This document shows positions 1 to 64,000 of a DNA stretch of 64,000 bases, piece after piece. How positions within the stretch are numbered: the stretch's first letter is position 1; every line of letters begins with the position of its first letter. This DNA is from Pelagibacteraceae bacterium AG-422-B15 (GTDB lineage: Bacteria > Pseudomonadota > Alphaproteobacteria > Pelagibacterales > AG-422-B15), in the NCBI GenBank assembly GCA_003213715.1, contig QCMN01000002.1, positions 10,038-74,037 of the forward strand, given 5' to 3'. A program made the position numbers and the translations under genes. The notes beneath the pieces are model-generated. The model had not been told where the DNA came from. It did not search any database and saw nothing but the letters and a program-made list of their open reading frames with translations.

Positions 1-60
1 ACTGACGAATGGCAAGCTTGGCTTCCGTAATTCTATTAAGTTAGAAAAAACAATAATTAA

Positions 61-92
61 AAGGCCTTGTTATTTAACAAGGCCTTTTTTTT
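61..92 (+). terminator. Rho-independent terminator-like hairpin, probably ending a gene upstream of the window
   Basis: Perfect inverted repeat AAGGCCTTGTTA (61-72) / TAACAAGGCCTT (75-86) runs into a T8 tract (85-92), directly before the first ORF. Confidence 0.7.
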
Positions 93-98
93 ATCATT

Positions 99-1010
99 AT
101 GATAACTACATCAAGACATCCTTACTATTATACAATTAGCTTTGCATTATTAATTGCTGCGGGTATGTGGGGATTATTCTGGATCCCTCAAAGAGCTTTA
201 GAGGCTGGTGGTTTAACAGGCGGTTGGGCAACAATTTCTCAAATGGTTATACCTTTTGCAATGCTGCTTCCAATATCACTTTGGAGGCTTTATAAAGGTC
301 AATCTTTTGGCTTAGAGTATCCTTTGATTGGACTTTTATTTGGAGGAGGCATTGCTTGCTACGCTAATAGTTTTTTACTGACAGATGTAGTTAGAGCTTT
401 AATACTCTTTTACATAACCCCCGTTTGGACAACTATTTTTGAAATAGTATTTCTTAGACAAATTCCTCGTTTTTATAGATACATAACATTAGTTCTTGCA
501 CTATCTGGTGTTTGGATAGTTTTTGGACAAGAAGGCGTGATACCCTTACCACAAAATTCCGGTGATTGGATTGCTCTATTAGGCGGAATTCTTATTGCCG
601 CATCAGCAGTAAGAATGGAGATAAAAAAGCCAGAGGGAATATACCCAATTTTATTTTCGTTCTTTTTTTATGGTGGCTTATTTACATTAATACAATCATA
701 TTTCTTGAGCGACTACCTAGGTGATGCTCCATCAATAGAGTCATGGGTTGCAATGATGCCGTGGCTAATTTTAATTGCAATTCTATTTCATATACCGACA
801 AATATAGTGATCTTAGGTGCACCAAGTAGAATTGGTGCAGGCATATTTTCTATAATTATACTTTTTGAAATAGTTGTAGGAACTTTCAGCGCCGCGGTAT
901 TAACAGATGAGCTTATTGGATGGCGAGAAATATTAGGCAGCTCTTTTATTATATTTGCTGGGTTAACAGAAATAATATTTGCATCAAAGACTGAAGAAGA
1001 TGCGGGCTAA
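99..1010 (+). CDS. Multi-pass inner-membrane permease, DMT/EamA-like
   Basis: 303 aa, almost entirely hydrophobic with about 10 predicted TM segments in two halves. The family call comes from overall architecture only. Confidence 0.5.
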   Translation: MITTSRHPYYYTISFALLIAAGMWGLFWIPQRALEAGGLTGGWATISQMVIPFAMLLPISLWRLYKGQSFGLEYPLIGLLFGGGIACYANSFLLTDVVRALILFYITPVWTTIFEIVFLRQIPRFYRYITLVLALSGVWIVFGQEGVIPLPQNSGDWIALLGGILIAASAVRMEIKKPEGIYPILFSFFFYGGLFTLIQSYFLSDYLGDAPSIESWVAMMPWLILIAILFHIPTNIVILGAPSRIGAGIFSIIILFEIVVGTFSAAVLTDELIGWREILGSSFIIFAGLTEIIFASKTEEDAG

Positions 1011-1937
1011 CTATAATTGATTGAGCACTTTAATGTGTTCAACTGTAGTGCCGCAACATCCACCTATAATTTGCGCTCCTGCATCCTTCCACTTTTTTGC
1101 TTCAATTAAATAATCATCCGGAGAAATTACATTGCTCATGTCGTAGTGTGGAAAATTAAATACCGCTACTTCTGGATACGCCATAACAGGAAGGTCATAT
1201 ACTTCTTTAAGTTCTTTAATACTTTGTTCTATTACATTAATTTCACAATGCATTATTCCTACAGCATCCAATTTATGATGTTTCACATTACTAATCATTT
1301 TTTTAAAACTATAGTCATAGTCTGTAGTAAGGGCTATCAACCCGTCTTTATTTCTAGATGAGAATCCAGCCCACACAGGCAATCCAGCCTTACTTGCTGA
1401 ATCAAAAATTATTTCAATTCGGTCTGGTCGATACATTAACTCGAGTAGAATAAAATCACACCCATTATCAGCTAGAAAAAAAGCGAGCTCATCAAAAGAC
1501 TTTTGAAAATATTCGGGTGTGAGTTTTTTCTTAAATTTCTCTTTTTCCTCTTGTGTTTCAAAAGCATCTTCATATGGTATTTGATGAGATAAGGACCCAG
1601 CTATAAGTACATCATCTCTACCACATTCTTCCCTTGCTTCTAGAGCTGCATTTATCGCACTTAGATTTATTTCTTTAAATTGATTATCTACCCCTGCAGT
1701 TTCTAAGATCATCCGATTTGTTGCATAAGTATTAGTAGTTATAATACTTGAGCCAGCCTCAATATAATCTTTATGTATTTGTTTTAATGTATCGCTCTCT
1801 AAGGAGGCTGTACCACACCAAGAATTATCCATTTTAATACCACGGTTTTCAAGCTCCGAACCAGTGGCCCCGTCAAGAAGAATATTTTCTCCAGTATGAA
1901 TACGTTTCATTAAATTTTCGTATCTTTCGCTCATCAT
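1011..1937 (-). CDS. Homocysteine S-methyltransferase family protein (betaine- or S-methylmethionine-homocysteine methyltransferase candidate)
   Basis: C-terminal Zn-site motif IIGGCCGTTVEHI and N-terminal LLDGATGSELE are typical of the Pfam S-methyl_trans domain. It sits next to glycine-betaine catabolic genes. Confidence 0.75.
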   Translation of the reverse strand: MMSERYENLMKRIHTGENILLDGATGSELENRGIKMDNSWCGTASLESDTLKQIHKDYIEAGSSIITTNTYATNRMILETAGVDNQFKEINLSAINAALEAREECGRDDVLIAGSLSHQIPYEDAFETQEEKEKFKKKLTPEYFQKSFDELAFFLADNGCDFILLELMYRPDRIEIIFDSASKAGLPVWAGFSSRNKDGLIALTTDYDYSFKKMISNVKHHKLDAVGIMHCEINVIEQSIKELKEVYDLPVMAYPEVAVFNFPHYDMSNVISPDDYLIEAKKWKDAGAQIIGGCCGTTVEHIKVLNQL

Positions 1938-2042
1938 TATTTTTTAGCATTTATAGTTTCAATAAGTAAGTAGAAACTTAGGAAAAGGATTTACTTTTTA
2001 TGACTTTATGGTCTATAAGGTCTGATCATTAAGGAGAACAGA

Positions 2043-3179
2043 ATGTCAAAAGGTATCATATACACCCCAAGGATTAGAAAATCACCTTTCTTTGAAGAGA
2101 CACTAAAATATGGTGCTACCAATTTTACAACTTATAACCGTATGACGATGCCTGTTGGCTATACGACTCCTGAGGAGGAGTACCAATCATTAATAAACGA
2201 TGTAACATTATGGGATGTGGCAGCAGAGAGACAAATTGAAATTATTGGAGAGGACGCCGCTAAATTTGTTCAGTATATGACGCCAAGAAATCTATCAACT
2301 TTTAAAGATGGGTTTTGTCGTTACGCATTTATGACAGATGAAAATGGTGGAATCATAAATGATCCATTAATTTTAAAGTTTAATGATAATAAATATTGGC
2401 TAAGCATTGCAGATTCTGATGCAATATTGTGGTGCAAAGGCGTTGCTTTATCTGGTAAGTTTAATGTTAAAATTTCGGAGCCTGAAGCTTGTCCGCTTTC
2501 ATTGCAAGGCCCGCGCGCAAAAGAACTCATGAGAAAAGCTACAAATGATGATCCATTTATTATGGGATTAAAATATTATCAATTTATCGAAACTAACTTA
2601 TTTGGATTAGATATCATCATTGCACGCAGCGGTTGGAGTAATCAGTTTGGATACGAAATTTATATAACAAGAGAAGTAGATGGTCCGGCATTATGGAATG
2701 CATTAATGGAAGCAGGAAAAGAGTTTAAAATTGTACCAAGTTGTCCTAATCAAATAGATAGAATTGAAGCCGGTATGATTTCCCACCAAGGAGATACCTC
2801 ATTAGCTGAGAACCCTTTAGAACTAAACTTACCAAAATTTTATGATCTTGATCAAGAAGCGGACTTTGTAGGAAAAGATGCTCTCTTAAAAATAAGAGAA
2901 GAGGGCATTAAAAAACAATTCACTGGTTTTAAAATTTCAGGAAAGAAAATTGGTTATAATATGGCAAGAATACCATTGTTTGACAATAACTCTGAAAAAA
3001 AAGGATTTGTAACCAGCTGTATTTATAGCCCAAACTTTGGATGCAATATTGCCTTAGGGTTCATTGATATTGATTTAATTAATTCAGAAGAAGTTTATCA
3101 GATTGATCATGATGGAGAGAAACGAGAAGTTGAAGTTGTCCCTTTACCATTTAGTTCTAGACTCGAAAAAATGGAATAA
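2043..3179 (+). CDS. dmdA: GcvT-family aminomethyltransferase, DmdA-like (DMSP demethylase candidate)
   Basis: 378 aa. N-terminal RIRKSPFF...YNRM, VTLWDVAAERQIEI, ARSGWSNQFGYEIY and CPNQIDRIEAGM resemble my recollection of DmdA sequences and the GcvT fold. AAGGAG Shine-Dalgarno at 2031-2036. Confidence 0.55.
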   Translation: MSKGIIYTPRIRKSPFFEETLKYGATNFTTYNRMTMPVGYTTPEEEYQSLINDVTLWDVAAERQIEIIGEDAAKFVQYMTPRNLSTFKDGFCRYAFMTDENGGIINDPLILKFNDNKYWLSIADSDAILWCKGVALSGKFNVKISEPEACPLSLQGPRAKELMRKATNDDPFIMGLKYYQFIETNLFGLDIIIARSGWSNQFGYEIYITREVDGPALWNALMEAGKEFKIVPSCPNQIDRIEAGMISHQGDTSLAENPLELNLPKFYDLDQEADFVGKDALLKIREEGIKKQFTGFKISGKKIGYNMARIPLFDNNSEKKGFVTSCIYSPNFGCNIALGFIDIDLINSEEVYQIDHDGEKREVEVVPLPFSSRLEKME

Positions 3180-3829
3180 TGATTTCAAGAAGTAGAGTTA
3201 ATCAACTTTTATTCCTCTCAATAATTATATTAGCAGTCGTCGCTGGTTGGGCAGTTTCTGAATTATTTAGAGACAATACTTCAGAAGTATCAAATGATAT
3301 TGATTTAAAATTCACAGCAGTTGACCATTTTGGAGTTGATGTAAGTGAAAGAACTTACAGCGGATATAGTAAAGTATTCTTTTTTGGCTTTACTCATTGC
3401 CCAGATATTTGTCCAATTAGTGCAAATCTTATGAGTAATGCCATTGATCAATTAAATAGAGAAAACCATTCAATAGAAAATATAAAATTTTTCTTTGTAA
3501 CAGTTGATCCTGCTAGGGATAACCCTGACCGATTAAAAGAATTTCTTAGCAACTTTAGCAATAATTTAATTGGTTTAACGGGGACACATGAAAATCTTAT
3601 GCCAATATGGAAGGATTTTTTTGTACATGTAGAGCCGGCAACAAATTCAGAACATCAAAATTATCTAGGTACATCTGAACAATCTGATGAAATAAGTAAT
3701 AAAGAAAAAAATTACATGGTTCAACATACTGCTTTCTATTATATTTTTGATGATAATGATGTATTAAGAAGCATACTTCCCTTTGGTTCTAGTATTGAAC
3801 AAATGGTTGAAGATTTAAAAAATCTATAA
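3179..3829 (+). CDS. SCO1/SenC-family copper chaperone (thioredoxin fold), membrane anchored
   Basis: N-terminal TM anchor, FFFGFTHCPDICP (the CxxxC copper site) and a downstream conserved His (VQHTAFYY). The start overlaps the upstream stop (TAATG). Confidence 0.85.
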   Translation: MISRSRVNQLLFLSIIILAVVAGWAVSELFRDNTSEVSNDIDLKFTAVDHFGVDVSERTYSGYSKVFFFGFTHCPDICPISANLMSNAIDQLNRENHSIENIKFFFVTVDPARDNPDRLKEFLSNFSNNLIGLTGTHENLMPIWKDFFVHVEPATNSEHQNYLGTSEQSDEISNKEKNYMVQHTAFYYIFDDNDVLRSILPFGSSIEQMVEDLKNL

Positions 3830-3831
3830 CA

Positions 3832-4077
3832 ATGCATAAAATATCAATATTTATTTTTTTTATTTTATTGTGTTGTTCCGAAATAATAGAAACAAATAAA
3901 TATAGAGAATTGGCATCTGAACAAGCATCAAAAAAAAATTGTGATGCTAATGTTGAGCTTCTTTTAAAACATGAAAAGACTGAATTATGGGCATCTTATC
4001 ATAACAAAGATAAAAACTTATTATGCGTTTTAACTTGTGTTAACGATGTCTGTATGTTTTCGACAGAGAGAGATTAA
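3832..4077 (+). CDS. Small secreted Cys-rich hypothetical protein
   Basis: 81 aa with a hydrophobic N-terminal signal-like segment (ISIFIFFILLCC) and 7 Cys in total. It is tightly packed between SCO1 and PCuAC (2-3 nt gaps). I recognise no family. Confidence 0.45.
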   Translation: MHKISIFIFFILLCCSEIIETNKYRELASEQASKKNCDANVELLLKHEKTELWASYHNKDKNLLCVLTCVNDVCMFSTERD

Positions 4078-4080
4078 GGA

Positions 4081-4536
4081 TTGTATAAAGCACTAATAAT
4101 AATTTTGTTTTTAGTTTCTACAAAAATTGGAGCTGCTCACCAATTTCAAAAAGATCATATTAATATAAATCACCCACACATTAAGTTTGTAATTTCATCA
4201 GGCCCTGCAGCTGGATATATGAAAATAGTAAACATGGGTTTCGAGACAGATCGTTTAATTAAAGTTGTTACCAACTTTGCAGATACTGAGTTACATTATT
4301 CAAGTGTAGAGAATGGAATAGTTATAATGAGTAAAGTTGATTTTATTGAAATCCCTCCACAAAAAGCTAAATCGCTCAAACCCGGCACGCACCATATAAT
4401 ATTTTCAAATTTTAGTATTGAATTAACTCATGGAATAAGTTTAGAAGGGTCTTTAGTATTTGAAAATGCAGGCGAGATCAAAGTGCTTTTTGAGGTTGAA
4501 ACTCAAAAAAGTTTAGATGATCATACAGAACATTAA
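4081..4536 (+). CDS. PCu(A)C-type periplasmic copper chaperone (DUF461)
   Basis: TTG start preceded by TAAGGA. Signal peptide ends ...KIGAA/HQ. DUF461-like blocks AAGYMKIVN, ELHYSSVENGIVIMSKV and KPGTHHIIF. Confidence 0.7.
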   Translation: MYKALIIILFLVSTKIGAAHQFQKDHININHPHIKFVISSGPAAGYMKIVNMGFETDRLIKVVTNFADTELHYSSVENGIVIMSKVDFIEIPPQKAKSLKPGTHHIIFSNFSIELTHGISLEGSLVFENAGEIKVLFEVETQKSLDDHTEH

Positions 4537-5417
4537 TGAAAACATTTAAAATTGAATATATCACCACACTTTTTTTTCTCACCTTGCTAATTGCTTTAGC
4601 TTGGTACTATTTATTCCTCATGGCATCTAATCCAATGGACTCAATGATGCAAAATAAAAATCCAATGACAATGTCAATGGAAACCGCGTCAGAAAATGAA
4701 ATGTCAATGAACTCGATGTCTGATACAGAAATGACTATGGACTCAATGAATATGAATGAAAAAAACTCATCAATCAATTTTCTTATGATGCCAATGACAG
4801 GAAAGTGGACAATAAATGATTTTATCGTGATGTTCGTAATGTGGACCGTCATGATGTTTGCGATGATGCTTCCATCTACATTTATCTTTTTAAATATTTT
4901 TAGAATGATGAGATCGAATATGCAAATATCGTCGAATATTATTATTGAGATGATAGTGATTTCATTCACTTATATTTTAATTTGGACAATTTTTTCACTT
5001 ATTGCATGTACTCTTCAATATATTTTTCACAATAACGGAGTAGTCGATATGATGGGAACATTACAAAATAATATTCTTGCAGGATTATTTCTTGTTGGAG
5101 CAGGTGCATTTCAATTTACAAGTTTGAAAGATACATGTCTTGAGAAATGCAGAAACCCCTTATCGTTTCTAATGGCTGGTCCTATTAAAGGATACGGAAA
5201 TGTTGCCTATGTGGGTCTAAAGCATGGTTTATTTTGCTTAGGGTGTTGCTGGGTTCTTATGCTTCTGCTTTTTGTAAATGGAGTTATGAATTTACTTTGG
5301 GTTGTCGCAATAACAATAATTGTATTGGCTGAAAAAATGCTGCCTTACGAGAAACTTAGCTCTAGATTTCTGGGCATTCTTCTTGTAGGTTGGGGGGCGT
5401 ATTTAATACTTATTTAA
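4536..5417 (+). CDS. DUF2182-type predicted metal-binding integral membrane protein with a Met-rich loop
   Basis: 293 aa, polytopic. After TM1 there are 17 Met in residues 29-87 (MxM / EM[ST]M[ND]SM repeats). The downstream TM region (MWTVMMFAMMLP..., CLGCCW) fits the DUF2182 architecture, and it has the usual DUF1326 neighbour. Confidence 0.6.
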   Translation: MKTFKIEYITTLFFLTLLIALAWYYLFLMASNPMDSMMQNKNPMTMSMETASENEMSMNSMSDTEMTMDSMNMNEKNSSINFLMMPMTGKWTINDFIVMFVMWTVMMFAMMLPSTFIFLNIFRMMRSNMQISSNIIIEMIVISFTYILIWTIFSLIACTLQYIFHNNGVVDMMGTLQNNILAGLFLVGAGAFQFTSLKDTCLEKCRNPLSFLMAGPIKGYGNVAYVGLKHGLFCLGCCWVLMLLLFVNGVMNLLWVVAITIIVLAEKMLPYEKLSSRFLGILLVGWGAYLILI

Positions 5418-5421
5418 CTAT

Positions 5422-6102
5422 ATGACTGTAAATCCACTAAACTTACATTGGGAAATAAAAGGAAATTTTTTGCTGAATTGTAACTGCGATGTATTTTGCA
5501 ATTGTCCGATGTCCCTGGGGAGAGCGGTTCCAAATTCACCAAATGGTAAATGCTTTTCATGGTGGGGAATTAATATCGAAGAAGGATACGCAGAAGAAAA
5601 GTGGTCTGGATTTAACCCTATCAAAAGAGAGTCTAAAGGAATTATGGATTTAAGTGGTTTAAATGTTGCTATTCTTTTAGAAGTTCCTGGCCCTTTAGGT
5701 TCAGGCGGTTGGACAGCAGGATTATATATTGATGAAAAAGCATCTGATGATGCAGCTGATGCGCTCGCAGTTATTTTCTCAGGTCAAGCAGGTGGACAAA
5801 CAGGTTGGTTTAGACATATGATTGCAAACTTCCTTGGCGTAAAAAGATGTTCTATATCATATAAAGAAACCGACGATGGATGGTCGTTTACAATTCCAGA
5901 AATCTTAGATGGTCGAATTGAACATGAGCCAGGAAAAGAGAGAGGCGAAGTAGTAAAAGTATCAAACTTAAAATATTGGGTTGCGCCAGAAATAATTGTT
6001 TGCAAAGGATCAAAAAGAAGTAGGATTAGAGATCACGGCCGTAATTGGGATTTCACAGGTGGAAGTGCCGAATATTGTGCTGTTGATTGGGCCGGACCAT
6101 AA
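5422..6102 (+). CDS. DUF1326-type protein with an N-terminal Cys cluster (predicted cytoplasmic)
   Basis: 226 aa, no signal peptide, CxCx3CxC cluster (NCNCDVFCNCP). The position immediately after DUF2182 matches the pairing I recall for these two families. Confidence 0.55.
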   Translation: MTVNPLNLHWEIKGNFLLNCNCDVFCNCPMSLGRAVPNSPNGKCFSWWGINIEEGYAEEKWSGFNPIKRESKGIMDLSGLNVAILLEVPGPLGSGGWTAGLYIDEKASDDAADALAVIFSGQAGGQTGWFRHMIANFLGVKRCSISYKETDDGWSFTIPEILDGRIEHEPGKERGEVVKVSNLKYWVAPEIIVCKGSKRSRIRDHGRNWDFTGGSAEYCAVDWAGP

Positions 6103-6107
6103 TTCAT

Positions 6108-8543
6108 ATGAAAAACAAAGCTAAAGTTGTCGTCATCGGTGGCGGTGTAGTTGGAGTTAGTACGCTTTACCACCTTGCAAAAAAAGGATGGTCTGATGTA
6201 GTTTTGTGCGAACGCAAAGAACTTACATCAGGTTCGACGTGGCACGCTGCGGGTTTGATGCCTTTATTCAACATGAGTTACTCTGTTGGTCAAATCCATA
6301 AATACTCAGTTAAATTTTATCAAGAACTTGAAAAAGAAACTGGTCAAGATGTTGGCTTTAGGCAAGTAAGTAATATTCGACTTGCTGAAAACCAGGATAG
6401 AATGGATGAGTATCGTCAATATGCAGGTGTTGCAGAAACAATAGGTGTTAAAGTCAATTTTTTAACTCCCGAAGAAGTTCAAAAAGTTTGGCCGCTTTGT
6501 TCAACTGAGGGCTTAGTGGGTGCTATACAGCACCCTGAGGATGGATACATACAACCCAATGATCTTACGCAAGCTCTAGCAAAAGGAGCAAGAGCGCTTG
6601 GAGCTGAAATTTACAGACAAACAGCAGTCATAGGACTTGAACAGTTACCAGATGATAGTTGGATTGTTACAACTGATAAAGGTGAAATCAAATGTGATAT
6701 TGTTGTTTCATGCTCGGGAAATTTTGTCAGGCAAACCGGAGAAATGGTTGGATTAGATATCCCAGTGATACCTGTTGAGCATCAATATATCGTTACAGAA
6801 GCTCATCCTAAAATTCTAGAAAGACAAAAAGAAGGCCTTCCTGAAATGGGTGTACTTAGAGGATCTGACGGCGCATGGTATATGCGTGAGGAAGCTGGCG
6901 GATTAATTCTTGGACCATATGAAAATGGTGCACCATGTTGCTATGTCAATGGACCTAGCAAAGACTGTGAGTATGAATTATTCCAAGAAGACTTAGACAG
7001 ACTTGGCCCCCATATAGAGCATGCCATTCACAGAGTTCCTATTTTTGGAGAAGCAGGAATTAAGAAAGTTTATAATGGTGCTATTTGTTATACTCCAGAT
7101 GGAAGCCCAATTATCGGTCCAGCATGGGATAGAAAAAATTTATATTTAAATGACGGTCATTCGTTTGGCGTTACAGCTGCTGGTGGTGCAGGCTGGCAGA
7201 TCGCAGAATGGATTGTTGATGGCGAACCGACCATTGATATGCTCGGGGTTGAACCCAGAAGGTTTGGCGATTACGCATCAAAATCATATTTAATCAAAAA
7301 AAATGAAGAGGCTTATGCTAACGTTTTCACAATCCATTATCCTGATGAAGAAAGGCCCGCAGGCCGGCCATTAAGACAAGCTCCTTGTTATGATAGGCTG
7401 AAAAATTTAGGTGCAGTGTTTGGTCAAAAGTTTGGTTGGGAGCGCGCAAACTGGTTTGCTCCTGAAGGAGTTCCACAAGAAGATGATTGGTCATTCAGGC
7501 GATCAGCTTGGTTTGAGCACATTGGAAATGAATGTAAAAATGTAACAGAAAATGTAGGTCTTTTAGATATGACCGCATTTGCAAAATGTAGAATAAGCGG
7601 ACCAGGAGCAGAAGAATTCCTGGATAATTTAGTTGCTAATAAATTACCAAAAAAGATAGGAAGGACAAATCTCTGTCATGCTTTGAATTCTAAAGGAGGA
7701 GTACACTCAGAATTTACAATAATGAGAGAGTCTCATGACAGTTTTTATTGTGTTTCTGCTGGAGCTTGGCAGCGGATGGACCATGATTGGGTAAAAAAAC
7801 ATATGCCCGATGACAGAAGTGTAAAATTTGAAAATATTACAAATCAAATTGGAGTATTAGTTGTCGCTGGTCCGAAGTCGAGAGAACTTCTTCAAAGAGT
7901 ATCTGAGGATGATTTCACAAATGAGGGTTTCCCATGGCTATCTGGTAAAAAAGTAAAAATTGGTGCTGCAGAAACACTTGCAATAAGAGTAAATTTCGTT
8001 GGCGAATTAGGATGGGAAATCCACTCACCAATTGAAGTACAAAATCATATATTCGATACATTAATGGATGCAGGAAAAGATCTGGGTTTAAAGCCTTTTG
8101 GCATAAGAGCAATGGACTCTTTGAGAATTGAGAAATCCTACAAACTAATTGGTACAGAATTATCAATTGAATACGCAGGATATGAGTCAGGAATAGACAG
8201 GTTCATTCACCCAAACAAAGGTCAATTCATAGGAAGAGATGCATTAGTTCAGTGGAGAGAAAAAGGTTTTGAAAATTCCTTCGTAACTCTTGAAGTTCAT
8301 GGTGTCAAAGATGCTGATGTGCTTGGCAATAATCCAATATATGCTGATGGCAAAGTTATTGGTCGCGCTACAGGTGGAAATTTTGGCTTTCGAGTTAATA
8401 AGTCTCTCGCTTTAGCTATGGTCAATCCAGCTCATTCAGAAGTAGGCACAAAGTTAAAGATCGATATTTTGGGAGATATGTTTGATGTAACGGTAATACC
8501 CGAAAGTCCATACGATCCTGATAATCAGAAACTTAGATCTTAG
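6108..8543 (+). CDS. Dimethylglycine/sarcosine dehydrogenase family flavoprotein (FAD DAO domain + GcvT folate domain)
   Basis: MKNKAKVVVIGGGVVGVSTLYHLAKKG Rossmann motif. The C-terminal half carries GcvT-type blocks (LLDMTAFAKCRISGPGAEEFL). I prefer the ATG at 6108 to the TTG at 6087 in the ORF track, which overlaps the upstream gene. Confidence 0.8.
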   Translation: MKNKAKVVVIGGGVVGVSTLYHLAKKGWSDVVLCERKELTSGSTWHAAGLMPLFNMSYSVGQIHKYSVKFYQELEKETGQDVGFRQVSNIRLAENQDRMDEYRQYAGVAETIGVKVNFLTPEEVQKVWPLCSTEGLVGAIQHPEDGYIQPNDLTQALAKGARALGAEIYRQTAVIGLEQLPDDSWIVTTDKGEIKCDIVVSCSGNFVRQTGEMVGLDIPVIPVEHQYIVTEAHPKILERQKEGLPEMGVLRGSDGAWYMREEAGGLILGPYENGAPCCYVNGPSKDCEYELFQEDLDRLGPHIEHAIHRVPIFGEAGIKKVYNGAICYTPDGSPIIGPAWDRKNLYLNDGHSFGVTAAGGAGWQIAEWIVDGEPTIDMLGVEPRRFGDYASKSYLIKKNEEAYANVFTIHYPDEERPAGRPLRQAPCYDRLKNLGAVFGQKFGWERANWFAPEGVPQEDDWSFRRSAWFEHIGNECKNVTENVGLLDMTAFAKCRISGPGAEEFLDNLVANKLPKKIGRTNLCHALNSKGGVHSEFTIMRESHDSFYCVSAGAWQRMDHDWVKKHMPDDRSVKFENITNQIGVLVVAGPKSRELLQRVSEDDFTNEGFPWLSGKKVKIGAAETLAIRVNFVGELGWEIHSPIEVQNHIFDTLMDAGKDLGLKPFGIRAMDSLRIEKSYKLIGTELSIEYAGYESGIDRFIHPNKGQFIGRDALVQWREKGFENSFVTLEVHGVKDADVLGNNPIYADGKVIGRATGGNFGFRVNKSLALAMVNPAHSEVGTKLKIDILGDMFDVTVIPESPYDPDNQKLRS

Positions 8544-8555
8544 CTACTTGAAAAA

Positions 8556-9611
8556 GTGTCAGAAGCTTTAAAAGTTTACGAACAGCTCTGTAAAGATAAG
8601 CATATTGAACATAATATTAAGCAAAAAGATTTAGTTATTGAATTAGATAAATTTTTGTTAGGTTCGAGCGGAAATTTTATAAAAAAACTATTTCGATACA
8701 ATTTAAATCAAAAGAAATGCTTTTATTTATACGGGGGAGTGGGCATTGGAAAAACACTCATTATGGATTTATTCTATGATGACGTAAATTTAAAAGAAAA
8801 ACAAAGAGTCCATTTTCATGAGTTTATGATTGATATACATGATCAATTACACCAACTCAGAAATGAAAAAAATTCAAGAGATTTTATAATTTCAAAACTT
8901 GTAAAAGGCATTAAATCGAAATCAAGTCTCATATTTTTTGATGAATTCCAGGTCACAAATATAGCTGACGCAATGATTCTCGGGCATTTATTTGAGGAAT
9001 TCTTTAAAAATAATATTTTAATTGTATTAACTTCTAATTCCAGCCCAGAAGACTTATACAAAGAAGGGCTGCAAAGAGAACTTTTTATTCCATTTATTAA
9101 TTTAATTAAAAATAACTCTCTAATTCATCATCTATCAATAGACATTGATTATAGAACAAGATCATTAAAAGAAGAAAAGAACTTTTTTTTATCAAATTCA
9201 CCGGTTAGCAAGCTTAAAATAAATGATATTTTTTCTATCCATTCAAATAAAACTTCAGTCGAGGATAAAGTAATAAGTGTGAAGAAGAGAAATTTTGTTG
9301 TTAAGAATTTGTCTAATAGAATAGCTCGTTTTCAATTCAATGAAATTTGTGGCGATAACAGAGGCACTGAAGACTACCTCGAGTTAATTAAATTAATTGA
9401 TAGATTAATCGTTGAAAATGTTCCAAATTTTGGAAATACAAATTCTAATCTTCAAGAAAGATTTATTAATTTAATTGATGTTCTCTATGATAATAAAATT
9501 AAATTATATTTAAGCACAGAAAAAGAAATAAGCGATCTTGGCAGTGCATATCATTTGAAAGATAAATTTAACAGAACCATAAGCAGACTTCTAGAAATGA
9601 AATCACAATAG
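8556..9611 (+). CDS. zapE: AFG1/ZapE-family ATPase
   Basis: GTG start. Walker A is LYGGVGIGKT and Walker B is LIFFDEFQV. Size of about 350 aa is typical of ZapE. Confidence 0.75.
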   Translation: MSEALKVYEQLCKDKHIEHNIKQKDLVIELDKFLLGSSGNFIKKLFRYNLNQKKCFYLYGGVGIGKTLIMDLFYDDVNLKEKQRVHFHEFMIDIHDQLHQLRNEKNSRDFIISKLVKGIKSKSSLIFFDEFQVTNIADAMILGHLFEEFFKNNILIVLTSNSSPEDLYKEGLQRELFIPFINLIKNNSLIHHLSIDIDYRTRSLKEEKNFFLSNSPVSKLKINDIFSIHSNKTSVEDKVISVKKRNFVVKNLSNRIARFQFNEICGDNRGTEDYLELIKLIDRLIVENVPNFGNTNSNLQERFINLIDVLYDNKIKLYLSTEKEISDLGSAYHLKDKFNRTISRLLEMKSQ

Positions 9612-9617
9612 TTACAA

Positions 9618-10853
9618 ATGAAAATAGCAGTAATAGGAGCGGGAATTGTTGGCATTTCTTCAGCTAATTGGCTTAAGAAGTACGGTCAAGATGTGACCTT
9701 GTATGACATGAATGATCCTGGATCACAGGCAAGTTACGGCAATGCTGGAACTTATGCAAAATATGCAAATATACCAACTAATTCATCATCCTATTTTTAT
9801 TTATTTCCATATTTATTGCTAAACAAAAACAGCCCCTTATTCATTAGCCTAAAACGATTAAGCGAGACATTTCCATGGATTATTAAATACTTGAGCAATT
9901 GCAGAAATGAAAAAGTTAACCACACCGTTCAACATTTAACAACTTTACTGTCACATATGGATGATGGTTATGAAGATCTATTCAACGAAGCAAATGCAGA
10001 AGATTATATATCAAGAGAGTCTATCATGTATGGATGGTCTACAAAATTATTTTTTAATGCTGCAAAACAAGATTTTCCTAAAAGAGAAGAAACAGGTGTT
10101 AAAATAACAACTCTAAGTCGAGATGATATTTCTGATCTTGAACCTAATATTAATAATATCTTTTACAAAGGGGCCTTATTTGAAGGTAGTTATTTTGCAA
10201 AAAGTCCGATCAAGGTTAGCGAAGCATTAATGAAACTGTTTATTAAAAAAGGAGGAAAATTCAAAAAAGAGAAAGTTATATCCATCAAAAAAACTGAAAC
10301 TAATCAAATAAATATTAAAACAAACTCAGAAGAGACCCTGCACGATAGAGTCGTGATTACATCTGGAGTATGGTCTAATGATCTGCTTAAACATATAGGC
10401 GACAAAGTGCCACTGGAAGCTGAAAGGGGTTACCATTTAGTCAATCCAGAATTGAAGAATATTGTAAAAAGACCAATATCTTGGCAAGAACGAGGAACAT
10501 ATTTTACACCTATGTCTGACGGTCTAAGAACGGGTGGAATTGTTGAATTTGGAGCTTTAAATGAAACAAAAAATGAAAGAGTTCTTAACTTTTTAAACCG
10601 AGCATTAAAGGAAGTTTTTCCCTTAGCAGACCTTCCTCAAAAAACATGGGTAGGGTTTAGGCCGTCGGTGCCTGACTCTCTTCCAGTGATTGGACAATCT
10701 CCAAAAAACCCTTATATTTATTATAATTTTGGCCATCAACATATTGGGTGGTCATTAGGTGGCATATCAGGAAAACTGGTTGCACAACAAATTTGCGCAA
10801 ACAATACAGATTTAGATTTGTCACCGTATTCTGTAAAGAGGTTTAAGTTATGA
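9618..10853 (+). CDS. FAD-dependent oxidoreductase, DAO/DadA-like
   Basis: MKIAVIGAGIVGISSANWLKKYG dinucleotide fold. 411 aa. The stop overlaps the soxB start (ATGA). Confidence 0.7.
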   Translation: MKIAVIGAGIVGISSANWLKKYGQDVTLYDMNDPGSQASYGNAGTYAKYANIPTNSSSYFYLFPYLLLNKNSPLFISLKRLSETFPWIIKYLSNCRNEKVNHTVQHLTTLLSHMDDGYEDLFNEANAEDYISRESIMYGWSTKLFFNAAKQDFPKREETGVKITTLSRDDISDLEPNINNIFYKGALFEGSYFAKSPIKVSEALMKLFIKKGGKFKKEKVISIKKTETNQINIKTNSEETLHDRVVITSGVWSNDLLKHIGDKVPLEAERGYHLVNPELKNIVKRPISWQERGTYFTPMSDGLRTGGIVEFGALNETKNERVLNFLNRALKEVFPLADLPQKTWVGFRPSVPDSLPVIGQSPKNPYIYYNFGHQHIGWSLGGISGKLVAQQICANNTDLDLSPYSVKRFKL

Positions 10854-12091
10854 AATACTCACTATACAATTTAGTTAAGAATTCATTTTCTTATCATGAG
10901 AATTGGGAAAAAGCATGGAGCAGTCCTGATCTTAAACCTGAATATGATGTAGTAATAGTTGGAGGTGGCGGTCATGGATTAGGAACTGCCTATTACCTAG
11001 CAAAAGAATTTGGTGTTAAAAATATTGCTGTTCTTGAGAAGGGATGGATTGGTGGGGGTAATACTGGACGTAACACAACCATAATAAGATCAAATTACTT
11101 ATGGGATGAAAGTGCAGCTCTTTATAATCATGCTGTTAATTTATGGGAAGGCCTTTCTAGTGAGCTTAACTTTAATGTAATGTTTTCACAAAGAGGTTTA
11201 TTTCACTTAGCGCACTCGGTTCATGACATGCAAGAAATCACAAGGAGAGGTTATTCTAATTATTTAAATGGTATTGACGCTGAAATTCTAAATCAGGATC
11301 AAGTTGCAAAAAAAATACCTCATATTAATGTTAATGGCAGGTATCCTGTTTTAGGGGCCTTACTTCAGAGGCGAGCAGGAACAGCGCGTCATGATGCTGT
11401 AGCATGGGGGTATGCACGAGCGGCAGAAAATCTTGGTGTCGATATAATTCAAAACTGTGAGGTTAAAGGAATAGATATATCAAATGGCAAGGTTGTTGGA
11501 TTACAAACAACAAAAGGTTCTGTTAAAGTTGATAAAGTTGGTCTCGTACCTGCTGGACACTCCTCAGTATTAGCTAATATGGCAGGTTTTTCTCTCCCAA
11601 TAAACTCTGTACCCTTACAGGCTTTAGTAAGCGAGCCTGTTAAACCAATTCTGGATTGTGTCATCATGTCAAACTCCGTTCATGTTTATGTAAGTCAATC
11701 AGATAAAGGTGAACTAGTTGTTGGAGCAGGTTCTGATGCCTATAACTCATATTCTCAGCGAGGATCCTTTGATATGATTGAACATATGATGGCTCCCTTA
11801 GTTGAATTATTTCCAATATTCTCAAGACTTAAAATGCTTCGCAGCTGGGGAGGCATTGTAGATGTAACCCCAGATAGAAGCCCAATAATAGGCAAGACCC
11901 CTGTAAAAGACTTATTTATTAACTGCGGTTGGGGAACTGGGGGATTCAAAGCAACTCCAGGGTCAGCTCATGTATTTGCTGAGACAGTTTTTAGAGGAGA
12001 GCCAAATGATATTGCAGCTCCTTTTTCATTAGAAAGACATTTCTCAGGAGCCTTAGTTGATGAAGCTGCAGCGGCAGCAGTTGCTCATTAA
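10850..12091 (+). CDS. soxB: Heterotetrameric sarcosine oxidase, beta subunit
   Basis: DVVIVGGGGHGLGTAYYLAKEFG. 413 aa, followed by delta/alpha/gamma-sized genes in the canonical soxBDAG order. Confidence 0.85.
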   Translation: MKYSLYNLVKNSFSYHENWEKAWSSPDLKPEYDVVIVGGGGHGLGTAYYLAKEFGVKNIAVLEKGWIGGGNTGRNTTIIRSNYLWDESAALYNHAVNLWEGLSSELNFNVMFSQRGLFHLAHSVHDMQEITRRGYSNYLNGIDAEILNQDQVAKKIPHINVNGRYPVLGALLQRRAGTARHDAVAWGYARAAENLGVDIIQNCEVKGIDISNGKVVGLQTTKGSVKVDKVGLVPAGHSSVLANMAGFSLPINSVPLQALVSEPVKPILDCVIMSNSVHVYVSQSDKGELVVGAGSDAYNSYSQRGSFDMIEHMMAPLVELFPIFSRLKMLRSWGGIVDVTPDRSPIIGKTPVKDLFINCGWGTGGFKATPGSAHVFAETVFRGEPNDIAAPFSLERHFSGALVDEAAAAAVAH

Positions 12092-12102
12092 TTATTTTTT
12101 TT

Positions 12103-12387
12103 ATGTTTATAATTAATTGTCCATATTGTGGGGAAAGAGATCAGACAGAATTCACATGTCACGGCGAAGCTCACATTGCAAGGCCAGATAACCCATCTGA
12201 AATAAGTGATGAAGAATGGGGCAAGTATCTTTTTTTTAGAGAAAATCCAAAAGGAACCCATTTTGAAAGATGGACTCACGATCATGGATGCAGACGATGG
12301 TTTAATGTAATGAGAGACACTGTCACAGATCAAATAATAAAAACATATAAAATGGGTGAAGCGAAGCCGGTGATATCAAATGAGTAA
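12103..12387 (+). CDS. soxD: Sarcosine oxidase, delta subunit
   Basis: 94 aa, with the CPYCGERDQTEFTCHGEAH zinc-binding N-terminus typical of SoxD. Confidence 0.85.
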   Translation: MFIINCPYCGERDQTEFTCHGEAHIARPDNPSEISDEEWGKYLFFRENPKGTHFERWTHDHGCRRWFNVMRDTVTDQIIKTYKMGEAKPVISNE

Positions 12388-15385
12388 TCAAAATAGGACA
12401 ATTTACGGCGGTAAAGTAAACAGGGAAAAGCCAATTAACTTTGTTTTTAATGGAAAGTCTTATATTGGGTATCAGGGCGATACGTTAGCTTCTGCGTTAT
12501 TAGCTAACGATGTTCATTTAATAGGTAGAAGTTTTAAGTATCATCGCGCAAGAGGAATTTTAACTGCAGGTTCAGAGGAGCCAAATGCAATTGTTCAATT
12601 AGGACTTGGAGCACGAACAGAGCCAAATATTCGTGCAACAGAAGTAGAGCTTTATGAAGGTCTAGAAGCTTCTAGTCAAAATTGTTGGCCATCAGTTAAT
12701 TTTGACATTGGAGCAATGAACAACTTTCTATCAAGAATATTCCCTGCAGGTTTTTATTACAAAACATTTAAATGGCCTCCAAGCATGTGGTTATTTTATG
12801 AGCATTTCATAAGAAAAGCTGCTGGGTTAGGTCAGTCACCTACAGCAAAAAACCCAGATAGATATGAACAGAAATTTTATTACACTGATATCACTATTGT
12901 AGGTGGTGGCATCTCAGGTTTACTCGCAGCTTTGGGCGCAGGTCGATCGGGGTGTAAAGTTTTGCTTATAGATGAAAATCCCGAATTAGGAGGATATCTC
13001 CTCGATTATAATTTTAGTATCAATGAAAAAGACGGAAAAAAATGGCTGAAAAAAATCATAGATGAATTAAACGGCTTAGCTAATGTTGTAATTCTCAAAA
13101 GAACCACCGCAATGGGGTATTATGATTACAACTATTTAACGGCTTTAGAAAAAGTTACTAATCACCATGTAGAATTTTCAAGCACTTTACCAAGAGAGAG
13201 ATATTGGCGCATACGTTCAAAAAAAGTTATTTTGGCACAAGGAGCTTTTGAAAGACCACTTGTTTTTGCCGACAATGATAGACCTGGTATCATGATGGCG
13301 TCTGCAGGTCAAAAGTATCTCTCTAGGTACGGAGTATTACCAGGTAAGTCAGTTGTACTTTTTACAAACAATGACCATGCTTATTTAACCGCTTTTGAGT
13401 TTGTTGAAAAGGGGGCTAAAGTAACAGTCGTAGATACAAGAGATCTTTTAAATGCAAGAATTAGTGAAAAGTGTAAATCATTAAATATAACAGTTTTTAA
13501 GTCATATTCAGTTATTAAGACCTATGGTGATAAGAAAGTAAATAGAATAGAAATACAGCAAGTTGATAAAAATCAAAATCAACTAACAGGAGAAGTTGAA
13601 AATATTCATACTGATTGTGTATTAATGTCTGGTGGATGGAATCCAGCAGTCCAACTGTTCAGCCAATCAAGAGGTAAACTAAAATATGATCTAAAGATAA
13701 ATACTTTTGTTCCTGATAAAATCATCGAAAACCAAAAAATAATTGGTTCGAATAATGGTCAGTTTAATCTGCAAGAAAATCTTAATGAATCATTTGAAGC
13801 AGGAATAGCAGCAGCTAATGAACTTAATTTCAATAGCGTTGAAAAAGTTAATTGGACTGGAAAAGAAGAGATAGAGTTCACACATTCTGATGTTGAGCCA
13901 TATATGTTAGGTAAGAAAAAAGTTACAAAAGGATCTAAACATTTCATTGATTTTCAAAACGATGTAACTGCTGCAGATATTTTTCTAGCGCAACGAGAAG
14001 GCTACATCAGTGTAGAACATACAAAAAGGTACACAACAACAGGGATGGGCACTGACCAAGGAAAAACATCCAATGTTAATGCATTGGCTTTGATGTCTCA
14101 TATTCATAATAAACCTGTAGACGAAATAGGTCACACAACTTTTAGACCGCCTTATGCCCCTCAGACGATTGGAGCTATAGCCGGAAGAAGCGTTGACAAG
14201 CTTTTTGACCCTGAACGAAAAACATCAATGCATGAATGGCATGTTGAAAATAAAGCTGTATTTGAGGATGTTGGGCAATGGAAAAGACCATATTATTTTC
14301 CTCAAAACAAAGAGGATATTCACCAAGCAGTCAAAAGAGAATGTTTAGCAGTAAGAAATAGCTTGGGCATATTAGATGCATCAACCCTTGGAAAGATTGA
14401 TCTTCAAGGGCCTGATGCCGCCAAATTCCTCAATATGATTTATACAAACGCTTGGTCAAAACTTGAAATCGGCTCATGCAGATACGGATTAATGTGCAAT
14501 GAGCATGGCATGATATTTGATGATGGGGTTACAAGTAGGTTGGGAGAAAATCACTATCACATGACAACGACAACTGGTGGCGCTGCGAGAGTAATGTCCT
14601 GGTTAGAAGAATTTCTACAAACAGAATGGCTTGATATGAGAGTATTTTGCACCTCAGTTACTGAACAGTGGGCTGTGCTATCTATATCGGGACCAAATTC
14701 AAGAGAATTTTTAAAAGATTTAACAAATATTGATTTATCAAAAGAAAATTTTCCATTCATGAAATTTAGAGAAGGAGAAGTTTGCGGAGTTAAAGCAAGA
14801 ATATTCAGAATTAGCTTTACTGGAGAGTTAAGCTATGAGGTAAATGTTCCTGCACGATATGGACGTTATGTTTGGGAAAAATTTATGGAACATGGGAAAA
14901 AATACAATATTACTCCATATGGTACAGAGACAATGCATGTATTGCGAGCTGAAAAAGGATTTATAATCGTTGGACAAGATACAGATGGAAGTGTCACACC
15001 AAGTGATATGAATATGGATTGGATCGTTTCAAAAAAGAAAGAAGATTTTCTTGGAAAGAGATCCTTTACGAGACCTGATACCGTTAGACATGATAGAAAA
15101 AAATTTGTTGGACTCTTAGTTAACGACAAAAAAACGATCCTTCCGGAAGGATCACATATCGTTGAAAAGGCATTAAAACAGCCACCGATGAAAATGTTAG
15201 GACATGTTACATCTAGTTATTACAGTCCTACTTTAGGTTATCCAATCGCTCTAGCGATGTTAAAAGATGGCTTTAGTAAAATGGGTGAACAAGTAGTTGT
15301 ACCACTTATGAATGGCAAGATTATTGAAGCTACTGTGACAGATACAATATTCTACGACAAAGAAGGTAAGAGAAATAATGAGTAA
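12380..15385 (+). CDS. soxA: Sarcosine oxidase, alpha subunit
   Basis: 1001 aa. NAD/FAD fold IVGGGISGLLAALGAGRSG and a C-terminal GcvT-like folate domain. 8-nt overlaps with soxD and soxG. Confidence 0.85.
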   Translation: MSNQNRTIYGGKVNREKPINFVFNGKSYIGYQGDTLASALLANDVHLIGRSFKYHRARGILTAGSEEPNAIVQLGLGARTEPNIRATEVELYEGLEASSQNCWPSVNFDIGAMNNFLSRIFPAGFYYKTFKWPPSMWLFYEHFIRKAAGLGQSPTAKNPDRYEQKFYYTDITIVGGGISGLLAALGAGRSGCKVLLIDENPELGGYLLDYNFSINEKDGKKWLKKIIDELNGLANVVILKRTTAMGYYDYNYLTALEKVTNHHVEFSSTLPRERYWRIRSKKVILAQGAFERPLVFADNDRPGIMMASAGQKYLSRYGVLPGKSVVLFTNNDHAYLTAFEFVEKGAKVTVVDTRDLLNARISEKCKSLNITVFKSYSVIKTYGDKKVNRIEIQQVDKNQNQLTGEVENIHTDCVLMSGGWNPAVQLFSQSRGKLKYDLKINTFVPDKIIENQKIIGSNNGQFNLQENLNESFEAGIAAANELNFNSVEKVNWTGKEEIEFTHSDVEPYMLGKKKVTKGSKHFIDFQNDVTAADIFLAQREGYISVEHTKRYTTTGMGTDQGKTSNVNALALMSHIHNKPVDEIGHTTFRPPYAPQTIGAIAGRSVDKLFDPERKTSMHEWHVENKAVFEDVGQWKRPYYFPQNKEDIHQAVKRECLAVRNSLGILDASTLGKIDLQGPDAAKFLNMIYTNAWSKLEIGSCRYGLMCNEHGMIFDDGVTSRLGENHYHMTTTTGGAARVMSWLEEFLQTEWLDMRVFCTSVTEQWAVLSISGPNSREFLKDLTNIDLSKENFPFMKFREGEVCGVKARIFRISFTGELSYEVNVPARYGRYVWEKFMEHGKKYNITPYGTETMHVLRAEKGFIIVGQDTDGSVTPSDMNMDWIVSKKKEDFLGKRSFTRPDTVRHDRKKFVGLLVNDKKTILPEGSHIVEKALKQPPMKMLGHVTSSYYSPTLGYPIALAMLKDGFSKMGEQVVVPLMNGKIIEATVTDTIFYDKEGKRNNE

Positions 15386-15962
15386 TCAACCTCAAATTTT
15401 TTCCCCTCTTACACAAAAAGAAAAAATCGCTTCGGATAATATTTCATTGGAGCTAATTGATTTTATAGGAAAAATTAATGTGAGATTAAAGGAAGATGAT
15501 GTGCAAGCAAGAGATGCAGTAGAAAAATACCTTACATATAGCCTTCCAAAAAGTGCTGGTGAAGTCACTGGAAATAATGAGACTAGAGTTTTGTGGTTAG
15601 GACCAAATGAATATTTGTTATTAAGTGAAGATGAAAAAAAAGACAATGTTATCAATGGATTAAGAGAAATACTTTCAGATTCATTTTGCGCAATTACCGA
15701 TGTATCTGATTATTATTTGACGATGAGGCTTAGTGGCCCAAAAAGTATTGAAGTCTTAACAAAAGCTTGCCCTCTTAATTTTGATCAATATCTCACAAAA
15801 GGGAATTCTTGCGCTCAATCATATATAAGTAAGGCAACAGTCCTCATTGACAGATTATCAGATGACCTAGTTTTTGATATATCAGTTAGATGGAGTTTTG
15901 CTGATTATTTATGGGATTGGTTAGCGGATTCAAGCAATGAATTTATTTTAAGCGAAAAGTAA
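15378..15962 (+). CDS. soxG: Sarcosine oxidase, gamma subunit
   Basis: 194 aa, directly after soxA. Assignment rests mainly on size and operon position. Confidence 0.65.
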   Translation: MSNQPQIFSPLTQKEKIASDNISLELIDFIGKINVRLKEDDVQARDAVEKYLTYSLPKSAGEVTGNNETRVLWLGPNEYLLLSEDEKKDNVINGLREILSDSFCAITDVSDYYLTMRLSGPKSIEVLTKACPLNFDQYLTKGNSCAQSYISKATVLIDRLSDDLVFDISVRWSFADYLWDWLADSSNEFILSEK

Positions 15963-15967
15963 ATATT

Positions 15968-16315
15968 GTGAAAGTATCATTATTACTTGCTTTATCTCGA
16001 TCAGTTTTTAAAAAATGCCCGCAATGCGGAGAAGAAAAAATTTATAAGCAATATTTGAAACTAAAGCCTAATTGCAATAATTGTAATGAAAAGCTTTCAA
16101 TTTATAGAACGGATGATTTTGGTCCTTGGCTTACAATTATTATTGTTGGACACATCATTGTTCCTTTAGTTTTATATATAGAACAAAACTATTCACCTCA
16201 GTTATGGTTGCAGGCAATTACATGGATACCAATTACAATAATGACTGTGCTTTATATGCTTCCGATATCAAAAAGTATATGCCTGGCTATATTATGGAGC
16301 TTAAGGGATAAATAA
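15968..16315 (+). CDS. DUF983-type small membrane protein with a zinc ribbon
   Basis: GTG start. CPQCGE...CNNCNE followed by DDFGPWLTIIIVGHIIVPL and two TM helices. Confidence 0.6.
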   Translation: MKVSLLLALSRSVFKKCPQCGEEKIYKQYLKLKPNCNNCNEKLSIYRTDDFGPWLTIIIVGHIIVPLVLYIEQNYSPQLWLQAITWIPITIMTVLYMLPISKSICLAILWSLRDK

Positions 16316-16317
16316 TT

Positions 16318-17340
16318 ATGAGATTGGTTTTGTTGTTCTTATTTTTATTTTATTCAGCGCCTGCAAGCACTGAAAACCTGTCACAAACCCCGGCACATCA
16401 TTTATCGGATGGAACTTATGCAAACACTAATGGAGTACCATATGAAAGTAGTTTTAAAAAACTAATGCAATGGAGTTGGGAGAGAAGAAGTAAGGATTTA
16501 TCGATATTTAAATTTGAAATGGAGAAACCAAATTTTAAAGAAATATATAACAATGATAACATTGTTACTACATGGATCGGGCATGAGACTTTTTTATATC
16601 AAAACAAGGATATAAATGTGCTTACAGATCCACATTTTACTGATCGAGCCTCACCATTAAGTTTTGCTGGACCAAAGAGATATATGCCACCCGGTATGGA
16701 AATTGATGATTTACCAAACATTGACGTCGTAACAATTTCTCATAGTCATTATGACCACCTTGATTATAGAAGCGTGAAATTAATCTCGGAAAAATACGAA
16801 GATGTTCTTTTTTTAGTTCCACTGGGTCTCGAAGAATGGTTCATAAATAAAGGGATAAAAAATGTGAGAGAACTAGATTGGTGGGACTCAATTAAAGTAA
16901 GTGAAACAGAAATTACTTTTGCTCCTGTGCAACATTGGTCGGCAAGGGGCTTATTTGATAGAAATGAAACTTTATGGGGAGCTTGGCATTTTAAAAACTA
17001 TTATCACAGCTTTATTCATTTAGGTGATACAGGCTATTCTGATGATTTTAAAGAAATCAGAAAAAGATTGGGGTCAGTTGATTTAGCTGCTATTCCAATC
17101 GGTGCTTACGAGCCAAGATGGATCATGGAAGTTTCACACATGAATCCTGAAGAGGCAGTTATGTCTTTCTTAGATTTAGAAGCTTCTAAAGCCATTGGTA
17201 TGTCTTGGGGAACATTTATTTTAACCGATGAGCCTGTAAGAGAGCCGCCTCAAAAATTAATTGAAGTCGTCTCAAAATACAATATTTCTCAAGATAGATT
17301 TTTCACATTAAAGCATGGAGAAACTTATTTGGATAATTGA
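16318..17340 (+). CDS. Secreted metallo-beta-lactamase-fold hydrolase (NAPE-PLD-like)
   Basis: Signal peptide, the HxHxDH motif (ISHSHYDHLD) and a later His/Asp ligand region (HLGDTGY). Confidence 0.65.
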   Translation: MRLVLLFLFLFYSAPASTENLSQTPAHHLSDGTYANTNGVPYESSFKKLMQWSWERRSKDLSIFKFEMEKPNFKEIYNNDNIVTTWIGHETFLYQNKDINVLTDPHFTDRASPLSFAGPKRYMPPGMEIDDLPNIDVVTISHSHYDHLDYRSVKLISEKYEDVLFLVPLGLEEWFINKGIKNVRELDWWDSIKVSETEITFAPVQHWSARGLFDRNETLWGAWHFKNYYHSFIHLGDTGYSDDFKEIRKRLGSVDLAAIPIGAYEPRWIMEVSHMNPEEAVMSFLDLEASKAIGMSWGTFILTDEPVREPPQKLIEVVSKYNISQDRFFTLKHGETYLDN

Positions 17341-18215
17341 AGTTTAATTTTTGAAAGTAAGTAAAGAGACAAAAAAGAAATATAAAAGCCTAATATTAAT
17401 GAACTTAAAGCCGTTTCAAGCTCTAGAGATAAGTTCACTTTTTCAAAAGCTAAATTTAGATATTCATTAAATAAAAGAAATAAAACTAATGCCAAAATGC
17501 ATGATGCGTAGTGAGCAATTGCATTAGAAGTACGAACAAAATTAAATTGTTTGTGGTCAATATCTTTGCCGATAAAGAAACCAATCATTAGACCTCCGAT
17601 TGCTATTGCCGCTTCATTTCCATGCGCGGTCGGCCATGTAAGGTAAAATAAAAGAAAGATTACAACCAATGATAGATATTTTGTAAAGGTATTAAATGTA
17701 ATATTTCCTCTCTCAATGTTTTTGTAGATAAGGTCTGCAATATAAAGAGTAACTAATCCAACAACCAAGCCTCCTAAAATATCCCCAATGTCATGAACTC
17801 CCAAGTAAACTCGGCTTAGAGGCACTCCAAAGAGAAAAATTATTGAAAGTGATTTCACAAATACATTTTTCACATTTAAGGCTATATAAAGCCAAATCAC
17901 GACCGCAATTTGAGTGTGACCGCTCGGAAACCCGAATGAAGTATCAGTTTGGAGCCATGGATCAATATTAAGAGCAAAATCTGGCCTTGGATCTTGAAAA
18001 ATATCTTTCAGAAATGAATTTATAATTGCGGAAAAGAAAACTATTACAAGAAGCTTGCCAAAAACTTTTCGGTCATAACACCAATAAATAAACGGGATAA
18101 ACATGAATAAAAAATCTCGATATCCCAACCATGTAAAAAATTCAAATATAGGAGTTAAATAGGGTGTTCGAATATTGACTACCCAACTAATGTCATTAAG
18201 TAAACTATAAATCAT
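17325..18215 (-). CDS. PAP2-family (type 2 phosphatidic acid/lipid phosphate) phosphatase, integral membrane
   Basis: The three PAP2 motifs are present: KDIFQDPRP, FPSGHT and SRVYLGVHDIGD. Multiple TM segments. Confidence 0.8.
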   Translation of the reverse strand: MIYSLLNDISWVVNIRTPYLTPIFEFFTWLGYRDFLFMFIPFIYWCYDRKVFGKLLVIVFFSAIINSFLKDIFQDPRPDFALNIDPWLQTDTSFGFPSGHTQIAVVIWLYIALNVKNVFVKSLSIIFLFGVPLSRVYLGVHDIGDILGGLVVGLVTLYIADLIYKNIERGNITFNTFTKYLSLVVIFLLFYLTWPTAHGNEAAIAIGGLMIGFFIGKDIDHKQFNFVRTSNAIAHYASCILALVLFLLFNEYLNLAFEKVNLSLELETALSSLILGFYISFLSLYLLSKIKLQLSK

Positions 18216-18279
18216 GAATATCTGTTGTATTTGTGGTTTTATTAATTATATATCAAAAAATCATTAATTAGATATTTAA

Positions 18280-19230
18280 ATGAAAGCAATAGGATACAAC
18301 TCATACGGAGATATTGATAATCTTGAAATTTTAGAGGTTGCTGAGCCAAGACCTAAAAGATCAGAAGTAATTGTAAAGATCGAGGCCGTATCGCTTAATC
18401 CAGTTGATATCAAAAAAATGCAAGGTGGATTTAAGCCCATAACCAATCTGAATAAATTTCCTATATTCACTGCCTGTGATTTCAGTGGTGAAATTACTGA
18501 AATTGGAAGAGATGTAGGAGCTTTTAAAGTTGGTGATAAAGTATTTGGTATGACAGATATATTATTCAATGGAAGTGCCGCAGAAAAAATTAAAATTTCT
18601 CAAAAGTTAATTTCACTTGTACCAAAAAATATCAAGTTGCACGAAGCGAGTGCCATTCCTCAAGTAGCAAACACATCGTTGCTAGCATTGCGAAATATTG
18701 CCTCAATTCGAAAGGGACACAAGATCTTAATTAATGGTGCATCCGGAGGAGTGGGTTCTTTTGCAATTCAAATGGCAAAAATATATGAAACAGAAATAAC
18801 TGCGGTAACAAGTGATAGAAATTACGAATGGATTAAAAATGATTTTAATATAGATGACGTAGTTGATTATACAAAAGAAGATATTTTATCTTCATCAAAA
18901 AAATATGATATCGTTTTTGACGCAAATGGAAATCTATCTTTTCCCAACGCATCAAAAATATTGTCGGCTAACGGTATATATGTGACTACAAAAAATAATA
19001 TCTACAATAATATAGATGTGGCAAAACAACTGTTTCAAAGAAAAAAATCAAGAGTTGTATTATCTGGCAGAACATCAACTGCAAATTTAGATTTATTTAG
19101 AATGTGGATTGAAGATGGAAAGATTAAGCCCATCATCGAAAAAATATTTTCTTTTGATCAATATCTTGATGCTTATAATCATCTCAAAAGTGGTCGCGCA
19201 AAAGGCAAAATACTTTTAACCTTTAATTAA
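18280..19230 (+). CDS. Medium-chain dehydrogenase/reductase, NADPH:quinone oxidoreductase-like
   Basis: GroES-like N-terminus (VKIEAVSLNPVD) and the cofactor fold GASGGVGSFAIQMAK. Confidence 0.7.
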   Translation: MKAIGYNSYGDIDNLEILEVAEPRPKRSEVIVKIEAVSLNPVDIKKMQGGFKPITNLNKFPIFTACDFSGEITEIGRDVGAFKVGDKVFGMTDILFNGSAAEKIKISQKLISLVPKNIKLHEASAIPQVANTSLLALRNIASIRKGHKILINGASGGVGSFAIQMAKIYETEITAVTSDRNYEWIKNDFNIDDVVDYTKEDILSSSKKYDIVFDANGNLSFPNASKILSANGIYVTTKNNIYNNIDVAKQLFQRKKSRVVLSGRTSTANLDLFRMWIEDGKIKPIIEKIFSFDQYLDAYNHLKSGRAKGKILLTFN

Positions 19231-19233
19231 AAT

Positions 19234-20070
19234 ATGTCTGACATTGAGGTCAAAAATATTATTAATCCTGTTCCCGCAACAGACGGTGCTGGAGTAAAAT
19301 TAAAAAGAAGTATAGGTGTGGAGCCAAATTATTTTGATCCTTTTTTAATGTTGGACGAATTTGGTTCTGAAGACAGCAAGGACTATATAGCTGGTTTTCC
19401 ATCACATCCTCATAGAGGAATAGAGACAGTGACTTATATGCTGGCTGGAGAATTTGAGCATAAAGATAGTACTGGCGGAGAAGGAAGAATGACAGCAGGT
19501 GATGTGCAGTGGATGAAAACTGGCAGTGGAATTATTCACTCCGAAATGCCCGCTATGAAGGAGGGCAAGCTTCACGGTTTTCAGTTATGGATTAATATGC
19601 CTGCTAGCTTAAAAATGAGTAAGCCTGAATATCATTATATTGATGCCAACGAGATGAGTATGCATCACGATGAAGATAAAAAAATTAGAGTAATTGCTGG
19701 AAAATTTGAGAACGCTGAAGGGCCGATTAAAAAGCATAATGTTGAGCCAATATTCTTTGATGTTGAACTTAAGCAAAATAAGCAGTTTAGTTTTTCAATA
19801 CCCAAATCGCATAACAGTTTTGTTTACTTGGTTGATGGCAGAATAAAAATCGGTAACCTTTCTCATGATAATATTGAGGGATCTAAACTAGTATTGTTGA
19901 CAAATGGCAATAATTTGAAAGTATTCGCTGAAACCAATGCTAAGTTTTTATTAATCGCAGGTGAACCAATTGGTGAAAGAATTGCTCGTGGCGGACCATT
20001 TGTAATGAATACCAAAAGTGAGATCATTCAAGCGATTAATGACTATAATAATGGAACATTTGTAAGATAA
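19234..20070 (+). CDS. Pirin-family protein
   Basis: FPSHPHRGIETVTYML metal-binding signature. Bicupin size (278 aa). Confidence 0.85.
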   Translation: MSDIEVKNIINPVPATDGAGVKLKRSIGVEPNYFDPFLMLDEFGSEDSKDYIAGFPSHPHRGIETVTYMLAGEFEHKDSTGGEGRMTAGDVQWMKTGSGIIHSEMPAMKEGKLHGFQLWINMPASLKMSKPEYHYIDANEMSMHHDEDKKIRVIAGKFENAEGPIKKHNVEPIFFDVELKQNKQFSFSIPKSHNSFVYLVDGRIKIGNLSHDNIEGSKLVLLTNGNNLKVFAETNAKFLLIAGEPIGERIARGGPFVMNTKSEIIQAINDYNNGTFVR

Positions 20071-20078
20071 GGAAAAAT

Positions 20079-20540
20079 ATGAGTATTTATGACATTGAAG
20101 TAAAAGACATTGATATGAACTCTATCAAAATGGAAAAATTCAAGGGAAAAACTCTATTAATTGTAAACGTAGCAAGTGCTTGTGGTTTTACACCACAATA
20201 TACTGGCTTACAAAATCTCTATGATAAATATAAAGACAAAGGGTTAGAAATTTTAGCATTTCCCTGTAATCAATTTGGCGCCCAAGAAAAAGGGACGAAT
20301 GAAGAAATAAAAGATTTTTGTGACACAAAGTATAATGTATCCTTTCGTCTGTTTGATAAGATTGATGTTAATGGAGAAAATGCATCACCTCTTTTTGTTA
20401 AGCTTACTGAAGAAGCAGGCAGAGAGATACAGTGGAATTTTACAAAGTTTTTAATCAATAAAGAAGGTGAATTTGTTAGAGGTTTTGGTACACAAAAAAA
20501 ACCTGAAGAGATTGAAGAGCATATAAAAGCTATTATTTAA
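20079..20540 (+). CDS. Glutathione peroxidase (Cys type)
   Basis: VNVASACGFT (catalytic Cys), FPCNQFGAQE and WNFTKFLI. Confidence 0.9.
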   Translation: MSIYDIEVKDIDMNSIKMEKFKGKTLLIVNVASACGFTPQYTGLQNLYDKYKDKGLEILAFPCNQFGAQEKGTNEEIKDFCDTKYNVSFRLFDKIDVNGENASPLFVKLTEEAGREIQWNFTKFLINKEGEFVRGFGTQKKPEEIEEHIKAII

Positions 20541-20541
20541 G

Positions 20542-21117
20542 ATGTCAGACAGATTAAAAGAAATTTTTGTTGAACCACAAACTTGCTATAAATTTACTGA
20601 AAAGGAAGTTGCAAACGATACACTGAATGAACTTTATAATCTTGTTAAATGGGGCCCAACCTCGTTTAACTCTAGTCCAATGAGATTAAAGTTTCTTAAA
20701 AGTAGTACCTCAAAGGAAAAGCTGTCAAAATTAGTGAGTGATGATAATATTAGCAAAGTTATCAACGCACCTGTATGTACAATTATTGGAATGGATATAG
20801 AATTTTGGCGTGATCTTCCCAGAAACTATTTACGTGAGGATGCTAAGCAATATTTTGAAAATGATACAACCAAGTCTGAGGTTACAGCTTTTAGAAACTC
20901 ATCAATTCAGGGAGGTTACTTTATAAAAGCAGCAAATTCCCTTGGTTTATCAGTAGGGCCAATGTCTGGCTTCTCAAATGATCTGGTTGATAAAGAATTT
21001 TTTAATGGCACAACAATTAAAAGCAATTTTCTATGTAATTTGGGATACGCTGCTGAAGGTGGTTTTTATGAGAGAGCCCCGAGGTATGACTTTTCTGATA
21101 TTGCTGAAATAATTTAA
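20542..21117 (+). CDS. RutE-like nitroreductase-family protein (malonic semialdehyde reductase family)
   Basis: VKWGPTSFNSSP, AFRNSSIQGGY, GPMSGF and KSNFLCNLGY match my recollection of the E. coli RutE blocks. Confidence 0.75.
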   Translation: MSDRLKEIFVEPQTCYKFTEKEVANDTLNELYNLVKWGPTSFNSSPMRLKFLKSSTSKEKLSKLVSDDNISKVINAPVCTIIGMDIEFWRDLPRNYLREDAKQYFENDTTKSEVTAFRNSSIQGGYFIKAANSLGLSVGPMSGFSNDLVDKEFFNGTTIKSNFLCNLGYAAEGGFYERAPRYDFSDIAEII

Positions 21118-22085
21118 GCGGCAATCAAATTTAGATATGTATCTTCTAACTTATTGATATCTCTCGCTCTTATAAGTTCATTCACTTCTTGTTTAAATTT
21201 TTTAGATCCTGGAACTCCAAAACAAAGTGAAAGTAATGGACTGAGCAATTCATAGGTAGATACAGTTTCAATATTCATTTTAATATAATCAAAATACTTT
21301 TTCACGACATCGGACTTGTTAACTTGAATATTACTTTGACCATAAAAAATATGATCCACGTCTTTAATAAAAAAAGGGTTTGCCTGTACTGCTCGACCTA
21401 CCATCACTCCATCTAAATATTTCAATTGTTCAATACAGTCATCAATATTTGTCAAACCTCCATTCATGACAAATTTAATATCAGGAAATTCTTTTTTGAT
21501 ATTGTAAACAAATTCATATTTAAGTTCAGGCAATGTACGATTTTTTTTTGGATCAAGACCTTTAAGAAAAGCTTTACGGGCATGAATAAAAATAACTTTC
21601 ACATCACTCTCAAGAACTGTAGAAATGAAATTTCTAAAAAAATCATAAGAGTCAAATTCATCAACACCAATTCTACATTTTAATGAAACATCCATTGAAG
21701 TCTCTTCTCTCATTCCACTTAAGCAATCTCTAACCAGTTCTGCTTCTTTCATCAAACACGCCCCCATTTTCCCTTGAGAAACTTTTTTAGAGGGGCAACC
21801 AACATTTAAATTGATACCTTGATAATCAAACTTATTTGCTAAACTTGTTGAATATTTTAATAAGCCTATATCAGAACCACCAACTTGCAGGATGACAGGT
21901 CTTTCGATATTTTCTTTTCTAAGAAGTTTTTTGTAATCGCCTCTGTGTAAAGCTTGACTGGCTATCATTTCAGTAAATAAAACAGCTTCTTTTGAGATAA
22001 GACGGTACATGTACCTTGCGCTTGGAGTTGTTACTCCCATCATTGGTGCTACAGAAAAGCGATAATCAACGTTCAAATTATTCAT
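21114..22085 (-). CDS. dusA: tRNA-dihydrouridine synthase A
   Basis: The RFSVAPMMGVTT N-terminus is typical of DusA. TIM-barrel Dus blocks (NLNVGCPS). Confidence 0.8.
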   Translation of the reverse strand: MNNLNVDYRFSVAPMMGVTTPSARYMYRLISKEAVLFTEMIASQALHRGDYKKLLRKENIERPVILQVGGSDIGLLKYSTSLANKFDYQGINLNVGCPSKKVSQGKMGACLMKEAELVRDCLSGMREETSMDVSLKCRIGVDEFDSYDFFRNFISTVLESDVKVIFIHARKAFLKGLDPKKNRTLPELKYEFVYNIKKEFPDIKFVMNGGLTNIDDCIEQLKYLDGVMVGRAVQANPFFIKDVDHIFYGQSNIQVNKSDVVKKYFDYIKMNIETVSTYELLSPLLSLCFGVPGSKKFKQEVNELIRARDINKLEDTYLNLIAA

Positions 22086-22947
22086 AATTTAGTTTTTGCC
22101 TAACAGTTATAAGTACTCCACTACTTACAATACAAAGAATTCCAAAGCACACTATTATGTTTGGAATATCTCTAAAAAATAAGACGCTTATTAGCATATT
22201 ACTGACAATTTCAAAATAGTGAAATGGAGCTAAAATGCTTGCTTCAGCATTTTGATAAGCTTTTATAAATATAAAATGCACCAGAATCACAACTAAACCA
22301 ATTGAGCCCATCAAAATAATCTGACTAAAATTAGGATCACTGTCCCAATAAAAAGGAAGAAAGATAGTCATTATTAGAGCCCCAGGAATTGCGGTATAGC
22401 ACAGGCTTACCCATGGATCAGAAGTAAAGTTTACGCGGCGCGTGTAAACAAGATACATTGCATAAAAGAATCCTGAAAATAAGGCAAATAAAGAAAAATA
22501 ATTAAACTCACTAAACCCTGGCTGTATTACTAAAAGAGTTCCAAAAAAACCAAAAAATGCACAAAAGATCTTTAGTGAATTCAATTTTTCTCCCAAAATA
22601 AATGAAGACATGAATACCACCACGATGGGAGCAATGAGCATTATGCTTAATGCATTAGCAAGAGGGATTTGTGAAATTGATGCATAAAAGAATGCCGTTG
22701 CAAGAAATATAAAGGTACCTCTGATTAATTGATGCTTTGTTGATTGATTAACAAATTCTTTTTTTCCTTTTAAAAAATAAACAAGTGGTACTAAGAAAAT
22801 AAAATGGCTGAAAAAACGTCCCCAAATTATTTCAAGTATACCAATATCCTCGCTTAAGTACTTAGCAAGTGCATCATACAAAGGAGCTATTAATAATCCA
22901 AGGCATAACAAAGATATGCCCAAAATAACGTTCTGCTCTTTAAGCAT
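22078..22947 (-). CDS. DMT-superfamily (EamA-like) permease
   Basis: 289 aa with about 10 TM segments in two EamA-like halves. Confidence 0.6.
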   Translation of the reverse strand: MLKEQNVILGISLLCLGLLIAPLYDALAKYLSEDIGILEIIWGRFFSHFIFLVPLVYFLKGKKEFVNQSTKHQLIRGTFIFLATAFFYASISQIPLANALSIMLIAPIVVVFMSSFILGEKLNSLKIFCAFFGFFGTLLVIQPGFSEFNYFSLFALFSGFFYAMYLVYTRRVNFTSDPWVSLCYTAIPGALIMTIFLPFYWDSDPNFSQIILMGSIGLVVILVHFIFIKAYQNAEASILAPFHYFEIVSNMLISVLFFRDIPNIIVCFGILCIVSSGVLITVRQKLNYE

Positions 22948-22950
22948 GGT

Positions 22951-24129
22951 TTATTTGTTTAGTTCACGCATGGCCTGATCAATTCCCTCAATTGTGAGAG
23001 GAAACATTCGATCAGAAAAGATCTGCTTTATAATGGAAGTTGATGCAATTCTATCCCAATATCGCTCAGGTATCGGATTAAGCCAAATCGCATTTTCGTA
23101 TACGTTTAACATTCTAGTTAGCCAAGTTTCACCAGACTCTTCGTTCCAGAACTCTACACTTCCGCCAGGGTAGGTTATTTCATACGGACTCATTTCAGCG
23201 TCTCCAACAAATATTACTTTATAATCAGATGGGTATGTGTGCAGAACGTCCCATGTTTTGATATTGTCATTGTATCTGCGATTATTATCTTTCCAAACCG
23301 CATCATACAAGCAATTGTGGTAGTAGAAATATTCCATGTGTTTAAATTCTGTTCGTGCTGCAGAAAATAGCTCCTCACAGATTTTAACATGTGCATCCAT
23401 TGATCCACCAACATCAAAAAAAAGTAATACTTTGATTTTATTTCTTCGTTCAGGCATCATTTTAACATCAATGTAACCTTTATGAGCAGTAGACTTAATT
23501 GTATTATCTAAATCTAACTCAGTTTCAGCTCCTTCGCGCGCAAACTTTCTCAACCTTCTAAGAGCAATCTTTATATTTCGAGTACCAAGTTCTATATCGC
23601 CATCTAAGTTGCTAAATTCTCTTTTATCCCAAACTTTTACTGCCTTTTTATTTTTTCCTTCTTTCTGACCAATTCTTATTCCTTCAGGGTTATAGCCGTA
23701 TGCTCCAAATGGAGATGTTCCACCTGTTCCAATCCATTTGCTTCCACCTTGGTGCCTCTTTTTTTGCTCTTCCAACCTCTGTTTGAGTGTTTCCATTAAC
23801 TTGTCCCAACCACCCAAGGACTCAATCATCTTTTTTTCTTCATCAGTTAAATACTTCTGCCCCATCAGTTTTAACCATTCTTCTGGTATTTCTTTTGTTG
23901 TTTCACCTTCAGGGTTCTCTAACCCCTTAAATGAATGCCCAAAAACTCGATCAAATTTATCTAAATATCTCTCATCTTTGACTAATGCCGAGCGGCTTAG
24001 ATAATAAAAGTCGTTAACATTGAATGAGTCAACAACACGCTTATTCATCGCCTCCATCAACATCAAGTATTCCTTTAATGATACGGGTAAGCTCGCTTGT
24101 TTGAGGTCAAAAAAGAAATTAATAAACAT
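22951..24129 (-). CDS. VWA-domain protein, CoxE-like
   Basis: 392 aa. The C-terminal VWA region has a MIDAS-like FFDVGGSMD. It lies immediately downstream of a MoxR-class ATPase. Confidence 0.65.
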   Translation of the reverse strand: MFINFFFDLKQASLPVSLKEYLMLMEAMNKRVVDSFNVNDFYYLSRSALVKDERYLDKFDRVFGHSFKGLENPEGETTKEIPEEWLKLMGQKYLTDEEKKMIESLGGWDKLMETLKQRLEEQKKRHQGGSKWIGTGGTSPFGAYGYNPEGIRIGQKEGKNKKAVKVWDKREFSNLDGDIELGTRNIKIALRRLRKFAREGAETELDLDNTIKSTAHKGYIDVKMMPERRNKIKVLLFFDVGGSMDAHVKICEELFSAARTEFKHMEYFYYHNCLYDAVWKDNNRRYNDNIKTWDVLHTYPSDYKVIFVGDAEMSPYEITYPGGSVEFWNEESGETWLTRMLNVYENAIWLNPIPERYWDRIASTSIIKQIFSDRMFPLTIEGIDQAMRELNK

Positions 24130-24157
24130 ATAATATTATTTTATAGAGATTCTTACT

Positions 24158-25012
24158 CTACTCAACATTCTCATTCTCTCTACGAGATATGAAAGCTAAA
24201 CGCTCAAATAAATGAACATCTTGTTCATTCTTTAGCAAAGCTCCATGTAGAGGTGGTATTAGCTTTTTTGGATCCTTTTCTCTAAGGATTTTAGCATCTA
24301 CATCATCCGTCATGAGCAACTTTAGCCAATCAATTAGTTCAGAGGTAGATGGCTTCTTTTTAATTCCTGGAACTTCTCTAATATCGTAAAATATTTTAAA
24401 TGCTTCTTGAATTAGATCTTTTTTTATATCTGGATAATGTACTTCAACGATCTCTTCCATCGTATTTGGATCAGGAAACTTAATATAATGAAAAAAGCAC
24501 CTTCTAAGAAATGCGTCTGGTAATTCTTTTTCATTGTTTGATGTTATAATTACTATTGGCCTATTTTGAGCCTTAATTGTCTCACCAGTTTCGTAAACAA
24601 AAAATTCCATTTTATCTAATTCTAGTAGCAGATCGTTTGGAAATTCGATATCAGCCTTGTCAATTTCATCTATTAGTAGGACTGGCCTTTTATCGCTCTC
24701 AAAAGCATTCCATAACTTACCTTTGCTAATATAATTTTTGATATCCTTAACTTTTTCATCTCCAAGCTGCGAATCTCGCAATCTTGTAACAGCATCATAT
24801 TCGTAGAGACCCTGTTGAGCTTTAGTTGTGGACTTAATATGCCAAGTGATTATTTCAGCATCTAGAGATTTTGCTACCTCATGAGCTAGCATTGTTTTAC
24901 CAGTGCCTGGCTCACCTTTAACTATTATTGGTCTTTCAAGAGTAATAGCGGCATTTACTGCTACTTTAAGATCCTCTGTTGCAATATAGGAGCTGGTTCC
25001 TTCAAACTTCAT
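24158..25012 (-). CDS. MoxR/CoxD-like AAA+ ATPase
   Basis: Walker A is GEPGTGKTMLAHEVAKSL and Walker B is LLIDEIDKA. 284 aa. Confidence 0.8.
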   Translation of the reverse strand: MKFEGTSSYIATEDLKVAVNAAITLERPIIVKGEPGTGKTMLAHEVAKSLDAEIITWHIKSTTKAQQGLYEYDAVTRLRDSQLGDEKVKDIKNYISKGKLWNAFESDKRPVLLIDEIDKADIEFPNDLLLELDKMEFFVYETGETIKAQNRPIVIITSNNEKELPDAFLRRCFFHYIKFPDPNTMEEIVEVHYPDIKKDLIQEAFKIFYDIREVPGIKKKPSTSELIDWLKLLMTDDVDAKILREKDPKKLIPPLHGALLKNEQDVHLFERLAFISRRENENVE

Positions 25013-25153
25013 ATTATTAAGATTAATTTCAGAGAAACATATTATATTTCAGTGATTTATCAATCATAAAAATTGTAATGATCCGTTGACTTAAATAATA
25101 AAAACCACTAAAAGCACCCAACTGTTTTTAATCTTAATTCTCAAGGAGTAAAT

Positions 25154-25564
25154 ATGGTCAAACTTCCAAAAACCTACAAGCCAACAAAATCTGAAAAATT
25201 CATGAATGCAAAGCAAAAAGAATATTTTAGAACCAAGCTTAAAAATTGGAAGGATGAGATTTACAGAGAAAGTAGAGAAACAGTCGAAAATCTACAAGAC
25301 TCAATTGCTCCAGCTGACATGTCTGATAGAGCCACCCAAGAGTCAGAGAAATCCCTTGAGTTAAAGTCTCGAGATAGGCAACGTAAATTAATCGCAAAGA
25401 TAGATGCTGCGCTTGCTAGGATAGAAAATGGAAGCTATGGCTATTGTGAAGTTACTGGAGAACCCATAAATATCGAAAGATTAGACGCTAGGCCAGTAAC
25501 TACTCTTAGTATTGAAGCTCAAGAAATGCACGAGAGAGACGAAAAGCTTCATTCTGACGATTAA
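25154..25564 (+). CDS. dksA: RNA polymerase-binding transcription factor DksA (variant with one Cys and no zinc finger)
   Basis: Coiled-coil tip DxxDxA (DMSDRA). The C-terminal globular region is YGYCEVTGEP...LSIEAQ. AAGGAG Shine-Dalgarno at 25143-25148. Confidence 0.85.
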   Translation: MVKLPKTYKPTKSEKFMNAKQKEYFRTKLKNWKDEIYRESRETVENLQDSIAPADMSDRATQESEKSLELKSRDRQRKLIAKIDAALARIENGSYGYCEVTGEPINIERLDARPVTTLSIEAQEMHERDEKLHSDD

Positions 25565-25675
25565 ATAGTTATTAACAGCGAAAATCAGCCAATTTTAGAT
25601 ATATATTTAAGTTAATCTAATTGAGTTATATCATTAGATAAAGAATCATCTGTTGATAAAAACTATAAAATTTAA

Positions 25676-25690
25676 GAACATTAATTGAAC
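25676..25690 (+). promoter_or_regulatory. Alphaproteobacterial-type LexA (SOS) box, perfect GAAC-N7-GAAC
   Basis: GAACattaattGAAC lies 107 nt upstream of the recA start codon. Confidence 0.55.
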
Positions 25691-25742
25691 AAATTATATT
25701 TTATCGTTATTTAACAATAGTTTATAGGGTATTGTAAAATGA

Positions 25743-25757
25743 GAACAAAATGTGTAC
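25743..25757 (+). promoter_or_regulatory. Second, imperfect SOS-box-like element, GAAC-N7-GTAC
   Basis: GAACaaaatgtGTAC lies 40 nt upstream of the recA start. One mismatch to the direct-repeat consensus. Confidence 0.35.
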
Positions 25758-25796
25758 AAATGAATCATATATTAAAACTAAGTTTGGAGAAAGCAC

Positions 25797-26876
25797 ATGA
25801 CAAAAGCAAATTTAAAAGTGGTAGACGATAAAAAGATGGATAACTCAGAAAAAGCAAAAGCTTTAGACGTAGCAATGTCACAAATTGAGCAAACTTACGG
25901 AAAAGGCTCAATTATGAAACTTGGCCAAAGGACCGTTATGGATGTTGAGGCTATTTCAACTGGGTCGTTATCTTTAGATGTAGCTTTAGGCATAGGTGGA
26001 CTGCCAAAAGGTAGAATAGTAGAAATTTATGGACCAGAATCATCGGGAAAAACAACTCTTGCATTACATGTCATTGCCGAAGCGCAGAAAAAAGGTGAGA
26101 ATTGTGCATTTATTGATGCTGAGCATGCATTGGATCCTGCTTATGCAAAAAAACTCGGCGTAAACATTGATGAACTTATCATTTCGCAGCCAGATACAGG
26201 TGAGCAAGCTCTTGAAATAACTGACTCACTTGTTAGATCGAAGGCAATATCAGTTCTAGTTGTCGACTCTGTTGCAGCATTAACCCCTAAAGCAGAAATT
26301 GAGGGTGAAATGGGAGATGCGCACATGGGTCTTCAAGCAAGATTAATGAGTCAAGCATTAAGAAAACTTACAGGCTCTGTTTCTAAATCTAATTGTATGG
26401 TAATATTCATTAACCAAATTCGAATGAAAATTGGTGTGATGTTTGGTAGTCCTGAAACAACAGCTGGTGGTAATGCTTTGAAGTTTTACTCATCGTGCAG
26501 ATTAGATATAAGAAGGATAGGAGCAATAAAAGATAAAGACGAAATTATTGGAAACCAAACAAGAGTTAAGGTTGTAAAAAATAAAGTTGCTCCGCCGTTC
26601 CGCGTAGTGGAGTTTGACATTATGTACGGTGAAGGAATCTCAAAATTGGGTGAGCTCATTGATTTGGGTGTAAAAGTCGGCACCATTGAAAAGTCAGGTG
26701 CATGGTTTTCTTATAAAGGAAATAAGATTGGCCAAGGACGAGAAAACTCAAAGATCTTTTTAAAGGATAATCCTGCGGTAGCTAATGAAATTGAGTCAAT
26801 AATTAGAGGACAATCTGAGGAAATACCTGAGCAAATTGGAGAAAATGAAGAAGTCGAAGATACTCCAGAAGAATAA
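25797..26876 (+). CDS. recA: Recombinase RecA
   Basis: [13 protein letters not shown] Walker A and [28 protein letters not shown]. Confidence 0.97.
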
Positions 26877-26901
26877 GAAATTCTTATAAATTGATCATAG
26901 C

Positions 26902-26926
26902 AAAAAGGCGCTTGAAGCGTCTTTTT
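26902..26926 (+). terminator. Rho-independent terminator after recA
   Basis: AAAAAGGCGCT-tga-AGCGTCTTTTT: a GC-containing stem (one G-U pair) followed by a T-run, 26 nt after the recA stop. Confidence 0.7.
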
Positions 26927-26959
26927 GCGTTTTAGTCATCTCGATGTTATACCTTAACT

Positions 26960-29536
26960 ATGAAGATTAATAGTTTAAGGGACTCATTCATATCTTACTT
27001 TGTTAAAAATGGACATAAACATGTTCATTCAAGTCCCCTTGTGCCTCAAAATGATCCTACTCTGATGTTCGCTAATTCAGGAATGGTTCAATTTAAGAAT
27101 GTATTCACAGGATTAGAGAAAACAGATTTCAACCGTGCCGTAACGGCTCAGAAATGCATTAGGGCAGGGGGAAAACACAATGATTTAGAAAATGTAGGCT
27201 ATACTCTAAGGCATCACACTTTTTTTGAAATGTTGGGTAATTTCTCATTTGGAGATTATTTCAAAGATGATGCGATAGATTACGCATGGAGATTTATAAC
27301 TTCTGAACTAGGAATAAATAAAGATAAGCTTTGTGTAACTATTTATCACGATGATGAGCAGGCTTATAATGCTTGGAAGAAAATTACCGGTTTCAGTGAT
27401 GATAAAATAATAAGAATTTCTACAAAAGATAATTTCTGGTCAATGGGAGAAACAGGACCATGCGGACCTTGCTCGGAAATATTTTATGATCATGGTGAAA
27501 ATTATATTGGCAAACCTCCTAGTGAAGCTGATGAAACGGGCGATCGATTTGTAGAAATATGGAATCTCGTTTTTATGCAGTATGAGCAAGTCGATTCAGA
27601 AAATCGTATTGATTTACCACGACCCTCAATAGATACAGGTATGGGCATTGAGAGAATAGCCGCAGTTATGCAAGGCACTAATGATAATTATCAAGTTGAT
27701 AGTATATTAGAAATTATTAATCATTCTAAAGAATTAACTAAAAATGATAACGAAAATTTAATATCAAGCCATAGAGTAATAGCTGATCACCTCAGATCTT
27801 CATGTTTTTTAATTGCTGACGGCGTCCTTCCATCCAATGAAGGCAGAGGTTATGTCTTAAGGAGAATTATGAGAAGAGCAATGAGGCACGTACACATTCT
27901 AAATTACAATGATTTACTGATGCACAAACTGGCACCAACTCTGATTTCAAATATGAAAATGTCCTATCCTGAACTTGAAAGAGCAGAGTCTCTAATAAAT
28001 GAAACATTGAAATATGAAGAACAAAGGTTCAGAGATTTATTGTCCAGAGGAATTAAGCAACTTGATACAATGATCGATAATTTGAATGGAAAAACTATTC
28101 TAAATGGGCAGTCAGCTTTTAAGCTGTATGACACATATGGCTTCCCAATTGATTTAACGCAAGATATTTTGAGAAATAAGAAAATTGAGGTGGATATTGA
28201 TGATTTTAAGAAATGTTTGGAGGATCAAAAAGAAAAAGCAAGAAGCAATTGGACTGGATCTGGTGGCACAGCTACAGATAAAATTTGGTTTGAGTTAAAT
28301 AAAAGTTTATCCCCTACAGAGTTTTTAGGCTACACATCTGAAAAAACAGAAGGAAGTATTATTTCTATAATAAAAGAAGGTGTATTAGTTGATAGTTTAC
28401 ATAGCAGTGATAACGGATCGCTAATACTCAATCAAACGGTATTTTATGCTGAGTCTGGCGGTCAAATTGGTGATACAGGAACAATAGAATCTGATAATTT
28501 TGAATTTGAAGTTTCAGACACACAAAAAAAAGGAAACCTATATGTGCATCACGGAAAAGTAATTAAAGGAGATATCAAGAAAGGTACAGGCGCACATTTG
28601 TTAATTAATTCTGCTAGAAGAAGTTCATGTAAGACTTATCATTCTGCGACACATATTTTACATCAAGCATTAAGAGAAGTTTTGGGAGATCATGTGACCC
28701 AGAAAGGCTCTTTAGTTTCGTTTGATAAATTAAGATTTGATTTTAGTCACCATAAATCTCTTTCAGAAAGTGAGATATCTAAAATAGAGCAGATTTCGAA
28801 TACAGTTATTGAGGAAGGATCAGATGTTGAAACTCAAATTATGACACCAGATGACGCTGTAAATGCTGGAGCACTTGCTCTATTCGGAGAGAAATATTCT
28901 GATGAGGTAAGAGTATTAAAAATAGGAAAGATGAGAAATAAAACTTTCAGCATTGAATTATGTGGCGGCACACATGTTGAGAATACAAGTCAAATTGGGA
29001 AATTAAAAATAGTTAATGAATCTTCGGTTGCTTCAGGAGTTAGAAGGATAGAAGCTCTGCGCGGTGAAGACCTGAAAGTTTATCAAATGAATAAAGCTGC
29101 AGAGAATAAGAAAATAGAAGAAAAGAAATTAATTTCCGAAAAAGATAAATCAAAATCAAAAGAGGAAGTTAATAATTTAATCAAAGAAGTTAATGATGAA
29201 ATTTCAAATAATAAAAGCACCATCATTATCTTCTGTGAAAATTCTAAAAGCTCTGCGTTAAGACCTGTAATTGATAATGCCAAAAGAAAATTCAAAAATG
29301 GTGGTATTATTGTTTTAGGTTCAAAAAAAGACAATAAAATCAGCTACCTAGTTGGTGTAACAGACAACCTCACAAAGGTCATTGGTGCAGATGATATTGC
29401 TTTGTACGCTTCTTCAGTTTCTAACGGAAAAGGAGGAGGTGGCAGAAAAGATTTTGCTCAGTCTGGCGGCGATTTAATTGATGAAACGGACCAAAAAAAT
29501 AAAATACTGAAATTTATTACTGATAAGTTGGATTAA
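26960..29536 (+). CDS. alaS: Alanine--tRNA ligase
   Basis: [10 protein letters not shown] and [18 protein letters not shown], the editing-domain HxxxH (HSATHILH) with the C-x3-H motif CGGTH, and a C-terminal DHHA1-like region. Confidence 0.95.
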
Positions 29537-30746
29537 GGGCTTTATTTAAATTTCGTTCAATTATTTCAAGAAAGTCTTCAGTACTGTGCCAATCTTGCTC
29601 ATGAGGCATAAGGAGCGCCAAATCCTTTGTCATCGAGCCACGTTCAACTGTTTTTACACAGACTTTCTCAAGAGTATCAGCAAACTGAATTAGTTCATCA
29701 TTATCATCAAGTTTCCCTCTATACTTAAGACCTCTTGACCATGCAAAAATTGACGCTATAGGATTTGTCGAAGTTTGTTTTCCTTCTTGATGAAGCCTAT
29801 AGTGCCTCGTTACAGTTCCGTGAGCAGCTTCAGCCTCAATGGTTTTTCCATCAGGTGTCATCAACACACTTGTCATTAATCCAAGAGAGCCAAAACCTTG
29901 AGCGACAGTATCCGATTGAACATCGCCGTCATAATTTTTACATGCCCAAACAAATTTACCATTCCATTTTAACGCAGATGCGACCATGTCATCAATTAAT
30001 CTATGTTCATAATCAAGTTCCAGAGATTTGAATTGATCAGCAAATTCTTTATCATAAATTTCCTGAAATAAATCTTTAAATCTTCCATCATATTTTTTGA
30101 GAATAGTATTTTTTGTCGATAAATAGACTGGCCACTCTCTCATGAGAGCGTAATTCATACATGATCTAGCAAAATCACGTATTGATTCATCGGTATTATA
30201 CATTGCCATCGCAACGCCACTTGATTGAAATTCATAAACCTCTTTTTCAATCGGTTCTTGGTTGGGGTCATCAGGTGTCCACTTAATACTTAATTTTCCT
30301 TTACCAGGAACCTTAAAATCCGTCGCTCTATATTGATCGCCAAATGCATGTCGCCCAACTACAATTGGATCAGTCCAACCGGGTACAAGTCTTGGAACAT
30401 TTTCACAAACTATTGGCTCTCTAAAAACTGTACCGCCAAGGATATTTCTTATTGTTCCGTTTGGGGAACGCCACATCTCTTTTAGCTTAAATTCCTTTAC
30501 CCTATCTTCATCTGGTGTGATAGTTGCACATTTAACTCCTACACCATATTTTTTTATAGCATTTGCGGAGTCTACTGTAACCTTGTCGTTGGTTTTATCT
30601 CTATTTTCAACACCCAGGTCATAATATTCTAAATCAATATCAAGGTACGGTAGGATTAGTTTATCTTTTATAAACTGCCATATAATTCTTGTCATTTCGT
30701 CGCCATCAATTTCGACAAGTGGGGTTTTTACTTTAATTTTCGACAT
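29517..30746 (-). CDS. icd: NADP-dependent isocitrate dehydrogenase (type II, eukaryote-like)
   Basis: 409 aa. [24 protein letters not shown] and GTVTRHYR are typical of the monomer-size-400 IDH subfamily. Confidence 0.9.
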
Positions 30747-31281
30747 TAATTTCTAATTCTTTTGTGAGGTCACTATAATTATTGATTACCTTATATGCTT
30801 CTTTCATATTTTCTCCAGCAAAATCCTTCTTTATTATATTTTCTAAAAGAGTAAAAAGATCTCTCCAAAAATCGTTAAAGTTATAAATAAAGATGGGTTT
30901 TTTATGAAGTCTGAGCTGCTTCCATGAATAGATTTCAAAAAACTCTTCCAAAGTCCCAATGCCACCAGGAAATATTAGAAATGCATCTGCGTTGTTATAC
31001 ATTTCTATTTTTCTTTCATGCATAGTTTCAACAATTTTTATATTATTAAGGCTGTCATTTCTTTTTTCAATTTCAATTAAATGATTTGTAATCACTCCAT
31101 ATACATCGCCACCGGAATTAATGGCACTATTTGATAGTACTCCCATTAGCCCCATATTACCTCCACCATAAACCAACCTTATTTCTTTTTTAGCCAATAG
31201 ATTTCCAACTTTTTTGGCCTCTTCTTTATAAATGTCATCGACTTTATTAGATGAACTGCAATAAACTGCAATTGACTTCAT
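30733..31281 (-). CDS. LOG-family protein (TIGR00730; nucleotide 5'-monophosphate phosphoribohydrolase-like)
   Basis: [11 protein letters not shown] and [13 protein letters not shown] signature motifs. Confidence 0.8.
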
Positions 31282-31282
31282 A

Positions 31283-34200
31283 TTAAATAGCTTCTTCTCT
31301 TACAACTGACGGAGTATTGATCCTGTTTCTTCTTGAAAACATAGATTTTAATTTTTCAGGCAATGCAAGTAGAGAAGGGGTTACAAATAATGTAGCTATT
31401 GTTGCAAAAGAAAGTCCAAAAACAATAGCCCATGCTAAAGGTTGCACAAAATAAGTTTCAGGACTTTTGTATGATATTTCTCTTTCAAAAACATCTACAC
31501 TAATTTGCAATGCTGAAGGAAGTAATCCAAATACTGTGGTAATTGTCGTAAGAAATATGGGCCTTATTCTACTCTTAGCTGACTGAATGATTGCCTTCAT
31601 TTTGTTTTCTTCATTCTTTCTAATTTTTCTATAACTATCAATTAGAATAATATTGTTATTTACAACAATACCTGTGCAAGCAACTATGCCAAGGCCCGTC
31701 ATAACGCCACTAAATGGCATTTGTAAGACAATAAGTCCTACAAATATGCCAGTTGTTGATAACGCAATTGAAAATAAAATTAAAAAAGTGTGATAAAAAT
31801 TATTAAATAACGAAATAAGTATTATAAACATTAGTAATAATGCAATACTAAAAGCTGAAATTACAAAGATAAGTGACCCTCTAGAGTCTTCTGCTTCTCC
31901 CACAAGTTTAACATTTACCTCAATTGGTAGGTTGGCTATTTTGAGCCAGTTTTTTATAGTTTCAATGTGTTCGGCAGTATAAAAACCTGAGCTAGTATTC
32001 GCATCAACCATCAAAACTCTTTCAGCATTTTTCTTACCAATTGAAAAAATTTTATTTTTAGGCTTTTGACTTACAAATTCAGATACTGGCAGCTGACCTC
32101 TACTGGTATTGATATAAATATTTTCAACTTGATCAAGAGTTCTTAAGTCATCTGGTAAAAAAAGCTTAATATCTAATTCTTTATCGCTGTCTGTTGGTCT
32201 TATTGTTCCTATCTTAGTTCCTGTTGTCGCTAAATTTATTATTGAGCCTATGGATTGGATAGATACATCATATTTTCCTGTTTTACTTCTATCTATTTCA
32301 TATAACCACTCAATACCTGTAACTGGGTATTTTATTTCGGCATCTTCAATTCCAGGAATATTCTGAAGTTTGTCTCTAACAATAATTGCAGCTTGATTAA
32401 TTAGTCTTTTATTTTCCGCAGTTACCTCTATTTCTATGTCTTTAGGTCCTACGATGGAAGAACTATATGTATTTCCTTTTATTCTCGCTTCATAGCCATT
32501 AAGCTTATCCAGTTCCTTTTGAATATTTGGTAATACAATATCACTATCCGGTCTTTGGTCAGGAGGCAGCAGTTCTAACCAAATTCTTCCAATAATATCT
32601 GTGGGAGAGTCATCAAATAACCAAATCCTATTTCTATTCATTGTATTTGCTACATAGTTTTTAACGTACGGATTTGCATCTATCACTTCACTCACTTCTT
32701 TAATATAATCTCCGGTTTCATTAGGAGAAAGATTGCCCCTTGCCATTACTTCCACTCTGGCTGTTGTAGCTTTATCGTTAGGAAAAAAAATGACACCACT
32801 ATTAAATTTGCTGTAAAGTAAAATTACACTTGTAAAAGTAAGTAAAGTTAAAAATAGAACCAATACAGGTCTTTGAATTGCTTGAGCTAGAGTGTTCTCA
32901 TATATTTCAATAAATTTATTATCTCTTCTTTTATTTTCCTCTTTCATTTGCGCTGTTTTACGCTCAATCATGGATCCTACCGCGGGTAGGAATATCAATG
33001 TGACTACTAGCGAGGTGGACAAAACAACAATTACTGTAAGAGGGATTACTCTTAACCATTGTCCAAGTGTATCTGGCCAAAATAGGAGAGGAAAAAATGC
33101 CGCAATCGTCGTTAACGCCGAAGCAATAATTGGCCAGAACATATTATACGAAGAGTTTATGTATGAGTCCCTTCTTCGAATGCCCCGTTCTTGTTCTGCC
33201 CTAGCGTATTCAGTTATAACGATGGGGCCATCAACAAGTAATCCTACTGCCAATATCAGCCCAAAAACAGTCATTAAGTTATAGGTCATTCCCATCGAGT
33301 CCAGTATCAATATTGAAAAAAGATAAGTGGTCGGAATTGACAAACCTACAATCAAGCCACTTCTTATTCCTAAGGCAGCAATTACAATGATCATTACAAG
33401 TATTACTGCCGTGATTACTGTATTTTCAGATGACTCAATTCTTTTCTCTATTTCTGTAGATTCATCATCTACAATAACAGCCTTAATAAGAGGATGAAAC
33501 TTTCCTTCGTTTTCAGCTAATACTTTTTTTACATCAATGTATGTGTCTAAAATATTAGTACCTGACTTCCTAGATACCTCTAAACTTAAAGCGGCATTTC
33601 CATTTACTATGACTGTATTCTTTTTCTTATCGTAAGCTCTCTTGATGTCTGCAACATCGGATAAAGTTAATGCAAAATTATTTTTAGCATTTAGTGGAAG
33701 ATTGCTAATTTCCCTGTAATTTTCATAAAGACCTGGAATTTTAACTGAAAAATCTGCGTTTTGATCAGATAATACACCTGCTGGAATTATATTATTATAT
33801 GCTTTAAGAGCATAATAAACATCAGATATATTTAAGCCATACTTTTGCAATAATGAAGGATTGAGAGTTATTTTTATTATTTCCTCGCGCTCGCCTTTAA
33901 TTTCAACCTCTGTTACATTGTCAATCAATTCCAACGCATCTTTATATGAGTTTGCTGCATTTTGTAAGACCTCATAAGGCACATTACCAGATAACCCAAT
34001 ATAGATTCTCGAGAACATAGATGAGTCATATTCTTTTACTTCTATAATCTCCATTTCACTTGGAAGTATATCACTAGCATCTGTAATAGTATTTCTCACA
34101 AGCTTTGCAAGGTTTTCGTTTTCAGTATCTAAATTAAAAGCAACCATGAATGAAGCTATGTTATCTTTAGAAATAGAAATTATTTCTTTGATATCTTTTA

Positions 34201-34426
34201 AAGTCATTAACTTACGTTCTAAAGGCTCTGTTATTAATTTTTCAATTTCATTAGAAGACATGCCGTCATATTTAATTATCACTGCAACAGTTTTTAAATC
34301 TATTTCAGGCATTTCTTCTTTAGGAAAGGTTGCGTATGAGATTGTTCCTAAAAGAATAATCATTAAAAGAAGGGTAGAGATCGTCTTTTTTCGGAGTAGT
34401 ATGGTTGATAATATATTTCTTAACAT
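31283..34426 (-). CDS. RND efflux permease (AcrB/MdtC-like), second paralog
   Basis: 1047 aa, 12-TM architecture with two large periplasmic loops. Directly follows a second RND gene. Confidence 0.85.
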   Translation of the reverse strand: MLRNILSTILLRKKTISTLLLMIILLGTISYATFPKEEMPEIDLKTVAVIIKYDGMSSNEIEKLITEPLERKLMTLKDIKEIISISKDNIASFMVAFNLDTENENLAKLVRNTITDASDILPSEMEIIEVKEYDSSMFSRIYIGLSGNVPYEVLQNAANSYKDALELIDNVTEVEIKGEREEIIKITLNPSLLQKYGLNISDVYYALKAYNNIIPAGVLSDQNADFSVKIPGLYENYREISNLPLNAKNNFALTLSDVADIKRAYDKKKNTVIVNGNAALSLEVSRKSGTNILDTYIDVKKVLAENEGKFHPLIKAVIVDDESTEIEKRIESSENTVITAVILVMIIVIAALGIRSGLIVGLSIPTTYLFSILILDSMGMTYNLMTVFGLILAVGLLVDGPIVITEYARAEQERGIRRRDSYINSSYNMFWPIIASALTTIAAFFPLLFWPDTLGQWLRVIPLTVIVVLSTSLVVTLIFLPAVGSMIERKTAQMKEENKRRDNKFIEIYENTLAQAIQRPVLVLFLTLLTFTSVILLYSKFNSGVIFFPNDKATTARVEVMARGNLSPNETGDYIKEVSEVIDANPYVKNYVANTMNRNRIWLFDDSPTDIIGRIWLELLPPDQRPDSDIVLPNIQKELDKLNGYEARIKGNTYSSSIVGPKDIEIEVTAENKRLINQAAIIVRDKLQNIPGIEDAEIKYPVTGIEWLYEIDRSKTGKYDVSIQSIGSIINLATTGTKIGTIRPTDSDKELDIKLFLPDDLRTLDQVENIYINTSRGQLPVSEFVSQKPKNKIFSIGKKNAERVLMVDANTSSGFYTAEHIETIKNWLKIANLPIEVNVKLVGEAEDSRGSLIFVISAFSIALLLMFIILISLFNNFYHTFLILFSIALSTTGIFVGLIVLQMPFSGVMTGLGIVACTGIVVNNNIILIDSYRKIRKNEENKMKAIIQSAKSRIRPIFLTTITTVFGLLPSALQISVDVFEREISYKSPETYFVQPLAWAIVFGLSFATIATLFVTPSLLALPEKLKSMFSRRNRINTPSVVREEAI

Positions 34427-34429
34427 AAG

Positions 34430-37400
34430 TTATGCATTAACAGTTTTAGGCTGCGCTTTTTTAAAATAAGATCTTATGTGTGAGGGAAGAATGAGTAGAC
34501 AGGGTGTTACTATTAATGTTAGGAACGCCGAGAAAGATAATCCATAAACAATGCATTGGGCAAGTGGTGTCCAAAAACCACTCACATTTGAATCGTATTC
34601 AATTGTTCTTAATATAGGGTCAATACTATAGTTCATTGCAAGAGGAATTAGGCCAAGCATGGTTGTAATCGTTGTGAGGAAGATAGGCCTTAATCTTTGA
34701 GCACAAGCTTTTAATATACTATTAAATAAATTGTCATTATCTTTTTCTCTTACGAAATTAAATGCATCAATCAAAATAATGTTGTTGTTCACTACTATGC
34801 CCGCCAAGGATACTACTCCTACACCATGCATAATTGCTGAGAAAGGCTGATTAAATACCAACAGTCCGAAGAAAACACCTGCTGTGCTCATTATAACAGC
34901 AGTTAAGATTATGAAGCTTTGGTAAAAGCTATTGAACTGAGTGACCAATAATGCAGCCATTATAAGAATTGAAATAATGAATGCCTGCGTCACAAACTTC
35001 ATTGACTCTGTTTGCTCTTCATTTTCACCTCCAAATGCAATATCAATATATGAAGGGTAATCTTGCTCATCTGCCCACTTTTGAATCTCACTAACCTTAT
35101 CAGCCGCAATTACACCCTCCGCAACGTTTGCTTTAACGTACATTGCATTACGTGTGTCATATCTTCTAATGTAGCTGACATTTTTTTTCGGTTTCTTTTC
35201 AACAAAATTACTAATTGGAATTTGTCCTGATCTCGTTTCAATCATTATGTTGTCAAGTTGATCAATAGATCGTTCTTTGTCAGCATACCTGACAAAAATT
35301 TCAAGTTCGTCATCAACGTCATCAGGTCTGTATTTTCCAATCATTATACCATTGGTTACTAAGCTGACAGCTTTTCCAATTGTAAATATATCAGCGCCAA
35401 ATTGGGCAGCTTTTGGTTTATCAATTATAAGTTCCCAATCAACTAAAGGCACCGGTAATGTATCCTCTACACTTACGAGTCCAATTACATTTTCATCTAT
35501 ATAATTTCTTACATCCTTAGTCACTTTAAGTATGCTTGAACTGGATGGGCCTGTTATTCTTATTTCAACGTCTTTTCCAATAGGTGGGCCTCCCGATTGT
35601 TCAGAAACTTCTATTTTAATTCCCTTAATATTATCAAATTGATCTCTTAATTCCGAAATAATTTCATGACCATTTTTTCTTTGATTACGATCAACAAATT
35701 CAAAATACGCAGTTGCAATTAAATCTTCAGAGCTTCCGCCTCCACCAGCAACCACATTGCTGAATTGACCGGTTTGAAGAAAATAATTTTTAATGCCAGT
35801 ATGTTCATTAACAATAATTTCAACATCGCTTGTGAGTTTATTTATTTCATCGATTGAAAGATTTCCTCGAGCGTAGATTTTTATTTGACCAAAATATGGA
35901 TCACCGGTAGAGAAATATATCATTCCTTTTCCAAAGGAAAAGAAACTTGAAATAATTGTAAATAGAATAATAAAAACCGACAAAAGCGTTAGGATTGGTC
36001 TTTTTAATAGTTTATCAAGTATAGATACATAGATTCCTATATAGCCACTGATATCTTTAAGATTAAAATTTTGATCTGACCCAAGTTTTTTAAAGGAATT
36101 TGCAGATGCATTAGAGGGCTTCCCTAATACACTTCCAATCACAGGTACGAACATTAGACTGAAAATAAGCGCAATAAATAAAACGACAAAAATCGTTACT
36201 GGCAGCATTTGCATAAACTGCCCACTAATGCCTGGCCAGAAAAAAAGTGGTATGAAAACAGCAAGGGTTGTTGCCGCTGACGCTACAATCGGCCAGAACA
36301 TTCTTTTTGCAGAGTAAATATAGGCTTTTTGTCGATCAAAGCCCTCAAGCATCTTTCTATCTGCGAGTTCAACAACTACAAGCGAGCCGTCAATTAACAT
36401 CCCAAGAGCAACTAAGATTCCGAAAATAACCATGAAATTATAATCATAACCAAGAACATACAAAACAAATAAAGCAATTAGAATTGATACCGGAATTCCA
36501 GAACCAACAATTAAAGAGGATCTAATTCCTAAGGCAAGCATAGTTACAATAATTACAAATATTGTAGCAAGTAGAATATTACCTTGTAATGAATTTACGT
36601 TATCTTCCATAATTTCTCTGGAGTCCATAACGTAAGTAAAGTTTACATCGCTAGGTACTTTAGATTTAAAGCTTTGAACAACTTCATCAACTTCGTTAAT
36701 AGTATCAATGACATTTCGCCCTCTACCTTTTTTTATTAAAAGGGAAATTCCTGGTTCTCCATTCACTTTAGTGTAACTTTCTCGGTCTTTAAAATTTCTT
36801 TTGATAGTTGAGATGTCAGCCAAATTTACTGTACTGTTATTAGTTGATCGAATGGGTAACTCATATACATCTCTTGCTGTTTCAAATAATCCAGGTACAT
36901 TTACAGCAAATTGACCTTGTCCAGTTTGTATTTCACCAGCAGTTACAACTTGGTTGTTATTAGATACTGATGTAATAATTTCAGCAAAAGAAATATTATA
37001 GTTCTCCATCTGTGATCTATTAAGTGTAGCCTCTAATTGCTCTTTCCTTGCGCCTAATAGCTCAGCCTCAAAAATAGAAGGAATAAGTTCAATTTCTTTT
37101 TTTATTTCTTGAGCAAGGTTAAGTAAATATCTTTCAGATGCAGTTGGCGAGTCAATTGACACTATTACAGTAGGTTGATCTTCAAATGATACTTCACTTA
37201 CAACAGGTTCTTTGGCATCATCAGGAAATTTTACCTTAGCATCATTAATAGCATCTCTTACTTTATCCAGTGATTTTTTCATTGTTTCAGCTGCCTCAAA
37301 TTGAATTACAGCTGCTGCGTAGTTTTCAAATGCAAAACCTTGAAGCTTATCAATTCCTTCAATAGCCCTTATTTCTTCCTCAATTGGTTTCAAAAGAAGT

Positions 37401-37576
37401 CTCTCTGAATCTTGAGGTGATATTCCGGTTAGCCCAACTCCTACATAAACCACCGGCACAACAATCTCAGGTTCGTTTTCAATTGGAATGTTAACTCTGC
37501 CAAATATTCCTGCGAATATAAGCACTATAAGTAGGGCTATAGCTGTCCGTTTCCTATCTACTAAGAATTCTATCAT
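34430..37576 (-). CDS. RND efflux permease (AcrB/MdtB-like), first paralog
   Basis: 1048 aa with the same architecture. It is clearly divergent in sequence from the downstream paralog. Confidence 0.85.
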   Translation of the reverse strand: MIEFLVDRKRTAIALLIVLIFAGIFGRVNIPIENEPEIVVPVVYVGVGLTGISPQDSERLLLKPIEEEIRAIEGIDKLQGFAFENYAAAVIQFEAAETMKKSLDKVRDAINDAKVKFPDDAKEPVVSEVSFEDQPTVIVSIDSPTASERYLLNLAQEIKKEIELIPSIFEAELLGARKEQLEATLNRSQMENYNISFAEIITSVSNNNQVVTAGEIQTGQGQFAVNVPGLFETARDVYELPIRSTNNSTVNLADISTIKRNFKDRESYTKVNGEPGISLLIKKGRGRNVIDTINEVDEVVQSFKSKVPSDVNFTYVMDSREIMEDNVNSLQGNILLATIFVIIVTMLALGIRSSLIVGSGIPVSILIALFVLYVLGYDYNFMVIFGILVALGMLIDGSLVVVELADRKMLEGFDRQKAYIYSAKRMFWPIVASAATTLAVFIPLFFWPGISGQFMQMLPVTIFVVLFIALIFSLMFVPVIGSVLGKPSNASANSFKKLGSDQNFNLKDISGYIGIYVSILDKLLKRPILTLLSVFIILFTIISSFFSFGKGMIYFSTGDPYFGQIKIYARGNLSIDEINKLTSDVEIIVNEHTGIKNYFLQTGQFSNVVAGGGGSSEDLIATAYFEFVDRNQRKNGHEIISELRDQFDNIKGIKIEVSEQSGGPPIGKDVEIRITGPSSSSILKVTKDVRNYIDENVIGLVSVEDTLPVPLVDWELIIDKPKAAQFGADIFTIGKAVSLVTNGIMIGKYRPDDVDDELEIFVRYADKERSIDQLDNIMIETRSGQIPISNFVEKKPKKNVSYIRRYDTRNAMYVKANVAEGVIAADKVSEIQKWADEQDYPSYIDIAFGGENEEQTESMKFVTQAFIISILIMAALLVTQFNSFYQSFIILTAVIMSTAGVFFGLLVFNQPFSAIMHGVGVVSLAGIVVNNNIILIDAFNFVREKDNDNLFNSILKACAQRLRPIFLTTITTMLGLIPLAMNYSIDPILRTIEYDSNVSGFWTPLAQCIVYGLSFSAFLTLIVTPCLLILPSHIRSYFKKAQPKTVNA

Positions 37577-37581
37577 TAAAT

Positions 37582-38646
37582 TTAATTAACAATTTCAGCA
37601 TTTACTATCTGACCATTAATCACATACTCTTGACCAACGGTTATCACAGTAGCTTTTTCAGGCAATCCTGTTACCCAAAGACCATCCACTGTATCCTCTA
37701 CAATTTGAATGTTTGAGAACTTTACCTTTGTATCAATTAATACTTTCACTCCTAATTCGCCTTCATCATTAAGTGATATAAGATAAGATGGAATAAGGTG
37801 AGCTAAAACCTCTCTTAATGGAACCAACATATCAGCTGAAAGTCCTTCTCGAATACTTCCGTCTTTATTACTAACTGTTGCCTCAATTTTATAAGTTCGT
37901 GTACTTGGATTGGCACTTTTACTTATATAGCTTATTGATCCTTGAAGAGATGTTGCGTCAATAAGATTGATATCGACTTTCTGACCAAGTTTTATTTGAT
38001 CAACATTTTTTTCTGTCACCTCACCAGTAATTACCATTGGGTTCAGTCTCATTATTTTTGCACACGGGGAAGCTGGAGTAATTAAGTCTCCAATTTCTAA
38101 ATAGACATCTTCAATAAAACCATCAAATGGAGCTCTAATTAAAATATTATCAAGTTCATTCATTGCCATTTCTACTCTAGCAATAGAAGCCTTTAGAGCG
38201 GCATCTGCTGTGGCTACAGCATTTTCTGATCTGTAACCTTCATCAGCGAGTGTTTTAATTGCATCATACTGAAGCTGAGCTTTGTTTTTTGAAGCTTCAG
38301 CCTCATTCAATGCAGCTGTTCTATTTTCATCATCAAGTTTGCAGATGATTTCATCTTTTTTAACGAACGATCCCTTATTAATTGTCTCTATAATCGTTGA
38401 AGTAGTCTTAGGCTTTAACATTACAATTTTATCTGCTTCAGTTCTTCCTCGAATAGTTAAAAAATATGTTTTTTTCTGTGAAGAAAATTCTTGTGCCCTT
38501 ACAGATATTATTTCCTCACTTGTAACTACTTCAGAAACATTACTTTCGGCCTCATCACCTCCAATTAGACCGGAGAAGATCCAAAGAATGACGACGATAA
38601 AAATAACAAAAGCAGAAATATAATTTATTGGTATTTTTTTAAACAT
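37582..38646 (-). CDS. RND efflux periplasmic adaptor (membrane fusion protein)
   Basis: N-terminal TM anchor, a coiled-coil hairpin region (AALNEAEASKNKAQLQYD...) and beta-barrel domains. Lies upstream of the RND pumps. Confidence 0.8.
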   Translation of the reverse strand: MFKKIPINYISAFVIFIVVILWIFSGLIGGDEAESNVSEVVTSEEIISVRAQEFSSQKKTYFLTIRGRTEADKIVMLKPKTTSTIIETINKGSFVKKDEIICKLDDENRTAALNEAEASKNKAQLQYDAIKTLADEGYRSENAVATADAALKASIARVEMAMNELDNILIRAPFDGFIEDVYLEIGDLITPASPCAKIMRLNPMVITGEVTEKNVDQIKLGQKVDINLIDATSLQGSISYISKSANPSTRTYKIEATVSNKDGSIREGLSADMLVPLREVLAHLIPSYLISLNDEGELGVKVLIDTKVKFSNIQIVEDTVDGLWVTGLPEKATVITVGQEYVINGQIVNAEIVN

Positions 38647-38647
38647 T

Positions 38648-39196
38648 TTAATTTAACTTTCCTCTATTTTTTTCCATATAGTTTAATCCTGTTTCAATTA
38701 ATGCAGATGCCAAACCTCTAATAAACGATACTGATTTCTCATTCCTTATTGCATCTAAATTTCCCGGAACAGGGCCATCGTATTTAAATTGTTCAAGTTT
38801 TTGCCTCAAATACAAAACACGCTCATTTAATACAGTATTCATTGTTTCTTTTGGTAAATATTTTGAAAATAATAAGAGTAAAAAAAATTCAGACTTAATT
38901 TGGTCTCCGAAATTTCCTGAACGAATATAAGAAGATGCATCACCTAGTAAATTATCTTTCATTAATTCCATTCCCTTTTTAGTTATTGTGTAAACTTTTT
39001 TATCAGGTTTTTTACTTTGAGAATGTTGTTTACACGATACATATTTATCGGCTTGCAAGTTATTTAAAGTTGGATAGATAGTTCCAAAGCTTAAACTGTA
39101 AAAATCTGATAATGGACCTTCAAACATTTGTTTAATTTCATAACCAGATCTTGGCCCAAGCGATAGAAGTCCTAAACAAAGTGTTTCTTTTTGCAT
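38648..39196 (-). CDS. PadR-family transcriptional regulator
   Basis: Winged-helix N-terminus LGLLSLGPRSGYEIKQMF...GTIYPTLNNL plus a C-terminal dimerisation domain. Confidence 0.8.
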   Translation of the reverse strand: MQKETLCLGLLSLGPRSGYEIKQMFEGPLSDFYSLSFGTIYPTLNNLQADKYVSCKQHSQSKKPDKKVYTITKKGMELMKDNLLGDASSYIRSGNFGDQIKSEFFLLLLFSKYLPKETMNTVLNERVLYLRQKLEQFKYDGPVPGNLDAIRNEKSVSFIRGLASALIETGLNYMEKNRGKLN

Positions 39197-39197
39197 A

Positions 39198-40484
39198 TTA
39201 ATTTATTCCCAGCGATGACAAATTTAGAATACCTGACATATACATAACTTGAGCTTTTGTAATTTCACGGTCTTTTTGCTCTTGGAAGTACTTGATTTCT
39301 GAATTAAGCAGACTTTGTCTTGCTGTTAGTACATCAAGGACGCTTCTTTCTCCTACTTCTTCTTCTATAACAGTACCTTCATATGCAGTTTTATTAGCCA
39401 AAAAATTCAATTTAGCCGCTTCAACTGTTTCGTCAGTAATAAGATAGTTTTCCCAAATGTTCTCTGCCAGTGAAAGCGTTTCGTTTGTGGTTTTTTGTAT
39501 AAGAATTATTTGACTGTTTTTTTGTTTTTTTGCTTTTCTTATATTAGACAGAGATTTTCCTGATTTAAAAATTGGCCATGTGACTGTTGCTTGCAATTCT
39601 TCATTTGTAAGTTCATCTATAGTTGTAGAATACTCCTCAAGTTCTGTTTTTGATGCCGTAACATTAATTTGTGGGTACAGGGCTGATCTAGCTACCCCAA
39701 TATTTGCGTTGTAAACATCAAGCGTGGAGTTAACTATTCTTATTGTAAAATTATTTGAAATAACTAATTCTCTATACTTTTCATATGTATCAGGGATCTC
39801 TGAACGAATTTCAGAAAACGTTAAATTGTTTGGTTTAGTTCCAATTAAATTATAAAAGGAATTCATTGTATTTTTTAAATTTATTTTTGCATCGAGAAGA
39901 TTAATTTTTGAATTATTAAGAAAAGCATCTGATTGTGCGACATCAGTCTTAGAAGCTAATCCAACCTCAAACTCCTTGCTTGTTGCATTAAACCTCTCGC
40001 TCACCGAATTAAAGTTATCTTTATTTGATTGAACTATCTTTTGCGCAAGCAATACATTGTAGTAGGCGTCTATTGTTTCTAAAATTATGTCTTGCGTGAC
40101 TTTAGATTGTGTAAGATTTTGAATATGCAATTGTTCTTTTGTGGAGAGTGAACTATAAAATCGACTAAAACCACTAAATACATTTTGTGAAAGAACAATA
40201 GATTTACTGCTAGGGGATAACTCGTAACCATTTGTAGCACTTCCAGACTGACTCTTAATGTCGGAGTAATCATTTTCAGACATACTGCCACTTAGAGTTA
40301 TTGTTGGAAAGTAGTCTGTTGTTGATTGAAGATAATCTTCCTCAGCCATATCAACATTTATAGCTTCAATTTTGAGTGATAAATTATTGGATAGTGAGTC
40401 ATTGACCGCTTCCTTAAGACTCAAGGCCTTAACGGAAACATTTAATAATAAGAAAACCAGTACAATGTGTATTATGTATTTCAT
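39198..40484 (-). CDS. TolC-family outer-membrane efflux channel
   Basis: Signal peptide and two OEP-type repeats. First gene of the efflux string. AAGGA Shine-Dalgarno 6 nt upstream. Confidence 0.8.
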   Translation of the reverse strand: MKYIIHIVLVFLLLNVSVKALSLKEAVNDSLSNNLSLKIEAINVDMAEEDYLQSTTDYFPTITLSGSMSENDYSDIKSQSGSATNGYELSPSSKSIVLSQNVFSGFSRFYSSLSTKEQLHIQNLTQSKVTQDIILETIDAYYNVLLAQKIVQSNKDNFNSVSERFNATSKEFEVGLASKTDVAQSDAFLNNSKINLLDAKINLKNTMNSFYNLIGTKPNNLTFSEIRSEIPDTYEKYRELVISNNFTIRIVNSTLDVYNANIGVARSALYPQINVTASKTELEEYSTTIDELTNEELQATVTWPIFKSGKSLSNIRKAKKQKNSQIILIQKTTNETLSLAENIWENYLITDETVEAAKLNFLANKTAYEGTVIEEEVGERSVLDVLTARQSLLNSEIKYFQEQKDREITKAQVMYMSGILNLSSLGIN

Positions 40485-40510
40485 CTATATCCTTAAAAAA
40501 AGAGCGTATA

Positions 40511-40527
40511 TATATCAGAATGATATA
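40511..40527. promoter_or_regulatory. Palindromic operator candidate 1, TATATCA-gaa-TGATATA (extends to an 11-bp perfect inverted repeat, 40507-40531)
   Basis: A perfect inverted repeat read directly from the sequence, 23-47 nt upstream of the tolC start codon. Confidence 0.5.
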
Positions 40528-40540
40528 TATAATCAATACC

Positions 40541-40557
40541 TATATCAATTTGATATA
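40541..40557. promoter_or_regulatory. Palindromic operator candidate 2, TATATCA-att-TGATATA (extends to 40540-40558)
   Basis: Same 7-N3-7 half-sites as candidate 1. The centres are exactly 30 bp apart. Confidence 0.5.
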
Positions 40558-40622
40558 GTTTAAATCTTTGAGTTATCAAATAGGTTTTTTTCAGCTATAA
40601 ATGATTGAAAAATAACAATTTT

Positions 40623-41258
40623 ATGAAAATCAAGAATAAGTCCTTTTCAGATAAGAGTAAAAAATGGCTCAAAAGGCATTTAGAAGATGAGTATGTAATA
40701 AAGTCCTCTAAAGATAATTTTAGATCTCGAGCGGCCTATAAATTAATTGAAATTATTGAAAAATTTAGACTTCTTGATGGCTTAGAAAAAGCTTTAGACA
40801 TTGGATCTGCCCCTGGCAGTTGGAGTGAGGTTCTAAAATCTCGTGGCAAAAATCTTAAAAAGATAGTGGCTTTAGATCTATTGGATATGAACCCCATAAG
40901 GAATGTGGATGTATATAAAGTCGATTTCTTGTCTGATAAATGCTCAAAAATATTAGCCAAATATGACAAATTTGATCTTATAGTGTCTGATATATCTCCA
41001 AATTTATCTGGTAATAGATCATCAGATTTTTTGCTTTCGCTTGAATTATTAGAGAATGTAGTTGATTTTGCCTTAAAAGAATTGAAACCAGGCGGAAATA
41101 TGGTTTCAAAATATTTTAGATCAGGTGATATTTCAGAAGTTATATTAACTTGTAAAAAACATTTTAAAAAAGTCACTTCCTTCAAGCCTAAGTCAAGCCG
41201 CAAAGAATCGAGTGAGATATACTTGGTTTGTCTTGAAAAAAAGTCACCTATTGATTGA
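40623..41258 (+). CDS. rlmE: 23S rRNA (uridine-2'-O)-methyltransferase RlmE/FtsJ
   Basis: KKWLKRHLEDEYV, SRAAYKLIEI and DIGSAPGSWS (the SAM motif). The ATG at 40623 gives an N-terminus of E. coli-like length. The ORF track's TTG at 40605 is possible. Confidence 0.85.
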   Translation: MKIKNKSFSDKSKKWLKRHLEDEYVIKSSKDNFRSRAAYKLIEIIEKFRLLDGLEKALDIGSAPGSWSEVLKSRGKNLKKIVALDLLDMNPIRNVDVYKVDFLSDKCSKILAKYDKFDLIVSDISPNLSGNRSSDFLLSLELLENVVDFALKELKPGGNMVSKYFRSGDISEVILTCKKHFKKVTSFKPKSSRKESSEIYLVCLEKKSPID

Positions 41259-41289
41259 CATAAATTAATAAATAATTTATTCCTCAGAG

Positions 41290-42756
41290 ATGGAGCACTC
41301 CAGTATTAAAAAATCTCTCTCATTTGATGACGTTCTTATTAAACCTGCGCGATCATCTGTGCTTCCTTCAGAAGTAAGCACTTTTACAAAAATTACATCT
41401 AATATTTCATTGGGTGTTCCTCTTATATCTTCCGCAATGGATACGGTAACTGAATACAAGTTAGCTATTGCAATCGCCCAGTCTGGTGGAATGGGGATAC
41501 TACATAAAAATATGTCCATAGACGAACAGTCACAGAATGTTTCAAAAGTAAAAAAATTTGAAACCGGAATGGTAATTGATCCACTAACGATACTACCATC
41601 GGCAACGTTAGCTGACGCTCTAGAATTAATGAAAGTCAATGAGATTTCAGGCATACCTGTTGTTGATGAAGGTGACAAATTATTAGGTATTTTAACAAAT
41701 AGAGACGTACGATTCGCAACCAATATGTCTCAAAAAATAAGTGAATTAATGACTAGTGAAAATTTGGTCACTGTCAAAGATGGAATTTCAACAGATGATG
41801 CCCAAAAATTACTACACAAGCATAGAATTGAAAAATTATTAGTTGTCGATGATAAGGGCAAATGTATTGGTTTAATTACTGTAAAAGATATAGAAAAAAG
41901 TCAGCTTCATCCAAATGCTTCGAAAGATCAAAAAGGCAGGCTGATAGTTGGAGCAGCAATCGGAGTTGGTGAAGAATCAATTCATAGAGCAGAACAGCTT
42001 GTTGATGCTGGCGTAGATGTTCTTGTCATTGACACTGCACACGGTCATTCAGAAAAAGTTATCAGCACCTTAAAAGAAATAAAATCAAAATTCTCAACAG
42101 AGGTAATTGTTGGAAATGTTGCCACAAACGAAGCCACCGAAGAACTTATTGATCAAGGAGCTGATTGTGTAAAAGTTGGAATAGGTCCGGGATCAATATG
42201 TACCACTAGAGTGGTAGCTGGAATTGGTGTACCCCAATTTTCAGCAATTTTAGACTGTGCTGAAACTGCAGCAAAAAAAGGAGTGCCAATAATTGCGGAT
42301 GGTGGAATTAAATATTCTGGTGATATAGCAAAAGCCTTAGGCGCAGGAGCAAGCGGAGTTATGATCGGCTCACTCTTTGCTGGAACTGACGAGTCTCCAG
42401 GGGAGGTATATTTATTCAAGGGAAGAAGCTATAAATCATACAGAGGAATGGGATCGCTTGGCGCTATGGCCAGGGGATCAGCAGATAGGTATTTTCAAGA
42501 AGAAATAACTGAGAGCAATAAGCATGTTCCTGAGGGAATCGAAGGAAGAGTTCCTTACAAAGGACCTATATCGCCAATTATATATCAGCTTGTTGGAGGC
42601 TTAAAGGCTTCTATGGGATACACTGGTTCAAAAGATATAGTAGAATTTAAAAAGAATGTTAAGTTTGTAGAAATTACTGGAGCAGGTCTTAAAGAAAGTC
42701 ATGTACATGATGTCGATATCACAAGAGAGTCACCAAATTATCCGACAAACATATAA
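41290..42756 (+). CDS. guaB: IMP dehydrogenase
   Basis: Tandem CBS insertion and the catalytic loop [11 protein letters not shown]. Confidence 0.95.
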
Positions 42757-42763
42757 ACGTTTA

Positions 42764-43162
42764 ATGAAAGTACTATTGGTAATAACCATTTGTATTTTGC
42801 CAACAAGTATATTTGCCTCAAATAGTTTTTATGCATCGGCGCTGAATGTTTTCAATGAAGAAAATTTTGAAAAGGCAATAAAATATTTGGAAAAAGATAT
42901 TGTTTTTAATCCCAAATCATCTGAGTCATATATTTTATTAGGTAAATCATATGAAGGCTTAGAAGATCAGGACAATGCACTTAAATATTATGAAATTGCC
43001 TTTACGCTTATTCCACATAATCTTGAGCTTAATTTTTTAATAGGAAAAGTATCTTATGAATTAGGTCTAATTGAGCAATACGCTGAGCAAATATCTAATC
43101 TTGAAATATTATGCGAAACTTCATGCGAAGAAATCGTCAAATTAAAAGATTTGGCGGAATAA
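42764..43162 (+). CDS. Small secreted TPR-repeat protein
   Basis: The ATG at 42764 (MKVLLVITICILP..., a signal peptide) avoids the overlap with guaB implied by the 42701 track start. TPR-like A/Y/L periodicity. Confidence 0.5.
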   Translation: MKVLLVITICILPTSIFASNSFYASALNVFNEENFEKAIKYLEKDIVFNPKSSESYILLGKSYEGLEDQDNALKYYEIAFTLIPHNLELNFLIGKVSYELGLIEQYAEQISNLEILCETSCEEIVKLKDLAE

Positions 43163-43165
43163 ATA

Positions 43166-44704
43166 ATGATATTTATTGTTGATTTTGGATCTCAAGTTAC
43201 TCAGTTAATAGCAAGAAGAGTAAGAGAAGCTGAAGTTTATTGTGAAATTGTGTCAAGCAAATCACTTTATAATCAAATAATAAATAGAGGTTGTTCGGGG
43301 ATAATTTTCTCAGGGGGTCCAGCAAGTGTTCATAAGTCAAATACTCCAAAAATTGATAAAAGAATATTCAATTTAAATATTCCAATATTGGGAATTTGCT
43401 ATGGTATGCAATTATTATGTTACCAACTTGGTGGGAAAGTAAAAATTTCAAAAAAAAGAGAATTTGGTAAAACACTTATAAAGCCATCAAAAAAAAGTGT
43501 TTTATTCTCAGGATTTAGAAAAGGAAAGAGCTCGAATTATGTCTGGATGAGCCATGGCGATAAGGTTATTAGTCTACCAAGAGATTTTAAAAGTATTGCA
43601 TCAAGTTCAAATACTAAGTTTGCAGCAGTCGAGAATAAAAAAAAATCTTATTACGGTCTACAATTTCATCCTGAAGTTGTGCATACACCCAATGGCCATA
43701 AGATCATCGAAAATTTTATATTTAAAATTTGTAAGATAAAAAGAAACTGGAGTATGAAAAATCATTTAAGAAATCAGATTACTGAGATTAAACATTCAGT
43801 TCATAAGGATCAGGTAATTTGTGGATTGTCAGGTGGGGTGGATAGTACTGTTACTGCAGCTATAATTTCAAAAGCCATAAATAAGCAATTAACATGTATT
43901 TATGTTGATACAGGTTTAATGAGACTGAATGAAACAAAAGAGGTATTAAAAATGTTTAAAAAACATTTTAAATCTCGATTAATAGTCAAAGATTCAAGAA
44001 ATACATTTATAAAAGCCCTAAAGGGTGCCACAGATCCAGAAAAAAAGAGAAAAATAATAGGTAATCTTTTTATTAAAATATTTAACCAAGAGGCAAACAA
44101 AATAAAACGTGCCAAATATTTAGCTCAAGGAACTATTTATCCTGATGTAATCGAAAGTCAGAGCTTCCATGGTGGTCCCACATCAGTTATTAAATCTCAT
44201 CATAATGTCGGCGGTTTACCAAAAAGAATGAAACTTAGACTTGTTGAACCTTTAAGAGAACTTTTTAAGGATGAAGTTAGAAAATTGGGGCTGGAGATGA
44301 GACTCCCAAAAAAATTCATTAACAGACATCCATTTCCAGGCCCCGGATTGGGAATAAGAATATTAGGTGAGGTAACAGCAGCTAGAGTAAAAATTTTACA
44401 AGAAGCCGATAATATATATATCGAAGAAATTAAAGAAGCAGGTTTATACGATAGAATTTGGCAAGCATTTGCAGTCCTGATGCCAATTAAAACTGTTGGT
44501 GTTATGGGTGATCATAGAACATATGAACAAGTCTGTGGATTAAGAGCTGTTACGTCTGTTGATGGAATGACTGCAGATTTTTATCCTTTTAAAGGTGAAT
44601 TTTTGAGTAAAGTTTCAACAAGAATAATAAATGAGGTTAAGGGCATAAATAGAGTGGTATATGATACTACTTCAAAACCACCTGGAACTATTGAGTGGGA
44701 GTAA
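43166..44704 (+). CDS. guaA: GMP synthase (glutamine-hydrolysing)
   Basis: GATase GICYGMQ, ATP-PPase P-loop LSGGVDSTV and C-terminal PPGTIEWE. Confidence 0.95.
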   Translation: MIFIVDFGSQVTQLIARRVREAEVYCEIVSSKSLYNQIINRGCSGIIFSGGPASVHKSNTPKIDKRIFNLNIPILGICYGMQLLCYQLGGKVKISKKREFGKTLIKPSKKSVLFSGFRKGKSSNYVWMSHGDKVISLPRDFKSIASSSNTKFAAVENKKKSYYGLQFHPEVVHTPNGHKIIENFIFKICKIKRNWSMKNHLRNQITEIKHSVHKDQVICGLSGGVDSTVTAAIISKAINKQLTCIYVDTGLMRLNETKEVLKMFKKHFKSRLIVKDSRNTFIKALKGATDPEKKRKIIGNLFIKIFNQEANKIKRAKYLAQGTIYPDVIESQSFHGGPTSVIKSHHNVGGLPKRMKLRLVEPLRELFKDEVRKLGLEMRLPKKFINRHPFPGPGLGIRILGEVTAARVKILQEADNIYIEEIKEAGLYDRIWQAFAVLMPIKTVGVMGDHRTYEQVCGLRAVTSVDGMTADFYPFKGEFLSKVSTRIINEVKGINRVVYDTTSKPPGTIEWE

Positions 44705-44707
44705 TTT

Positions 44708-45862
44708 ATGAAGGTCCTAGCATTAGGTGGAAGTGGCGGCATGGGAAGATATGCAGTTCAATACTTGCACAACATAAAACAGATTGAAAAGATTTATGTA
44801 GCAGACATTAATTCTTTATCGGCAAAAAAGTTTGCTTCACATTTTGATAATAGAGTTGAAGGTTTAAAATTAGATATCAGAGACTTGGAAACCCTGAAAT
44901 CGGAAATGTCAAAAGTTGATATTGTAGTCAATACGACCGGCCCATTCTTTTTATTTGCAGAACCCATACTCAAAGCTGCAATTCAAACTAATACTCACTA
45001 CTTTGATATCTGCGATGATTGGGAGCCAACCGAAAAGATGCTTCAAATGAATGGAGATGCAAAAAAGGCAAATATCACAGCTATTATAGGTCTTGGAGCA
45101 AGTCCAGGACTAACAAATATATTGGCTCATATAGCAATATCTGAACTTGATGAAGTTAGAAAAGTTTATACAGGCTGGGATATGTCTGCCACAAAACCAG
45201 AAAGTGAGTCATCTCAATCGGGAGTTAGTGCTGCAATGGTGCATGGTATAGAGCAAATGATTGGAGAGGTAAAAATTTTTAAAAATGGAAATTTTGAAAT
45301 GGTAAAACCTCTTGAAGAAATCAAGATTGATTATCCTGATATTGGGAAAAGAAGCACATATATTTTTGGACACCCTGAGGCCATAACATTTCCGAACAAT
45401 TACCAGGATATTAAAGAGTCTTATAATTTAATGCATGGTATTGAGAGTAGTTTTATAGCAATCTTAAAAACTATTAGATTTTTAATAAATATGAAAATTA
45501 TAACCAAAAATTTTGCTGCAAGAATTTTGACGTGGCTTGAAAGTCTAAATGGTCCGGATATGGTAGATTATAAAAAAGAAAATCTTCCTAGCATTTATGG
45601 TTACGCAGAAGGTTTAAAAGGAAATAAATTTATATCAATTGGAGTTACAATTGATGGTGATATTAATAGTTTTTCTATGGGTAAAGCAACCTCACTGCCT
45701 TTAACAGTTGGTGTCCAAATGTTTATTGATGGTAAAATTAATAAAAATGGAGTTCATACTCCAGAGTCGCCAATTATCGACCCAAAAATTTTTTTTGATT
45801 ACTTTAAAAAAGGAGCGGGTGATAATTTTATATTAAATACTATAATTACAAAAAGAACTTAA
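44708..45862 (+). CDS. Saccharopine dehydrogenase-like NAD(P)-binding protein
   Basis: MKVLALGGSGGMGRYAV Rossmann N-terminus and IGLGASPGLTN. 384 aa. Confidence 0.55.
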   Translation: MKVLALGGSGGMGRYAVQYLHNIKQIEKIYVADINSLSAKKFASHFDNRVEGLKLDIRDLETLKSEMSKVDIVVNTTGPFFLFAEPILKAAIQTNTHYFDICDDWEPTEKMLQMNGDAKKANITAIIGLGASPGLTNILAHIAISELDEVRKVYTGWDMSATKPESESSQSGVSAAMVHGIEQMIGEVKIFKNGNFEMVKPLEEIKIDYPDIGKRSTYIFGHPEAITFPNNYQDIKESYNLMHGIESSFIAILKTIRFLINMKIITKNFAARILTWLESLNGPDMVDYKKENLPSIYGYAEGLKGNKFISIGVTIDGDINSFSMGKATSLPLTVGVQMFIDGKINKNGVHTPESPIIDPKIFFDYFKKGAGDNFILNTIITKRT

Positions 45863-45898
45863 TTAAATAGAATTGAAGGTAATAATGAGAGTAAAAAC

Positions 45899-46741
45899 AT
45901 GATTAAGTCTTTAGATCACTTAATTATAGCTGTGAACAATCTTGAGGAAGCAGAGCAAAATTACCAAAAAATATTAGGCATAAACCCATCATGGAGAGGT
46001 CATCATAAAGAGTGGGGAACCTCAAATTCATTATTCAATTTACAAAATACATATTTAGAACTTTTGGCTGCAACTGGAGATGGAGTAGGTGCACAGCTTG
46101 TTAAAAATAAAATTAAAAATGATGGTGAGGGCTTGATGGGAATAGTTTTAGGAACTGATGATTTGGAAGCCGTAAGAAATAAACTAATTGCTCTTGGTTA
46201 CTCACTTCCAAGTCAATCGAATGGTGAAGGAATAAATACCAATAATAATTCTAAGAGATCATGGGTTAATCAGTTTTTACCTGTTGAATTAACTCGTGGT
46301 TTATTTTCATTTATTATTCAACATAAAGAAGGATATTTGCTTGAAGCAATGAAGTTTTCAGATAATGCAATAAAGAAACTGGATCATGTTGTAATAAAAA
46401 CTAATGATGCAGATAGTTTTATAGAAATATACAATAAGATTTTTAAAATAAGGCTTGCTTTAGATAAATTTATTGAAACTTGGAAGAGAAGAATACTTTT
46501 TTTTAAATTAAACAAAACCATAATTGAAGTAATTGAAGAAAAAGATAAAAACGAAACTCCCAAAGATAAATTGTGGGGGCTTGCATGGGAGGTAGAGGAT
46601 ATAGTTAAAAAAAAAGACGAATTGGTAGCATCTGGCATAAATATATCTGAAATCAAAAAAGGTGTAAAAGAGAATACTTTAGTTATGACCGTCAAATGTC
46701 ATACTCATAATGTACCAACACTATTTATTCAACACGTTTAG
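45899..46741 (+). CDS. VOC/glyoxalase-like two-domain protein
   Basis: The LDHLIIAVNNLEEAE start is repeated as LDHVVIKTNDADSF in the second half, which suggests tandem glyoxalase-like modules. Confidence 0.5.
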   Translation: MIKSLDHLIIAVNNLEEAEQNYQKILGINPSWRGHHKEWGTSNSLFNLQNTYLELLAATGDGVGAQLVKNKIKNDGEGLMGIVLGTDDLEAVRNKLIALGYSLPSQSNGEGINTNNNSKRSWVNQFLPVELTRGLFSFIIQHKEGYLLEAMKFSDNAIKKLDHVVIKTNDADSFIEIYNKIFKIRLALDKFIETWKRRILFFKLNKTIIEVIEEKDKNETPKDKLWGLAWEVEDIVKKKDELVASGINISEIKKGVKENTLVMTVKCHTHNVPTLFIQHV

Positions 46742-46852
46742 CACATGCCTGAGAAATTATTCTGATCTAAATAATAATTTACCTTTTAAGACTGACACTA
46801 AAATGATAGGTGTAAATGAACCTAAAGAGTAAACTGAATATAAAATAATTAA

Positions 46853-47374
46853 TTGATGAATAACTTATTTGTAAGAATATTAAATTTTTTTAAATCAATA
46901 TTTAAATTTAATCTAACTGATTTCAGTTGGATTAAGACATCTAAATTTATTGAATTAGATAATATTGATGTATCTGAAGATCCTGTAAGACCTGAACTTG
47001 ATGTAAAATGGAGAACCTCACATGATAGAAAAATTTATGGTCTGGAATACAATAATCAAATTGAGGGTATCATGTGTTTGGCGTTTACTAAGGACGTTCC
47101 TCATTCAGTAAGAGAGTTAGATTTGATGAGTCGCTTGGCCGTTTATGAGCAAAATGCAGATACAATTATTGCTTACACTGTATGGTCTCGTAAAAAAGGA
47201 GCTGGAAGAAAAATTATGGAAGAGGCTTTGAAATTTGGTAAGGAAATGGGATACAAAAGAATAGTTACACTTTCTCCATTAACGCCTATGGCAACGCACT
47301 ACCATATAAGAAATGGAGCTAAATTATTGGGGCACAATCCAACAACTCAAAATTTTGAATATAAGATTCAATAA
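46853..47374 (+). CDS. Hypothetical protein, possibly GNAT-like fold
   Basis: RKKGAGRKIMEEALKFGKEMGY resembles an acyl-CoA-binding R/Q-x-x-G-x-G/A segment. I recognise nothing else. TTG start at 46853 or ATG at 46856. Confidence 0.35.
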   Translation: MMNNLFVRILNFFKSIFKFNLTDFSWIKTSKFIELDNIDVSEDPVRPELDVKWRTSHDRKIYGLEYNNQIEGIMCLAFTKDVPHSVRELDLMSRLAVYEQNADTIIAYTVWSRKKGAGRKIMEEALKFGKEMGYKRIVTLSPLTPMATHYHIRNGAKLLGHNPTTQNFEYKIQ

Positions 47375-47421
47375 ATTCGGTTGGTATGGAAAGTCTAATT
47401 ATTTAGACTATATTTTAGTTT

Positions 47422-48852
47422 ATGCCCAAAAAAGATATTAATATTTTCTGGTTCAGACAAGATTTGCGTCTATTAGACAATCCAGGATTATATAATTCGA
47501 TTAAAAATGGGACAACGTTGCCAATTTTTATATTTGATGATGAAAACTCGAAAGAACATATAAATGGTTCTGCTAGTAAATGGTGGCTTCACCATTCATT
47601 AATTGCTCTAAAACAATCTTTAGATAACAATTTGAGTTTATACAGAGGTGATCCAAAGAACATCTTAATTAAACTTTCTGAAACTTATAATGTTAAAGAG
47701 ATATTTTGGAATAGATGTTATGAACCGTGGCGAATAAAAAGAGACAAAAAAATCAAAAGTTTTTTTGATGACAAAGAAATAAGCGTGAACACATACAATG
47801 GATCTCTTCTTTGGGAACCTTGGAATGTGGTCAAAAATGATGGTACTCCATATAAGGTATTTACTCCTTACTACAGAAAAGGTTGTTTGAATTCTGAAAT
47901 GCCAAGAACACCAATACAAAAACCTAAGTTAGACAATTTACTGTTTGATAAGATGAACAGTATTAGTATAGATGATCTGGAACTAATGCCAGGACACAGT
48001 TGGCATGTTGCGATGGAAAAACTATGGACTCCAGGAGAGAAAGGCGCCCATAATAAAATTGATGTCTTTATAAAAGAAGGCCTTGCTAACTATAAAGATG
48101 GTAGGAATTTTCCATCTGGAAACAACGTTTCGCAACTTTCACCTCATTTACATTTTGGAGAGGTGTCACCAAACCAAGTTTGGTATCGATCAAAAACCCA
48201 AGAAGGAAAAAAAGAAATTAAAAGAGATTTGGATCATTTTTTAAGCGAACTTGGATGGAGGGAGTTTTCTTTCAATCTTTTGTATCACTTCCCAACTTTA
48301 CCAAAAGAAAATCTTCAAAAGAAATTTGATAAATTTCCTTGGGACAAAAATAAAGATGCATTAAAGAAATGGCAAAAAGGACTAACAGGGTATCCAATAG
48401 TAGACGCTGGTATGAGGGAACTGTGGCAGACAGGGTATATGCATAATCGTTTGAGAATGGTTGTAGGTTCATTTTTAGTCAAAAATTTATTGTTGCATTG
48501 GCACCACGGCGAAAGATGGTTCTGGGATTGTTTAGTTGATGCCGATCTTGCTAATAATAGTGCAGGATGGCAATGGATTGCTGGCTCAGGAGCGGATGCA
48601 GCTCCATATTTTAGAATCTTCAATCCAGTTATGCAGGGTCAAAAATTTGATCCAGATGGCAGATATACAAAAAAATATATTCCTGAACTTAAGGATATGC
48701 CAAATAAGTATTTATTTAATCCTTGGGAGGCACCTAAAGATGTCTTAGATTCGGCAAATGTTAAACTTGGTAAAGATTATCCAATGCCAATTGTCGAGAT
48801 TGGTTCCTCTAGACAAAAAGCTTTGGAAGCGTTCGCTACTACTAAAAGTTAA
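47422..48852 (+). CDS. phr: Deoxyribodipyrimidine photolyase (class I CPD type)/cryptochrome family
   Basis: WFRQDLRLLDNPGL, WREFSFNLLYHFP, TGYPIVDAGMREL and WQWIAGSGADAAPYFRIFNP. Confidence 0.9.
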   Translation: MPKKDINIFWFRQDLRLLDNPGLYNSIKNGTTLPIFIFDDENSKEHINGSASKWWLHHSLIALKQSLDNNLSLYRGDPKNILIKLSETYNVKEIFWNRCYEPWRIKRDKKIKSFFDDKEISVNTYNGSLLWEPWNVVKNDGTPYKVFTPYYRKGCLNSEMPRTPIQKPKLDNLLFDKMNSISIDDLELMPGHSWHVAMEKLWTPGEKGAHNKIDVFIKEGLANYKDGRNFPSGNNVSQLSPHLHFGEVSPNQVWYRSKTQEGKKEIKRDLDHFLSELGWREFSFNLLYHFPTLPKENLQKKFDKFPWDKNKDALKKWQKGLTGYPIVDAGMRELWQTGYMHNRLRMVVGSFLVKNLLLHWHHGERWFWDCLVDADLANNSAGWQWIAGSGADAAPYFRIFNPVMQGQKFDPDGRYTKKYIPELKDMPNKYLFNPWEAPKDVLDSANVKLGKDYPMPIVEIGSSRQKALEAFATTKS

Positions 48853-48928
48853 TTATTAAATCAATTTTTATAAATCGATCTAAGCAAAGTTTTTGCCACA
48901 AAATTATAATAATGTATAGTCTGTACTT

Positions 48929-49447
48929 ATGAGCGCAGAAACAATAATAATTATTGTGCAAATGGTTGCAGCATTTGGTGTAGTTGTTTCTGTTATTTAT
49001 TTAGGAATACAAATACATCAGCAAAATGAAATCACAAAAGCGCAGTTTGGACACTCTTTAACACATAGAATGTATGAGAGGTATTTTAATACATCGAAAG
49101 ATAAAGAATTTAGTAACTTTCTCTCAAAAGATTGGGCTGCAGGCGAATTAGATAACGCAGATAAATGGAGAGTAGCAGTTTATGTAAATGCATTACTAGT
49201 GGATATTTTTGATACATATGAAAAAGTTGAAAAAGGTTTTGTTGATGAAACTCATTTAAAAATGAGAATGCATATGTTGAAATTGGGCACCATGAAAGCT
49301 CCTATTGCACAATCAACTTGGAAATATTGGAGGGGGATTAAATCAAAGGAATTTGTTGAATGGTTTGAAACTGAAATTTATGGCGATCGAGCAACTTTTA
49401 AAGAAGGTTACCAAGAAGAAATTATACCAAACGTAAGAAGGGATTAA
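48929..49447 (+). CDS. Hypothetical N-terminally membrane-anchored protein
   Basis: One N-terminal TM helix (IIIIVQMVAAFGVVVSVIYLGI) followed by a helical soluble domain. I recognise no family. Confidence 0.4.
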   Translation: MSAETIIIIVQMVAAFGVVVSVIYLGIQIHQQNEITKAQFGHSLTHRMYERYFNTSKDKEFSNFLSKDWAAGELDNADKWRVAVYVNALLVDIFDTYEKVEKGFVDETHLKMRMHMLKLGTMKAPIAQSTWKYWRGIKSKEFVEWFETEIYGDRATFKEGYQEEIIPNVRRD

Positions 49448-49465
49448 AATAAAGGAGGTTATTAA

Positions 49466-49990
49466 GTGAGAAGAATTGTTACAGGACATAATGACAATGG
49501 CAAATCTGTAATTAAAATTGATGGTCCTCCAGCACGATCTATAGGAGAGGAAATTGGAGGTTTATTCGAGATATGGAATGAGGACGGAAATACTATTGAT
49601 ACAAAAAGCAGTAAAGACAGAGCTGATAATGATATAATTTTATCCCCGCCACAAGGAGGTTCAAAATTTAGATATTTTCAAATAATGCCAACTCCTAAAG
49701 GTGTTCCACTCGAGGCGCTAAATAAAATGGCTGAGGAAGCCTTCAGTCGTATTGGTGCAGCTCATCACCGGGTTGATGTAACAAAACATCCAGCGATGCA
49801 CAAAACAAAGACAATTGATTATATTATACTGCTAAAAGGAGATGTAACTTTAATTTTGGATGAAGAAGAGGTAAAAATAAATCCATTTGATGTCGTTGTA
49901 CAGCGAGGCACAAATCACGCATGGGTAAATAATGGCTCTGAACCTGCTCTTCTAATAGCCGTATTAATAGACAGTGAATTAGCAGAATAA
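49466..49990 (+). CDS. Cupin-domain protein
   Basis: GTG start with AAGGAGG 7 nt upstream. The cupin core is HKTKTIDYIILLKGDVTLILDEEEVKINPFDVVVQRGTNHAW. Confidence 0.6.
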   Translation: MRRIVTGHNDNGKSVIKIDGPPARSIGEEIGGLFEIWNEDGNTIDTKSSKDRADNDIILSPPQGGSKFRYFQIMPTPKGVPLEALNKMAEEAFSRIGAAHHRVDVTKHPAMHKTKTIDYIILLKGDVTLILDEEEVKINPFDVVVQRGTNHAWVNNGSEPALLIAVLIDSELAE

Positions 49991-50046
49991 TTCCAAAACT
50001 AAGCTTTCCCTAGATTTTTTTAATTTATCAAGTATAAACCGATCCC

Positions 50047-50877
50047 ATGTTAAGAAAATCAGCTAGTGATATAAAATCTCTCAAAAGAAAGAGTCCAATT
50101 GTATGTCTAACTGCCTATACGGCACCAATTGCCAGAGCTATTGACGAACAGGTTGATTTAATGTTGGTTGGAGACTCGCTTGGTATGGTTCTTTATGATT
50201 ATGAGAATACACTGCAAGTTACGCTTGAACAAATGATTAAACATGCAAAATCCGTTGTTGGAGCTTCAAATAAATCTTGTGTAATTGTTGATATGCCATT
50301 TGGAACCTATGAAGAATCTGTTGAAAAAGCATTTATGAATGCTGCTCGTGTTATGAAAGAAACTAATTGCAACGGCGTTAAGCTTGAAGGCGGTCAAAAA
50401 ATGTCCAAAACAATTGAACATCTTACTAAAAGCTCAATTCCCGTCATGGGCCATATAGGACTTCAGCCACAGAGTGTATTGATTGATGGAGGATATAAAG
50501 TAAGAGGAAAAGTAAAATCTGAGTGGCAAAAATATATTGATGATGCAATTGCTGTTGAAGAAGCGGGAGCATTTTCAGTGGTTTTAGAGGGTATGGCTGA
50601 GCCTTTAGCTGCAGAAATAACTTCGATTTTAAATATTCCTACTATTGGAATAGGAGCATCTCCAAATTGTGATGGCCAGATATTAGTAACAGAAGATATG
50701 TTGGGATTAACAAACGTTGCTCCAAAATTTGTCAAAAAATACGTTGATTTAGATAACACTATTAAGAAAGCAGTAAGTAAGTATGCTGAAGAAGTTAAAG
50801 ATAGAACTTTTCCTTCATCAGACCATATCTATCATATGCGTCCACAGATTGTAAGTAATAACGGTAAAGATCAATGA
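50047..50877 (+). CDS. panB: 3-methyl-2-oxobutanoate hydroxymethyltransferase
   Basis: CLTAYTAPIA, LVGDSLGMV, VKLEGG and GHIGLQPQS blocks. Confidence 0.9.
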   Translation: MLRKSASDIKSLKRKSPIVCLTAYTAPIARAIDEQVDLMLVGDSLGMVLYDYENTLQVTLEQMIKHAKSVVGASNKSCVIVDMPFGTYEESVEKAFMNAARVMKETNCNGVKLEGGQKMSKTIEHLTKSSIPVMGHIGLQPQSVLIDGGYKVRGKVKSEWQKYIDDAIAVEEAGAFSVVLEGMAEPLAAEITSILNIPTIGIGASPNCDGQILVTEDMLGLTNVAPKFVKKYVDLDNTIKKAVSKYAEEVKDRTFPSSDHIYHMRPQIVSNNGKDQ

Positions 50878-51506
50878 GTGATATTTTAAGACAGGTCGAT
50901 GAAGATCTAAGAAAAGAAAAACTGTCTAATCTTTTTAAAAAATACGGTTTATATGTAATTTTAACTCTAGTGATAATAATAGGGTCAGTTATCGGATATC
51001 AAGTAATGGGTTCAATTGATAAATCAAAAAATGAAAAACTCATTGAAACATATATTAAAGCAACAAACAGCAAAAATATTTCAGAACAATATTCTTTATT
51101 AGATGAGCTAATTAACGCTGATAACAACTATATATCAAGTATAGCTGAATTAAAAATTGCAAATTTAAAGATAGAAAATGGGAATATTAAAGATGGGATT
51201 CTTGATTTAGAAAAATTAACTGACGATGAAAAATATGATCCAATAATTGCAGATTTAGCAACATATTTTCTACTTTTATCAAAAATTGATAATTTGAGCG
51301 AAGAAGAATTTATGAGCTATCTCACTGATGAAAGAATGCGTGATAGTAACTTCAAATATCTATTTAATGAACTTATCTCATTTAAAAAGCTTATTCTTGG
51401 AAAAAATGAAGAAAGTAAAAAAAATTTCCAGAATTTAATCAATAATCCAGATGTCCCTGTAGAGATTAAAATAAGAGCTAACAAATTTATTGAAATTATA
51501 AATTAG
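50874..51506 (+). CDS. YfgM-like membrane-anchored TPR-like protein
   Basis: N-terminal TM anchor plus a helical domain. The position upstream of bamB-der matches the conserved yfgM-bamB-der order. Confidence 0.4.
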   Translation: MSDILRQVDEDLRKEKLSNLFKKYGLYVILTLVIIIGSVIGYQVMGSIDKSKNEKLIETYIKATNSKNISEQYSLLDELINADNNYISSIAELKIANLKIENGNIKDGILDLEKLTDDEKYDPIIADLATYFLLLSKIDNLSEEEFMSYLTDERMRDSNFKYLFNELISFKKLILGKNEESKKNFQNLINNPDVPVEIKIRANKFIEIIN

Positions 51507-51507
51507 C

Positions 51508-52806
51508 ATGCTCAACAAATCATATATATTTTTATTTATATCTTTCTTTCTTATTTCATGTTCCGGGAATGATGAAACCAATGAAACTGCCAGTGGCTTT
51601 CCTGTTTTAAGTTACAGTGCAGAAATCTCTGAAACTCTAAATCTTGATCCTGGTGACATACTGATAAATGAACCAAAAGAAGTAAATTTTTGGTCTCAGC
51701 ATTTTTTGAATCCATCAAACGATCTAAATAATATTTACTCAGATGCCTCTTTTAATGATAAGTCAAAAATTATTTCTGGTAAAAAAGGGCCAGTAAATAT
51801 TATACAACCCATATTTTTTAACGATAATCTGTGCCATGTGTTAAGCCAGGGCTATATTGAATGTGTAGATACCTTAACAAGAAAAACATTGTTCAAAGTA
51901 GATGTTAGAATTGAGGGAATAAAAAAATATGAGATTGTTAGAGGCGGTATTGCCTATTTTGATAATCAATTAGTGTTTGTAGATGGATATGGTCAAATAA
52001 AATTATTAAACGCTGAAGACGGTAAAGAAATTTGGTCAACAAAAATAGAATATCCAATTTTATCGCCACCGCTTATATATAGAGGATACATATATTTTAT
52101 TTCAGCTGACAACAGAATTTTTTCAATTGATGTGACAAGTGGAGAAGTAAATTGGTCATTTCAAACAATTTCAGAAACAAAGAAAAATTTATTTACCTCA
52201 TCTCCAGTAGCATTCGAAAATACAATTATTGCCCCTTTTAGTAATGGAGAGTTGGTAGCTTTTATTTTTGATACTGGCCAGCCTATCTGGTCAGAAAATG
52301 TCTCAAAAATATCAATGGTCAGTAATTTTGATATTAAAGATATATCAGCTAGCCCTGTGGTATCAAACAATACTATTTATTCATTAAGCTCGAATGGAAA
52401 GCTTGTTTCTGTTAATGCCACTAACGGACAGAGAAATTGGGCGAAAGATTTGTCAGGGTATAGAACGCCAGTTATTACAGGGAATCAAATATATATTATT
52501 AATGAAGATGGAAAATTAATTTGTTTGAACAAAGATAGTTCAGAGGTTTACTGGATTACTGAACTATCAAAGTATAAAAAAGGTCAAAAGGCTGAAAATT
52601 TAAATCTTTGGCTAGGTCCTTATTTAATAAATAATTTAATTTATAATATTTCATATTTTGGTGAGTTAAAAGTAGTTTCACCCATCTCAGGCGAAATACT
52701 TTTAACCGAGTCAATTGGAGTTAAAGGTGCATTAGTCCCACCTATAATCCTGTCTAATTCAATTTATTTGTCTGACGAAAACTCCAACGTTTATGAATTT
52801 AAGTAA
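51508..52806 (+). CDS. bamB: Outer-membrane assembly lipoprotein BamB (PQQ-like beta-propeller)
   Basis: Lipobox FLISCSG, repeated G.V.W blocks (GKEIWS, GEVNWS, GQPIWS, GQRNWA, SEVYWI) and synteny with der. Confidence 0.7.
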   Translation: MLNKSYIFLFISFFLISCSGNDETNETASGFPVLSYSAEISETLNLDPGDILINEPKEVNFWSQHFLNPSNDLNNIYSDASFNDKSKIISGKKGPVNIIQPIFFNDNLCHVLSQGYIECVDTLTRKTLFKVDVRIEGIKKYEIVRGGIAYFDNQLVFVDGYGQIKLLNAEDGKEIWSTKIEYPILSPPLIYRGYIYFISADNRIFSIDVTSGEVNWSFQTISETKKNLFTSSPVAFENTIIAPFSNGELVAFIFDTGQPIWSENVSKISMVSNFDIKDISASPVVSNNTIYSLSSNGKLVSVNATNGQRNWAKDLSGYRTPVITGNQIYIINEDGKLICLNKDSSEVYWITELSKYKKGQKAENLNLWLGPYLINNLIYNISYFGELKVVSPISGEILLTESIGVKGALVPPIILSNSIYLSDENSNVYEFK

Positions 52807-53608
52807 AATTAATATAGGCATTATTGGAAAGCCGAATTCTGGAAAATCAACATTATTTAATACATTGCTTGGTGAGTATATTTCACCTGTTGGCGATGAA
52901 TATGGATTAACAAAATCCCTCATTAAACAAAAATTTACTCACAAAAATTTCGAATTTATTATTGTTGATACGCCTGGGCTGCGAAGAAGAAGTAAAGTAA
53001 AAGAAGAGCATGAATTGGCTCGCAATTCAGAAGTTATTAAAATAATTAATAATGTCGATGTCACAGTACTTTTAATCGACTCACTAGAAGGTATTACAAG
53101 ACAAGATTTTCGTCTTGCAGATTTAGCATTAAGTAAACATAAAATTTTATTTTTTTTATTTAATAAGTCCGATATTCTTGATGATAAAAGAAAATACCAG
53201 TTAAACATCAAAAAACATTTACGCAACAATTATAGTAAACACAAATTAATTAATATTGATTTTATTTCTGCAAAAAATAAAACAAGAATATCAAATGTTT
53301 TAAAAGAAATTATTCTAAAAAAAGAATTGATTTCAATAAAAATTAATAAACAAAAACTAAACAAATTTATTAACTATTTGAACAAAAAATCAACGTTACC
53401 ACGATTTAATAAAATAGAAATAAAACCTAAATATATTGTTCAATTAGAAAATAAAATTCCAAAGTTTAAAATATTTATAAATATTCAGAAAAAACCACCA
53501 CAATTATTTCAAAAATTTTTTGATAATTCTTTTAGAAGCTATTTCAAACTTGATGGCGTACCAATTTTGTATGATTTCAAAACTTCAAAGAATCCTTATA
53601 TCAGGTGA
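52793..53608 (+). CDS. der: Der/EngA-like GTPase consisting only of the second G domain plus the KH-like domain
   Basis: G1 is GKPNSGKST, G2 is GLT, G3 is DTPG, G4 is NKSD and G5 is ISAK. The Der-type C-terminus is ...FRSYFKLDGVPILYDFKTSKNPY. Only 271 aa, and the start overlaps the bamB stop by 14 nt. Confidence 0.7.
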   Translation: MNLSKINIGIIGKPNSGKSTLFNTLLGEYISPVGDEYGLTKSLIKQKFTHKNFEFIIVDTPGLRRRSKVKEEHELARNSEVIKIINNVDVTVLLIDSLEGITRQDFRLADLALSKHKILFFLFNKSDILDDKRKYQLNIKKHLRNNYSKHKLINIDFISAKNKTRISNVLKEIILKKELISIKINKQKLNKFINYLNKKSTLPRFNKIEIKPKYIVQLENKIPKFKIFINIQKKPPQLFQKFFDNSFRSYFKLDGVPILYDFKTSKNPYIR

Positions 53609-54293
53609 TTTCGATTATTTCTCCTGTACCAGCTTCCTTTAAAATATAATTTACAATTTTAGCAGCTACTTCTTTTGGATCACTTATCTTAGATTTATCC
53701 TCGCCAGGCATTATGACATCTCTTAGTTTTGTATTAACGGCAAGTGGACAAAAAATACTTGTTTTTATATTTGTACCTTTGTTTTCTTTTGAATAGGTCA
53801 ATAAAAGCTCATTTAACGCTGTCATAATAGGCTGATAAATGCCCCAGTAATATTCTTTTGAAGGGTCTTTTAGTGAGGAAACTGCAGCTATATAGGCATT
53901 ATTTGAACTTTTGAGCAATGAATGAAAACTCTTAACCATTCTAAAATTCGATAAGAAATTCAAGTTTATAATATTCTTAAAATTCTCTAGATCGATTGAC
54001 TCAACAGGAGAAAGTTCGTTAATAATTCCTGCTGAAAGAACTAATATATCCAAGGAAGTATCTTTGACCTGTATTTGTTTAGCCAAATTCTCAATTACAT
54101 TTTCATCACATAAATTTAAAGGAACAATTGTACACTCACAATTATTTTCAATTATTTTGTCATGAACAATTTCAAGTTTTTGTACGTTTCGAGAACATAT
54201 GTATATATGTTTAGCATAGGTAGATAACTCTATTGAAATTTCTTTTCCTATTCCTGAGGACGCACCTGTTACAAGGCAGTTAAGTTTTTTCAT
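53601..54293 (-). CDS. Short-chain dehydrogenase/reductase
   Basis: VTGASSGIGKEI cofactor motif. 230 aa. Confidence 0.75.
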   Translation of the reverse strand: MKKLNCLVTGASSGIGKEISIELSTYAKHIYICSRNVQKLEIVHDKIIENNCECTIVPLNLCDENVIENLAKQIQVKDTSLDILVLSAGIINELSPVESIDLENFKNIINLNFLSNFRMVKSFHSLLKSSNNAYIAAVSSLKDPSKEYYWGIYQPIMTALNELLLTYSKENKGTNIKTSIFCPLAVNTKLRDVIMPGEDKSKISDPKEVAAKIVNYILKEAGTGEIIEIT

Positions 54294-54308
54294 GTTTAAT
54301 GTATTAAA

Positions 54309-54827
54309 TTAAATGTCATTAATATTCCTTGGCATTTGATCAAGTAGATCAACCCCGTAATTTACTATTTCTTGGAAAGTACCTGATTTAATAATCTCTG
54401 GTATTAAATTAGAGGAAAAATTGCTATTTATGAAAAAAATTATAAGAATAAAAATTATATATCCCCGTAAAATTCCAAGAATACCACCGAAGGACATGTC
54501 AATAAATAAAGATTTCCTAGGTTGTAATATTCCAATAATCATACGATTAATAAATGATATTAAAATATAGGCTGTAATTAAAGTGAAGAAAAATATCAGT
54601 ATATCAGAAAGAGTTATATTAAGTATGTATTGGTCAAAGAATGGCCTTAAAATATCAAAACAATTTTTTATTAAATAAAAGATAATTATCCATTTTATAA
54701 GATTTAATAAGCTTTTTATTAATCCATTTTTTACTCCAAATATAAAAGAAACTAAGATAACTAATAAAAAAATAAGATCATAAGGATTCAATAACTGAGC
54801 AAGATCTAAATTCATTATTTTATTCAA
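54309..54827 (-). CDS. cvpA: CvpA-family membrane protein
   Basis: 172 aa, 4 TM segments, N-terminal DLIFLLVILVSFIFGVKNGLIKSL typical of CvpA. Confidence 0.6.
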   Translation of the reverse strand: MNKIMNLDLAQLLNPYDLIFLLVILVSFIFGVKNGLIKSLLNLIKWIIIFYLIKNCFDILRPFFDQYILNITLSDILIFFFTLITAYILISFINRMIIGILQPRKSLFIDMSFGGILGILRGYIIFILIIFFINSNFSSNLIPEIIKSGTFQEIVNYGVDLLDQMPRNINDI

Positions 54828-57253
54828 TTAAGTTTTTTTAGTAGAACTGGCAATAGTGTAAGACTTCCAAAAAGTGCAACAAGCATTGCAAGCGCAGTAA
54901 ATATACCAAAATAAATAGTTGGGTAGAAGTTTGAAAATATCAAAATAGAAAAACCAGCAATTATAGTATATGAAGTGTTTTTAATTGCCACACCAACAGT
55001 TTCATTACACTTGATTAAAGCTTCATCGTGATTGCCGCTGTTTAAAGATATATACTCTCGATACCTGTAAATATAGTGTATGCAATTATCTACAGCAATT
55101 CCGATAGTAATTGCAGCAATTGTGATAGTCATTAGATCTAGAGGAATAGACAGTAGTCCCATTGTTCCAAGTATTACAAAGCACGCAATCAGATTAGGTG
55201 TAATGGCCGCTAAAGCAGTCTTTAAAGATTTAAATAAAAAAAATAGCATTAAAAAGATACCCAAGAGAACTATAGATAATGTTTTTATTTGGGAATCAAA
55301 CAGACTTTGAAGCATATTATTATATAGAATCAAGATTCCCGTAGTTGAAACATCGATATTTGTATCGGAGTAATTAGTATTTATATAGTTATTAAGATCT
55401 TTGATAAAAAGCGATCTATTTAGTTCAGGGTGTGTATCAATTATTCTCATGGTAATTCTTGCTTGATTTTTATCTAGTAATACATACGGTTTGATGATCT
55501 GATCTTTAAGGTCATTCGGCAATTTTTTATAGAGAACAGAAAGTTCAAGAGTATCAAATTCTTTATTTGCATTAAGTTTTTCAGCCGTTCTAACTATTGA
55601 AGCAAGAGATAAAACCTTGCCAGCAAAAGAATATTGCTCAAGGTGATCATGAATTTTTTTAATAACATTAACCTTTTCTTCAGTAAACCAATAATCCGCA
55701 GGATCATATTCAATACCAAAATCAAGGAAATCATCTTCAAAATCTTCCTCAATTGTATCGTTCGCTATTGAATTAAAGTTTATTACTACATCCAAGGGAG
55801 TTGTTCCGCCCAGTTTATCATCAATTAATTTCATGCCTTTATAGATTTCAGTTTCTTTTTTAAAATAATCAACAAAACTGTTTTCAACCTTTAATTTAGT
55901 GGCGCCGTATATTCCTAAGCAAAAAATAAATATAAATAGAGTTAATAAAATATTAGGAGATTTGATTGCTAAAGATGCGAATATACTTTCTTTTTGATTA
56001 AGGTAGGTATGGTTTGCTGTATTAAGATTAAGAAGAAATATAACAACTGGCAAAAATGAAAAACTTGTAATGTAAGTTATTATTAAGCCAACACACATCA
56101 TTAAGCCAAAATCCATAACTGGCTTTATTCCGCTTGTGTAGAGAGTCGCAAATGCAAATGTAGTTGTCAATGCTGCAAATAGACATGGCTTATACATGTT
56201 TTTAATCGTCAGCAAAAGAGCATCCTTAATAGATTTTTCATTATCTTGCATTATGAATTGTCTATATCTAACTACGATATGTACAGTCATTGATAGAGAT
56301 AAAATTAAAATCAACATTATGAAGTTTGACGAAATAACAGTTACTTTCCAATCCATCAAAGATACAGTGCCTATCATCACAATTAATGAAGCTAAGCAAT
56401 TAGATATACATGCAAGCATCCATAGTGGATTTTTAAAGACTATGAAGAGGACTGCTAAGATAAAAACAAGAGCACCAAATCCAAATACGATTATATCATT
56501 TTTAACGTATGTTATTGTATCGTCTGCAATCATGGACACCCCACCGAGATGCATATCTAGTTTATTTTCAAATGTATTTATTATCTCCCTTATTTCGCTA
56601 ATATTATTATGACGCTTTTCATCAAAATTTTTTTTACTTATCTGATAATCTAAATTAATTTTTTTTAAATTATCTATATCCTCTTTTGAGGGTTCATCTA
56701 AATTTCTAAGCCTTTCTCTTTCTTGAATTAAGAGTTCATGTTTTTCATCTTTTTTAAAGTTAATTAGTACAGCAGTACTTGATGCATCTTCACTGATTAT
56801 AAGGTTTTTAAAAATAGGACTATTTAATAATTCTTTTTCAGCATCAATCAAATCAACGCCAGGTGATTCAATTGTCAGAACTTCATTAATTAAGTCTGTT
56901 AGGCTTTGATCATTTACTTCTAATAATGGAACATCAAAAATAGACTGAATACTTTCAACCCAATTTAATTTACCAACTCTTTTAACAAATAAGTTTATTT
57001 GATTTAAATTATCTTTTGTTAGGATCCTTTTTTCATCTGTAAAAGTAACAATTAAAAAATCATTTGACCCATAATCATCAATAACTAATCTATATTTTTT
57101 AAGGTCTTCGTCTTGTTCCAAGATTAAAGTATCTGATGATGCATCAAGCTGAAAATCTTTTGCACTATAGGCAAAAAATGAAATTATTAATAATAAAACG
57201 ACTAGAGAGGTATTTGTGTATTTATTGAATAGGGATAAATAAAATTTTTCCAT
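54824..57253 (-). CDS. RND-superfamily exporter of the MMPL/COG1033 type
   Basis: 809 aa. Two blocks of about 6 TM segments each are preceded by a soluble loop, an internally duplicated architecture. Confidence 0.65.
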   Translation of the reverse strand: MEKFYLSLFNKYTNTSLVVLLLIISFFAYSAKDFQLDASSDTLILEQDEDLKKYRLVIDDYGSNDFLIVTFTDEKRILTKDNLNQINLFVKRVGKLNWVESIQSIFDVPLLEVNDQSLTDLINEVLTIESPGVDLIDAEKELLNSPIFKNLIISEDASSTAVLINFKKDEKHELLIQERERLRNLDEPSKEDIDNLKKINLDYQISKKNFDEKRHNNISEIREIINTFENKLDMHLGGVSMIADDTITYVKNDIIVFGFGALVFILAVLFIVFKNPLWMLACISNCLASLIVMIGTVSLMDWKVTVISSNFIMLILILSLSMTVHIVVRYRQFIMQDNEKSIKDALLLTIKNMYKPCLFAALTTTFAFATLYTSGIKPVMDFGLMMCVGLIITYITSFSFLPVVIFLLNLNTANHTYLNQKESIFASLAIKSPNILLTLFIFIFCLGIYGATKLKVENSFVDYFKKETEIYKGMKLIDDKLGGTTPLDVVINFNSIANDTIEEDFEDDFLDFGIEYDPADYWFTEEKVNVIKKIHDHLEQYSFAGKVLSLASIVRTAEKLNANKEFDTLELSVLYKKLPNDLKDQIIKPYVLLDKNQARITMRIIDTHPELNRSLFIKDLNNYINTNYSDTNIDVSTTGILILYNNMLQSLFDSQIKTLSIVLLGIFLMLFFLFKSLKTALAAITPNLIACFVILGTMGLLSIPLDLMTITIAAITIGIAVDNCIHYIYRYREYISLNSGNHDEALIKCNETVGVAIKNTSYTIIAGFSILIFSNFYPTIYFGIFTALAMLVALFGSLTLLPVLLKKLN

Positions 57254-57256
57254 TAG

Positions 57257-58357
57257 TTATGAAATATATCTTCTTTCATATCTTTTGCCTAGATTAGTTA
57301 GTATTTCATAAGGAATAGTATTTATTGTTTTTGCAATGGTATTTATTGAAAACGTGCTTCCGATTACTTCAAATTCTTCATTCATTATATTTTTTTTTGT
57401 TTTTATATTTGTTAAGTCGATTGTTATCAGATCCATTGATACCCTTCCCACCAAATTAATTTTTTTATCTCCCAGTAATATTTTATAGTTGTTTGAAAAA
57501 AGACGATTAAAACCGTCTGCATAACCAAAGCCAAGAGTGCCGATTTTCATTTTTGATTTTGCCTTAAAAGTTGCCCCATATCCTATTGTATCCCCTTTAT
57601 ATATTTCTCTTATTTGGATTAGTTTTGCTTTTATAGAGACAACATTTTTATAAATAATTTTTTCGTTTATTTGACATTGACCTCCATAAAGTGAGATTCC
57701 AGGCCTAACCATATCAAAATGATATTTTTTACCTAGTAATATTCCTGCAGAATTAGACAAACTACATAAACAATTAGGAAAATGAGATTTAATAAAATTA
57801 AATTTATTTAATTGTATTTTATTCAATTCTGACTTTTTATCATCAGCGCAAGAAAGATGACTCATTATTAATCGAAGTTTAGATTTCTTGATCAATAATG
57901 CTTTATTTTTTAACAGATTTTCTGTTTCATTTTGATCAAGACCAAGACGTGACATTCCAGTATCAAAGTGAATAGCGATATTAAGAAAACAATTATTTTC
58001 TTTTTGATAGTTTTCTATTTTTTTTAATTGTGCAAGGTTATTAATAACAGGAATTAAATTAAACTTACGAATATTTTTTAATTCTTTCGTTACCAATCCA
58101 TTTAAAATAAAAATAAATATTCTTTTATTTAATTTACGTAAAAATATTGCTTCGTTTGTAGTGGCAACAAAAAAATACTTGCAGCCCTTTTTTATTAGGC
58201 TATTAACGACCTGATCGGCACCTAGTCCATAGGCATCAGCCTTCACTGTGGCTGCAATTATACATTTTCTACCAACAATTTGCTTAATGATATTATAGTT
58301 TTTATTAATTGCTTTTAAGTTAATGTCTAGAAATGTATTTTTATCAACATTAATCAT
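57257..58357 (-). CDS. alr: Alanine racemase
   Basis: PLP-lysine motif ATVKADAYGLG. C-terminal beta-domain with RVSMD. Confidence 0.9.
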   Translation of the reverse strand: MINVDKNTFLDINLKAINKNYNIIKQIVGRKCIIAATVKADAYGLGADQVVNSLIKKGCKYFFVATTNEAIFLRKLNKRIFIFILNGLVTKELKNIRKFNLIPVINNLAQLKKIENYQKENNCFLNIAIHFDTGMSRLGLDQNETENLLKNKALLIKKSKLRLIMSHLSCADDKKSELNKIQLNKFNFIKSHFPNCLCSLSNSAGILLGKKYHFDMVRPGISLYGGQCQINEKIIYKNVVSIKAKLIQIREIYKGDTIGYGATFKAKSKMKIGTLGFGYADGFNRLFSNNYKILLGDKKINLVGRVSMDLITIDLTNIKTKKNIMNEEFEVIGSTFSINTIAKTINTIPYEILTNLGKRYERRYIS

Positions 58358-58366
58358 TCTTGAAAA

Positions 58367-59818
58367 TTATTCGTAGTTGTTGGTGTGATCTTTGCTAATA
58401 AAATTTCCAAACCTAGTATACTTTGCATCAAAGCTTAATTTTATATTACCCGTTGGTCCATGTCTTTGTTTCATTATAAGTAAATCAGCTTGACCATGTA
58501 TCTCGTCCATTTTTTGTTGCCATTCTATGAATTCAGCAGTTCCAGGTGATGGGGCGTTTTTTTCAAGATAATATTCTTCTCTGTATATAAACATGACAAC
58601 ATCTGAGTCTTGTTCAATTGACCCTGACTCCCTTAAATCAGATAACTGTGGTTTCTTGTCTTCTCTTTGCTCTACTTGTCTTGATAACTGAGATAAAGCA
58701 ATGATTGGTATGTTTAATTCTTTTGCAAGTGCTTTTAATCCTTGAGTTATTTCTGAAATTTCTAAAACTCTAGACTCATTTCTAGATGTTTTGCTCGGTC
58801 TTAATAGCTGTAAATAGTCTATGACTATTGCACCCAAACCATTTTTTCTTTTTAACCTTCTAGCCCTCGATGAAAGTGTACCGATGTTTACTGCCGGAGT
58901 ATCATCTATAAAAAGGGGGATTTCTAATATATCTTTTGATACAGAAACTAAATTATCAAGATCATTTTCTGATAAATTTCCTCTTCTTATATCGTTTGAA
59001 CTAATTCTTGCCTGTTCTGATAAAATTCTTCTGGCTAATTGTTCAGATGACATTTCTAATGAAAAAAAAAGTACACTTGCATCCATATCTTTTGAGATGT
59101 GAGCGTTTCTAGCAATATTAAATGCGATGTTTGTAGCTAGTGAGGTTTTTCCCATTGAAGGTCTTCCTGCAATTATTATTAAATCTGAGGGGTGAAACCC
59201 TCCAAGTTTTGCATCAAGGTCAGTGAAATCAGATGAAATTCCAACAACGCTACTATCTTTTTCAAATGCTTTTTTTGCTAATTCAATCGCTTCTTCAACT
59301 GAAGTTTGAAATGTTTGAATTTGGTTTTGAGAGGTTCCTTTTTCTGAGATTTGATATAAATTTTTCTCTGCTTCCTCTATAAGATCTTCTGGTTTTTTTT
59401 CAATTTCACTTTCAATTGCATCATGCTGAACTTTTCCACCCAATTCATAGAGCCCTCTTCTAACAGCAAGGTTATAAATAATATGAGCATAGTTTTTAGC
59501 ATAATCAAGAGATACCGCTGAATTTGCAAGTCTTACTAAATAATTTGAACCTCCAATTTCTTCCAAATTCTTTTCAACTTCAAAAAAACTTTTTAGAGTA
59601 ATTGGCGTTGCAATTTGTCCTTTGGAGATCATTTTGCCAATTACATCAAAAATTAATTTATGAACTGGCTCATAAAAATGCTCAACATTGATAGTTTCTG
59701 ATATATCGAAGAAAATTTCGTTATTTAATAATATTGCTCCAAGTATACCTTGCTCGGCTTCGATATTATGAGGTAACTCTTTTAGAGTATTATTCTGTAA
59801 TTGAAATGATGTAGACAT
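58367..59818 (-). CDS. dnaB: Replicative DNA helicase DnaB
   Basis: PHNIEAEQGILGAILL N-terminus, Walker A AGRPSMGKTSLATN and IVIDYLQLL. Confidence 0.95.
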   Translation of the reverse strand: MSTSFQLQNNTLKELPHNIEAEQGILGAILLNNEIFFDISETINVEHFYEPVHKLIFDVIGKMISKGQIATPITLKSFFEVEKNLEEIGGSNYLVRLANSAVSLDYAKNYAHIIYNLAVRRGLYELGGKVQHDAIESEIEKKPEDLIEEAEKNLYQISEKGTSQNQIQTFQTSVEEAIELAKKAFEKDSSVVGISSDFTDLDAKLGGFHPSDLIIIAGRPSMGKTSLATNIAFNIARNAHISKDMDASVLFFSLEMSSEQLARRILSEQARISSNDIRRGNLSENDLDNLVSVSKDILEIPLFIDDTPAVNIGTLSSRARRLKRKNGLGAIVIDYLQLLRPSKTSRNESRVLEISEITQGLKALAKELNIPIIALSQLSRQVEQREDKKPQLSDLRESGSIEQDSDVVMFIYREEYYLEKNAPSPGTAEFIEWQQKMDEIHGQADLLIMKQRHGPTGNIKLSFDAKYTRFGNFISKDHTNNYE

Positions 59819-59969
59819 AATTCTGCTTACATAATATTAAATTGGTTAGTCTGTCAGCAGAATTAATTAAAAAGATATTAACAGATATATAATATTGTTA
59901 ATATTAGTAGAGGATAAGGTATATCTGTAAAGATGCCTTTTAAATAATTGAAATATTGCGAAATTAATC

Positions 59970-60416
59970 TTAGATTTTTTTTGTTATCTCTAGTTTGAGT
60001 GTAGCGATTATATCATCATAAATTCTTAAGGTGACATCATGACTTCCTATCGCACTTATATTATCTAAAACAATATTTCCAGGCTCAATATCTATAGAAA
60101 AATCATTAATCAGCCTGTCACTGATTTGCCTTGGACCAAGATTGCCATAAAGATTGCCGTCTTCATTTGCTTCCATCTGGATATTAATTTCTTTACCGTC
60201 CAACTTAGCTTTTAACTCATTTGCCTCAGTAATTTTTTTCATATTATTTTCATTGATTTGACTCATTTTTGAATTGAGGTCATTCAAATTCTTTTTATTG
60301 GCTATAATTGCCTTTTTTTGAGGAATTAAAAAATTTTTTGCAAACCCATCTTTAACGCTAACAACTTCACCTGCTTTACCAAGTTTATTGAGTGTTTCTA
60401 ACAAAATTATTTGCAT
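59970..60416 (-). CDS. rplI: 50S ribosomal protein L9
   Basis: MQIILLETLNKLGKAGEVVSVKDGFAKNFLIP. The internal ATG at 60416 is preferred because the track start at 60446 would overlap rpsR. Confidence 0.9.
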   Translation of the reverse strand: MQIILLETLNKLGKAGEVVSVKDGFAKNFLIPQKKAIIANKKNLNDLNSKMSQINENNMKKITEANELKAKLDGKEINIQMEANEDGNLYGNLGPRQISDRLINDFSIDIEPGNIVLDNISAIGSHDVTLRIYDDIIATLKLEITKKI

Positions 60417-60417
60417 A

Positions 60418-60612
60418 TTATTTTCCGGTATAAGGTAAGAGAGCAAGATATCTAGCTCTCTTTATCGCATTAGAAAGATCTTTTTGTTTTTTAATGGAAA
60501 TATAGCTTATTCTTCTTGGTGTAATTTTTCCCTTTTCTGAAATAAATCGTTTAAGACTTGATACATCTTTATAGTCAAAAACCACTTCCGAACTTTTTGA
60601 AAATTTATCCAT
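60418..60612 (-). CDS. rpsR: 30S ribosomal protein S18
   Basis: [38 protein letters not shown]. Confidence 0.9.
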
Positions 60613-60621
60613 AACTCAATA

Positions 60622-60948
60622 TTAATCCTTGTTTTTTACCATGATGGTCGGTGTATCACAAAAATCTTTTACCTTAATTGATAAGTACCGAATAATCTTA
60701 TCATTTAAGTTTAGCTTAGTATTAAGTGTGTCAATTTTATCTTGTGGCAATTCAATATTCATGAACTCATAAAATGCTTTTTTGTTTTCTTTTATTGGAT
60801 ATGCAAGACTTCTTAGTCCCCAGCTTTCTTTATAGACAACATTTCCATCAAGCTCACCAAGAGTTTGTTCGTGAACTTTTATTGCTTCTTCAAGGTCAGA
60901 AGAGCTTAGGTCTTGTCTAAGCATAATAATGTGTTCAAATAAAGCCAT
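60622..60948 (-). CDS. rpsF: 30S ribosomal protein S6
   Basis: MALFEHIIMLRQDLS...WGLRSLAYPI. Canonical rpsF-rpsR-rplI order. Confidence 0.9.
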   Translation of the reverse strand: MALFEHIIMLRQDLSSSDLEEAIKVHEQTLGELDGNVVYKESWGLRSLAYPIKENKKAFYEFMNIELPQDKIDTLNTKLNLNDKIIRYLSIKVKDFCDTPTIMVKNKD

Positions 60949-61021
60949 TTATAATTTGTATTTGGTGTTAAAAATGGAATAAATATTCTATAATCATCTT
61001 TTAAGCAAGCATTCTTTTTTA

Positions 61022-61960
61022 ATGAAAACGGCATTAATTTTTCCAGGTCAAGGCTCACAATATGTTAAAATGGGTCATGATTTCTATTCAAAATATGATG
61101 TATCACGTAATATTTACGAACGGCTAAATGAATCCATTGGCAGAAACTTATCCAAATTAATTTTTTCAGGTGAGGAAGAAGAACTTCTTCAAACCCAAAA
61201 TTCTCAGCCTGCAATTATGGCCACAAGCATTTGTATATTTGAGGCATTAAAATATGAAAATCTTTTAGATATAAAATCTTACGGTTGCGTTGCTGGACAT
61301 TCTCTTGGTGAATATAGTTCATTAGTTGTTAATCAAGGTTTGAGATTTGAAGATTCTGTAAAACTTCTCAAATTCAGATCTAAGGCAATGCAAGAAAGTA
61401 TGCCTCTTGGAACTGGGGGGATGATCGCTTTGATTGGCTGTGCCGAAGAAAATATTGAAAATGTAATGTTGAACGCAGAACAATACGGAAAGATATTTAT
61501 TGCAAATGATAATTCTAAAGGTCAAATTGTTTTAAGTGGTGAAATTTCAGCTGTGGATTACATATCATCAAATGCAAAAGAATTAGGAGTAAAAAAAGCT
61601 ATAAAGTTGCCAGTGAGTGCCCCATTTCATTGTGAATTAATTAATAAGGCTTCAATAGCAATGAAGGAAGAAATACCTAATTATTCGTTCAATCCCTTTA
61701 CTGTTCCATTATATTCTAATGTTACTAGTAAAGTATGTAACGAGAAAGAGATTGCTAATTTACTAGTTGAACAAATAATATCAAAAGTTAGATGGCGAGA
61801 AATAGTTGAGAATATGATAAAAGATGGTGTTCAAAATTTCATTGAAATAGGCCCAGGTAATGTACTTACCAATTTAGTTAAAAGAGCGTCCAAAGATCTA
61901 GTTGCTATTTCAATAAGCAAGATGGAAGATTTTGATAAACTTGATAATATAAAACTATGA
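61022..61960 (+). CDS. fabD: Malonyl-CoA:ACP transacylase
   Basis: FPGQGSQ and the active-site GHSLGEYS. Confidence 0.95.
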   Translation: MKTALIFPGQGSQYVKMGHDFYSKYDVSRNIYERLNESIGRNLSKLIFSGEEEELLQTQNSQPAIMATSICIFEALKYENLLDIKSYGCVAGHSLGEYSSLVVNQGLRFEDSVKLLKFRSKAMQESMPLGTGGMIALIGCAEENIENVMLNAEQYGKIFIANDNSKGQIVLSGEISAVDYISSNAKELGVKKAIKLPVSAPFHCELINKASIAMKEEIPNYSFNPFTVPLYSNVTSKVCNEKEIANLLVEQIISKVRWREIVENMIKDGVQNFIEIGPGNVLTNLVKRASKDLVAISISKMEDFDKLDNIKL

Positions 61961-62676
61961 AAAATGTCTTAATTACTGGAGCAACAGGAGGAATAGGGCA
62001 ATCCCTCGTGAAAGTCTTCCATGTTAATGGGTATAATATTTGTGCAACAGGAACGAATGTTGAAAAACTTAGTTTTCTTGAAAAAAAATATGAAGCTCGC
62101 TTCAAAGGTATACAATGTGATCTTTCAGATGATGATCAACTTAAAAGACTAGCAGAGGAATCAAATAAATATTACGGAAGCACAAATATCTTAATTAACA
62201 ATGCAGGAATAACTAAAGACAACCTTTTTCTCAGGATGAAAGATGATGAATGGAACGATGTAATAAATATAAATTTAAATTCAAATTATAAACTTACCAA
62301 GATAGTTATTAAAGATATGATTAAAGCAAAGTGGGGCAGAATAATAAATATCTCGTCTGATGCAGCTAAAATAGGAAATCCTGGGCAATCTAATTACGTA
62401 GCTTCAAAGTCGGCAATTGAAGGCTTAACAAGGACAATAGCAAATGAAGTAGCTTCAAGAGGAATAACTGTAAATTGTGTGGCCCCAGGGTTTGTTAAGA
62501 CTGAGATTCTCGACTCAGTAGATAAAAAAAGACTGAGCATGATGGAGGAAAAAATACCACTAGGAAGAATTGGCAATGTTGATGAAATAGCTTCAGCAGT
62601 TTATTATCTTTCCTCAGAAGAATCATCGTATATTACCGGTCAAGTGCTTCATGTTAATGGTGGCTTGACAATGTGA
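61957..62676 (+). CDS. fabG: 3-oxoacyl-ACP reductase
   Basis: TGATGGIGQS, NNAGIT, YVASKSAIEG and the fab operon context. Confidence 0.9.
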   Translation: MKNVLITGATGGIGQSLVKVFHVNGYNICATGTNVEKLSFLEKKYEARFKGIQCDLSDDDQLKRLAEESNKYYGSTNILINNAGITKDNLFLRMKDDEWNDVININLNSNYKLTKIVIKDMIKAKWGRIINISSDAAKIGNPGQSNYVASKSAIEGLTRTIANEVASRGITVNCVAPGFVKTEILDSVDKKRLSMMEEKIPLGRIGNVDEIASAVYYLSSEESSYITGQVLHVNGGLTM

Positions 62677-62719
62677 TGCATATCGTAATAAACATGAATA
62701 AATTTACCTAGGAGTACAT

Positions 62720-62953
62720 ATGAGTGACGTTGCTGAAAAAGTAAAAAAAATTATTGCTGAGCATCTTGGCATAGATGATATGGAGAAGATTACTGAGGAT
62801 GCAAAATTTATTGATGACCTTGGTGCAGATAGCCTGGATACTGTAGAGCTAGTTATGGCATTTGAGGAAGCTTTTGACGTAGAAATTCCTGATGAGAAAG
62901 CTGAGACAATACTTACAGTAGGTGATGCAATTTCACACTTAGAGTCAAATTAA
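62720..62953 (+). CDS. acpP: Acyl carrier protein
   Basis: [14 protein letters not shown] phosphopantetheine-attachment motif. Confidence 0.95.
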
Positions 62954-62962
62954 TTTACAAGG

Positions 62963-64000
62963 ATGAAAAGAGTTGTAGTTACTGGCATAGGGTTAGTGAC
63001 TCCTCTTGGCTGTGGAACTGACATAAATTGGAAAAACCTAATTTCAGGAGTATCAGGTGCAAAAAAAATTAGTAAATTTGATGCCAGTAATTATAAGTGT
63101 CAGGTTGCTTGTGAGGTTCCTTCTGACGACAAAACAGCAGGTTCATTTGTTGCTGAGGATTGGATAGATAAAAAAGAATTAAAAAAGTTAGACGAATTCA
63201 TAAAATATTCTCTAGCTGCAGGTGAAGAAGCTTTCCAGCAAAGTAAATTAATGAACATTGAAGATCCTGATTCATTCCGCTCTGGTTGTATAATCGGTTC
63301 GGGCATGGGTGGGTTACCTGGGATTGAAGAAACTTCTTTGTCTTTTAATGATGGAAAAAAAATAAGTCCTTTTTTTATAACTGGTAGAATTATAAACATG
63401 TCGGCAGGTTATTTATCTATTAAATATAATCTTAAAGGTCCAAACTACTCAACTGTTTCTGCATGTGCCTCATCTGCTCATGCTATAGGAGAATCTTTTA
63501 GATTAATTCAACATGGTCAAGCTGATATAATGATGACTGGTGGAACCGAGGCAACAATTAGTCCAATCGGAATTGAAGGTTTTACGGCATGTAAGGCATT
63601 AAGCACTAAGTATAATGAAAATCCGCAAAAAGCATCACGACCATTTGATGCTGAGCGCGATGGTTTTGTAATGGGTGAGGGGTCCGCAATACTTATTTTA
63701 GAGGAAATGGAGCATGCACTTAGTCGTAATGCAAATATATTAGCTGAAATGGTAGGATATGGCATGTCGTCTGATTCTTATCATTATACGTTACCAGAAC
63801 CTTCAGGAGATGGGGCATATAGAGCAATGCAAAATGCATTAAATGATGCAAAGATTAATTCAGAAAAAGTAGATTATATTAATGCACATGGGACCTCGAC
63901 ACCTTCAGGGGACAAAGTTGAAGTATTGGCTATTGAGCGAATGTTCGAAGAGTGTAAAAGAAAAATAAATATTTCATCTACTAAATCTCAAATTGGTCAT
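62963..64000 (+). CDS. fabF: 3-oxoacyl-ACP synthase II (partial; runs off the window end)
   Basis: My own translation from 62963 gives MKRVVVTGIGLVTPLGCGTDINWKNLISG, with the active-site region SACASSAHAIG near 63455. It is not in the ORF track because there is no stop in the window. Confidence 0.9.
   Translation, partial: MKRVVVTGIGLVTPLGCGTDINWKNLISGVSGAKKISKFDASNYKCQVACEVPSDDKTAGSFVAEDWIDKKELKKLDEFIKYSLAAGEEAFQQSKLMNIEDPDSFRSGCIIGSGMGGLPGIEETSLSFNDGKKISPFFITGRIINMSAGYLSIKYNLKGPNYSTVSACASSAHAIGESFRLIQHGQADIMMTGGTEATISPIGIEGFTACKALSTKYNENPQKASRPFDAERDGFVMGEGSAILILEEMEHALSRNANILAEMVGYGMSSDSYHYTLPEPSGDGAYRAMQNALNDAKINSEKVDYINAHGTSTPSGDKVEVLAIERMFEECKRKINISSTKSQIGH

What the first reader, a model, noticed from the sequence alone, without database searches (positions are those of the whole stretch)
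3179..6102. Uncharacterised five-gene copper-type module (SCO1 / 81-aa Cys-rich / PCuAC / Met-rich DUF2182 / Cys-cluster DUF1326) wired into a methyl-oxidation operon
What the sequence shows:
- Five consecutive same-strand genes sit between the DmdA-like gene and the dimethylglycine-dehydrogenase-like gene, with junctions ranging from a 1-nt overlap to a 5-nt gap.
- SCO1 carries a CxxxC site.
- An orphan secreted protein has 7 Cys.
- A DUF461/PCuAC protein has a signal peptide.
- A polytopic membrane protein has a 17-Met loop.
- A protein with no signal peptide has a CxCx3CxC cluster.

What is established: SCO1 and PCuAC are periplasmic Cu(I) chaperones for CuA-site assembly. I recall DUF2182 and DUF1326 as a recurrent gene pair with no experimentally assigned function.

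Inference: the arrangement reads like a complete relay. Periplasmic chaperones would hand metal to a Met-rich capture loop, then to a membrane conduit (DUF2182), then to a cytoplasmic thiol-rich acceptor (DUF1326). This would be a candidate copper (or other soft-metal) uptake or delivery system, co-expressed with flavoenzymes that feed electrons into the respiratory chain. Nothing in the demethylation enzymes themselves is known to need copper, so the linkage is unexplained.
Basis: partly seen in the sequence, partly recalled or inferred. Interest (0 to 1): 0.78.

Follow-up and report, generated by a model that had tools for sequence, protein, structure and literature searches.

The report
SAR11 DmdE/DmdF pair with copper chaperones
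An abundant marine SAR11 bacterium carries, inside its methyl-group-oxidation operon, the recently named DmdE/DmdF gene pair (reported absent from SAR11) fused to three periplasmic copper-handling genes, which suggests a testable idea: the pair may work with copper.

Summary
The five genes are real, intact and tightly packed. Pfam assigns four of them: SCO1, PCuAC, PF09948 and DUF1326. The fifth is an 81-aa lipoprotein found only in SAR11.

The module is no longer uncharacterised:
- PF09948 (formerly DUF2182) is now named PpoB2, a copper chaperone for a Marinomonas tyrosinase.
- Fu et al. (EMBO J 2026) named DUF2182 and DUF1326 DmdE and DmdF. [quoted passage not shown] Purified DmdF has peroxidase activity.

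That paper states SAR11 lacks dmdEF. Here, 44 Pelagibacterales species representatives carry the pair or DmdF alone, always with SCO1 and always just upstream of the dimethylglycine dehydrogenase gene.

In 37 loci from other phyla, the PpoB2–DUF1326 pair is never near SCO1 or PCuAC. In 12 of them it lies next to, or within about 3 kb of, DmdA-like or homocysteine S-methyltransferase genes. The copper-chaperone link is therefore SAR11-specific, while the methyl-metabolism link is general.

Best reading (about 0.42): periplasmic copper passes through the Met-rich loop and the Met/His/Cys residues of DmdE to a five-Cys site on cytoplasmic DmdF, a redox enzyme that protects methyl oxidation.

Rivals: a cytochrome oxidase assembly unit parked here, or a thiol-redox relay.

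Verdict: a new variant of a known kind.

The parts
1011..1937 (-). Homocysteine S-methyltransferase-family gene, divergent from the operon (context). Relatives of it sit directly next to PpoB2-DUF1326 pairs in other phyla.
   Evidence: Pfam S-methyl_trans 170 bits. NCBIfam hits are below cut-offs. It is 32-36% identical to neighbours of the pair in L073, L077, L079 and L086.
2043..3179 (+). DmdA-like GcvT-family aminomethyltransferase (378 aa). It is a paralogue of SAR11 DmdA, and its substrate is not established.
   Evidence: Pfam GCV_T plus GCV_T_C. NCBIfam DmdA model 351 bits against a cut-off of 410. 276 bits to the P. ubique DmdA structure 3TFH. 37% identical to a Roseobacter DmdA. 40-44% identical to the DmdA-like neighbours of the pair in Acidobacteriota and others.
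3179..3829 (+). SCO1/SenC-family protein with an N-terminal membrane anchor and a periplasmic thioredoxin-like domain. The CxxxC motif and His183 are present.
   Evidence: PF02630 118.9 bits. CPDIC aligns with CPDVC of human SCO1. CxxxC and H183 are conserved in 43 of 44 SAR11 sequences; the exception is a frameshifted assembly. TM segment at residues 9-27. Present in every SAR11 variant of the module.
3832..4077 (+). 81-aa lipoprotein restricted to SAR11, with four conserved Cys after the lipidated Cys.
   Evidence: No Pfam or NCBIfam hit. Lipobox L-S/A-C-S-E. Invariant C15, C37, C65, C69 and C74 in 29 unique sequences. An exhaustive HMMER search of 1.84 billion representatives found only 8 short relatives.
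4081..4536 (+). Periplasmic PCuAC copper chaperone. It has an N-terminal histidine-brace motif (H20-x10-H31) and the canonical site H72-x10-M83-x21-H105-x-(M107; Ile in this copy).
   Evidence: PF04314 63.1 bits. Best solved relatives are 6P1G/6P1F and PmoF1, the PCuAC domains of methanotrophs; mature H20 aligns with their first residue. H20, H31, M47, M83 and H105 are invariant in 38 SAR11 sequences, and 32 of 38 carry the full canonical motif. Absent from 6 plus 4 of the 44 SAR11 loci.
4536..5417 (+). PpoB2/DUF2182 (DmdE-like) polytopic membrane protein.
   Evidence: PF09948 184 bits. 33% identical to the DmdE homologue of Antarctobacter. Invariant across 70 sequences from several phyla: M102, W103, M106, M107, M110, M111, P113; C201, C205, R206, P208; H230, C234, C237, C238, W239, M242. 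AF2 model pLDDT 73.6 with about 7 helices, and no fold match in the PDB.
4629..4811 (+). Met/Asp/Ser-rich loop of the membrane protein (residues 32-92), predicted periplasmic and disordered.
   Evidence: 16 Met, 8 Asp/Glu and 3 Lys/Arg. pLDDT below 50 for residues 35-86. Length and sequence vary strongly between SAR11 lineages (MDMDMSSMDM-type repeats; proteins of 259-314 aa), and the loop is short or absent outside SAR11.
5422..6102 (+). DUF1326 (DmdF-like) cytoplasmic protein with a five-Cys site on an acetoacetate-decarboxylase-like beta fold.
   Evidence: PF07040 125.7 bits. 43% identical over 96% of its length to the DUF1326 gene in the dmdR-dmdE-dmdF-dmdA-acuI locus of Antarctobacter. 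AF2 pLDDT 88.4, pTM 0.88. Foldseek hits acetoacetate decarboxylase, MppR and AttH at E about 2e-4, TM 0.4. It is the most conserved module protein among SAR11 variants, at 73-98%.
5479..5553 (+). Cys cluster C20-x-C22-x3-C26-x-C28 ... C44 of DUF1326.
   Evidence: Invariant in 36 homologues and in homologues only 24-30% identical from Ralstonia, Streptomyces and Bacillus.
6108..8543 (+). Dimethylglycine dehydrogenase. It is the constant downstream partner of the module in all SAR11 variants.
   Evidence: Pfam DAO, FAO_M, GCV_T and GCV_T_C. E 2e-183 over the full length to rat and human DMGDH structures. It follows DUF1326 in every SAR11 locus, including those without the DmdA-like gene.
8556..9611 (+). 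AFG1/ZapE-family ATPase. It is conserved between DMGDH and the DAO/soxBDAG genes (context).
   Evidence: PF03969 286 bits and NCBIfam ZapE 328 bits. Same position in all SAR11 loci.

Best explanation
The module is the SAR11 form of the DmdE/DmdF system, extended on the periplasmic side by three copper-handling proteins. DmdE is a PpoB2-family membrane copper chaperone and DmdF is a five-Cys DUF1326 protein.

Shown:
- The family memberships.
- Cu-ligand motifs conserved in SCO1, and in PCuAC except that this copy has Ile at M107.
- Cys, Met and His residues in the membrane protein that are invariant across phyla.
- The five invariant Cys of DUF1326.
- Fixed co-location with methyl-group-oxidation genes.

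Inferred mechanism:
1. Copper in the periplasm is bound by PCuAC, SCO1 (perhaps kept reduced or assisted by the 4-Cys lipoprotein) and the Met-rich loop.
2. It moves through the Met cluster of TM2 and the His/Cys cluster of TM5 to the cytoplasmic CxxxC loop of the membrane protein.
3. It is loaded onto the Cys cluster of DUF1326, just as PpoB2 loads its operon partner tyrosinase.
4. Metallated DUF1326 then acts as a redox enzyme (peroxidase activity is reported for DmdF). It removes a toxic by-product of flavoenzyme- or THF-dependent demethylation of glycine betaine and DMSP-type substrates.
For: - Family assignments.
- PF09948 is curated as 'PpoB2 copper chaperone', and PpoB2 is needed for copper transfer to tyrosinase PpoB1 but not to another copper oxidase (PMC2855505).
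- DmdE and DmdF are adjacent, operonic with dmdA and essential on DMSP. Deleting dmdA partly rescues the dmdE mutant. DmdF consumes H2O2. No cofactor was determined.
- The window proteins are 33% and 43% identical to the pair in a syntenic Roseobacter locus.
- SCO1 has CxxxC plus His; PCuAC has the His brace plus the canonical motif.
- The loop is Met-rich, acidic and predicted periplasmic, while the CxxxC loop is predicted cytoplasmic.
- Met, His and Cys residues are invariant across phyla.
- Five Cys are invariant down to 24% identity.
- DUF1326 is as constrained as the neighbouring enzymes, whereas the envelope proteins evolve fast.
- The pair sits beside DmdA-like or homocysteine S-methyltransferase genes in 12 of 37 loci from other phyla.
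Against: - Outside SAR11 the pair is never near SCO1 or PCuAC. The copper-chaperone link therefore rests on one lineage plus the PpoB2 precedent.
- Ten of the 44 SAR11 loci lack PCuAC. Four of those also lack the membrane protein, keeping only SCO1 and DUF1326 in different compartments. Hand-off through DmdE is therefore dispensable in some lineages.
- No metal has been measured in any DUF1326 protein.
- The fold resembles enzymes with no metal site.
- The window's PCuAC copy has Ile at ligand position 107.
- The direction of transport is inferred only from ligand chemistry and topology rules.
Confidence: 0.42

Rival explanations
1. The module is two unrelated units sitting side by side. SCO1 with the lipoprotein and PCuAC would be the cell's ordinary CuA-assembly factors for the aa3 cytochrome c oxidase, parked in this operon by genome streamlining. 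DmdE/DmdF would do something else that need not involve copper.
For: - SCO1 and PCuAC are the canonical CuA chaperones (established knowledge), with motifs mostly intact.
- No second abundant SAR11 SCO1 appeared among the 120 best of 1544 SCO1 homologues. The two candidates checked were unrelated metal-resistance islands.
- SCO1 is retained even where the membrane protein is lost.
- The same operon holds an AFG1-family ATPase and a DUF983 protein. DUF983 has been called COX4-like. Mitochondrial Afg1 acting in oxidase subunit turnover is my own recollection.
- Outside SAR11 the pair has no copper chaperones nearby.
Against: - No cox gene or other cuproenzyme lies in the 64-kb window.
- The module is found in only about 44 Pelagibacterales species representatives. 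The Fu et al. survey of NCBI representative genomes found none, so it looks accessory, whereas oxidase assembly is universal.
- PCuAC and the lipoprotein lie between SCO1 and dmdE with 1-3 nt junctions, and they are lost or kept together with dmdE rather than with SCO1.
- The Met-rich loop of DmdE is elaborated only in the lineage that has the periplasmic chaperones.
Confidence: 0.25
2. The module is a transmembrane thiol-disulfide (electron) relay rather than a metal conduit. Cytoplasmic DUF1326 would pass reducing equivalents through the Cys pairs of the membrane protein, in the manner of DsbD/CcdA. This would keep periplasmic SCO1 and the 4-Cys lipoprotein reduced. The H2O2 turnover of DmdF would be thiol-based.
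For: - Every protein except PCuAC has conserved Cys pairs: SCO1 CxxxC; lipoprotein C65-x3-C69-x4-C74; membrane protein CxxxC and CxxCC; DUF1326 five Cys.
- SCO proteins are thioredoxin-fold and need reduction to bind copper (established knowledge).
- DinB-family and redox-stress genes accompany the pair elsewhere.
Against: - The PpoB2 phenotype is described as copper transfer to tyrosinase.
- The invariant Met cluster in TM2 and the Met-rich loop have no role in a thiol relay.
- The membrane-protein model has no structural similarity to DsbD/CcdA or to any solved fold.
- The pair mostly occurs without any periplasmic thiol partner.
Confidence: 0.1
3. The flow runs the other way, or the role is protective. 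DUF1326 would sequester cytoplasmic copper (or another thiophilic metal), and the membrane protein would export it to PCuAC/SCO1. This would protect metal-sensitive demethylation enzymes, or cope with thiols such as methanethiol that bind copper.
For: - CxC-rich clusters are typical of Cu(I)-thiolate storage and buffering proteins (my recollection of metallothionein and Mac1/Ace1-type motifs, not tested).
- Zn-dependent homocysteine S-methyltransferases are recurrent neighbours.
- A precedent for SCO1 in DMSP-linked metabolism is the copper-dependent methanethiol oxidase operon mtoX-SCO1-mauG (PMC5739008).
Against: - Surface-ocean copper is scarce, and a streamlined oligotroph is unlikely to keep a five-gene efflux set here (inference).
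- Met-rich outward-facing loops are typical of uptake or capture (recollection of Ctr1).
- DUF1326 has an enzyme-like fold and a reported catalytic activity.
- No mtoX-like gene is in the window.
Confidence: 0.1

Closest known systems
DmdE/DmdF of Roseobacters (Ruegeria lacuscaerulensis; Fu et al., EMBO J 2026, PMC12992908)
   Same: - The same two Pfam families in the same order (DUF2182 then DUF1326).
- Adjacent and co-oriented with a DmdA-family demethylase gene.
- 33% and 43% identity to the syntenic pair in Antarctobacter.
- The identity and coverage part of the paper's homologue criteria (at least 30% identity, at least 70% coverage) is met for DUF1326 against that syntenic homologue. The hmmsearch E-value part was not run, and the 33% match of the DUF2182 protein spans only about 69% of the window protein because of its Met-rich loop.
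   Different: - The organism is SAR11, from which the paper reports the genes absent.
- No dmdR (GntR), acuI or dinB gene is nearby.
- The neighbour is a sub-threshold DmdA paralogue, and the fixed partner is DMGDH.
- SCO1, a lipoprotein and PCuAC are added upstream, and the Met-rich loop is greatly expanded.
PpoB1/PpoB2 of Marinomonas mediterranea (tyrosinase plus its membrane copper chaperone; PMC2855505)
   Same: - The membrane protein belongs to the same Pfam family, which is named after PpoB2.
- The logic is the same: a polytopic membrane protein encoded next to the soluble protein it is proposed to metallate.
   Different: - The partner is DUF1326, not a tyrosinase.
- Copper transfer has not been shown for any DmdE-type member.
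- I could not align the PpoB2 sequence itself, so conservation of the Met/His/Cys motifs in PpoB2 rests only on the Pfam model match over positions 1-187 of 188.
Copper delivery route for cytochrome oxidases in Rhodobacter and Bradyrhizobium (CcoA importer, CopZ, CcoI, SenC/ScoI, PccA/PcuC)
   Same: It uses SCO1 and PCuAC as periplasmic partners, plus a membrane protein with Met/His motifs for copper passage (PMC6362234).
   Different: - The membrane protein here is not an MFS transporter or a P-type ATPase and has no solved structural relative.
- No oxidase genes are nearby.
- The presumed acceptor is cytoplasmic.
PmoF1/PmoF2 histidine-brace PCuAC domains of methanotrophs (PDB 6P16, 6P1F, 6P1G; Fisher et al. 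2019, cited in PMC10952591)
   Same: They are the best solved matches. The mature N-terminal His and a second His 11 residues on align with theirs and are invariant in SAR11.
   Different: - The SAR11 proteins mostly also keep the canonical H(M)X10MX21HXM site.
- The operon context is methyl-group oxidation, not methane monooxygenase.
- Copper binding was not tested.
mtoX-SCO1-mauG operon (copper-dependent methanethiol oxidase; PMC5739008)
   Same: A SCO1 gene is embedded in an operon of the DMSP/C1-sulfur pathway and proposed to metallate a pathway enzyme.
   Different: No SBP56/MtoX or MauG gene is present here. The proposed client is cytoplasmic DUF1326.

Membership tests
SCO1/SenC (PF02630) | Profile match above the curated cut-off | tested here: met
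   118.9 bits against a cut-off of 22.8. E 2e-19 to human SCO1 structures.
SCO1/SenC (PF02630) | CxxxC plus distal His copper ligands | tested here: met
   C74-PDI-C78 aligns with CPDVC of human SCO1. C74, C78 and H183 are conserved in 43 of 44 SAR11 sequences.
SCO1/SenC (PF02630) | Role in CuA-site assembly of cytochrome c oxidase | not testable with these tools
   No cox genes in the window.
PCuAC (PF04314) | Profile match above the curated cut-off, and a secretion signal | tested here: met
   63.1 bits against 29.4. Hydrophobic N-terminus ending GAA before H20.
PCuAC (PF04314) | Canonical Cu(I) motif H(M)X10MX21HXM | tested here: inconclusive
   The window copy has H72, M83 and H105 but Ile at position 107. 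32 of 38 unique SAR11 relatives have all four ligands.
Histidine-brace PCuAC (PmoF type) | Mature N-terminal His plus a second His (H-x10-H) | tested here: met
   H20-x10-H31 aligns with residues 1 and 12 of 6P1F and is invariant in 38 of 38 sequences. This is at sequence level only; the cleavage site is predicted.
PpoB2 / DUF2182 / DmdE (PF09948) | Profile match and a polytopic membrane architecture | tested here: met
   184 bits against 28.7, covering model positions 1-187 of 188. Hydropathy and the AF2 model show about 7 helices.
PpoB2 / DUF2182 / DmdE (PF09948) | Copper transfer to the operon partner | not testable with these tools
   Known only for M. mediterranea PpoB2.
DmdE/DmdF system (Fu et al. 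2026) | DUF2182 and DUF1326 genes adjacent and co-oriented next to a DmdA-family gene | tested here: met
   The same layout occurs in Antarctobacter.
DmdE/DmdF system (Fu et al. 2026) | At least 30% identity and 70% coverage to reference proteins (the paper's criterion) | tested here: inconclusive
   DUF1326: 43% identity over 96% of its length. DUF2182: 33% identity, but the aligned stretch is only about 69% of the 293-aa window protein (about 76% of the 250-aa Antarctobacter protein), because the Met-rich loop does not align. The comparison was to a syntenic Antarctobacter pair, not to the R. lacuscaerulensis references, which I did not have.
DmdE/DmdF system (Fu et al. 2026) | Control by DmdR (GntR) and linkage to acuI/dinB | tested here: not met
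   No GntR, MDR-oxidoreductase or DinB gene flanks the module in the window or in L001-L057.
DUF1326 / DmdF (PF07040) | Profile match and the CxCx3CxC...C motif | tested here: met
   125.7 bits against 25. The five Cys are invariant in alignments A1 and A2.
DUF1326 / DmdF (PF07040) | Peroxidase activity | not testable with these tools
   Reported for the R. lacuscaerulensis protein only.
DmdA (NCBIfam NF009133 equivalog), for the flanking gene 2043-3179 | Score at or above the equivalog cut-off | tested here: not met
   351 bits against 410. Only 276 bits to the P. ubique DmdA structure 3TFH.
Dimethylglycine dehydrogenase, for the flanking gene 6108-8543 | DAO, FAO_M, GCV_T and GCV_T_C architecture with a full-length match to solved DMGDH | tested here: met
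   (E 2e-183).

The most novel reading that the evidence does not exclude
DmdE/DmdF would be a copper-dependent system. DmdF would be a previously unrecognised kind of cytoplasmic Cu-thiolate redox enzyme on an acetoacetate-decarboxylase-like fold, metallated by a PpoB2-type membrane importer. In SAR11, the largest marine pool of DMSP and glycine-betaine demethylation genes, a dedicated periplasmic chaperone set (SCO1, an orphan lipoprotein, a His-brace PCuAC) would feed it. Methyl-group oxidation in part of the ocean's most abundant bacteria would then depend on copper supply.
Probability: 0.25. Interest if true: 0.8.

Novelty: new variant of a known kind. Interest (0 to 1): 0.6.

Why it matters
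DmdE and DmdF were shown in 2026 to be essential for the main marine route of DMSP breakdown. DmdE has no assigned function, and DmdF has an activity but no known cofactor. That paper does not mention copper, cysteine or any metal analysis.

The SAR11 module puts three recognised copper-handling genes in translationally tight series with the pair. Together with the PpoB2 precedent, this turns 'what do DmdE/F do?' into a concrete, testable copper hypothesis.

It also corrects the published statement that SAR11 lacks these genes. The exact DUF1326 protein of this window is recorded in 3504 blocks of the public collection, and the module is in at least 44 Pelagibacterales species representatives. 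This affects estimates of who carries the system in the ocean.

Across phyla the pair is repeatedly found beside DmdA-like and homocysteine S-methyltransferase genes. Its role therefore seems tied to methyl-group catabolism in general, not to Roseobacter DMSP regulation alone.

Tried and rejected
1. I first took the organism for freshwater LD12, because of sample names and 1.2-1.4 Mb contigs. I rejected this when the genome scan gave 100% matches in marine Pelagibacteraceae single-cell genomes.

2. I first mis-registered the PCuAC motif and noted that Phe36 replaced a ligand. A regular-expression check located the canonical motif at H72/M83/H105/M107.

3. I looked for a second, housekeeping SCO1 of SAR11. 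The top 120 of 1544 homologues held only module-linked SAR11 proteins and unrelated ones. Two candidates (P0227, P0194) were the same non-SAR11 metal-resistance island. The question remains unresolved.

4. Two contig look-ups with window proteins (AlaRS, photolyase) found no exact match. I annotated the window with Pfam instead.

5. Sequence searches of solved structures with DUF1326 and the membrane protein found nothing. The fold search with the membrane-protein model also found nothing significant.

6. Rfam and tRNA scans of the window found nothing, so there is no riboswitch upstream of the operon at gathering thresholds.

7. The promoter scan was uninformative, with fewer hits than in shuffled sequence.

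8. The cupin at 49466-49990 was checked as a possible DddK DMSP lyase. There was no match to DddK structures.

9. I did not run the metagenome scan. Its best 80 hits would all be near-identical copies of this abundant clade.

Full report
**What is there**

The window is low-GC DNA, about 30-40%. It comes from a marine Pelagibacteraceae (SAR11) genome.
- The DUF1326 protein it encodes is found, residue for residue, on 1.16-1.41 Mb contigs and in 3504 blocks of the public collection.
- The species-representative scan returns 100% matches in 'uncultured Pelagibacteraceae bacterium' single-cell genomes.

Between a GcvT-family gene (2043-3179) and a dimethylglycine dehydrogenase gene (6108-8543; E 2e-183 to rat and human DMGDH) lie five co-oriented ORFs. 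Their junctions run from -1 to +5 nt. No + strand terminator-like site occurs from 2446 to 12070.

Pfam assigns four of them:
- SCO1-SenC, 118.9 bits.
- PCuAC, 63.1 bits.
- PF09948, 184 bits.
- DUF1326, 125.7 bits.

The 81-aa ORF matches nothing in Pfam or NCBIfam. The only slips are 6 Cys rather than 7 in the small protein, and 16-18 Met rather than 17 in the loop.

**The individual proteins**

SCO1
- It has an N-terminal anchor (residues 9-27).
- Its CPDIC motif aligns with CPDVC of human SCO1.
- The distal His183 is conserved with the CxxxC in 43 of 44 SAR11 sequences. The exception comes from a frameshift-ridden assembly.

The 81-aa protein
- It is a lipoprotein with lipobox L-S/A-C-S-E.
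- Four further Cys are invariant (C37, C65, C69, C74), and the C-terminus STERD is largely conserved.
- An exhaustive HMMER search of 1.84 billion representative proteins found only eight short relatives. It is therefore a lineage-restricted orphan.

PCuAC
- Its best solved relatives are the methanotroph PCuAC domains 6P1G/6P1F and PmoF1. These are described as histidine-brace copper binders (PMC10952591).
- The predicted mature N-terminus is H20, and H20-x10-H31 aligns with their residues 1 and 12. Both His are invariant in 38 of 38 SAR11 sequences.
- The canonical H(M)X10MX21HXM site is also present at H72/M83/H105/M107 in 32 of 38 sequences. The window's own copy is the only one with Ile at 107.

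The membrane protein
- It has about seven helices.
- The loop at residues 32-92 is disordered, acidic and Met-rich. The positive-inside rule places it in the periplasm.
- The loop is hypervariable among SAR11 lineages (MDMDMSSMDM-type repeats; proteins of 259-314 aa). It is short or absent in other phyla.
- Invariant across 70 sequences from several phyla:
  - a Met cluster in TM2 (M102, W103, M106, M107, M110, M111, P113);
  - C201-x3-C205-R-x-P in a Lys/Arg-rich, hence cytoplasmic, loop;
  - H230, C234, C237, C238, W239 and M242 in TM5.
- Its model has no structural relative in the PDB.

DUF1326
- It has no hydrophobic segment.
- Five Cys are invariant (C20, C22, C26, C28, C44) in 36 homologues. 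They also hold in proteins from Ralstonia, Streptomyces and Bacillus that are only 24-30% identical.
- A confident model (pLDDT 88.4, pTM 0.88) most resembles acetoacetate decarboxylase, MppR and AttH (E about 2e-4, TM about 0.4). That is an enzyme-type beta-cone, not a classic metallochaperone fold.

**What is already known**

The module is not uncharacterised.
- PF09948 is now named 'PpoB2, copper chaperone'. The name comes from the Marinomonas mediterranea protein that transfers copper specifically to its operon partner, tyrosinase PpoB1 (PMC2855505).
- Fu et al. (EMBO J 2026, PMC12992908) named DUF2182 and DUF1326 DmdE and DmdF. In Roseobacters they found:
  - the two genes are always adjacent and operonic with dmdA-acuI under DmdR;
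  - mutants cannot grow on DMSP;
  - deleting dmdA partly rescues the dmdE mutant;
  - purified DmdF consumes H2O2.
- That paper assigns no function to DmdE. It never mentions copper, cysteine or a metal analysis.
- It states twice that SAR11 lacks dmdE and dmdF.

A Roseobacter plasmid locus shows exactly the published layout: GntR, DUF2182, DUF1326, DMSP demethylase, MDR oxidoreductase (Antarctobacter heliothermus). The window proteins are 33% (DmdE) and 43% (DmdF, 96% coverage) identical to that pair. For DmdF this clears the identity and coverage part of the paper's homologue thresholds; the DmdE match spans only about 69% of the window protein, because its Met-rich loop does not align. The comparison is to the Antarctobacter pair, not to the paper's own reference sequences.

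**Distribution and neighbourhoods**

The single scan of 185,579 species representatives found 152 stretches encoding DUF1326 relatives. The best 80 were kept.

SAR11 loci. Forty-four of the 80 are Pelagibacterales:
- 31-32 have the five-gene order.
- 6 lack PCuAC (SCO1-lipoprotein-DmdE-DmdF).
- 4 have only SCO1-DmdF.
- 2 are truncated too far to classify.

Metagenome contigs add further variants:
- one without the DmdA-like gene;
- polar ones with only SCO1-DmdF.

In every SAR11 variant SCO1 and DmdF are present. The module sits immediately upstream of DMGDH-AFG1-DAO-soxBDAG.

Among SAR11 variants, conservation splits into two groups:

| Group | Protein | Identity to window |
|---|---|---|
| Cytoplasmic enzymes | DmdF | 73-98% |
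| Cytoplasmic enzymes | DMGDH | 85-96% |
| Cytoplasmic enzymes | DmdA-like | 67-90% |
| Envelope proteins | SCO1 | 39-73% |
| Envelope proteins | lipoprotein | 50-66% |
| Envelope proteins | PCuAC | 44-65% |
| Envelope proteins | DmdE | 51-71% |

Non-SAR11 loci. There are 37: 36 of the 80 scan loci, plus locus L011. They come from Entotheonella, Myxococcota, Acidobacteriota, Chloroflexota and others.
- The DmdE-DmdF pair is adjacent in 34 of them.
- No SCO1, PCuAC or lipoprotein homologue lies within 6 kb of any, even with filters off (best E 0.33).
- The annotated Roseobacter, Ralstonia, Streptomyces and Bacillus loci have none either.
- Twelve of the 37 loci do have one of two gene types immediately beside the pair or within about 3 kb:
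  - a DmdA-like gene, scoring 350-362 bits on the DmdA model (the same sub-threshold class as the window's 351 bits) and 40-44% identical to it;
  - a homocysteine S-methyltransferase, 32-36% identical to the window's divergent gene at 1011-1937.
- Acyl-CoA ligase and crotonyl-CoA carboxylase/reductase genes also recur.

The link to methyl-group catabolism is therefore general. The link to periplasmic copper chaperones is specific to SAR11.

**Most likely mechanism**

I read the module as DmdE/DmdF with a SAR11-specific periplasmic copper front end.

The steps that are shown: the family memberships; ligand motifs conserved in SCO1, and in PCuAC apart from Ile at position 107 in this copy; invariant soft-metal residues arranged from the periplasmic to the cytoplasmic side of DmdE; a family-defining Cys cluster on DmdF; and the fixed genomic association.

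The steps that are inferred:
1. Cu is captured by PCuAC, SCO1 and the Met-rich loop.
2. It passes through the TM2 Met cluster and the TM5 His/Cys cluster to the cytoplasmic CxxxC.
3. It is loaded onto the DmdF Cys cluster, as PpoB2 loads tyrosinase.
4. Metallated DmdF is the redox catalyst whose H2O2 turnover Fu et al. observed. It removes a toxic by-product of demethylation.

The weak points:
- The copper context exists in one lineage only.
- Some SAR11 keep SCO1 and DmdF without DmdE, although the two are predicted to lie in different compartments.
- No metal has been measured.

**Rival explanations**
- SCO1/PCuAC may simply be the cell's cytochrome-oxidase assembly factors parked here.
  - For: I could not find a second SAR11 SCO1. 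The operon also holds an AFG1-family ATPase, and a DUF983 protein that has been called COX4-like.
  - Against: no cox gene is in the 64-kb window, and the module looks accessory rather than universal in SAR11.
- The module may be a thiol-disulfide relay.
- The flow may be outward, or the role protective.

**Novelty**

Each component family is known and the pair was named in 2026, so this is not categorically new. Three things are new:
- The pair is present in SAR11, contrary to the published statement.
- It is fused with SCO1, an orphan lipoprotein and a His-brace PCuAC, and the Met loop is expanded.
- The pair recurs across phyla beside DmdA-like and homocysteine S-methyltransferase genes.

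Together these give a concrete copper hypothesis for two proteins that matter for marine sulfur and carbon cycling and whose mechanism is open.

Noticed in passing
window 8556-9611: An AFG1/ZapE-family ATPase gene is wedged between DMGDH and the DAO/soxBDAG genes in every SAR11 locus examined. Mitochondrial Afg1 is linked to turnover of cytochrome oxidase subunits (my recollection). That is curious next to SCO1 and PCuAC.
   Followed up: partly
window 15968-16315: A DUF983 gene directly follows soxG. This family has been proposed to be COX4-like and occurs in COX operons of alphaproteobacteria (PMC4013037). It is a second oxidase-related hint in the same long operon.
   Followed up: partly
window 18280-21117: A run of redox-stress-type genes lies just downstream of the methyl-oxidation operon: zinc-type quinone oxidoreductase, pirin, glutathione peroxidase and nitroreductase.
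   Followed up: no
window 4399-4401 (PCuAC codon 107): The window's PCuAC has Ile where 37 of 38 SAR11 relatives have the copper-ligand Met107. This may be a strain variant or a sequencing error.
   Followed up: partly
window 4629-4811 and L032, L037, L040, L041, L050, L097, L099: The Met-rich loop of the membrane protein is a length-polymorphic, repeat-like region (MxMSM or MDMDMSS units). It differs between otherwise close SAR11 lineages.
   Followed up: partly
L007-L010, L049, L054-L056: Some SAR11 (Fram Strait and other contigs) keep only SCO1 and DUF1326 between the DmdA-like gene and DMGDH. The gap between them is 56-58 bp, with no remnant of the three missing genes.
   Followed up: partly
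L011, L058, L060, L061: In Entotheonella-type loci the pair follows a CMD-family gene and a molybdopterin oxidoreductase. EgtB-like (DinB_2/FGE-sulfatase) and EgtD-like methyltransferase genes follow it, i.e. an ergothioneine-type thiol context.
   Followed up: no
L101, L102, L103: In the Ralstonia, Streptomyces and Bacillus replicons DUF1326 comes first. A DUF2182 gene follows it in Streptomyces and Bacillus; in Ralstonia the next gene is annotated only as hypothetical. No methyl-metabolism or copper gene is nearby. The family therefore has at least two context types.
   Followed up: partly
window 31283-40484: Two tandem AcrB-type RND pump genes lie together with a membrane-fusion protein, a PadR regulator and an outer-membrane factor. 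This is large for a streamlined genome.
   Followed up: no
window 52793-53608: A Der/EngA-like GTPase of only 271 aa has one G domain plus the KH-like domain. Der proteins normally have two G domains (my recollection).
   Followed up: no
L003, L004, L006, L025: Several long-read or single-cell assemblies show split genes in this region: GcvT, AFG1, soxB, and the SCO1 CxxxC in L006. These look like assembly frameshifts rather than real pseudogenes.
   Followed up: no

Follow-up and report, generated by a model that had tools for sequence, protein, structure and literature searches.

In the window analysed here, a stretch of 64,000 nucleotides, a short form of der (engA) lies on the plus strand at positions 52793..53608, with an ATG start and a product of 271 amino acids that comprises GD2 and the KH-like domain only. 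Der is defined by two tandem G domains, GD1-GD2, followed by a KH-like domain; it is regarded as a universal and essential bacterial GTPase, for which the paired G domains are the central puzzle, and its gene is used as a marker for bacterial phylogeny and in estimates of genome completeness. The gene is preceded on the same strand by a yfgM-like gene for a membrane TPR protein of 210 aa (50874..51506, +; Pfam TPR_21 and DUF2659) and by its conserved neighbour bamB (51508..52806, +; 432 aa; TIGR03300 at 8.1e-48, Pfam PQQ_2 at 5e-45), such that the yfgM-bamB-der position given to it by the initial annotation is confirmed by the family matches of its neighbours.

As had also been claimed, the start of der overlaps the end of bamB by 14 nt (52793..52806, +, from the ORF coordinates), and therefore no space is left for GD1. 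The bamB product matches TIGR03300 up to profile position 376 of 377; because bamB is complete as far as the overlap, DNA that could encode GD1 is lacking at the locus. Upstream of the der ATG the frame is open for 15 codons only, without an alternative start (the whole open frame has 286 codons and one start candidate), and the sole additional plus-strand ORF within bamB amounts to 41 aa. The 271-aa architecture is repeated in 12 further single-cell/metagenome assemblies (92-99% identical), with an identical bamB-der layout across 12 independent assemblies, and a check for an assembly or frameshift error at the bamB-der junction found none.

The orthologous position of der, downstream of bamB, is shared by two further loci: the full yfgM-bamB-der order recurs in a Fonsibacter-like one (L047), and bamB-der adjacency in a HIMB114-like one (L048). 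In an outgroup whose Der has both G domains, der adjoins a gene for a bamB-like lipoprotein without a family match. The retention of this neighbourhood in all three supports vertical descent of the short der, which we consider likely as part of the wider reading set out below. The GC content of the gene is 24.0%, against 33.1% in its surroundings; this AT-richness could indicate a weaker constraint on composition.

Domain content and predicted fold

The Der model TIGR03594, alignment to which the initial annotation had recommended, matches the short protein at E 3.6e-62, but solely over profile positions 175-432 of 432 (GD2 and the KH-like part), and at 210.8 bits the score falls below the equivalog cut-off of 306.7. 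The one MMR_HSR1 domain detected by Pfam spans residues 8-125, so that in place of the two tandem G domains there is a single one, and the description of the protein as a Der without its first G domain is upheld. This G domain (residues ~4-180; 52802..53332, +), delimited by MMR_HSR1, the G1-G5 motifs and the secondary structure of the model, corresponds to GD2 of Der, as proposed at the outset: the profile match begins at 175, and the protein aligns without gaps to B. subtilis EngA residues 176-429, with residue 6 of the SAR11 protein equivalent in alignments to E. coli 203 (490-aa numbering) and B. subtilis 176.

The five motifs that had been named are all present in the 271 residues, namely G1 GKPNSGKST (12-20), GLT (38-40, with T40 as G2), G3 DTPG (59-62), G4 NKSD (124-127) and G5 ISAK (158-161), along with both K+-loop asparagines, N15 and N23. 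The C-terminal domain (residues 183-263; 53339..53581, +) is the Der-specific KH-like domain, as had been suggested, and is matched over its full length by PF14714 (KH_dom-like; 5.5e-13, 49.5 bits against a cut-off of 27.3, profile 1-81 of 81). The reported richness in K, N and I is borne out by a combined content of 37.3%, with a pI of 10.1; the corresponding values for B. subtilis GD2-KH are 18.9% and 6.1.

An AlphaFold2 model of the short Der (pLDDT 88.7, pTM 0.86) is confidently predicted to adopt the fold of the GD2-KH unit of Der. Chains of Der/EngA/YphC or mt-EngA account for every one of the top 18 Foldseek matches of the model, led by ribosome-bound YphC (9bsl_W; E 3.3e-22, TM 0.83, rmsd 3.1 Å), and TM scores for Der/YphC GD2-KH matches range over 0.77-0.85.

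Distribution, selection and the search for GD1

A two-domain Der was found in none of the 251 Pelagibacterales genomes sampled, with no match above the TIGR03594 cut-off, and the short form was present in 37 of them, spanning 6 genera and both of the families sampled and including closed genomes. Elsewhere in the Alphaproteobacteria, 194 of 201 genomes carry a full Der above the cut-off; two low-scoring ones (G290 and G282) were considered as short-Der lineages and rejected, their Der being diverged yet two-domain. Carriers of the short form include lineages close to HIMB114 and Fonsibacter, a likeness drawn solely from clusters at 90% identity for the adjacent gene purF; among the relatives, two could be named exactly, as Pelagibacter sp. 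HIMB1506 and RS39. Among the best 150 matches in 1.84 billion representatives there was one short full-length cluster and no further complete one, the others being two-domain proteins of 423-638 aa. Taken across the genomes sampled, the GD1-less Der characterises Pelagibacterales as an order. In public sources, relatives of the short Der are labelled simply ‘GTP-binding protein’ or ‘GTPase’.

In total, 315 protein clusters of the short Der were found. A comparison of lengths within the order had been proposed initially, and among the 120 clusters listed a length of 271-285 aa is kept in all but five fragments; the der of one genome (G009) encodes a normal 277 aa within an open frame of 289 codons. 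Values of dN/dS lie between 0.04 and 0.13 (at dS 0.12-0.44), in a table without the Fonsibacter-like and HIMB114-like genes, which the motif regex missed because their G3 reads DSGG or DLGG. In an alignment of 34 family sequences, with identity to the window protein down to 49%, G1-G5, N15 and N23 are invariant or nearly so, and E74 (E. coli E271) and R248 (E. coli R443, involved in 50S binding) are invariant; the E. coli 50S-binding residues R403 and R404 correspond to I208 and E209, at positions also variable in B. subtilis. Judged by these substitution patterns, the short der is still under strong purifying selection in SAR11.

This bears directly on the suggestion, made in the initial annotation, that the gene is decaying, and on the related one that an assembly or frameshift artefact conceals GD1. 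The score below the curated Der cut-off and the eventual loss of der from the crown genus are what might be expected of such a pseudogene or artefact, but the low dN/dS and invariant catalytic motifs rule out decay, the short form is carried by closed isolate genomes as well as the 12 other assemblies, and the completeness of bamB up to the overlap leaves no GD1-coding DNA to be concealed; we therefore regard an explanation of this kind as extremely improbable.

It had likewise been suggested that GD1 is encoded apart and joins in trans. A Der-profile search of the genome itself yielded neither a detached GD1 nor a full-length second der that would make the short gene a paralog, although this assembly, at 85.5% completeness, is on its own insufficient to dismiss a split gene. 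Six-frame searches with the Der profile (E <= 1e-3) of nine closed or near-closed genomes with the short form also gave no detached GD1. What the GD1 part of the profile did match was Era, HflX, Obg, MnmE, and frames of IF2, LepA and YchF size, NCBIfam confirming Era, HflX and Obg among those checked with it; the true Era of the window's genome lies on another contig (C26), in lepB-rnc-era-recO. With nothing found in its favour, and only the frames just named in the nine relatives, we give a split gene almost no credence. Of the three explanations first offered, the evidence thus favours a lineage with a minimal Der, albeit one that extends to the whole order.

Loss of assembly GTPases and a proposed role for GD2-KH

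In Candidatus Pelagibacter proper, der and era are both entirely gone, YihA is missing throughout Pelagibacterales, and of the five classical assembly GTPases examined (Der, Era, YihA, HflX and Obg) Pelagibacter retains Obg alone. Taking all of this together, we think that the short Der is probably a functional, vertically inherited ortholog minus GD1 and the GD1-GD2 linker, through a deletion that predates the Pelagibacterales radiation and was fixed there, and that Pelagibacter later dropped the rest of der along with era. We read the short Der as an intermediate in the dismantling of assembly GTPases in SAR11, with a function that we infer. We also lean, if only slightly, towards a broader proposition: that the tandem-GTPase design of Der is dispensable in a free-living bacterium, GD2-KH having been enough order-wide since its origin, and that Pelagibacter assembles its ribosomes without Der, Era, YihA and HflX. 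If true, this would imply a ribosome-assembly pathway that is rewired or relaxed in a way undescribed for any cultured bacterium. The full-text literature searched, which includes the SAR11 genomics papers PMC3448164 and PMC12789548 and leaves most subscription journals outside, contains no account of Der or Era being truncated or absent in SAR11.

Several laboratory precedents guide our model. E. coli deltaGD1-EngA (residues 213-503) binds 30S, 50S and 70S particles in the manner of the GDP:GTP state, and also binds purified subunits in vitro, which the full-length protein does not; 30S is bound even by the isolated KH domain (PMC2673443). The B. subtilis GD2-KH fragment is stable, with normal nucleotide affinity and a ~150-fold lower, K+-stimulated GTPase activity (PMC3466195). 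On the ribosome, GD2 and KH form a single rigid unit, in which KH is placed at the PTC, and GD1 contacts H82, H88 and L1 (PMC4245960); GD1 is described as anchoring the L1 stalk, and activation as arising when the two G domains form a pseudo-dimer (bioRxiv 10.64898/2026.02.15.706057). Both G domains are reported to be needed intact in E. coli in vivo (PMC4245960), and GD2-KH is therefore insufficient in the E. coli background. From the laboratory truncations, and from the conservation of E74 and R248, we infer by analogy a role for the short Der in 50S binding and maturation.

We suggest that loss of GD1 leaves a rigid GD2-KH module which, in its GTP state, would bind the pre-50S particle, the KH-like domain lying against the helices of the peptidyl-transferase centre and the G domain against h74/75, h68 and uL2. 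There it would act as a ‘placeholder’, holding back the folding of h68-h71. With GD1 absent, the RNA-binding face of KH would never be masked, and binding would therefore be constitutive, ungated by the nucleotide state of GD1. L1-stalk anchoring and GD1-GD2 activation would both be gone, such that release would rely on the single G domain and its slow hydrolysis, stimulated by K+; this may be tolerable in a very slow-growing oligotroph, and the strongly basic composition (pI 10) may offset the missing GD1-rRNA contacts.

Alternatively, two copies of the short Der might sit on the pre-50S particle, the second G domain replacing GD1 and restoring pseudo-dimeric activation. The pseudo-two-fold arrangement of GD1 and GD2 in ribosome-bound EngA, with switch I regions facing (PMC4245960; bioRxiv 10.64898/2026.02.15.706057), would suit such a homodimer, as would the alignment of the G domain with GD1 (48 bits) as well as GD2 (117 bits) of B. 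subtilis EngA; however, the second copy's own KH domain would have no obvious place, and neither B. subtilis EngA nor its GD1 was driven to dimerise by K+ (PMC3466195), which together make this quite improbable.

Because Pelagibacter lives without any Der, the short form could also serve a marginal function, or one other than 50S assembly. A neofunctionalised remnant, in which the conserved GD2-KH serves some other ribosome-linked role (30S/70S binding, or one at the peptide exit site) rather than 50S maturation, would accord with the 30S and 70S binding of deltaGD1-EngA and the 30S binding of KH noted above, with the report of a second, co-translational EngA binding site (bioRxiv 10.64898/2026.02.15.706057), and with the prospect that 50S assembly in the order may already be Der-independent. 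Against this, the described exit-site mode uses GD1 contacts (h24, uL22) that the short Der does not have, the PTC-mode residues E74 and R248 are invariant, and der keeps the translational coupling to bamB seen in other bacteria; we consider such a remnant unlikely.

Under our preferred reading, a functional Der ortholog without GD1, a natural single-domain Der in a very abundant bacterial order offers a direct handle on the purpose of GD1, for which gating of the KH domain, L1-stalk anchoring and activation by pseudo-dimerisation are the candidates. Whether ‘essential’ assembly GTPases can be dispensed with becomes a testable question through the graded series of two domains (other Alphaproteobacteria), one (most SAR11) and none (Pelagibacter), in which Era, YihA and HflX are lost as well. 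As markers, TIGR03594 and Era are systematically unsuccessful in SAR11, and completeness estimates are therefore biased; the universality assumed by Der-targeted antibacterial concepts does not hold there either.

Comparison with known systems

GD1 is the feature that both defines and names the Der family (‘double Era-like’), and it is this part, together with the linker (~170 residues in all), that sets the short Der apart from Der/EngA/YphC (TIGR03594; 2HJG, 1MKY, 3J8G, 9BSL). It otherwise shares with them the GD2 motifs, the K-loop asparagines, PF14714 and the position after bamB, is colinear with B. subtilis EngA 176-429, and superposes on ribosome-bound YphC.

Era (TIGR00436) has a comparable outline, both proteins combining one TRAFAC G domain with a KH-type RNA-binding domain in ~280 aa, but the C-terminal domains differ, that of Era being a type-II KH domain, which binds 16S rRNA. 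We rejected an identification of the short Der as Era: the Era model gives 60.7 bits, below its cut-off of 116.25, and covers the G domain only, the folds agree poorly (TM 0.57, rmsd ~20 Å), and a true Era is present in rnc-era-recO.

The kinetoplastid mt-EngA of mitoribosome assembly intermediates (6YXX, 7AOI, 7AM2), a diverged Der relative on a reduced ribosome, superposes over GD2-KH at TM 0.80-0.85, but is longer (497-576 aa), and the SAR11 protein matches only its C-terminal ~265 residues. Closest in construction are the laboratory deltaGD1-EngA (E. coli 213-503) and B. subtilis GD2-KH, with a near-identical N-terminal boundary and the same domain content; whilst these were engineered from parents that need both domains in vivo, the SAR11 Der is a natural form, kept by purifying selection across the order.

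The der locus and its product

On alignments and predicted fold, the 271-aa product of der (engA; 52793..53608, + strand; TIGR03594 and Pfam) is exactly the GD2-KH module of Der, comprising the second G domain (GD2) and the C-terminal KH-like domain, with the first G domain (GD1) and the inter-domain linker cleanly gone. The NCBIfam Der model TIGR03594 matches it with an E-value of 3.6e-62, covering only profile positions 175-432 of 432, and scores 210.8 bits, short of its curated threshold (306.7). In Pfam the protein has a single MMR_HSR1 G domain (residues 8-125) followed by the KH_dom-like domain specific to Der (residues 183-263). In alignments to solved structures, residues 6-259 correspond to B. 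subtilis EngA residues 176-429 with zero gaps, and matching begins at residue 203 of E. coli Der and residue 180 of T. maritima Der, such that only the GD2-KH part matches, in keeping with the initial annotation, whose quoted motifs GKPNSGKST, GLT, DTPG, NKSD and ISAK are located at residues 12-20, 38-40, 59-62, 124-127 and 158-161. An AlphaFold2 model, built from a 34-sequence family alignment (pLDDT 88.7, pTM 0.86), was compared with the PDB using Foldseek: all 18 best matches are Der/EngA/YphC or mitochondrial EngA chains, led by ribosome-bound YphC (9bsl_W; TM 0.83), with Era reaching a TM of only 0.57 (rmsd about 20 A).

The gene starts 14 nt inside the 3' end of bamB (51508..52806, + strand), itself preceded by a yfgM-like gene (50874..51506, + strand); coordinates and family matches thus agree with the ORF, overlap and yfgM-bamB-der position first described. 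The frame upstream of the start is open for 15 codons only, with no alternative start codon among them, and bamB matches its own model to the last residues; GD1 therefore has no coding room at this locus, as had been claimed. Downstream, a convergent SDR-family gene (53601..54293, - strand) shares 8 nt with the 3' end of der (53601-53608), which leaves no room for a terminator. The GC content of der (window 52793-53605) is 24.0%, against 33.1% for the whole window and 30.9% for the adjoining bamB; the gene is AT-rich and lysine-rich to an unusual degree, even by the standard of its own genome.

Split gene, decay or assembly error

The initial annotation had also allowed for GD1 being encoded elsewhere, as one half of a split gene. 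A six-frame Der-profile search of the bacterium's own assembly (1.09 Mb, 36 contigs, 85.5% complete) returned this gene and five other G proteins, the sole strong match to the GD1 part being Era, within lepB-rnc-era-recO. Because that genome is incomplete, the search was extended, at E <= 1e-3, to nine relatives that carry the short gene and have closed or near-closed genomes; the other matches there were Era, HflX and Obg (each NCBIfam-confirmed) and frames of MnmE, IF2, LepA and YchF size. A detached GD1 was found neither in the 85.5%-complete genome nor, at this threshold, in the nine relatives, and with every GD1-like match assigned to another GTPase or its size class, we reject the split gene.

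Decay, also raised at the outset, is countered by three observations. Pairwise dN/dS between the window's der and its orthologs is 0.04-0.13 (unsaturated dS 0.12-0.44). A protein search gave 315 clusters at E <= 1e-10, and among the 120 listed lengths are kept at 271-285 aa, except for five fragments, with identity down to about 50%. Finally, GKPNSGKST (G1), T40 (G2), DTPG (G3), K125 and D127 (G4), and S159 and A160 (G5) are invariant or nearly so in the family alignment, as are many residues of the KH-like domain. Nor is the gene an assembly artefact, such as the error at the bamB-der junction envisaged earlier: 12 other single-cell or metagenome assemblies carry the same 271-aa gene in identical layout (92-99% identity), and the short form is carried by closed genomes too.

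Distribution, descent and loss within the order

Among 41 relatives sampled first, all Der matches span profile positions ~173-432 only, in open frames of 272-290 aa; an apparent 397-aa exception is a 289-codon frame on direct reading. Across 251 Pelagibacterales (SAR11) genomes from 10 genera, two-domain Der occurs in none and the short form in 37, from six genera and both families, with no Der match at E <= 1e-35 in four of the 10 genera; by contrast, of 201 genomes sampled across the class Alphaproteobacteria, 194 have full Der above the cut-off. When 1.84 billion cluster representatives were searched exhaustively, the best 150 matches comprised one full-length short cluster (277 aa), fragments, and two-domain proteins (423-638 aa) matched via their C-terminal parts only.

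The order yfgM-bamB-der is retained in a Fonsibacter-like locus, bamB adjoins der in a HIMB114-like locus, and in an outgroup whose closed genome encodes two-domain Der, der has a bamB-like lipoprotein gene (no family match) beside it. This conserved gene order supports vertical descent, and since both families carry the short form, a single GD1 deletion before the order diversified is most parsimonious. The records nearest to the window are genomes of single cells ('uncultured Pelagibacteraceae bacterium AG-...'), and two genus-g3 genomes are, by exact protein matches, Candidatus Pelagibacter sp. HIMB1506 and sp. RS39. We infer the names Fonsibacter-like (genus g4) and HIMB114-like (genus g2) from clusters rather than exact matches: the neighbouring purF of the g4 locus shares a 90% cluster with Candidatus Fonsibacter lacus, and that of the g2 locus with alpha proteobacterium HIMB114. 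Database labels in the Fonsibacter-like short-Der cluster are 'GTP-binding protein' or 'GTPase' only.

Several variants were seen in passing. Short Der at L047:2964-3803 (Fonsibacter-like) and L048:2291-3112 (HIMB114-like) has DSGG or DLGG as G3, versus DTPG or DTAG, retaining the DxxG core and losing the otherwise conserved Thr. In G048, a genome of the same family, the frame that holds a Der match (C32:18581-19072) is cut to 158 aa and contains three stops (1 TAG, 2 TAA), the sign of a pseudogene or else of a poor-quality contig. Outside the order, the Alphaproteobacteria G290 (L051; 1.4 Mb, closed) and G282 (L052; 0.5 Mb) encode highly diverged Der proteins scoring 170-182 bits, under the curated cut-off, whose matches still cover both G domains (profile 3/5-431; the frame is 375 aa in G282 and 425 aa in G290). 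Three draft alphaproteobacterial genomes (G422, G435 and G458; 96-99% complete, 30-90 contigs) gave only Era-/MnmE-like cross-matches and no Der match, which could reflect assembly gaps or further losses.

In closed genomes of Pelagibacter (g3), Der is wholly absent. Seven gave no Der at E <= 1e-5, only frames of MnmE, IF2, Obg, YchF and LepA size; the KH_dom-like model has no match in nine of 10 g3 genomes even at E <= 1, and in the tenth a single sub-threshold match (E 0.013, 16.3 bits), its 80-aa frame interrupted by a stop codon. All 10 have bamB, followed directly, in the two loci read, by a 143-aa ORF in der's place (L044:2893-3324, L045:2814-3245) and then zapE; this ORF, labelled 'hypothetical protein', has no NCBIfam family, and its 90%-identity cluster numbers 6419 proteins. 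As an independent check, the 1.2-Mb RS39 genome (all except the last 90 bases) was searched in two ways. Short Der queries representing three SAR11 lineages gave tblastn matches to the G domains of MnmE and YchF and to nothing else; a SAR11-family HMM, applied without filters, scored best on MnmE (36 bits).

Era is usually held to be near-universal and essential. It is absent from the same g3 genomes (nine closed), and in RS39 (G028, 697318-698627) recO directly follows rnc, so the rnc-era-recO operon has lost era by excision. In the other SAR11 genera checked, era still comes immediately after rnc, and in the window's genome recO follows era. YihA/EngB was found in 0/16 Pelagibacterales genomes tested and is present in the outgroup G290, and HflX, among genomes tested, occurs in one g1 genome (G041) only, and was not found in the sister family or in the window's own 85%-complete genome. 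Obg is kept (confirmed in g1, g3, g4 and g7 genomes). Taking these results together, the order is shedding assembly GTPases stepwise, and single-domain Der is the intermediate state. We found no account of a naturally occurring Der with one G domain, or of SAR11 losing Der or Era, in full-text literature of partial coverage that included SAR11 comparative genomics.

A proposed role on the pre-50S particle

The order-wide short form, its low dN/dS and the lack of a separate GD1 favour the minimal Der put forward initially, the function of which we can propose by analogy. In two-domain Der, GD2 and KH form one rigid unit, with KH among the PTC helices and GD2 beneath displaced H68, and GD1 is the mobile, nucleotide-responsive part, touching H82, H88 and L1 (PMC4245960). 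The L1 stalk is anchored by GD1, which may also serve as a chaperone for h78, and the EngA body blocks premature h68-69 folding (bioRxiv 10.64898/2026.02.15.706057). E. coli deltaGD1-EngA (503-aa form, residues 213-503) associates with 30S, 50S and 70S in a manner resembling the GDP:GTP state, and binds purified subunits in vitro, which full-length EngA does not (PMC2673443). B. subtilis GD2-KH is a stable protein with normal affinity for GDP and GMPPNP; its GTP hydrolysis is about 150-fold slower than that of GD1 or the intact enzyme, and K+ stimulates this activity via two conserved asparagines (PMC3466195). Both asparagines are kept in short Der (N15, N23), as are counterparts (E74, R248) of the E. 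coli 50S-binding residues E271 and R443; R403 and R404 are not.

From this published behaviour and the kept residues, we propose that short Der acts as a placeholder on the pre-50S particle, constitutively unmasked and slow to cycle, and would lack the gating and L1-stalk functions of GD1; its very basic surface (pI 10.1 vs 6.1 for B. subtilis GD2-KH) may offset lost contacts. Activation of EngA is thought to be due to ribosome-induced GD1-GD2 pseudo-dimerisation (bioRxiv 10.64898/2026.02.15.706057), and a short-Der homodimer mimicking this pair is possible. A changed function for short Der is likewise possible. Function in E. coli requires both domains in vivo (PMC4245960). By alignment, the N-terminus of the SAR11 protein lies only a few residues from the start of each of the two laboratory constructs, deltaGD1-EngA and GD2-KH. 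Set against the Der/EngA family, this ortholog fails the defining feature, the GD1-GD2 tandem, and keeps the remainder.
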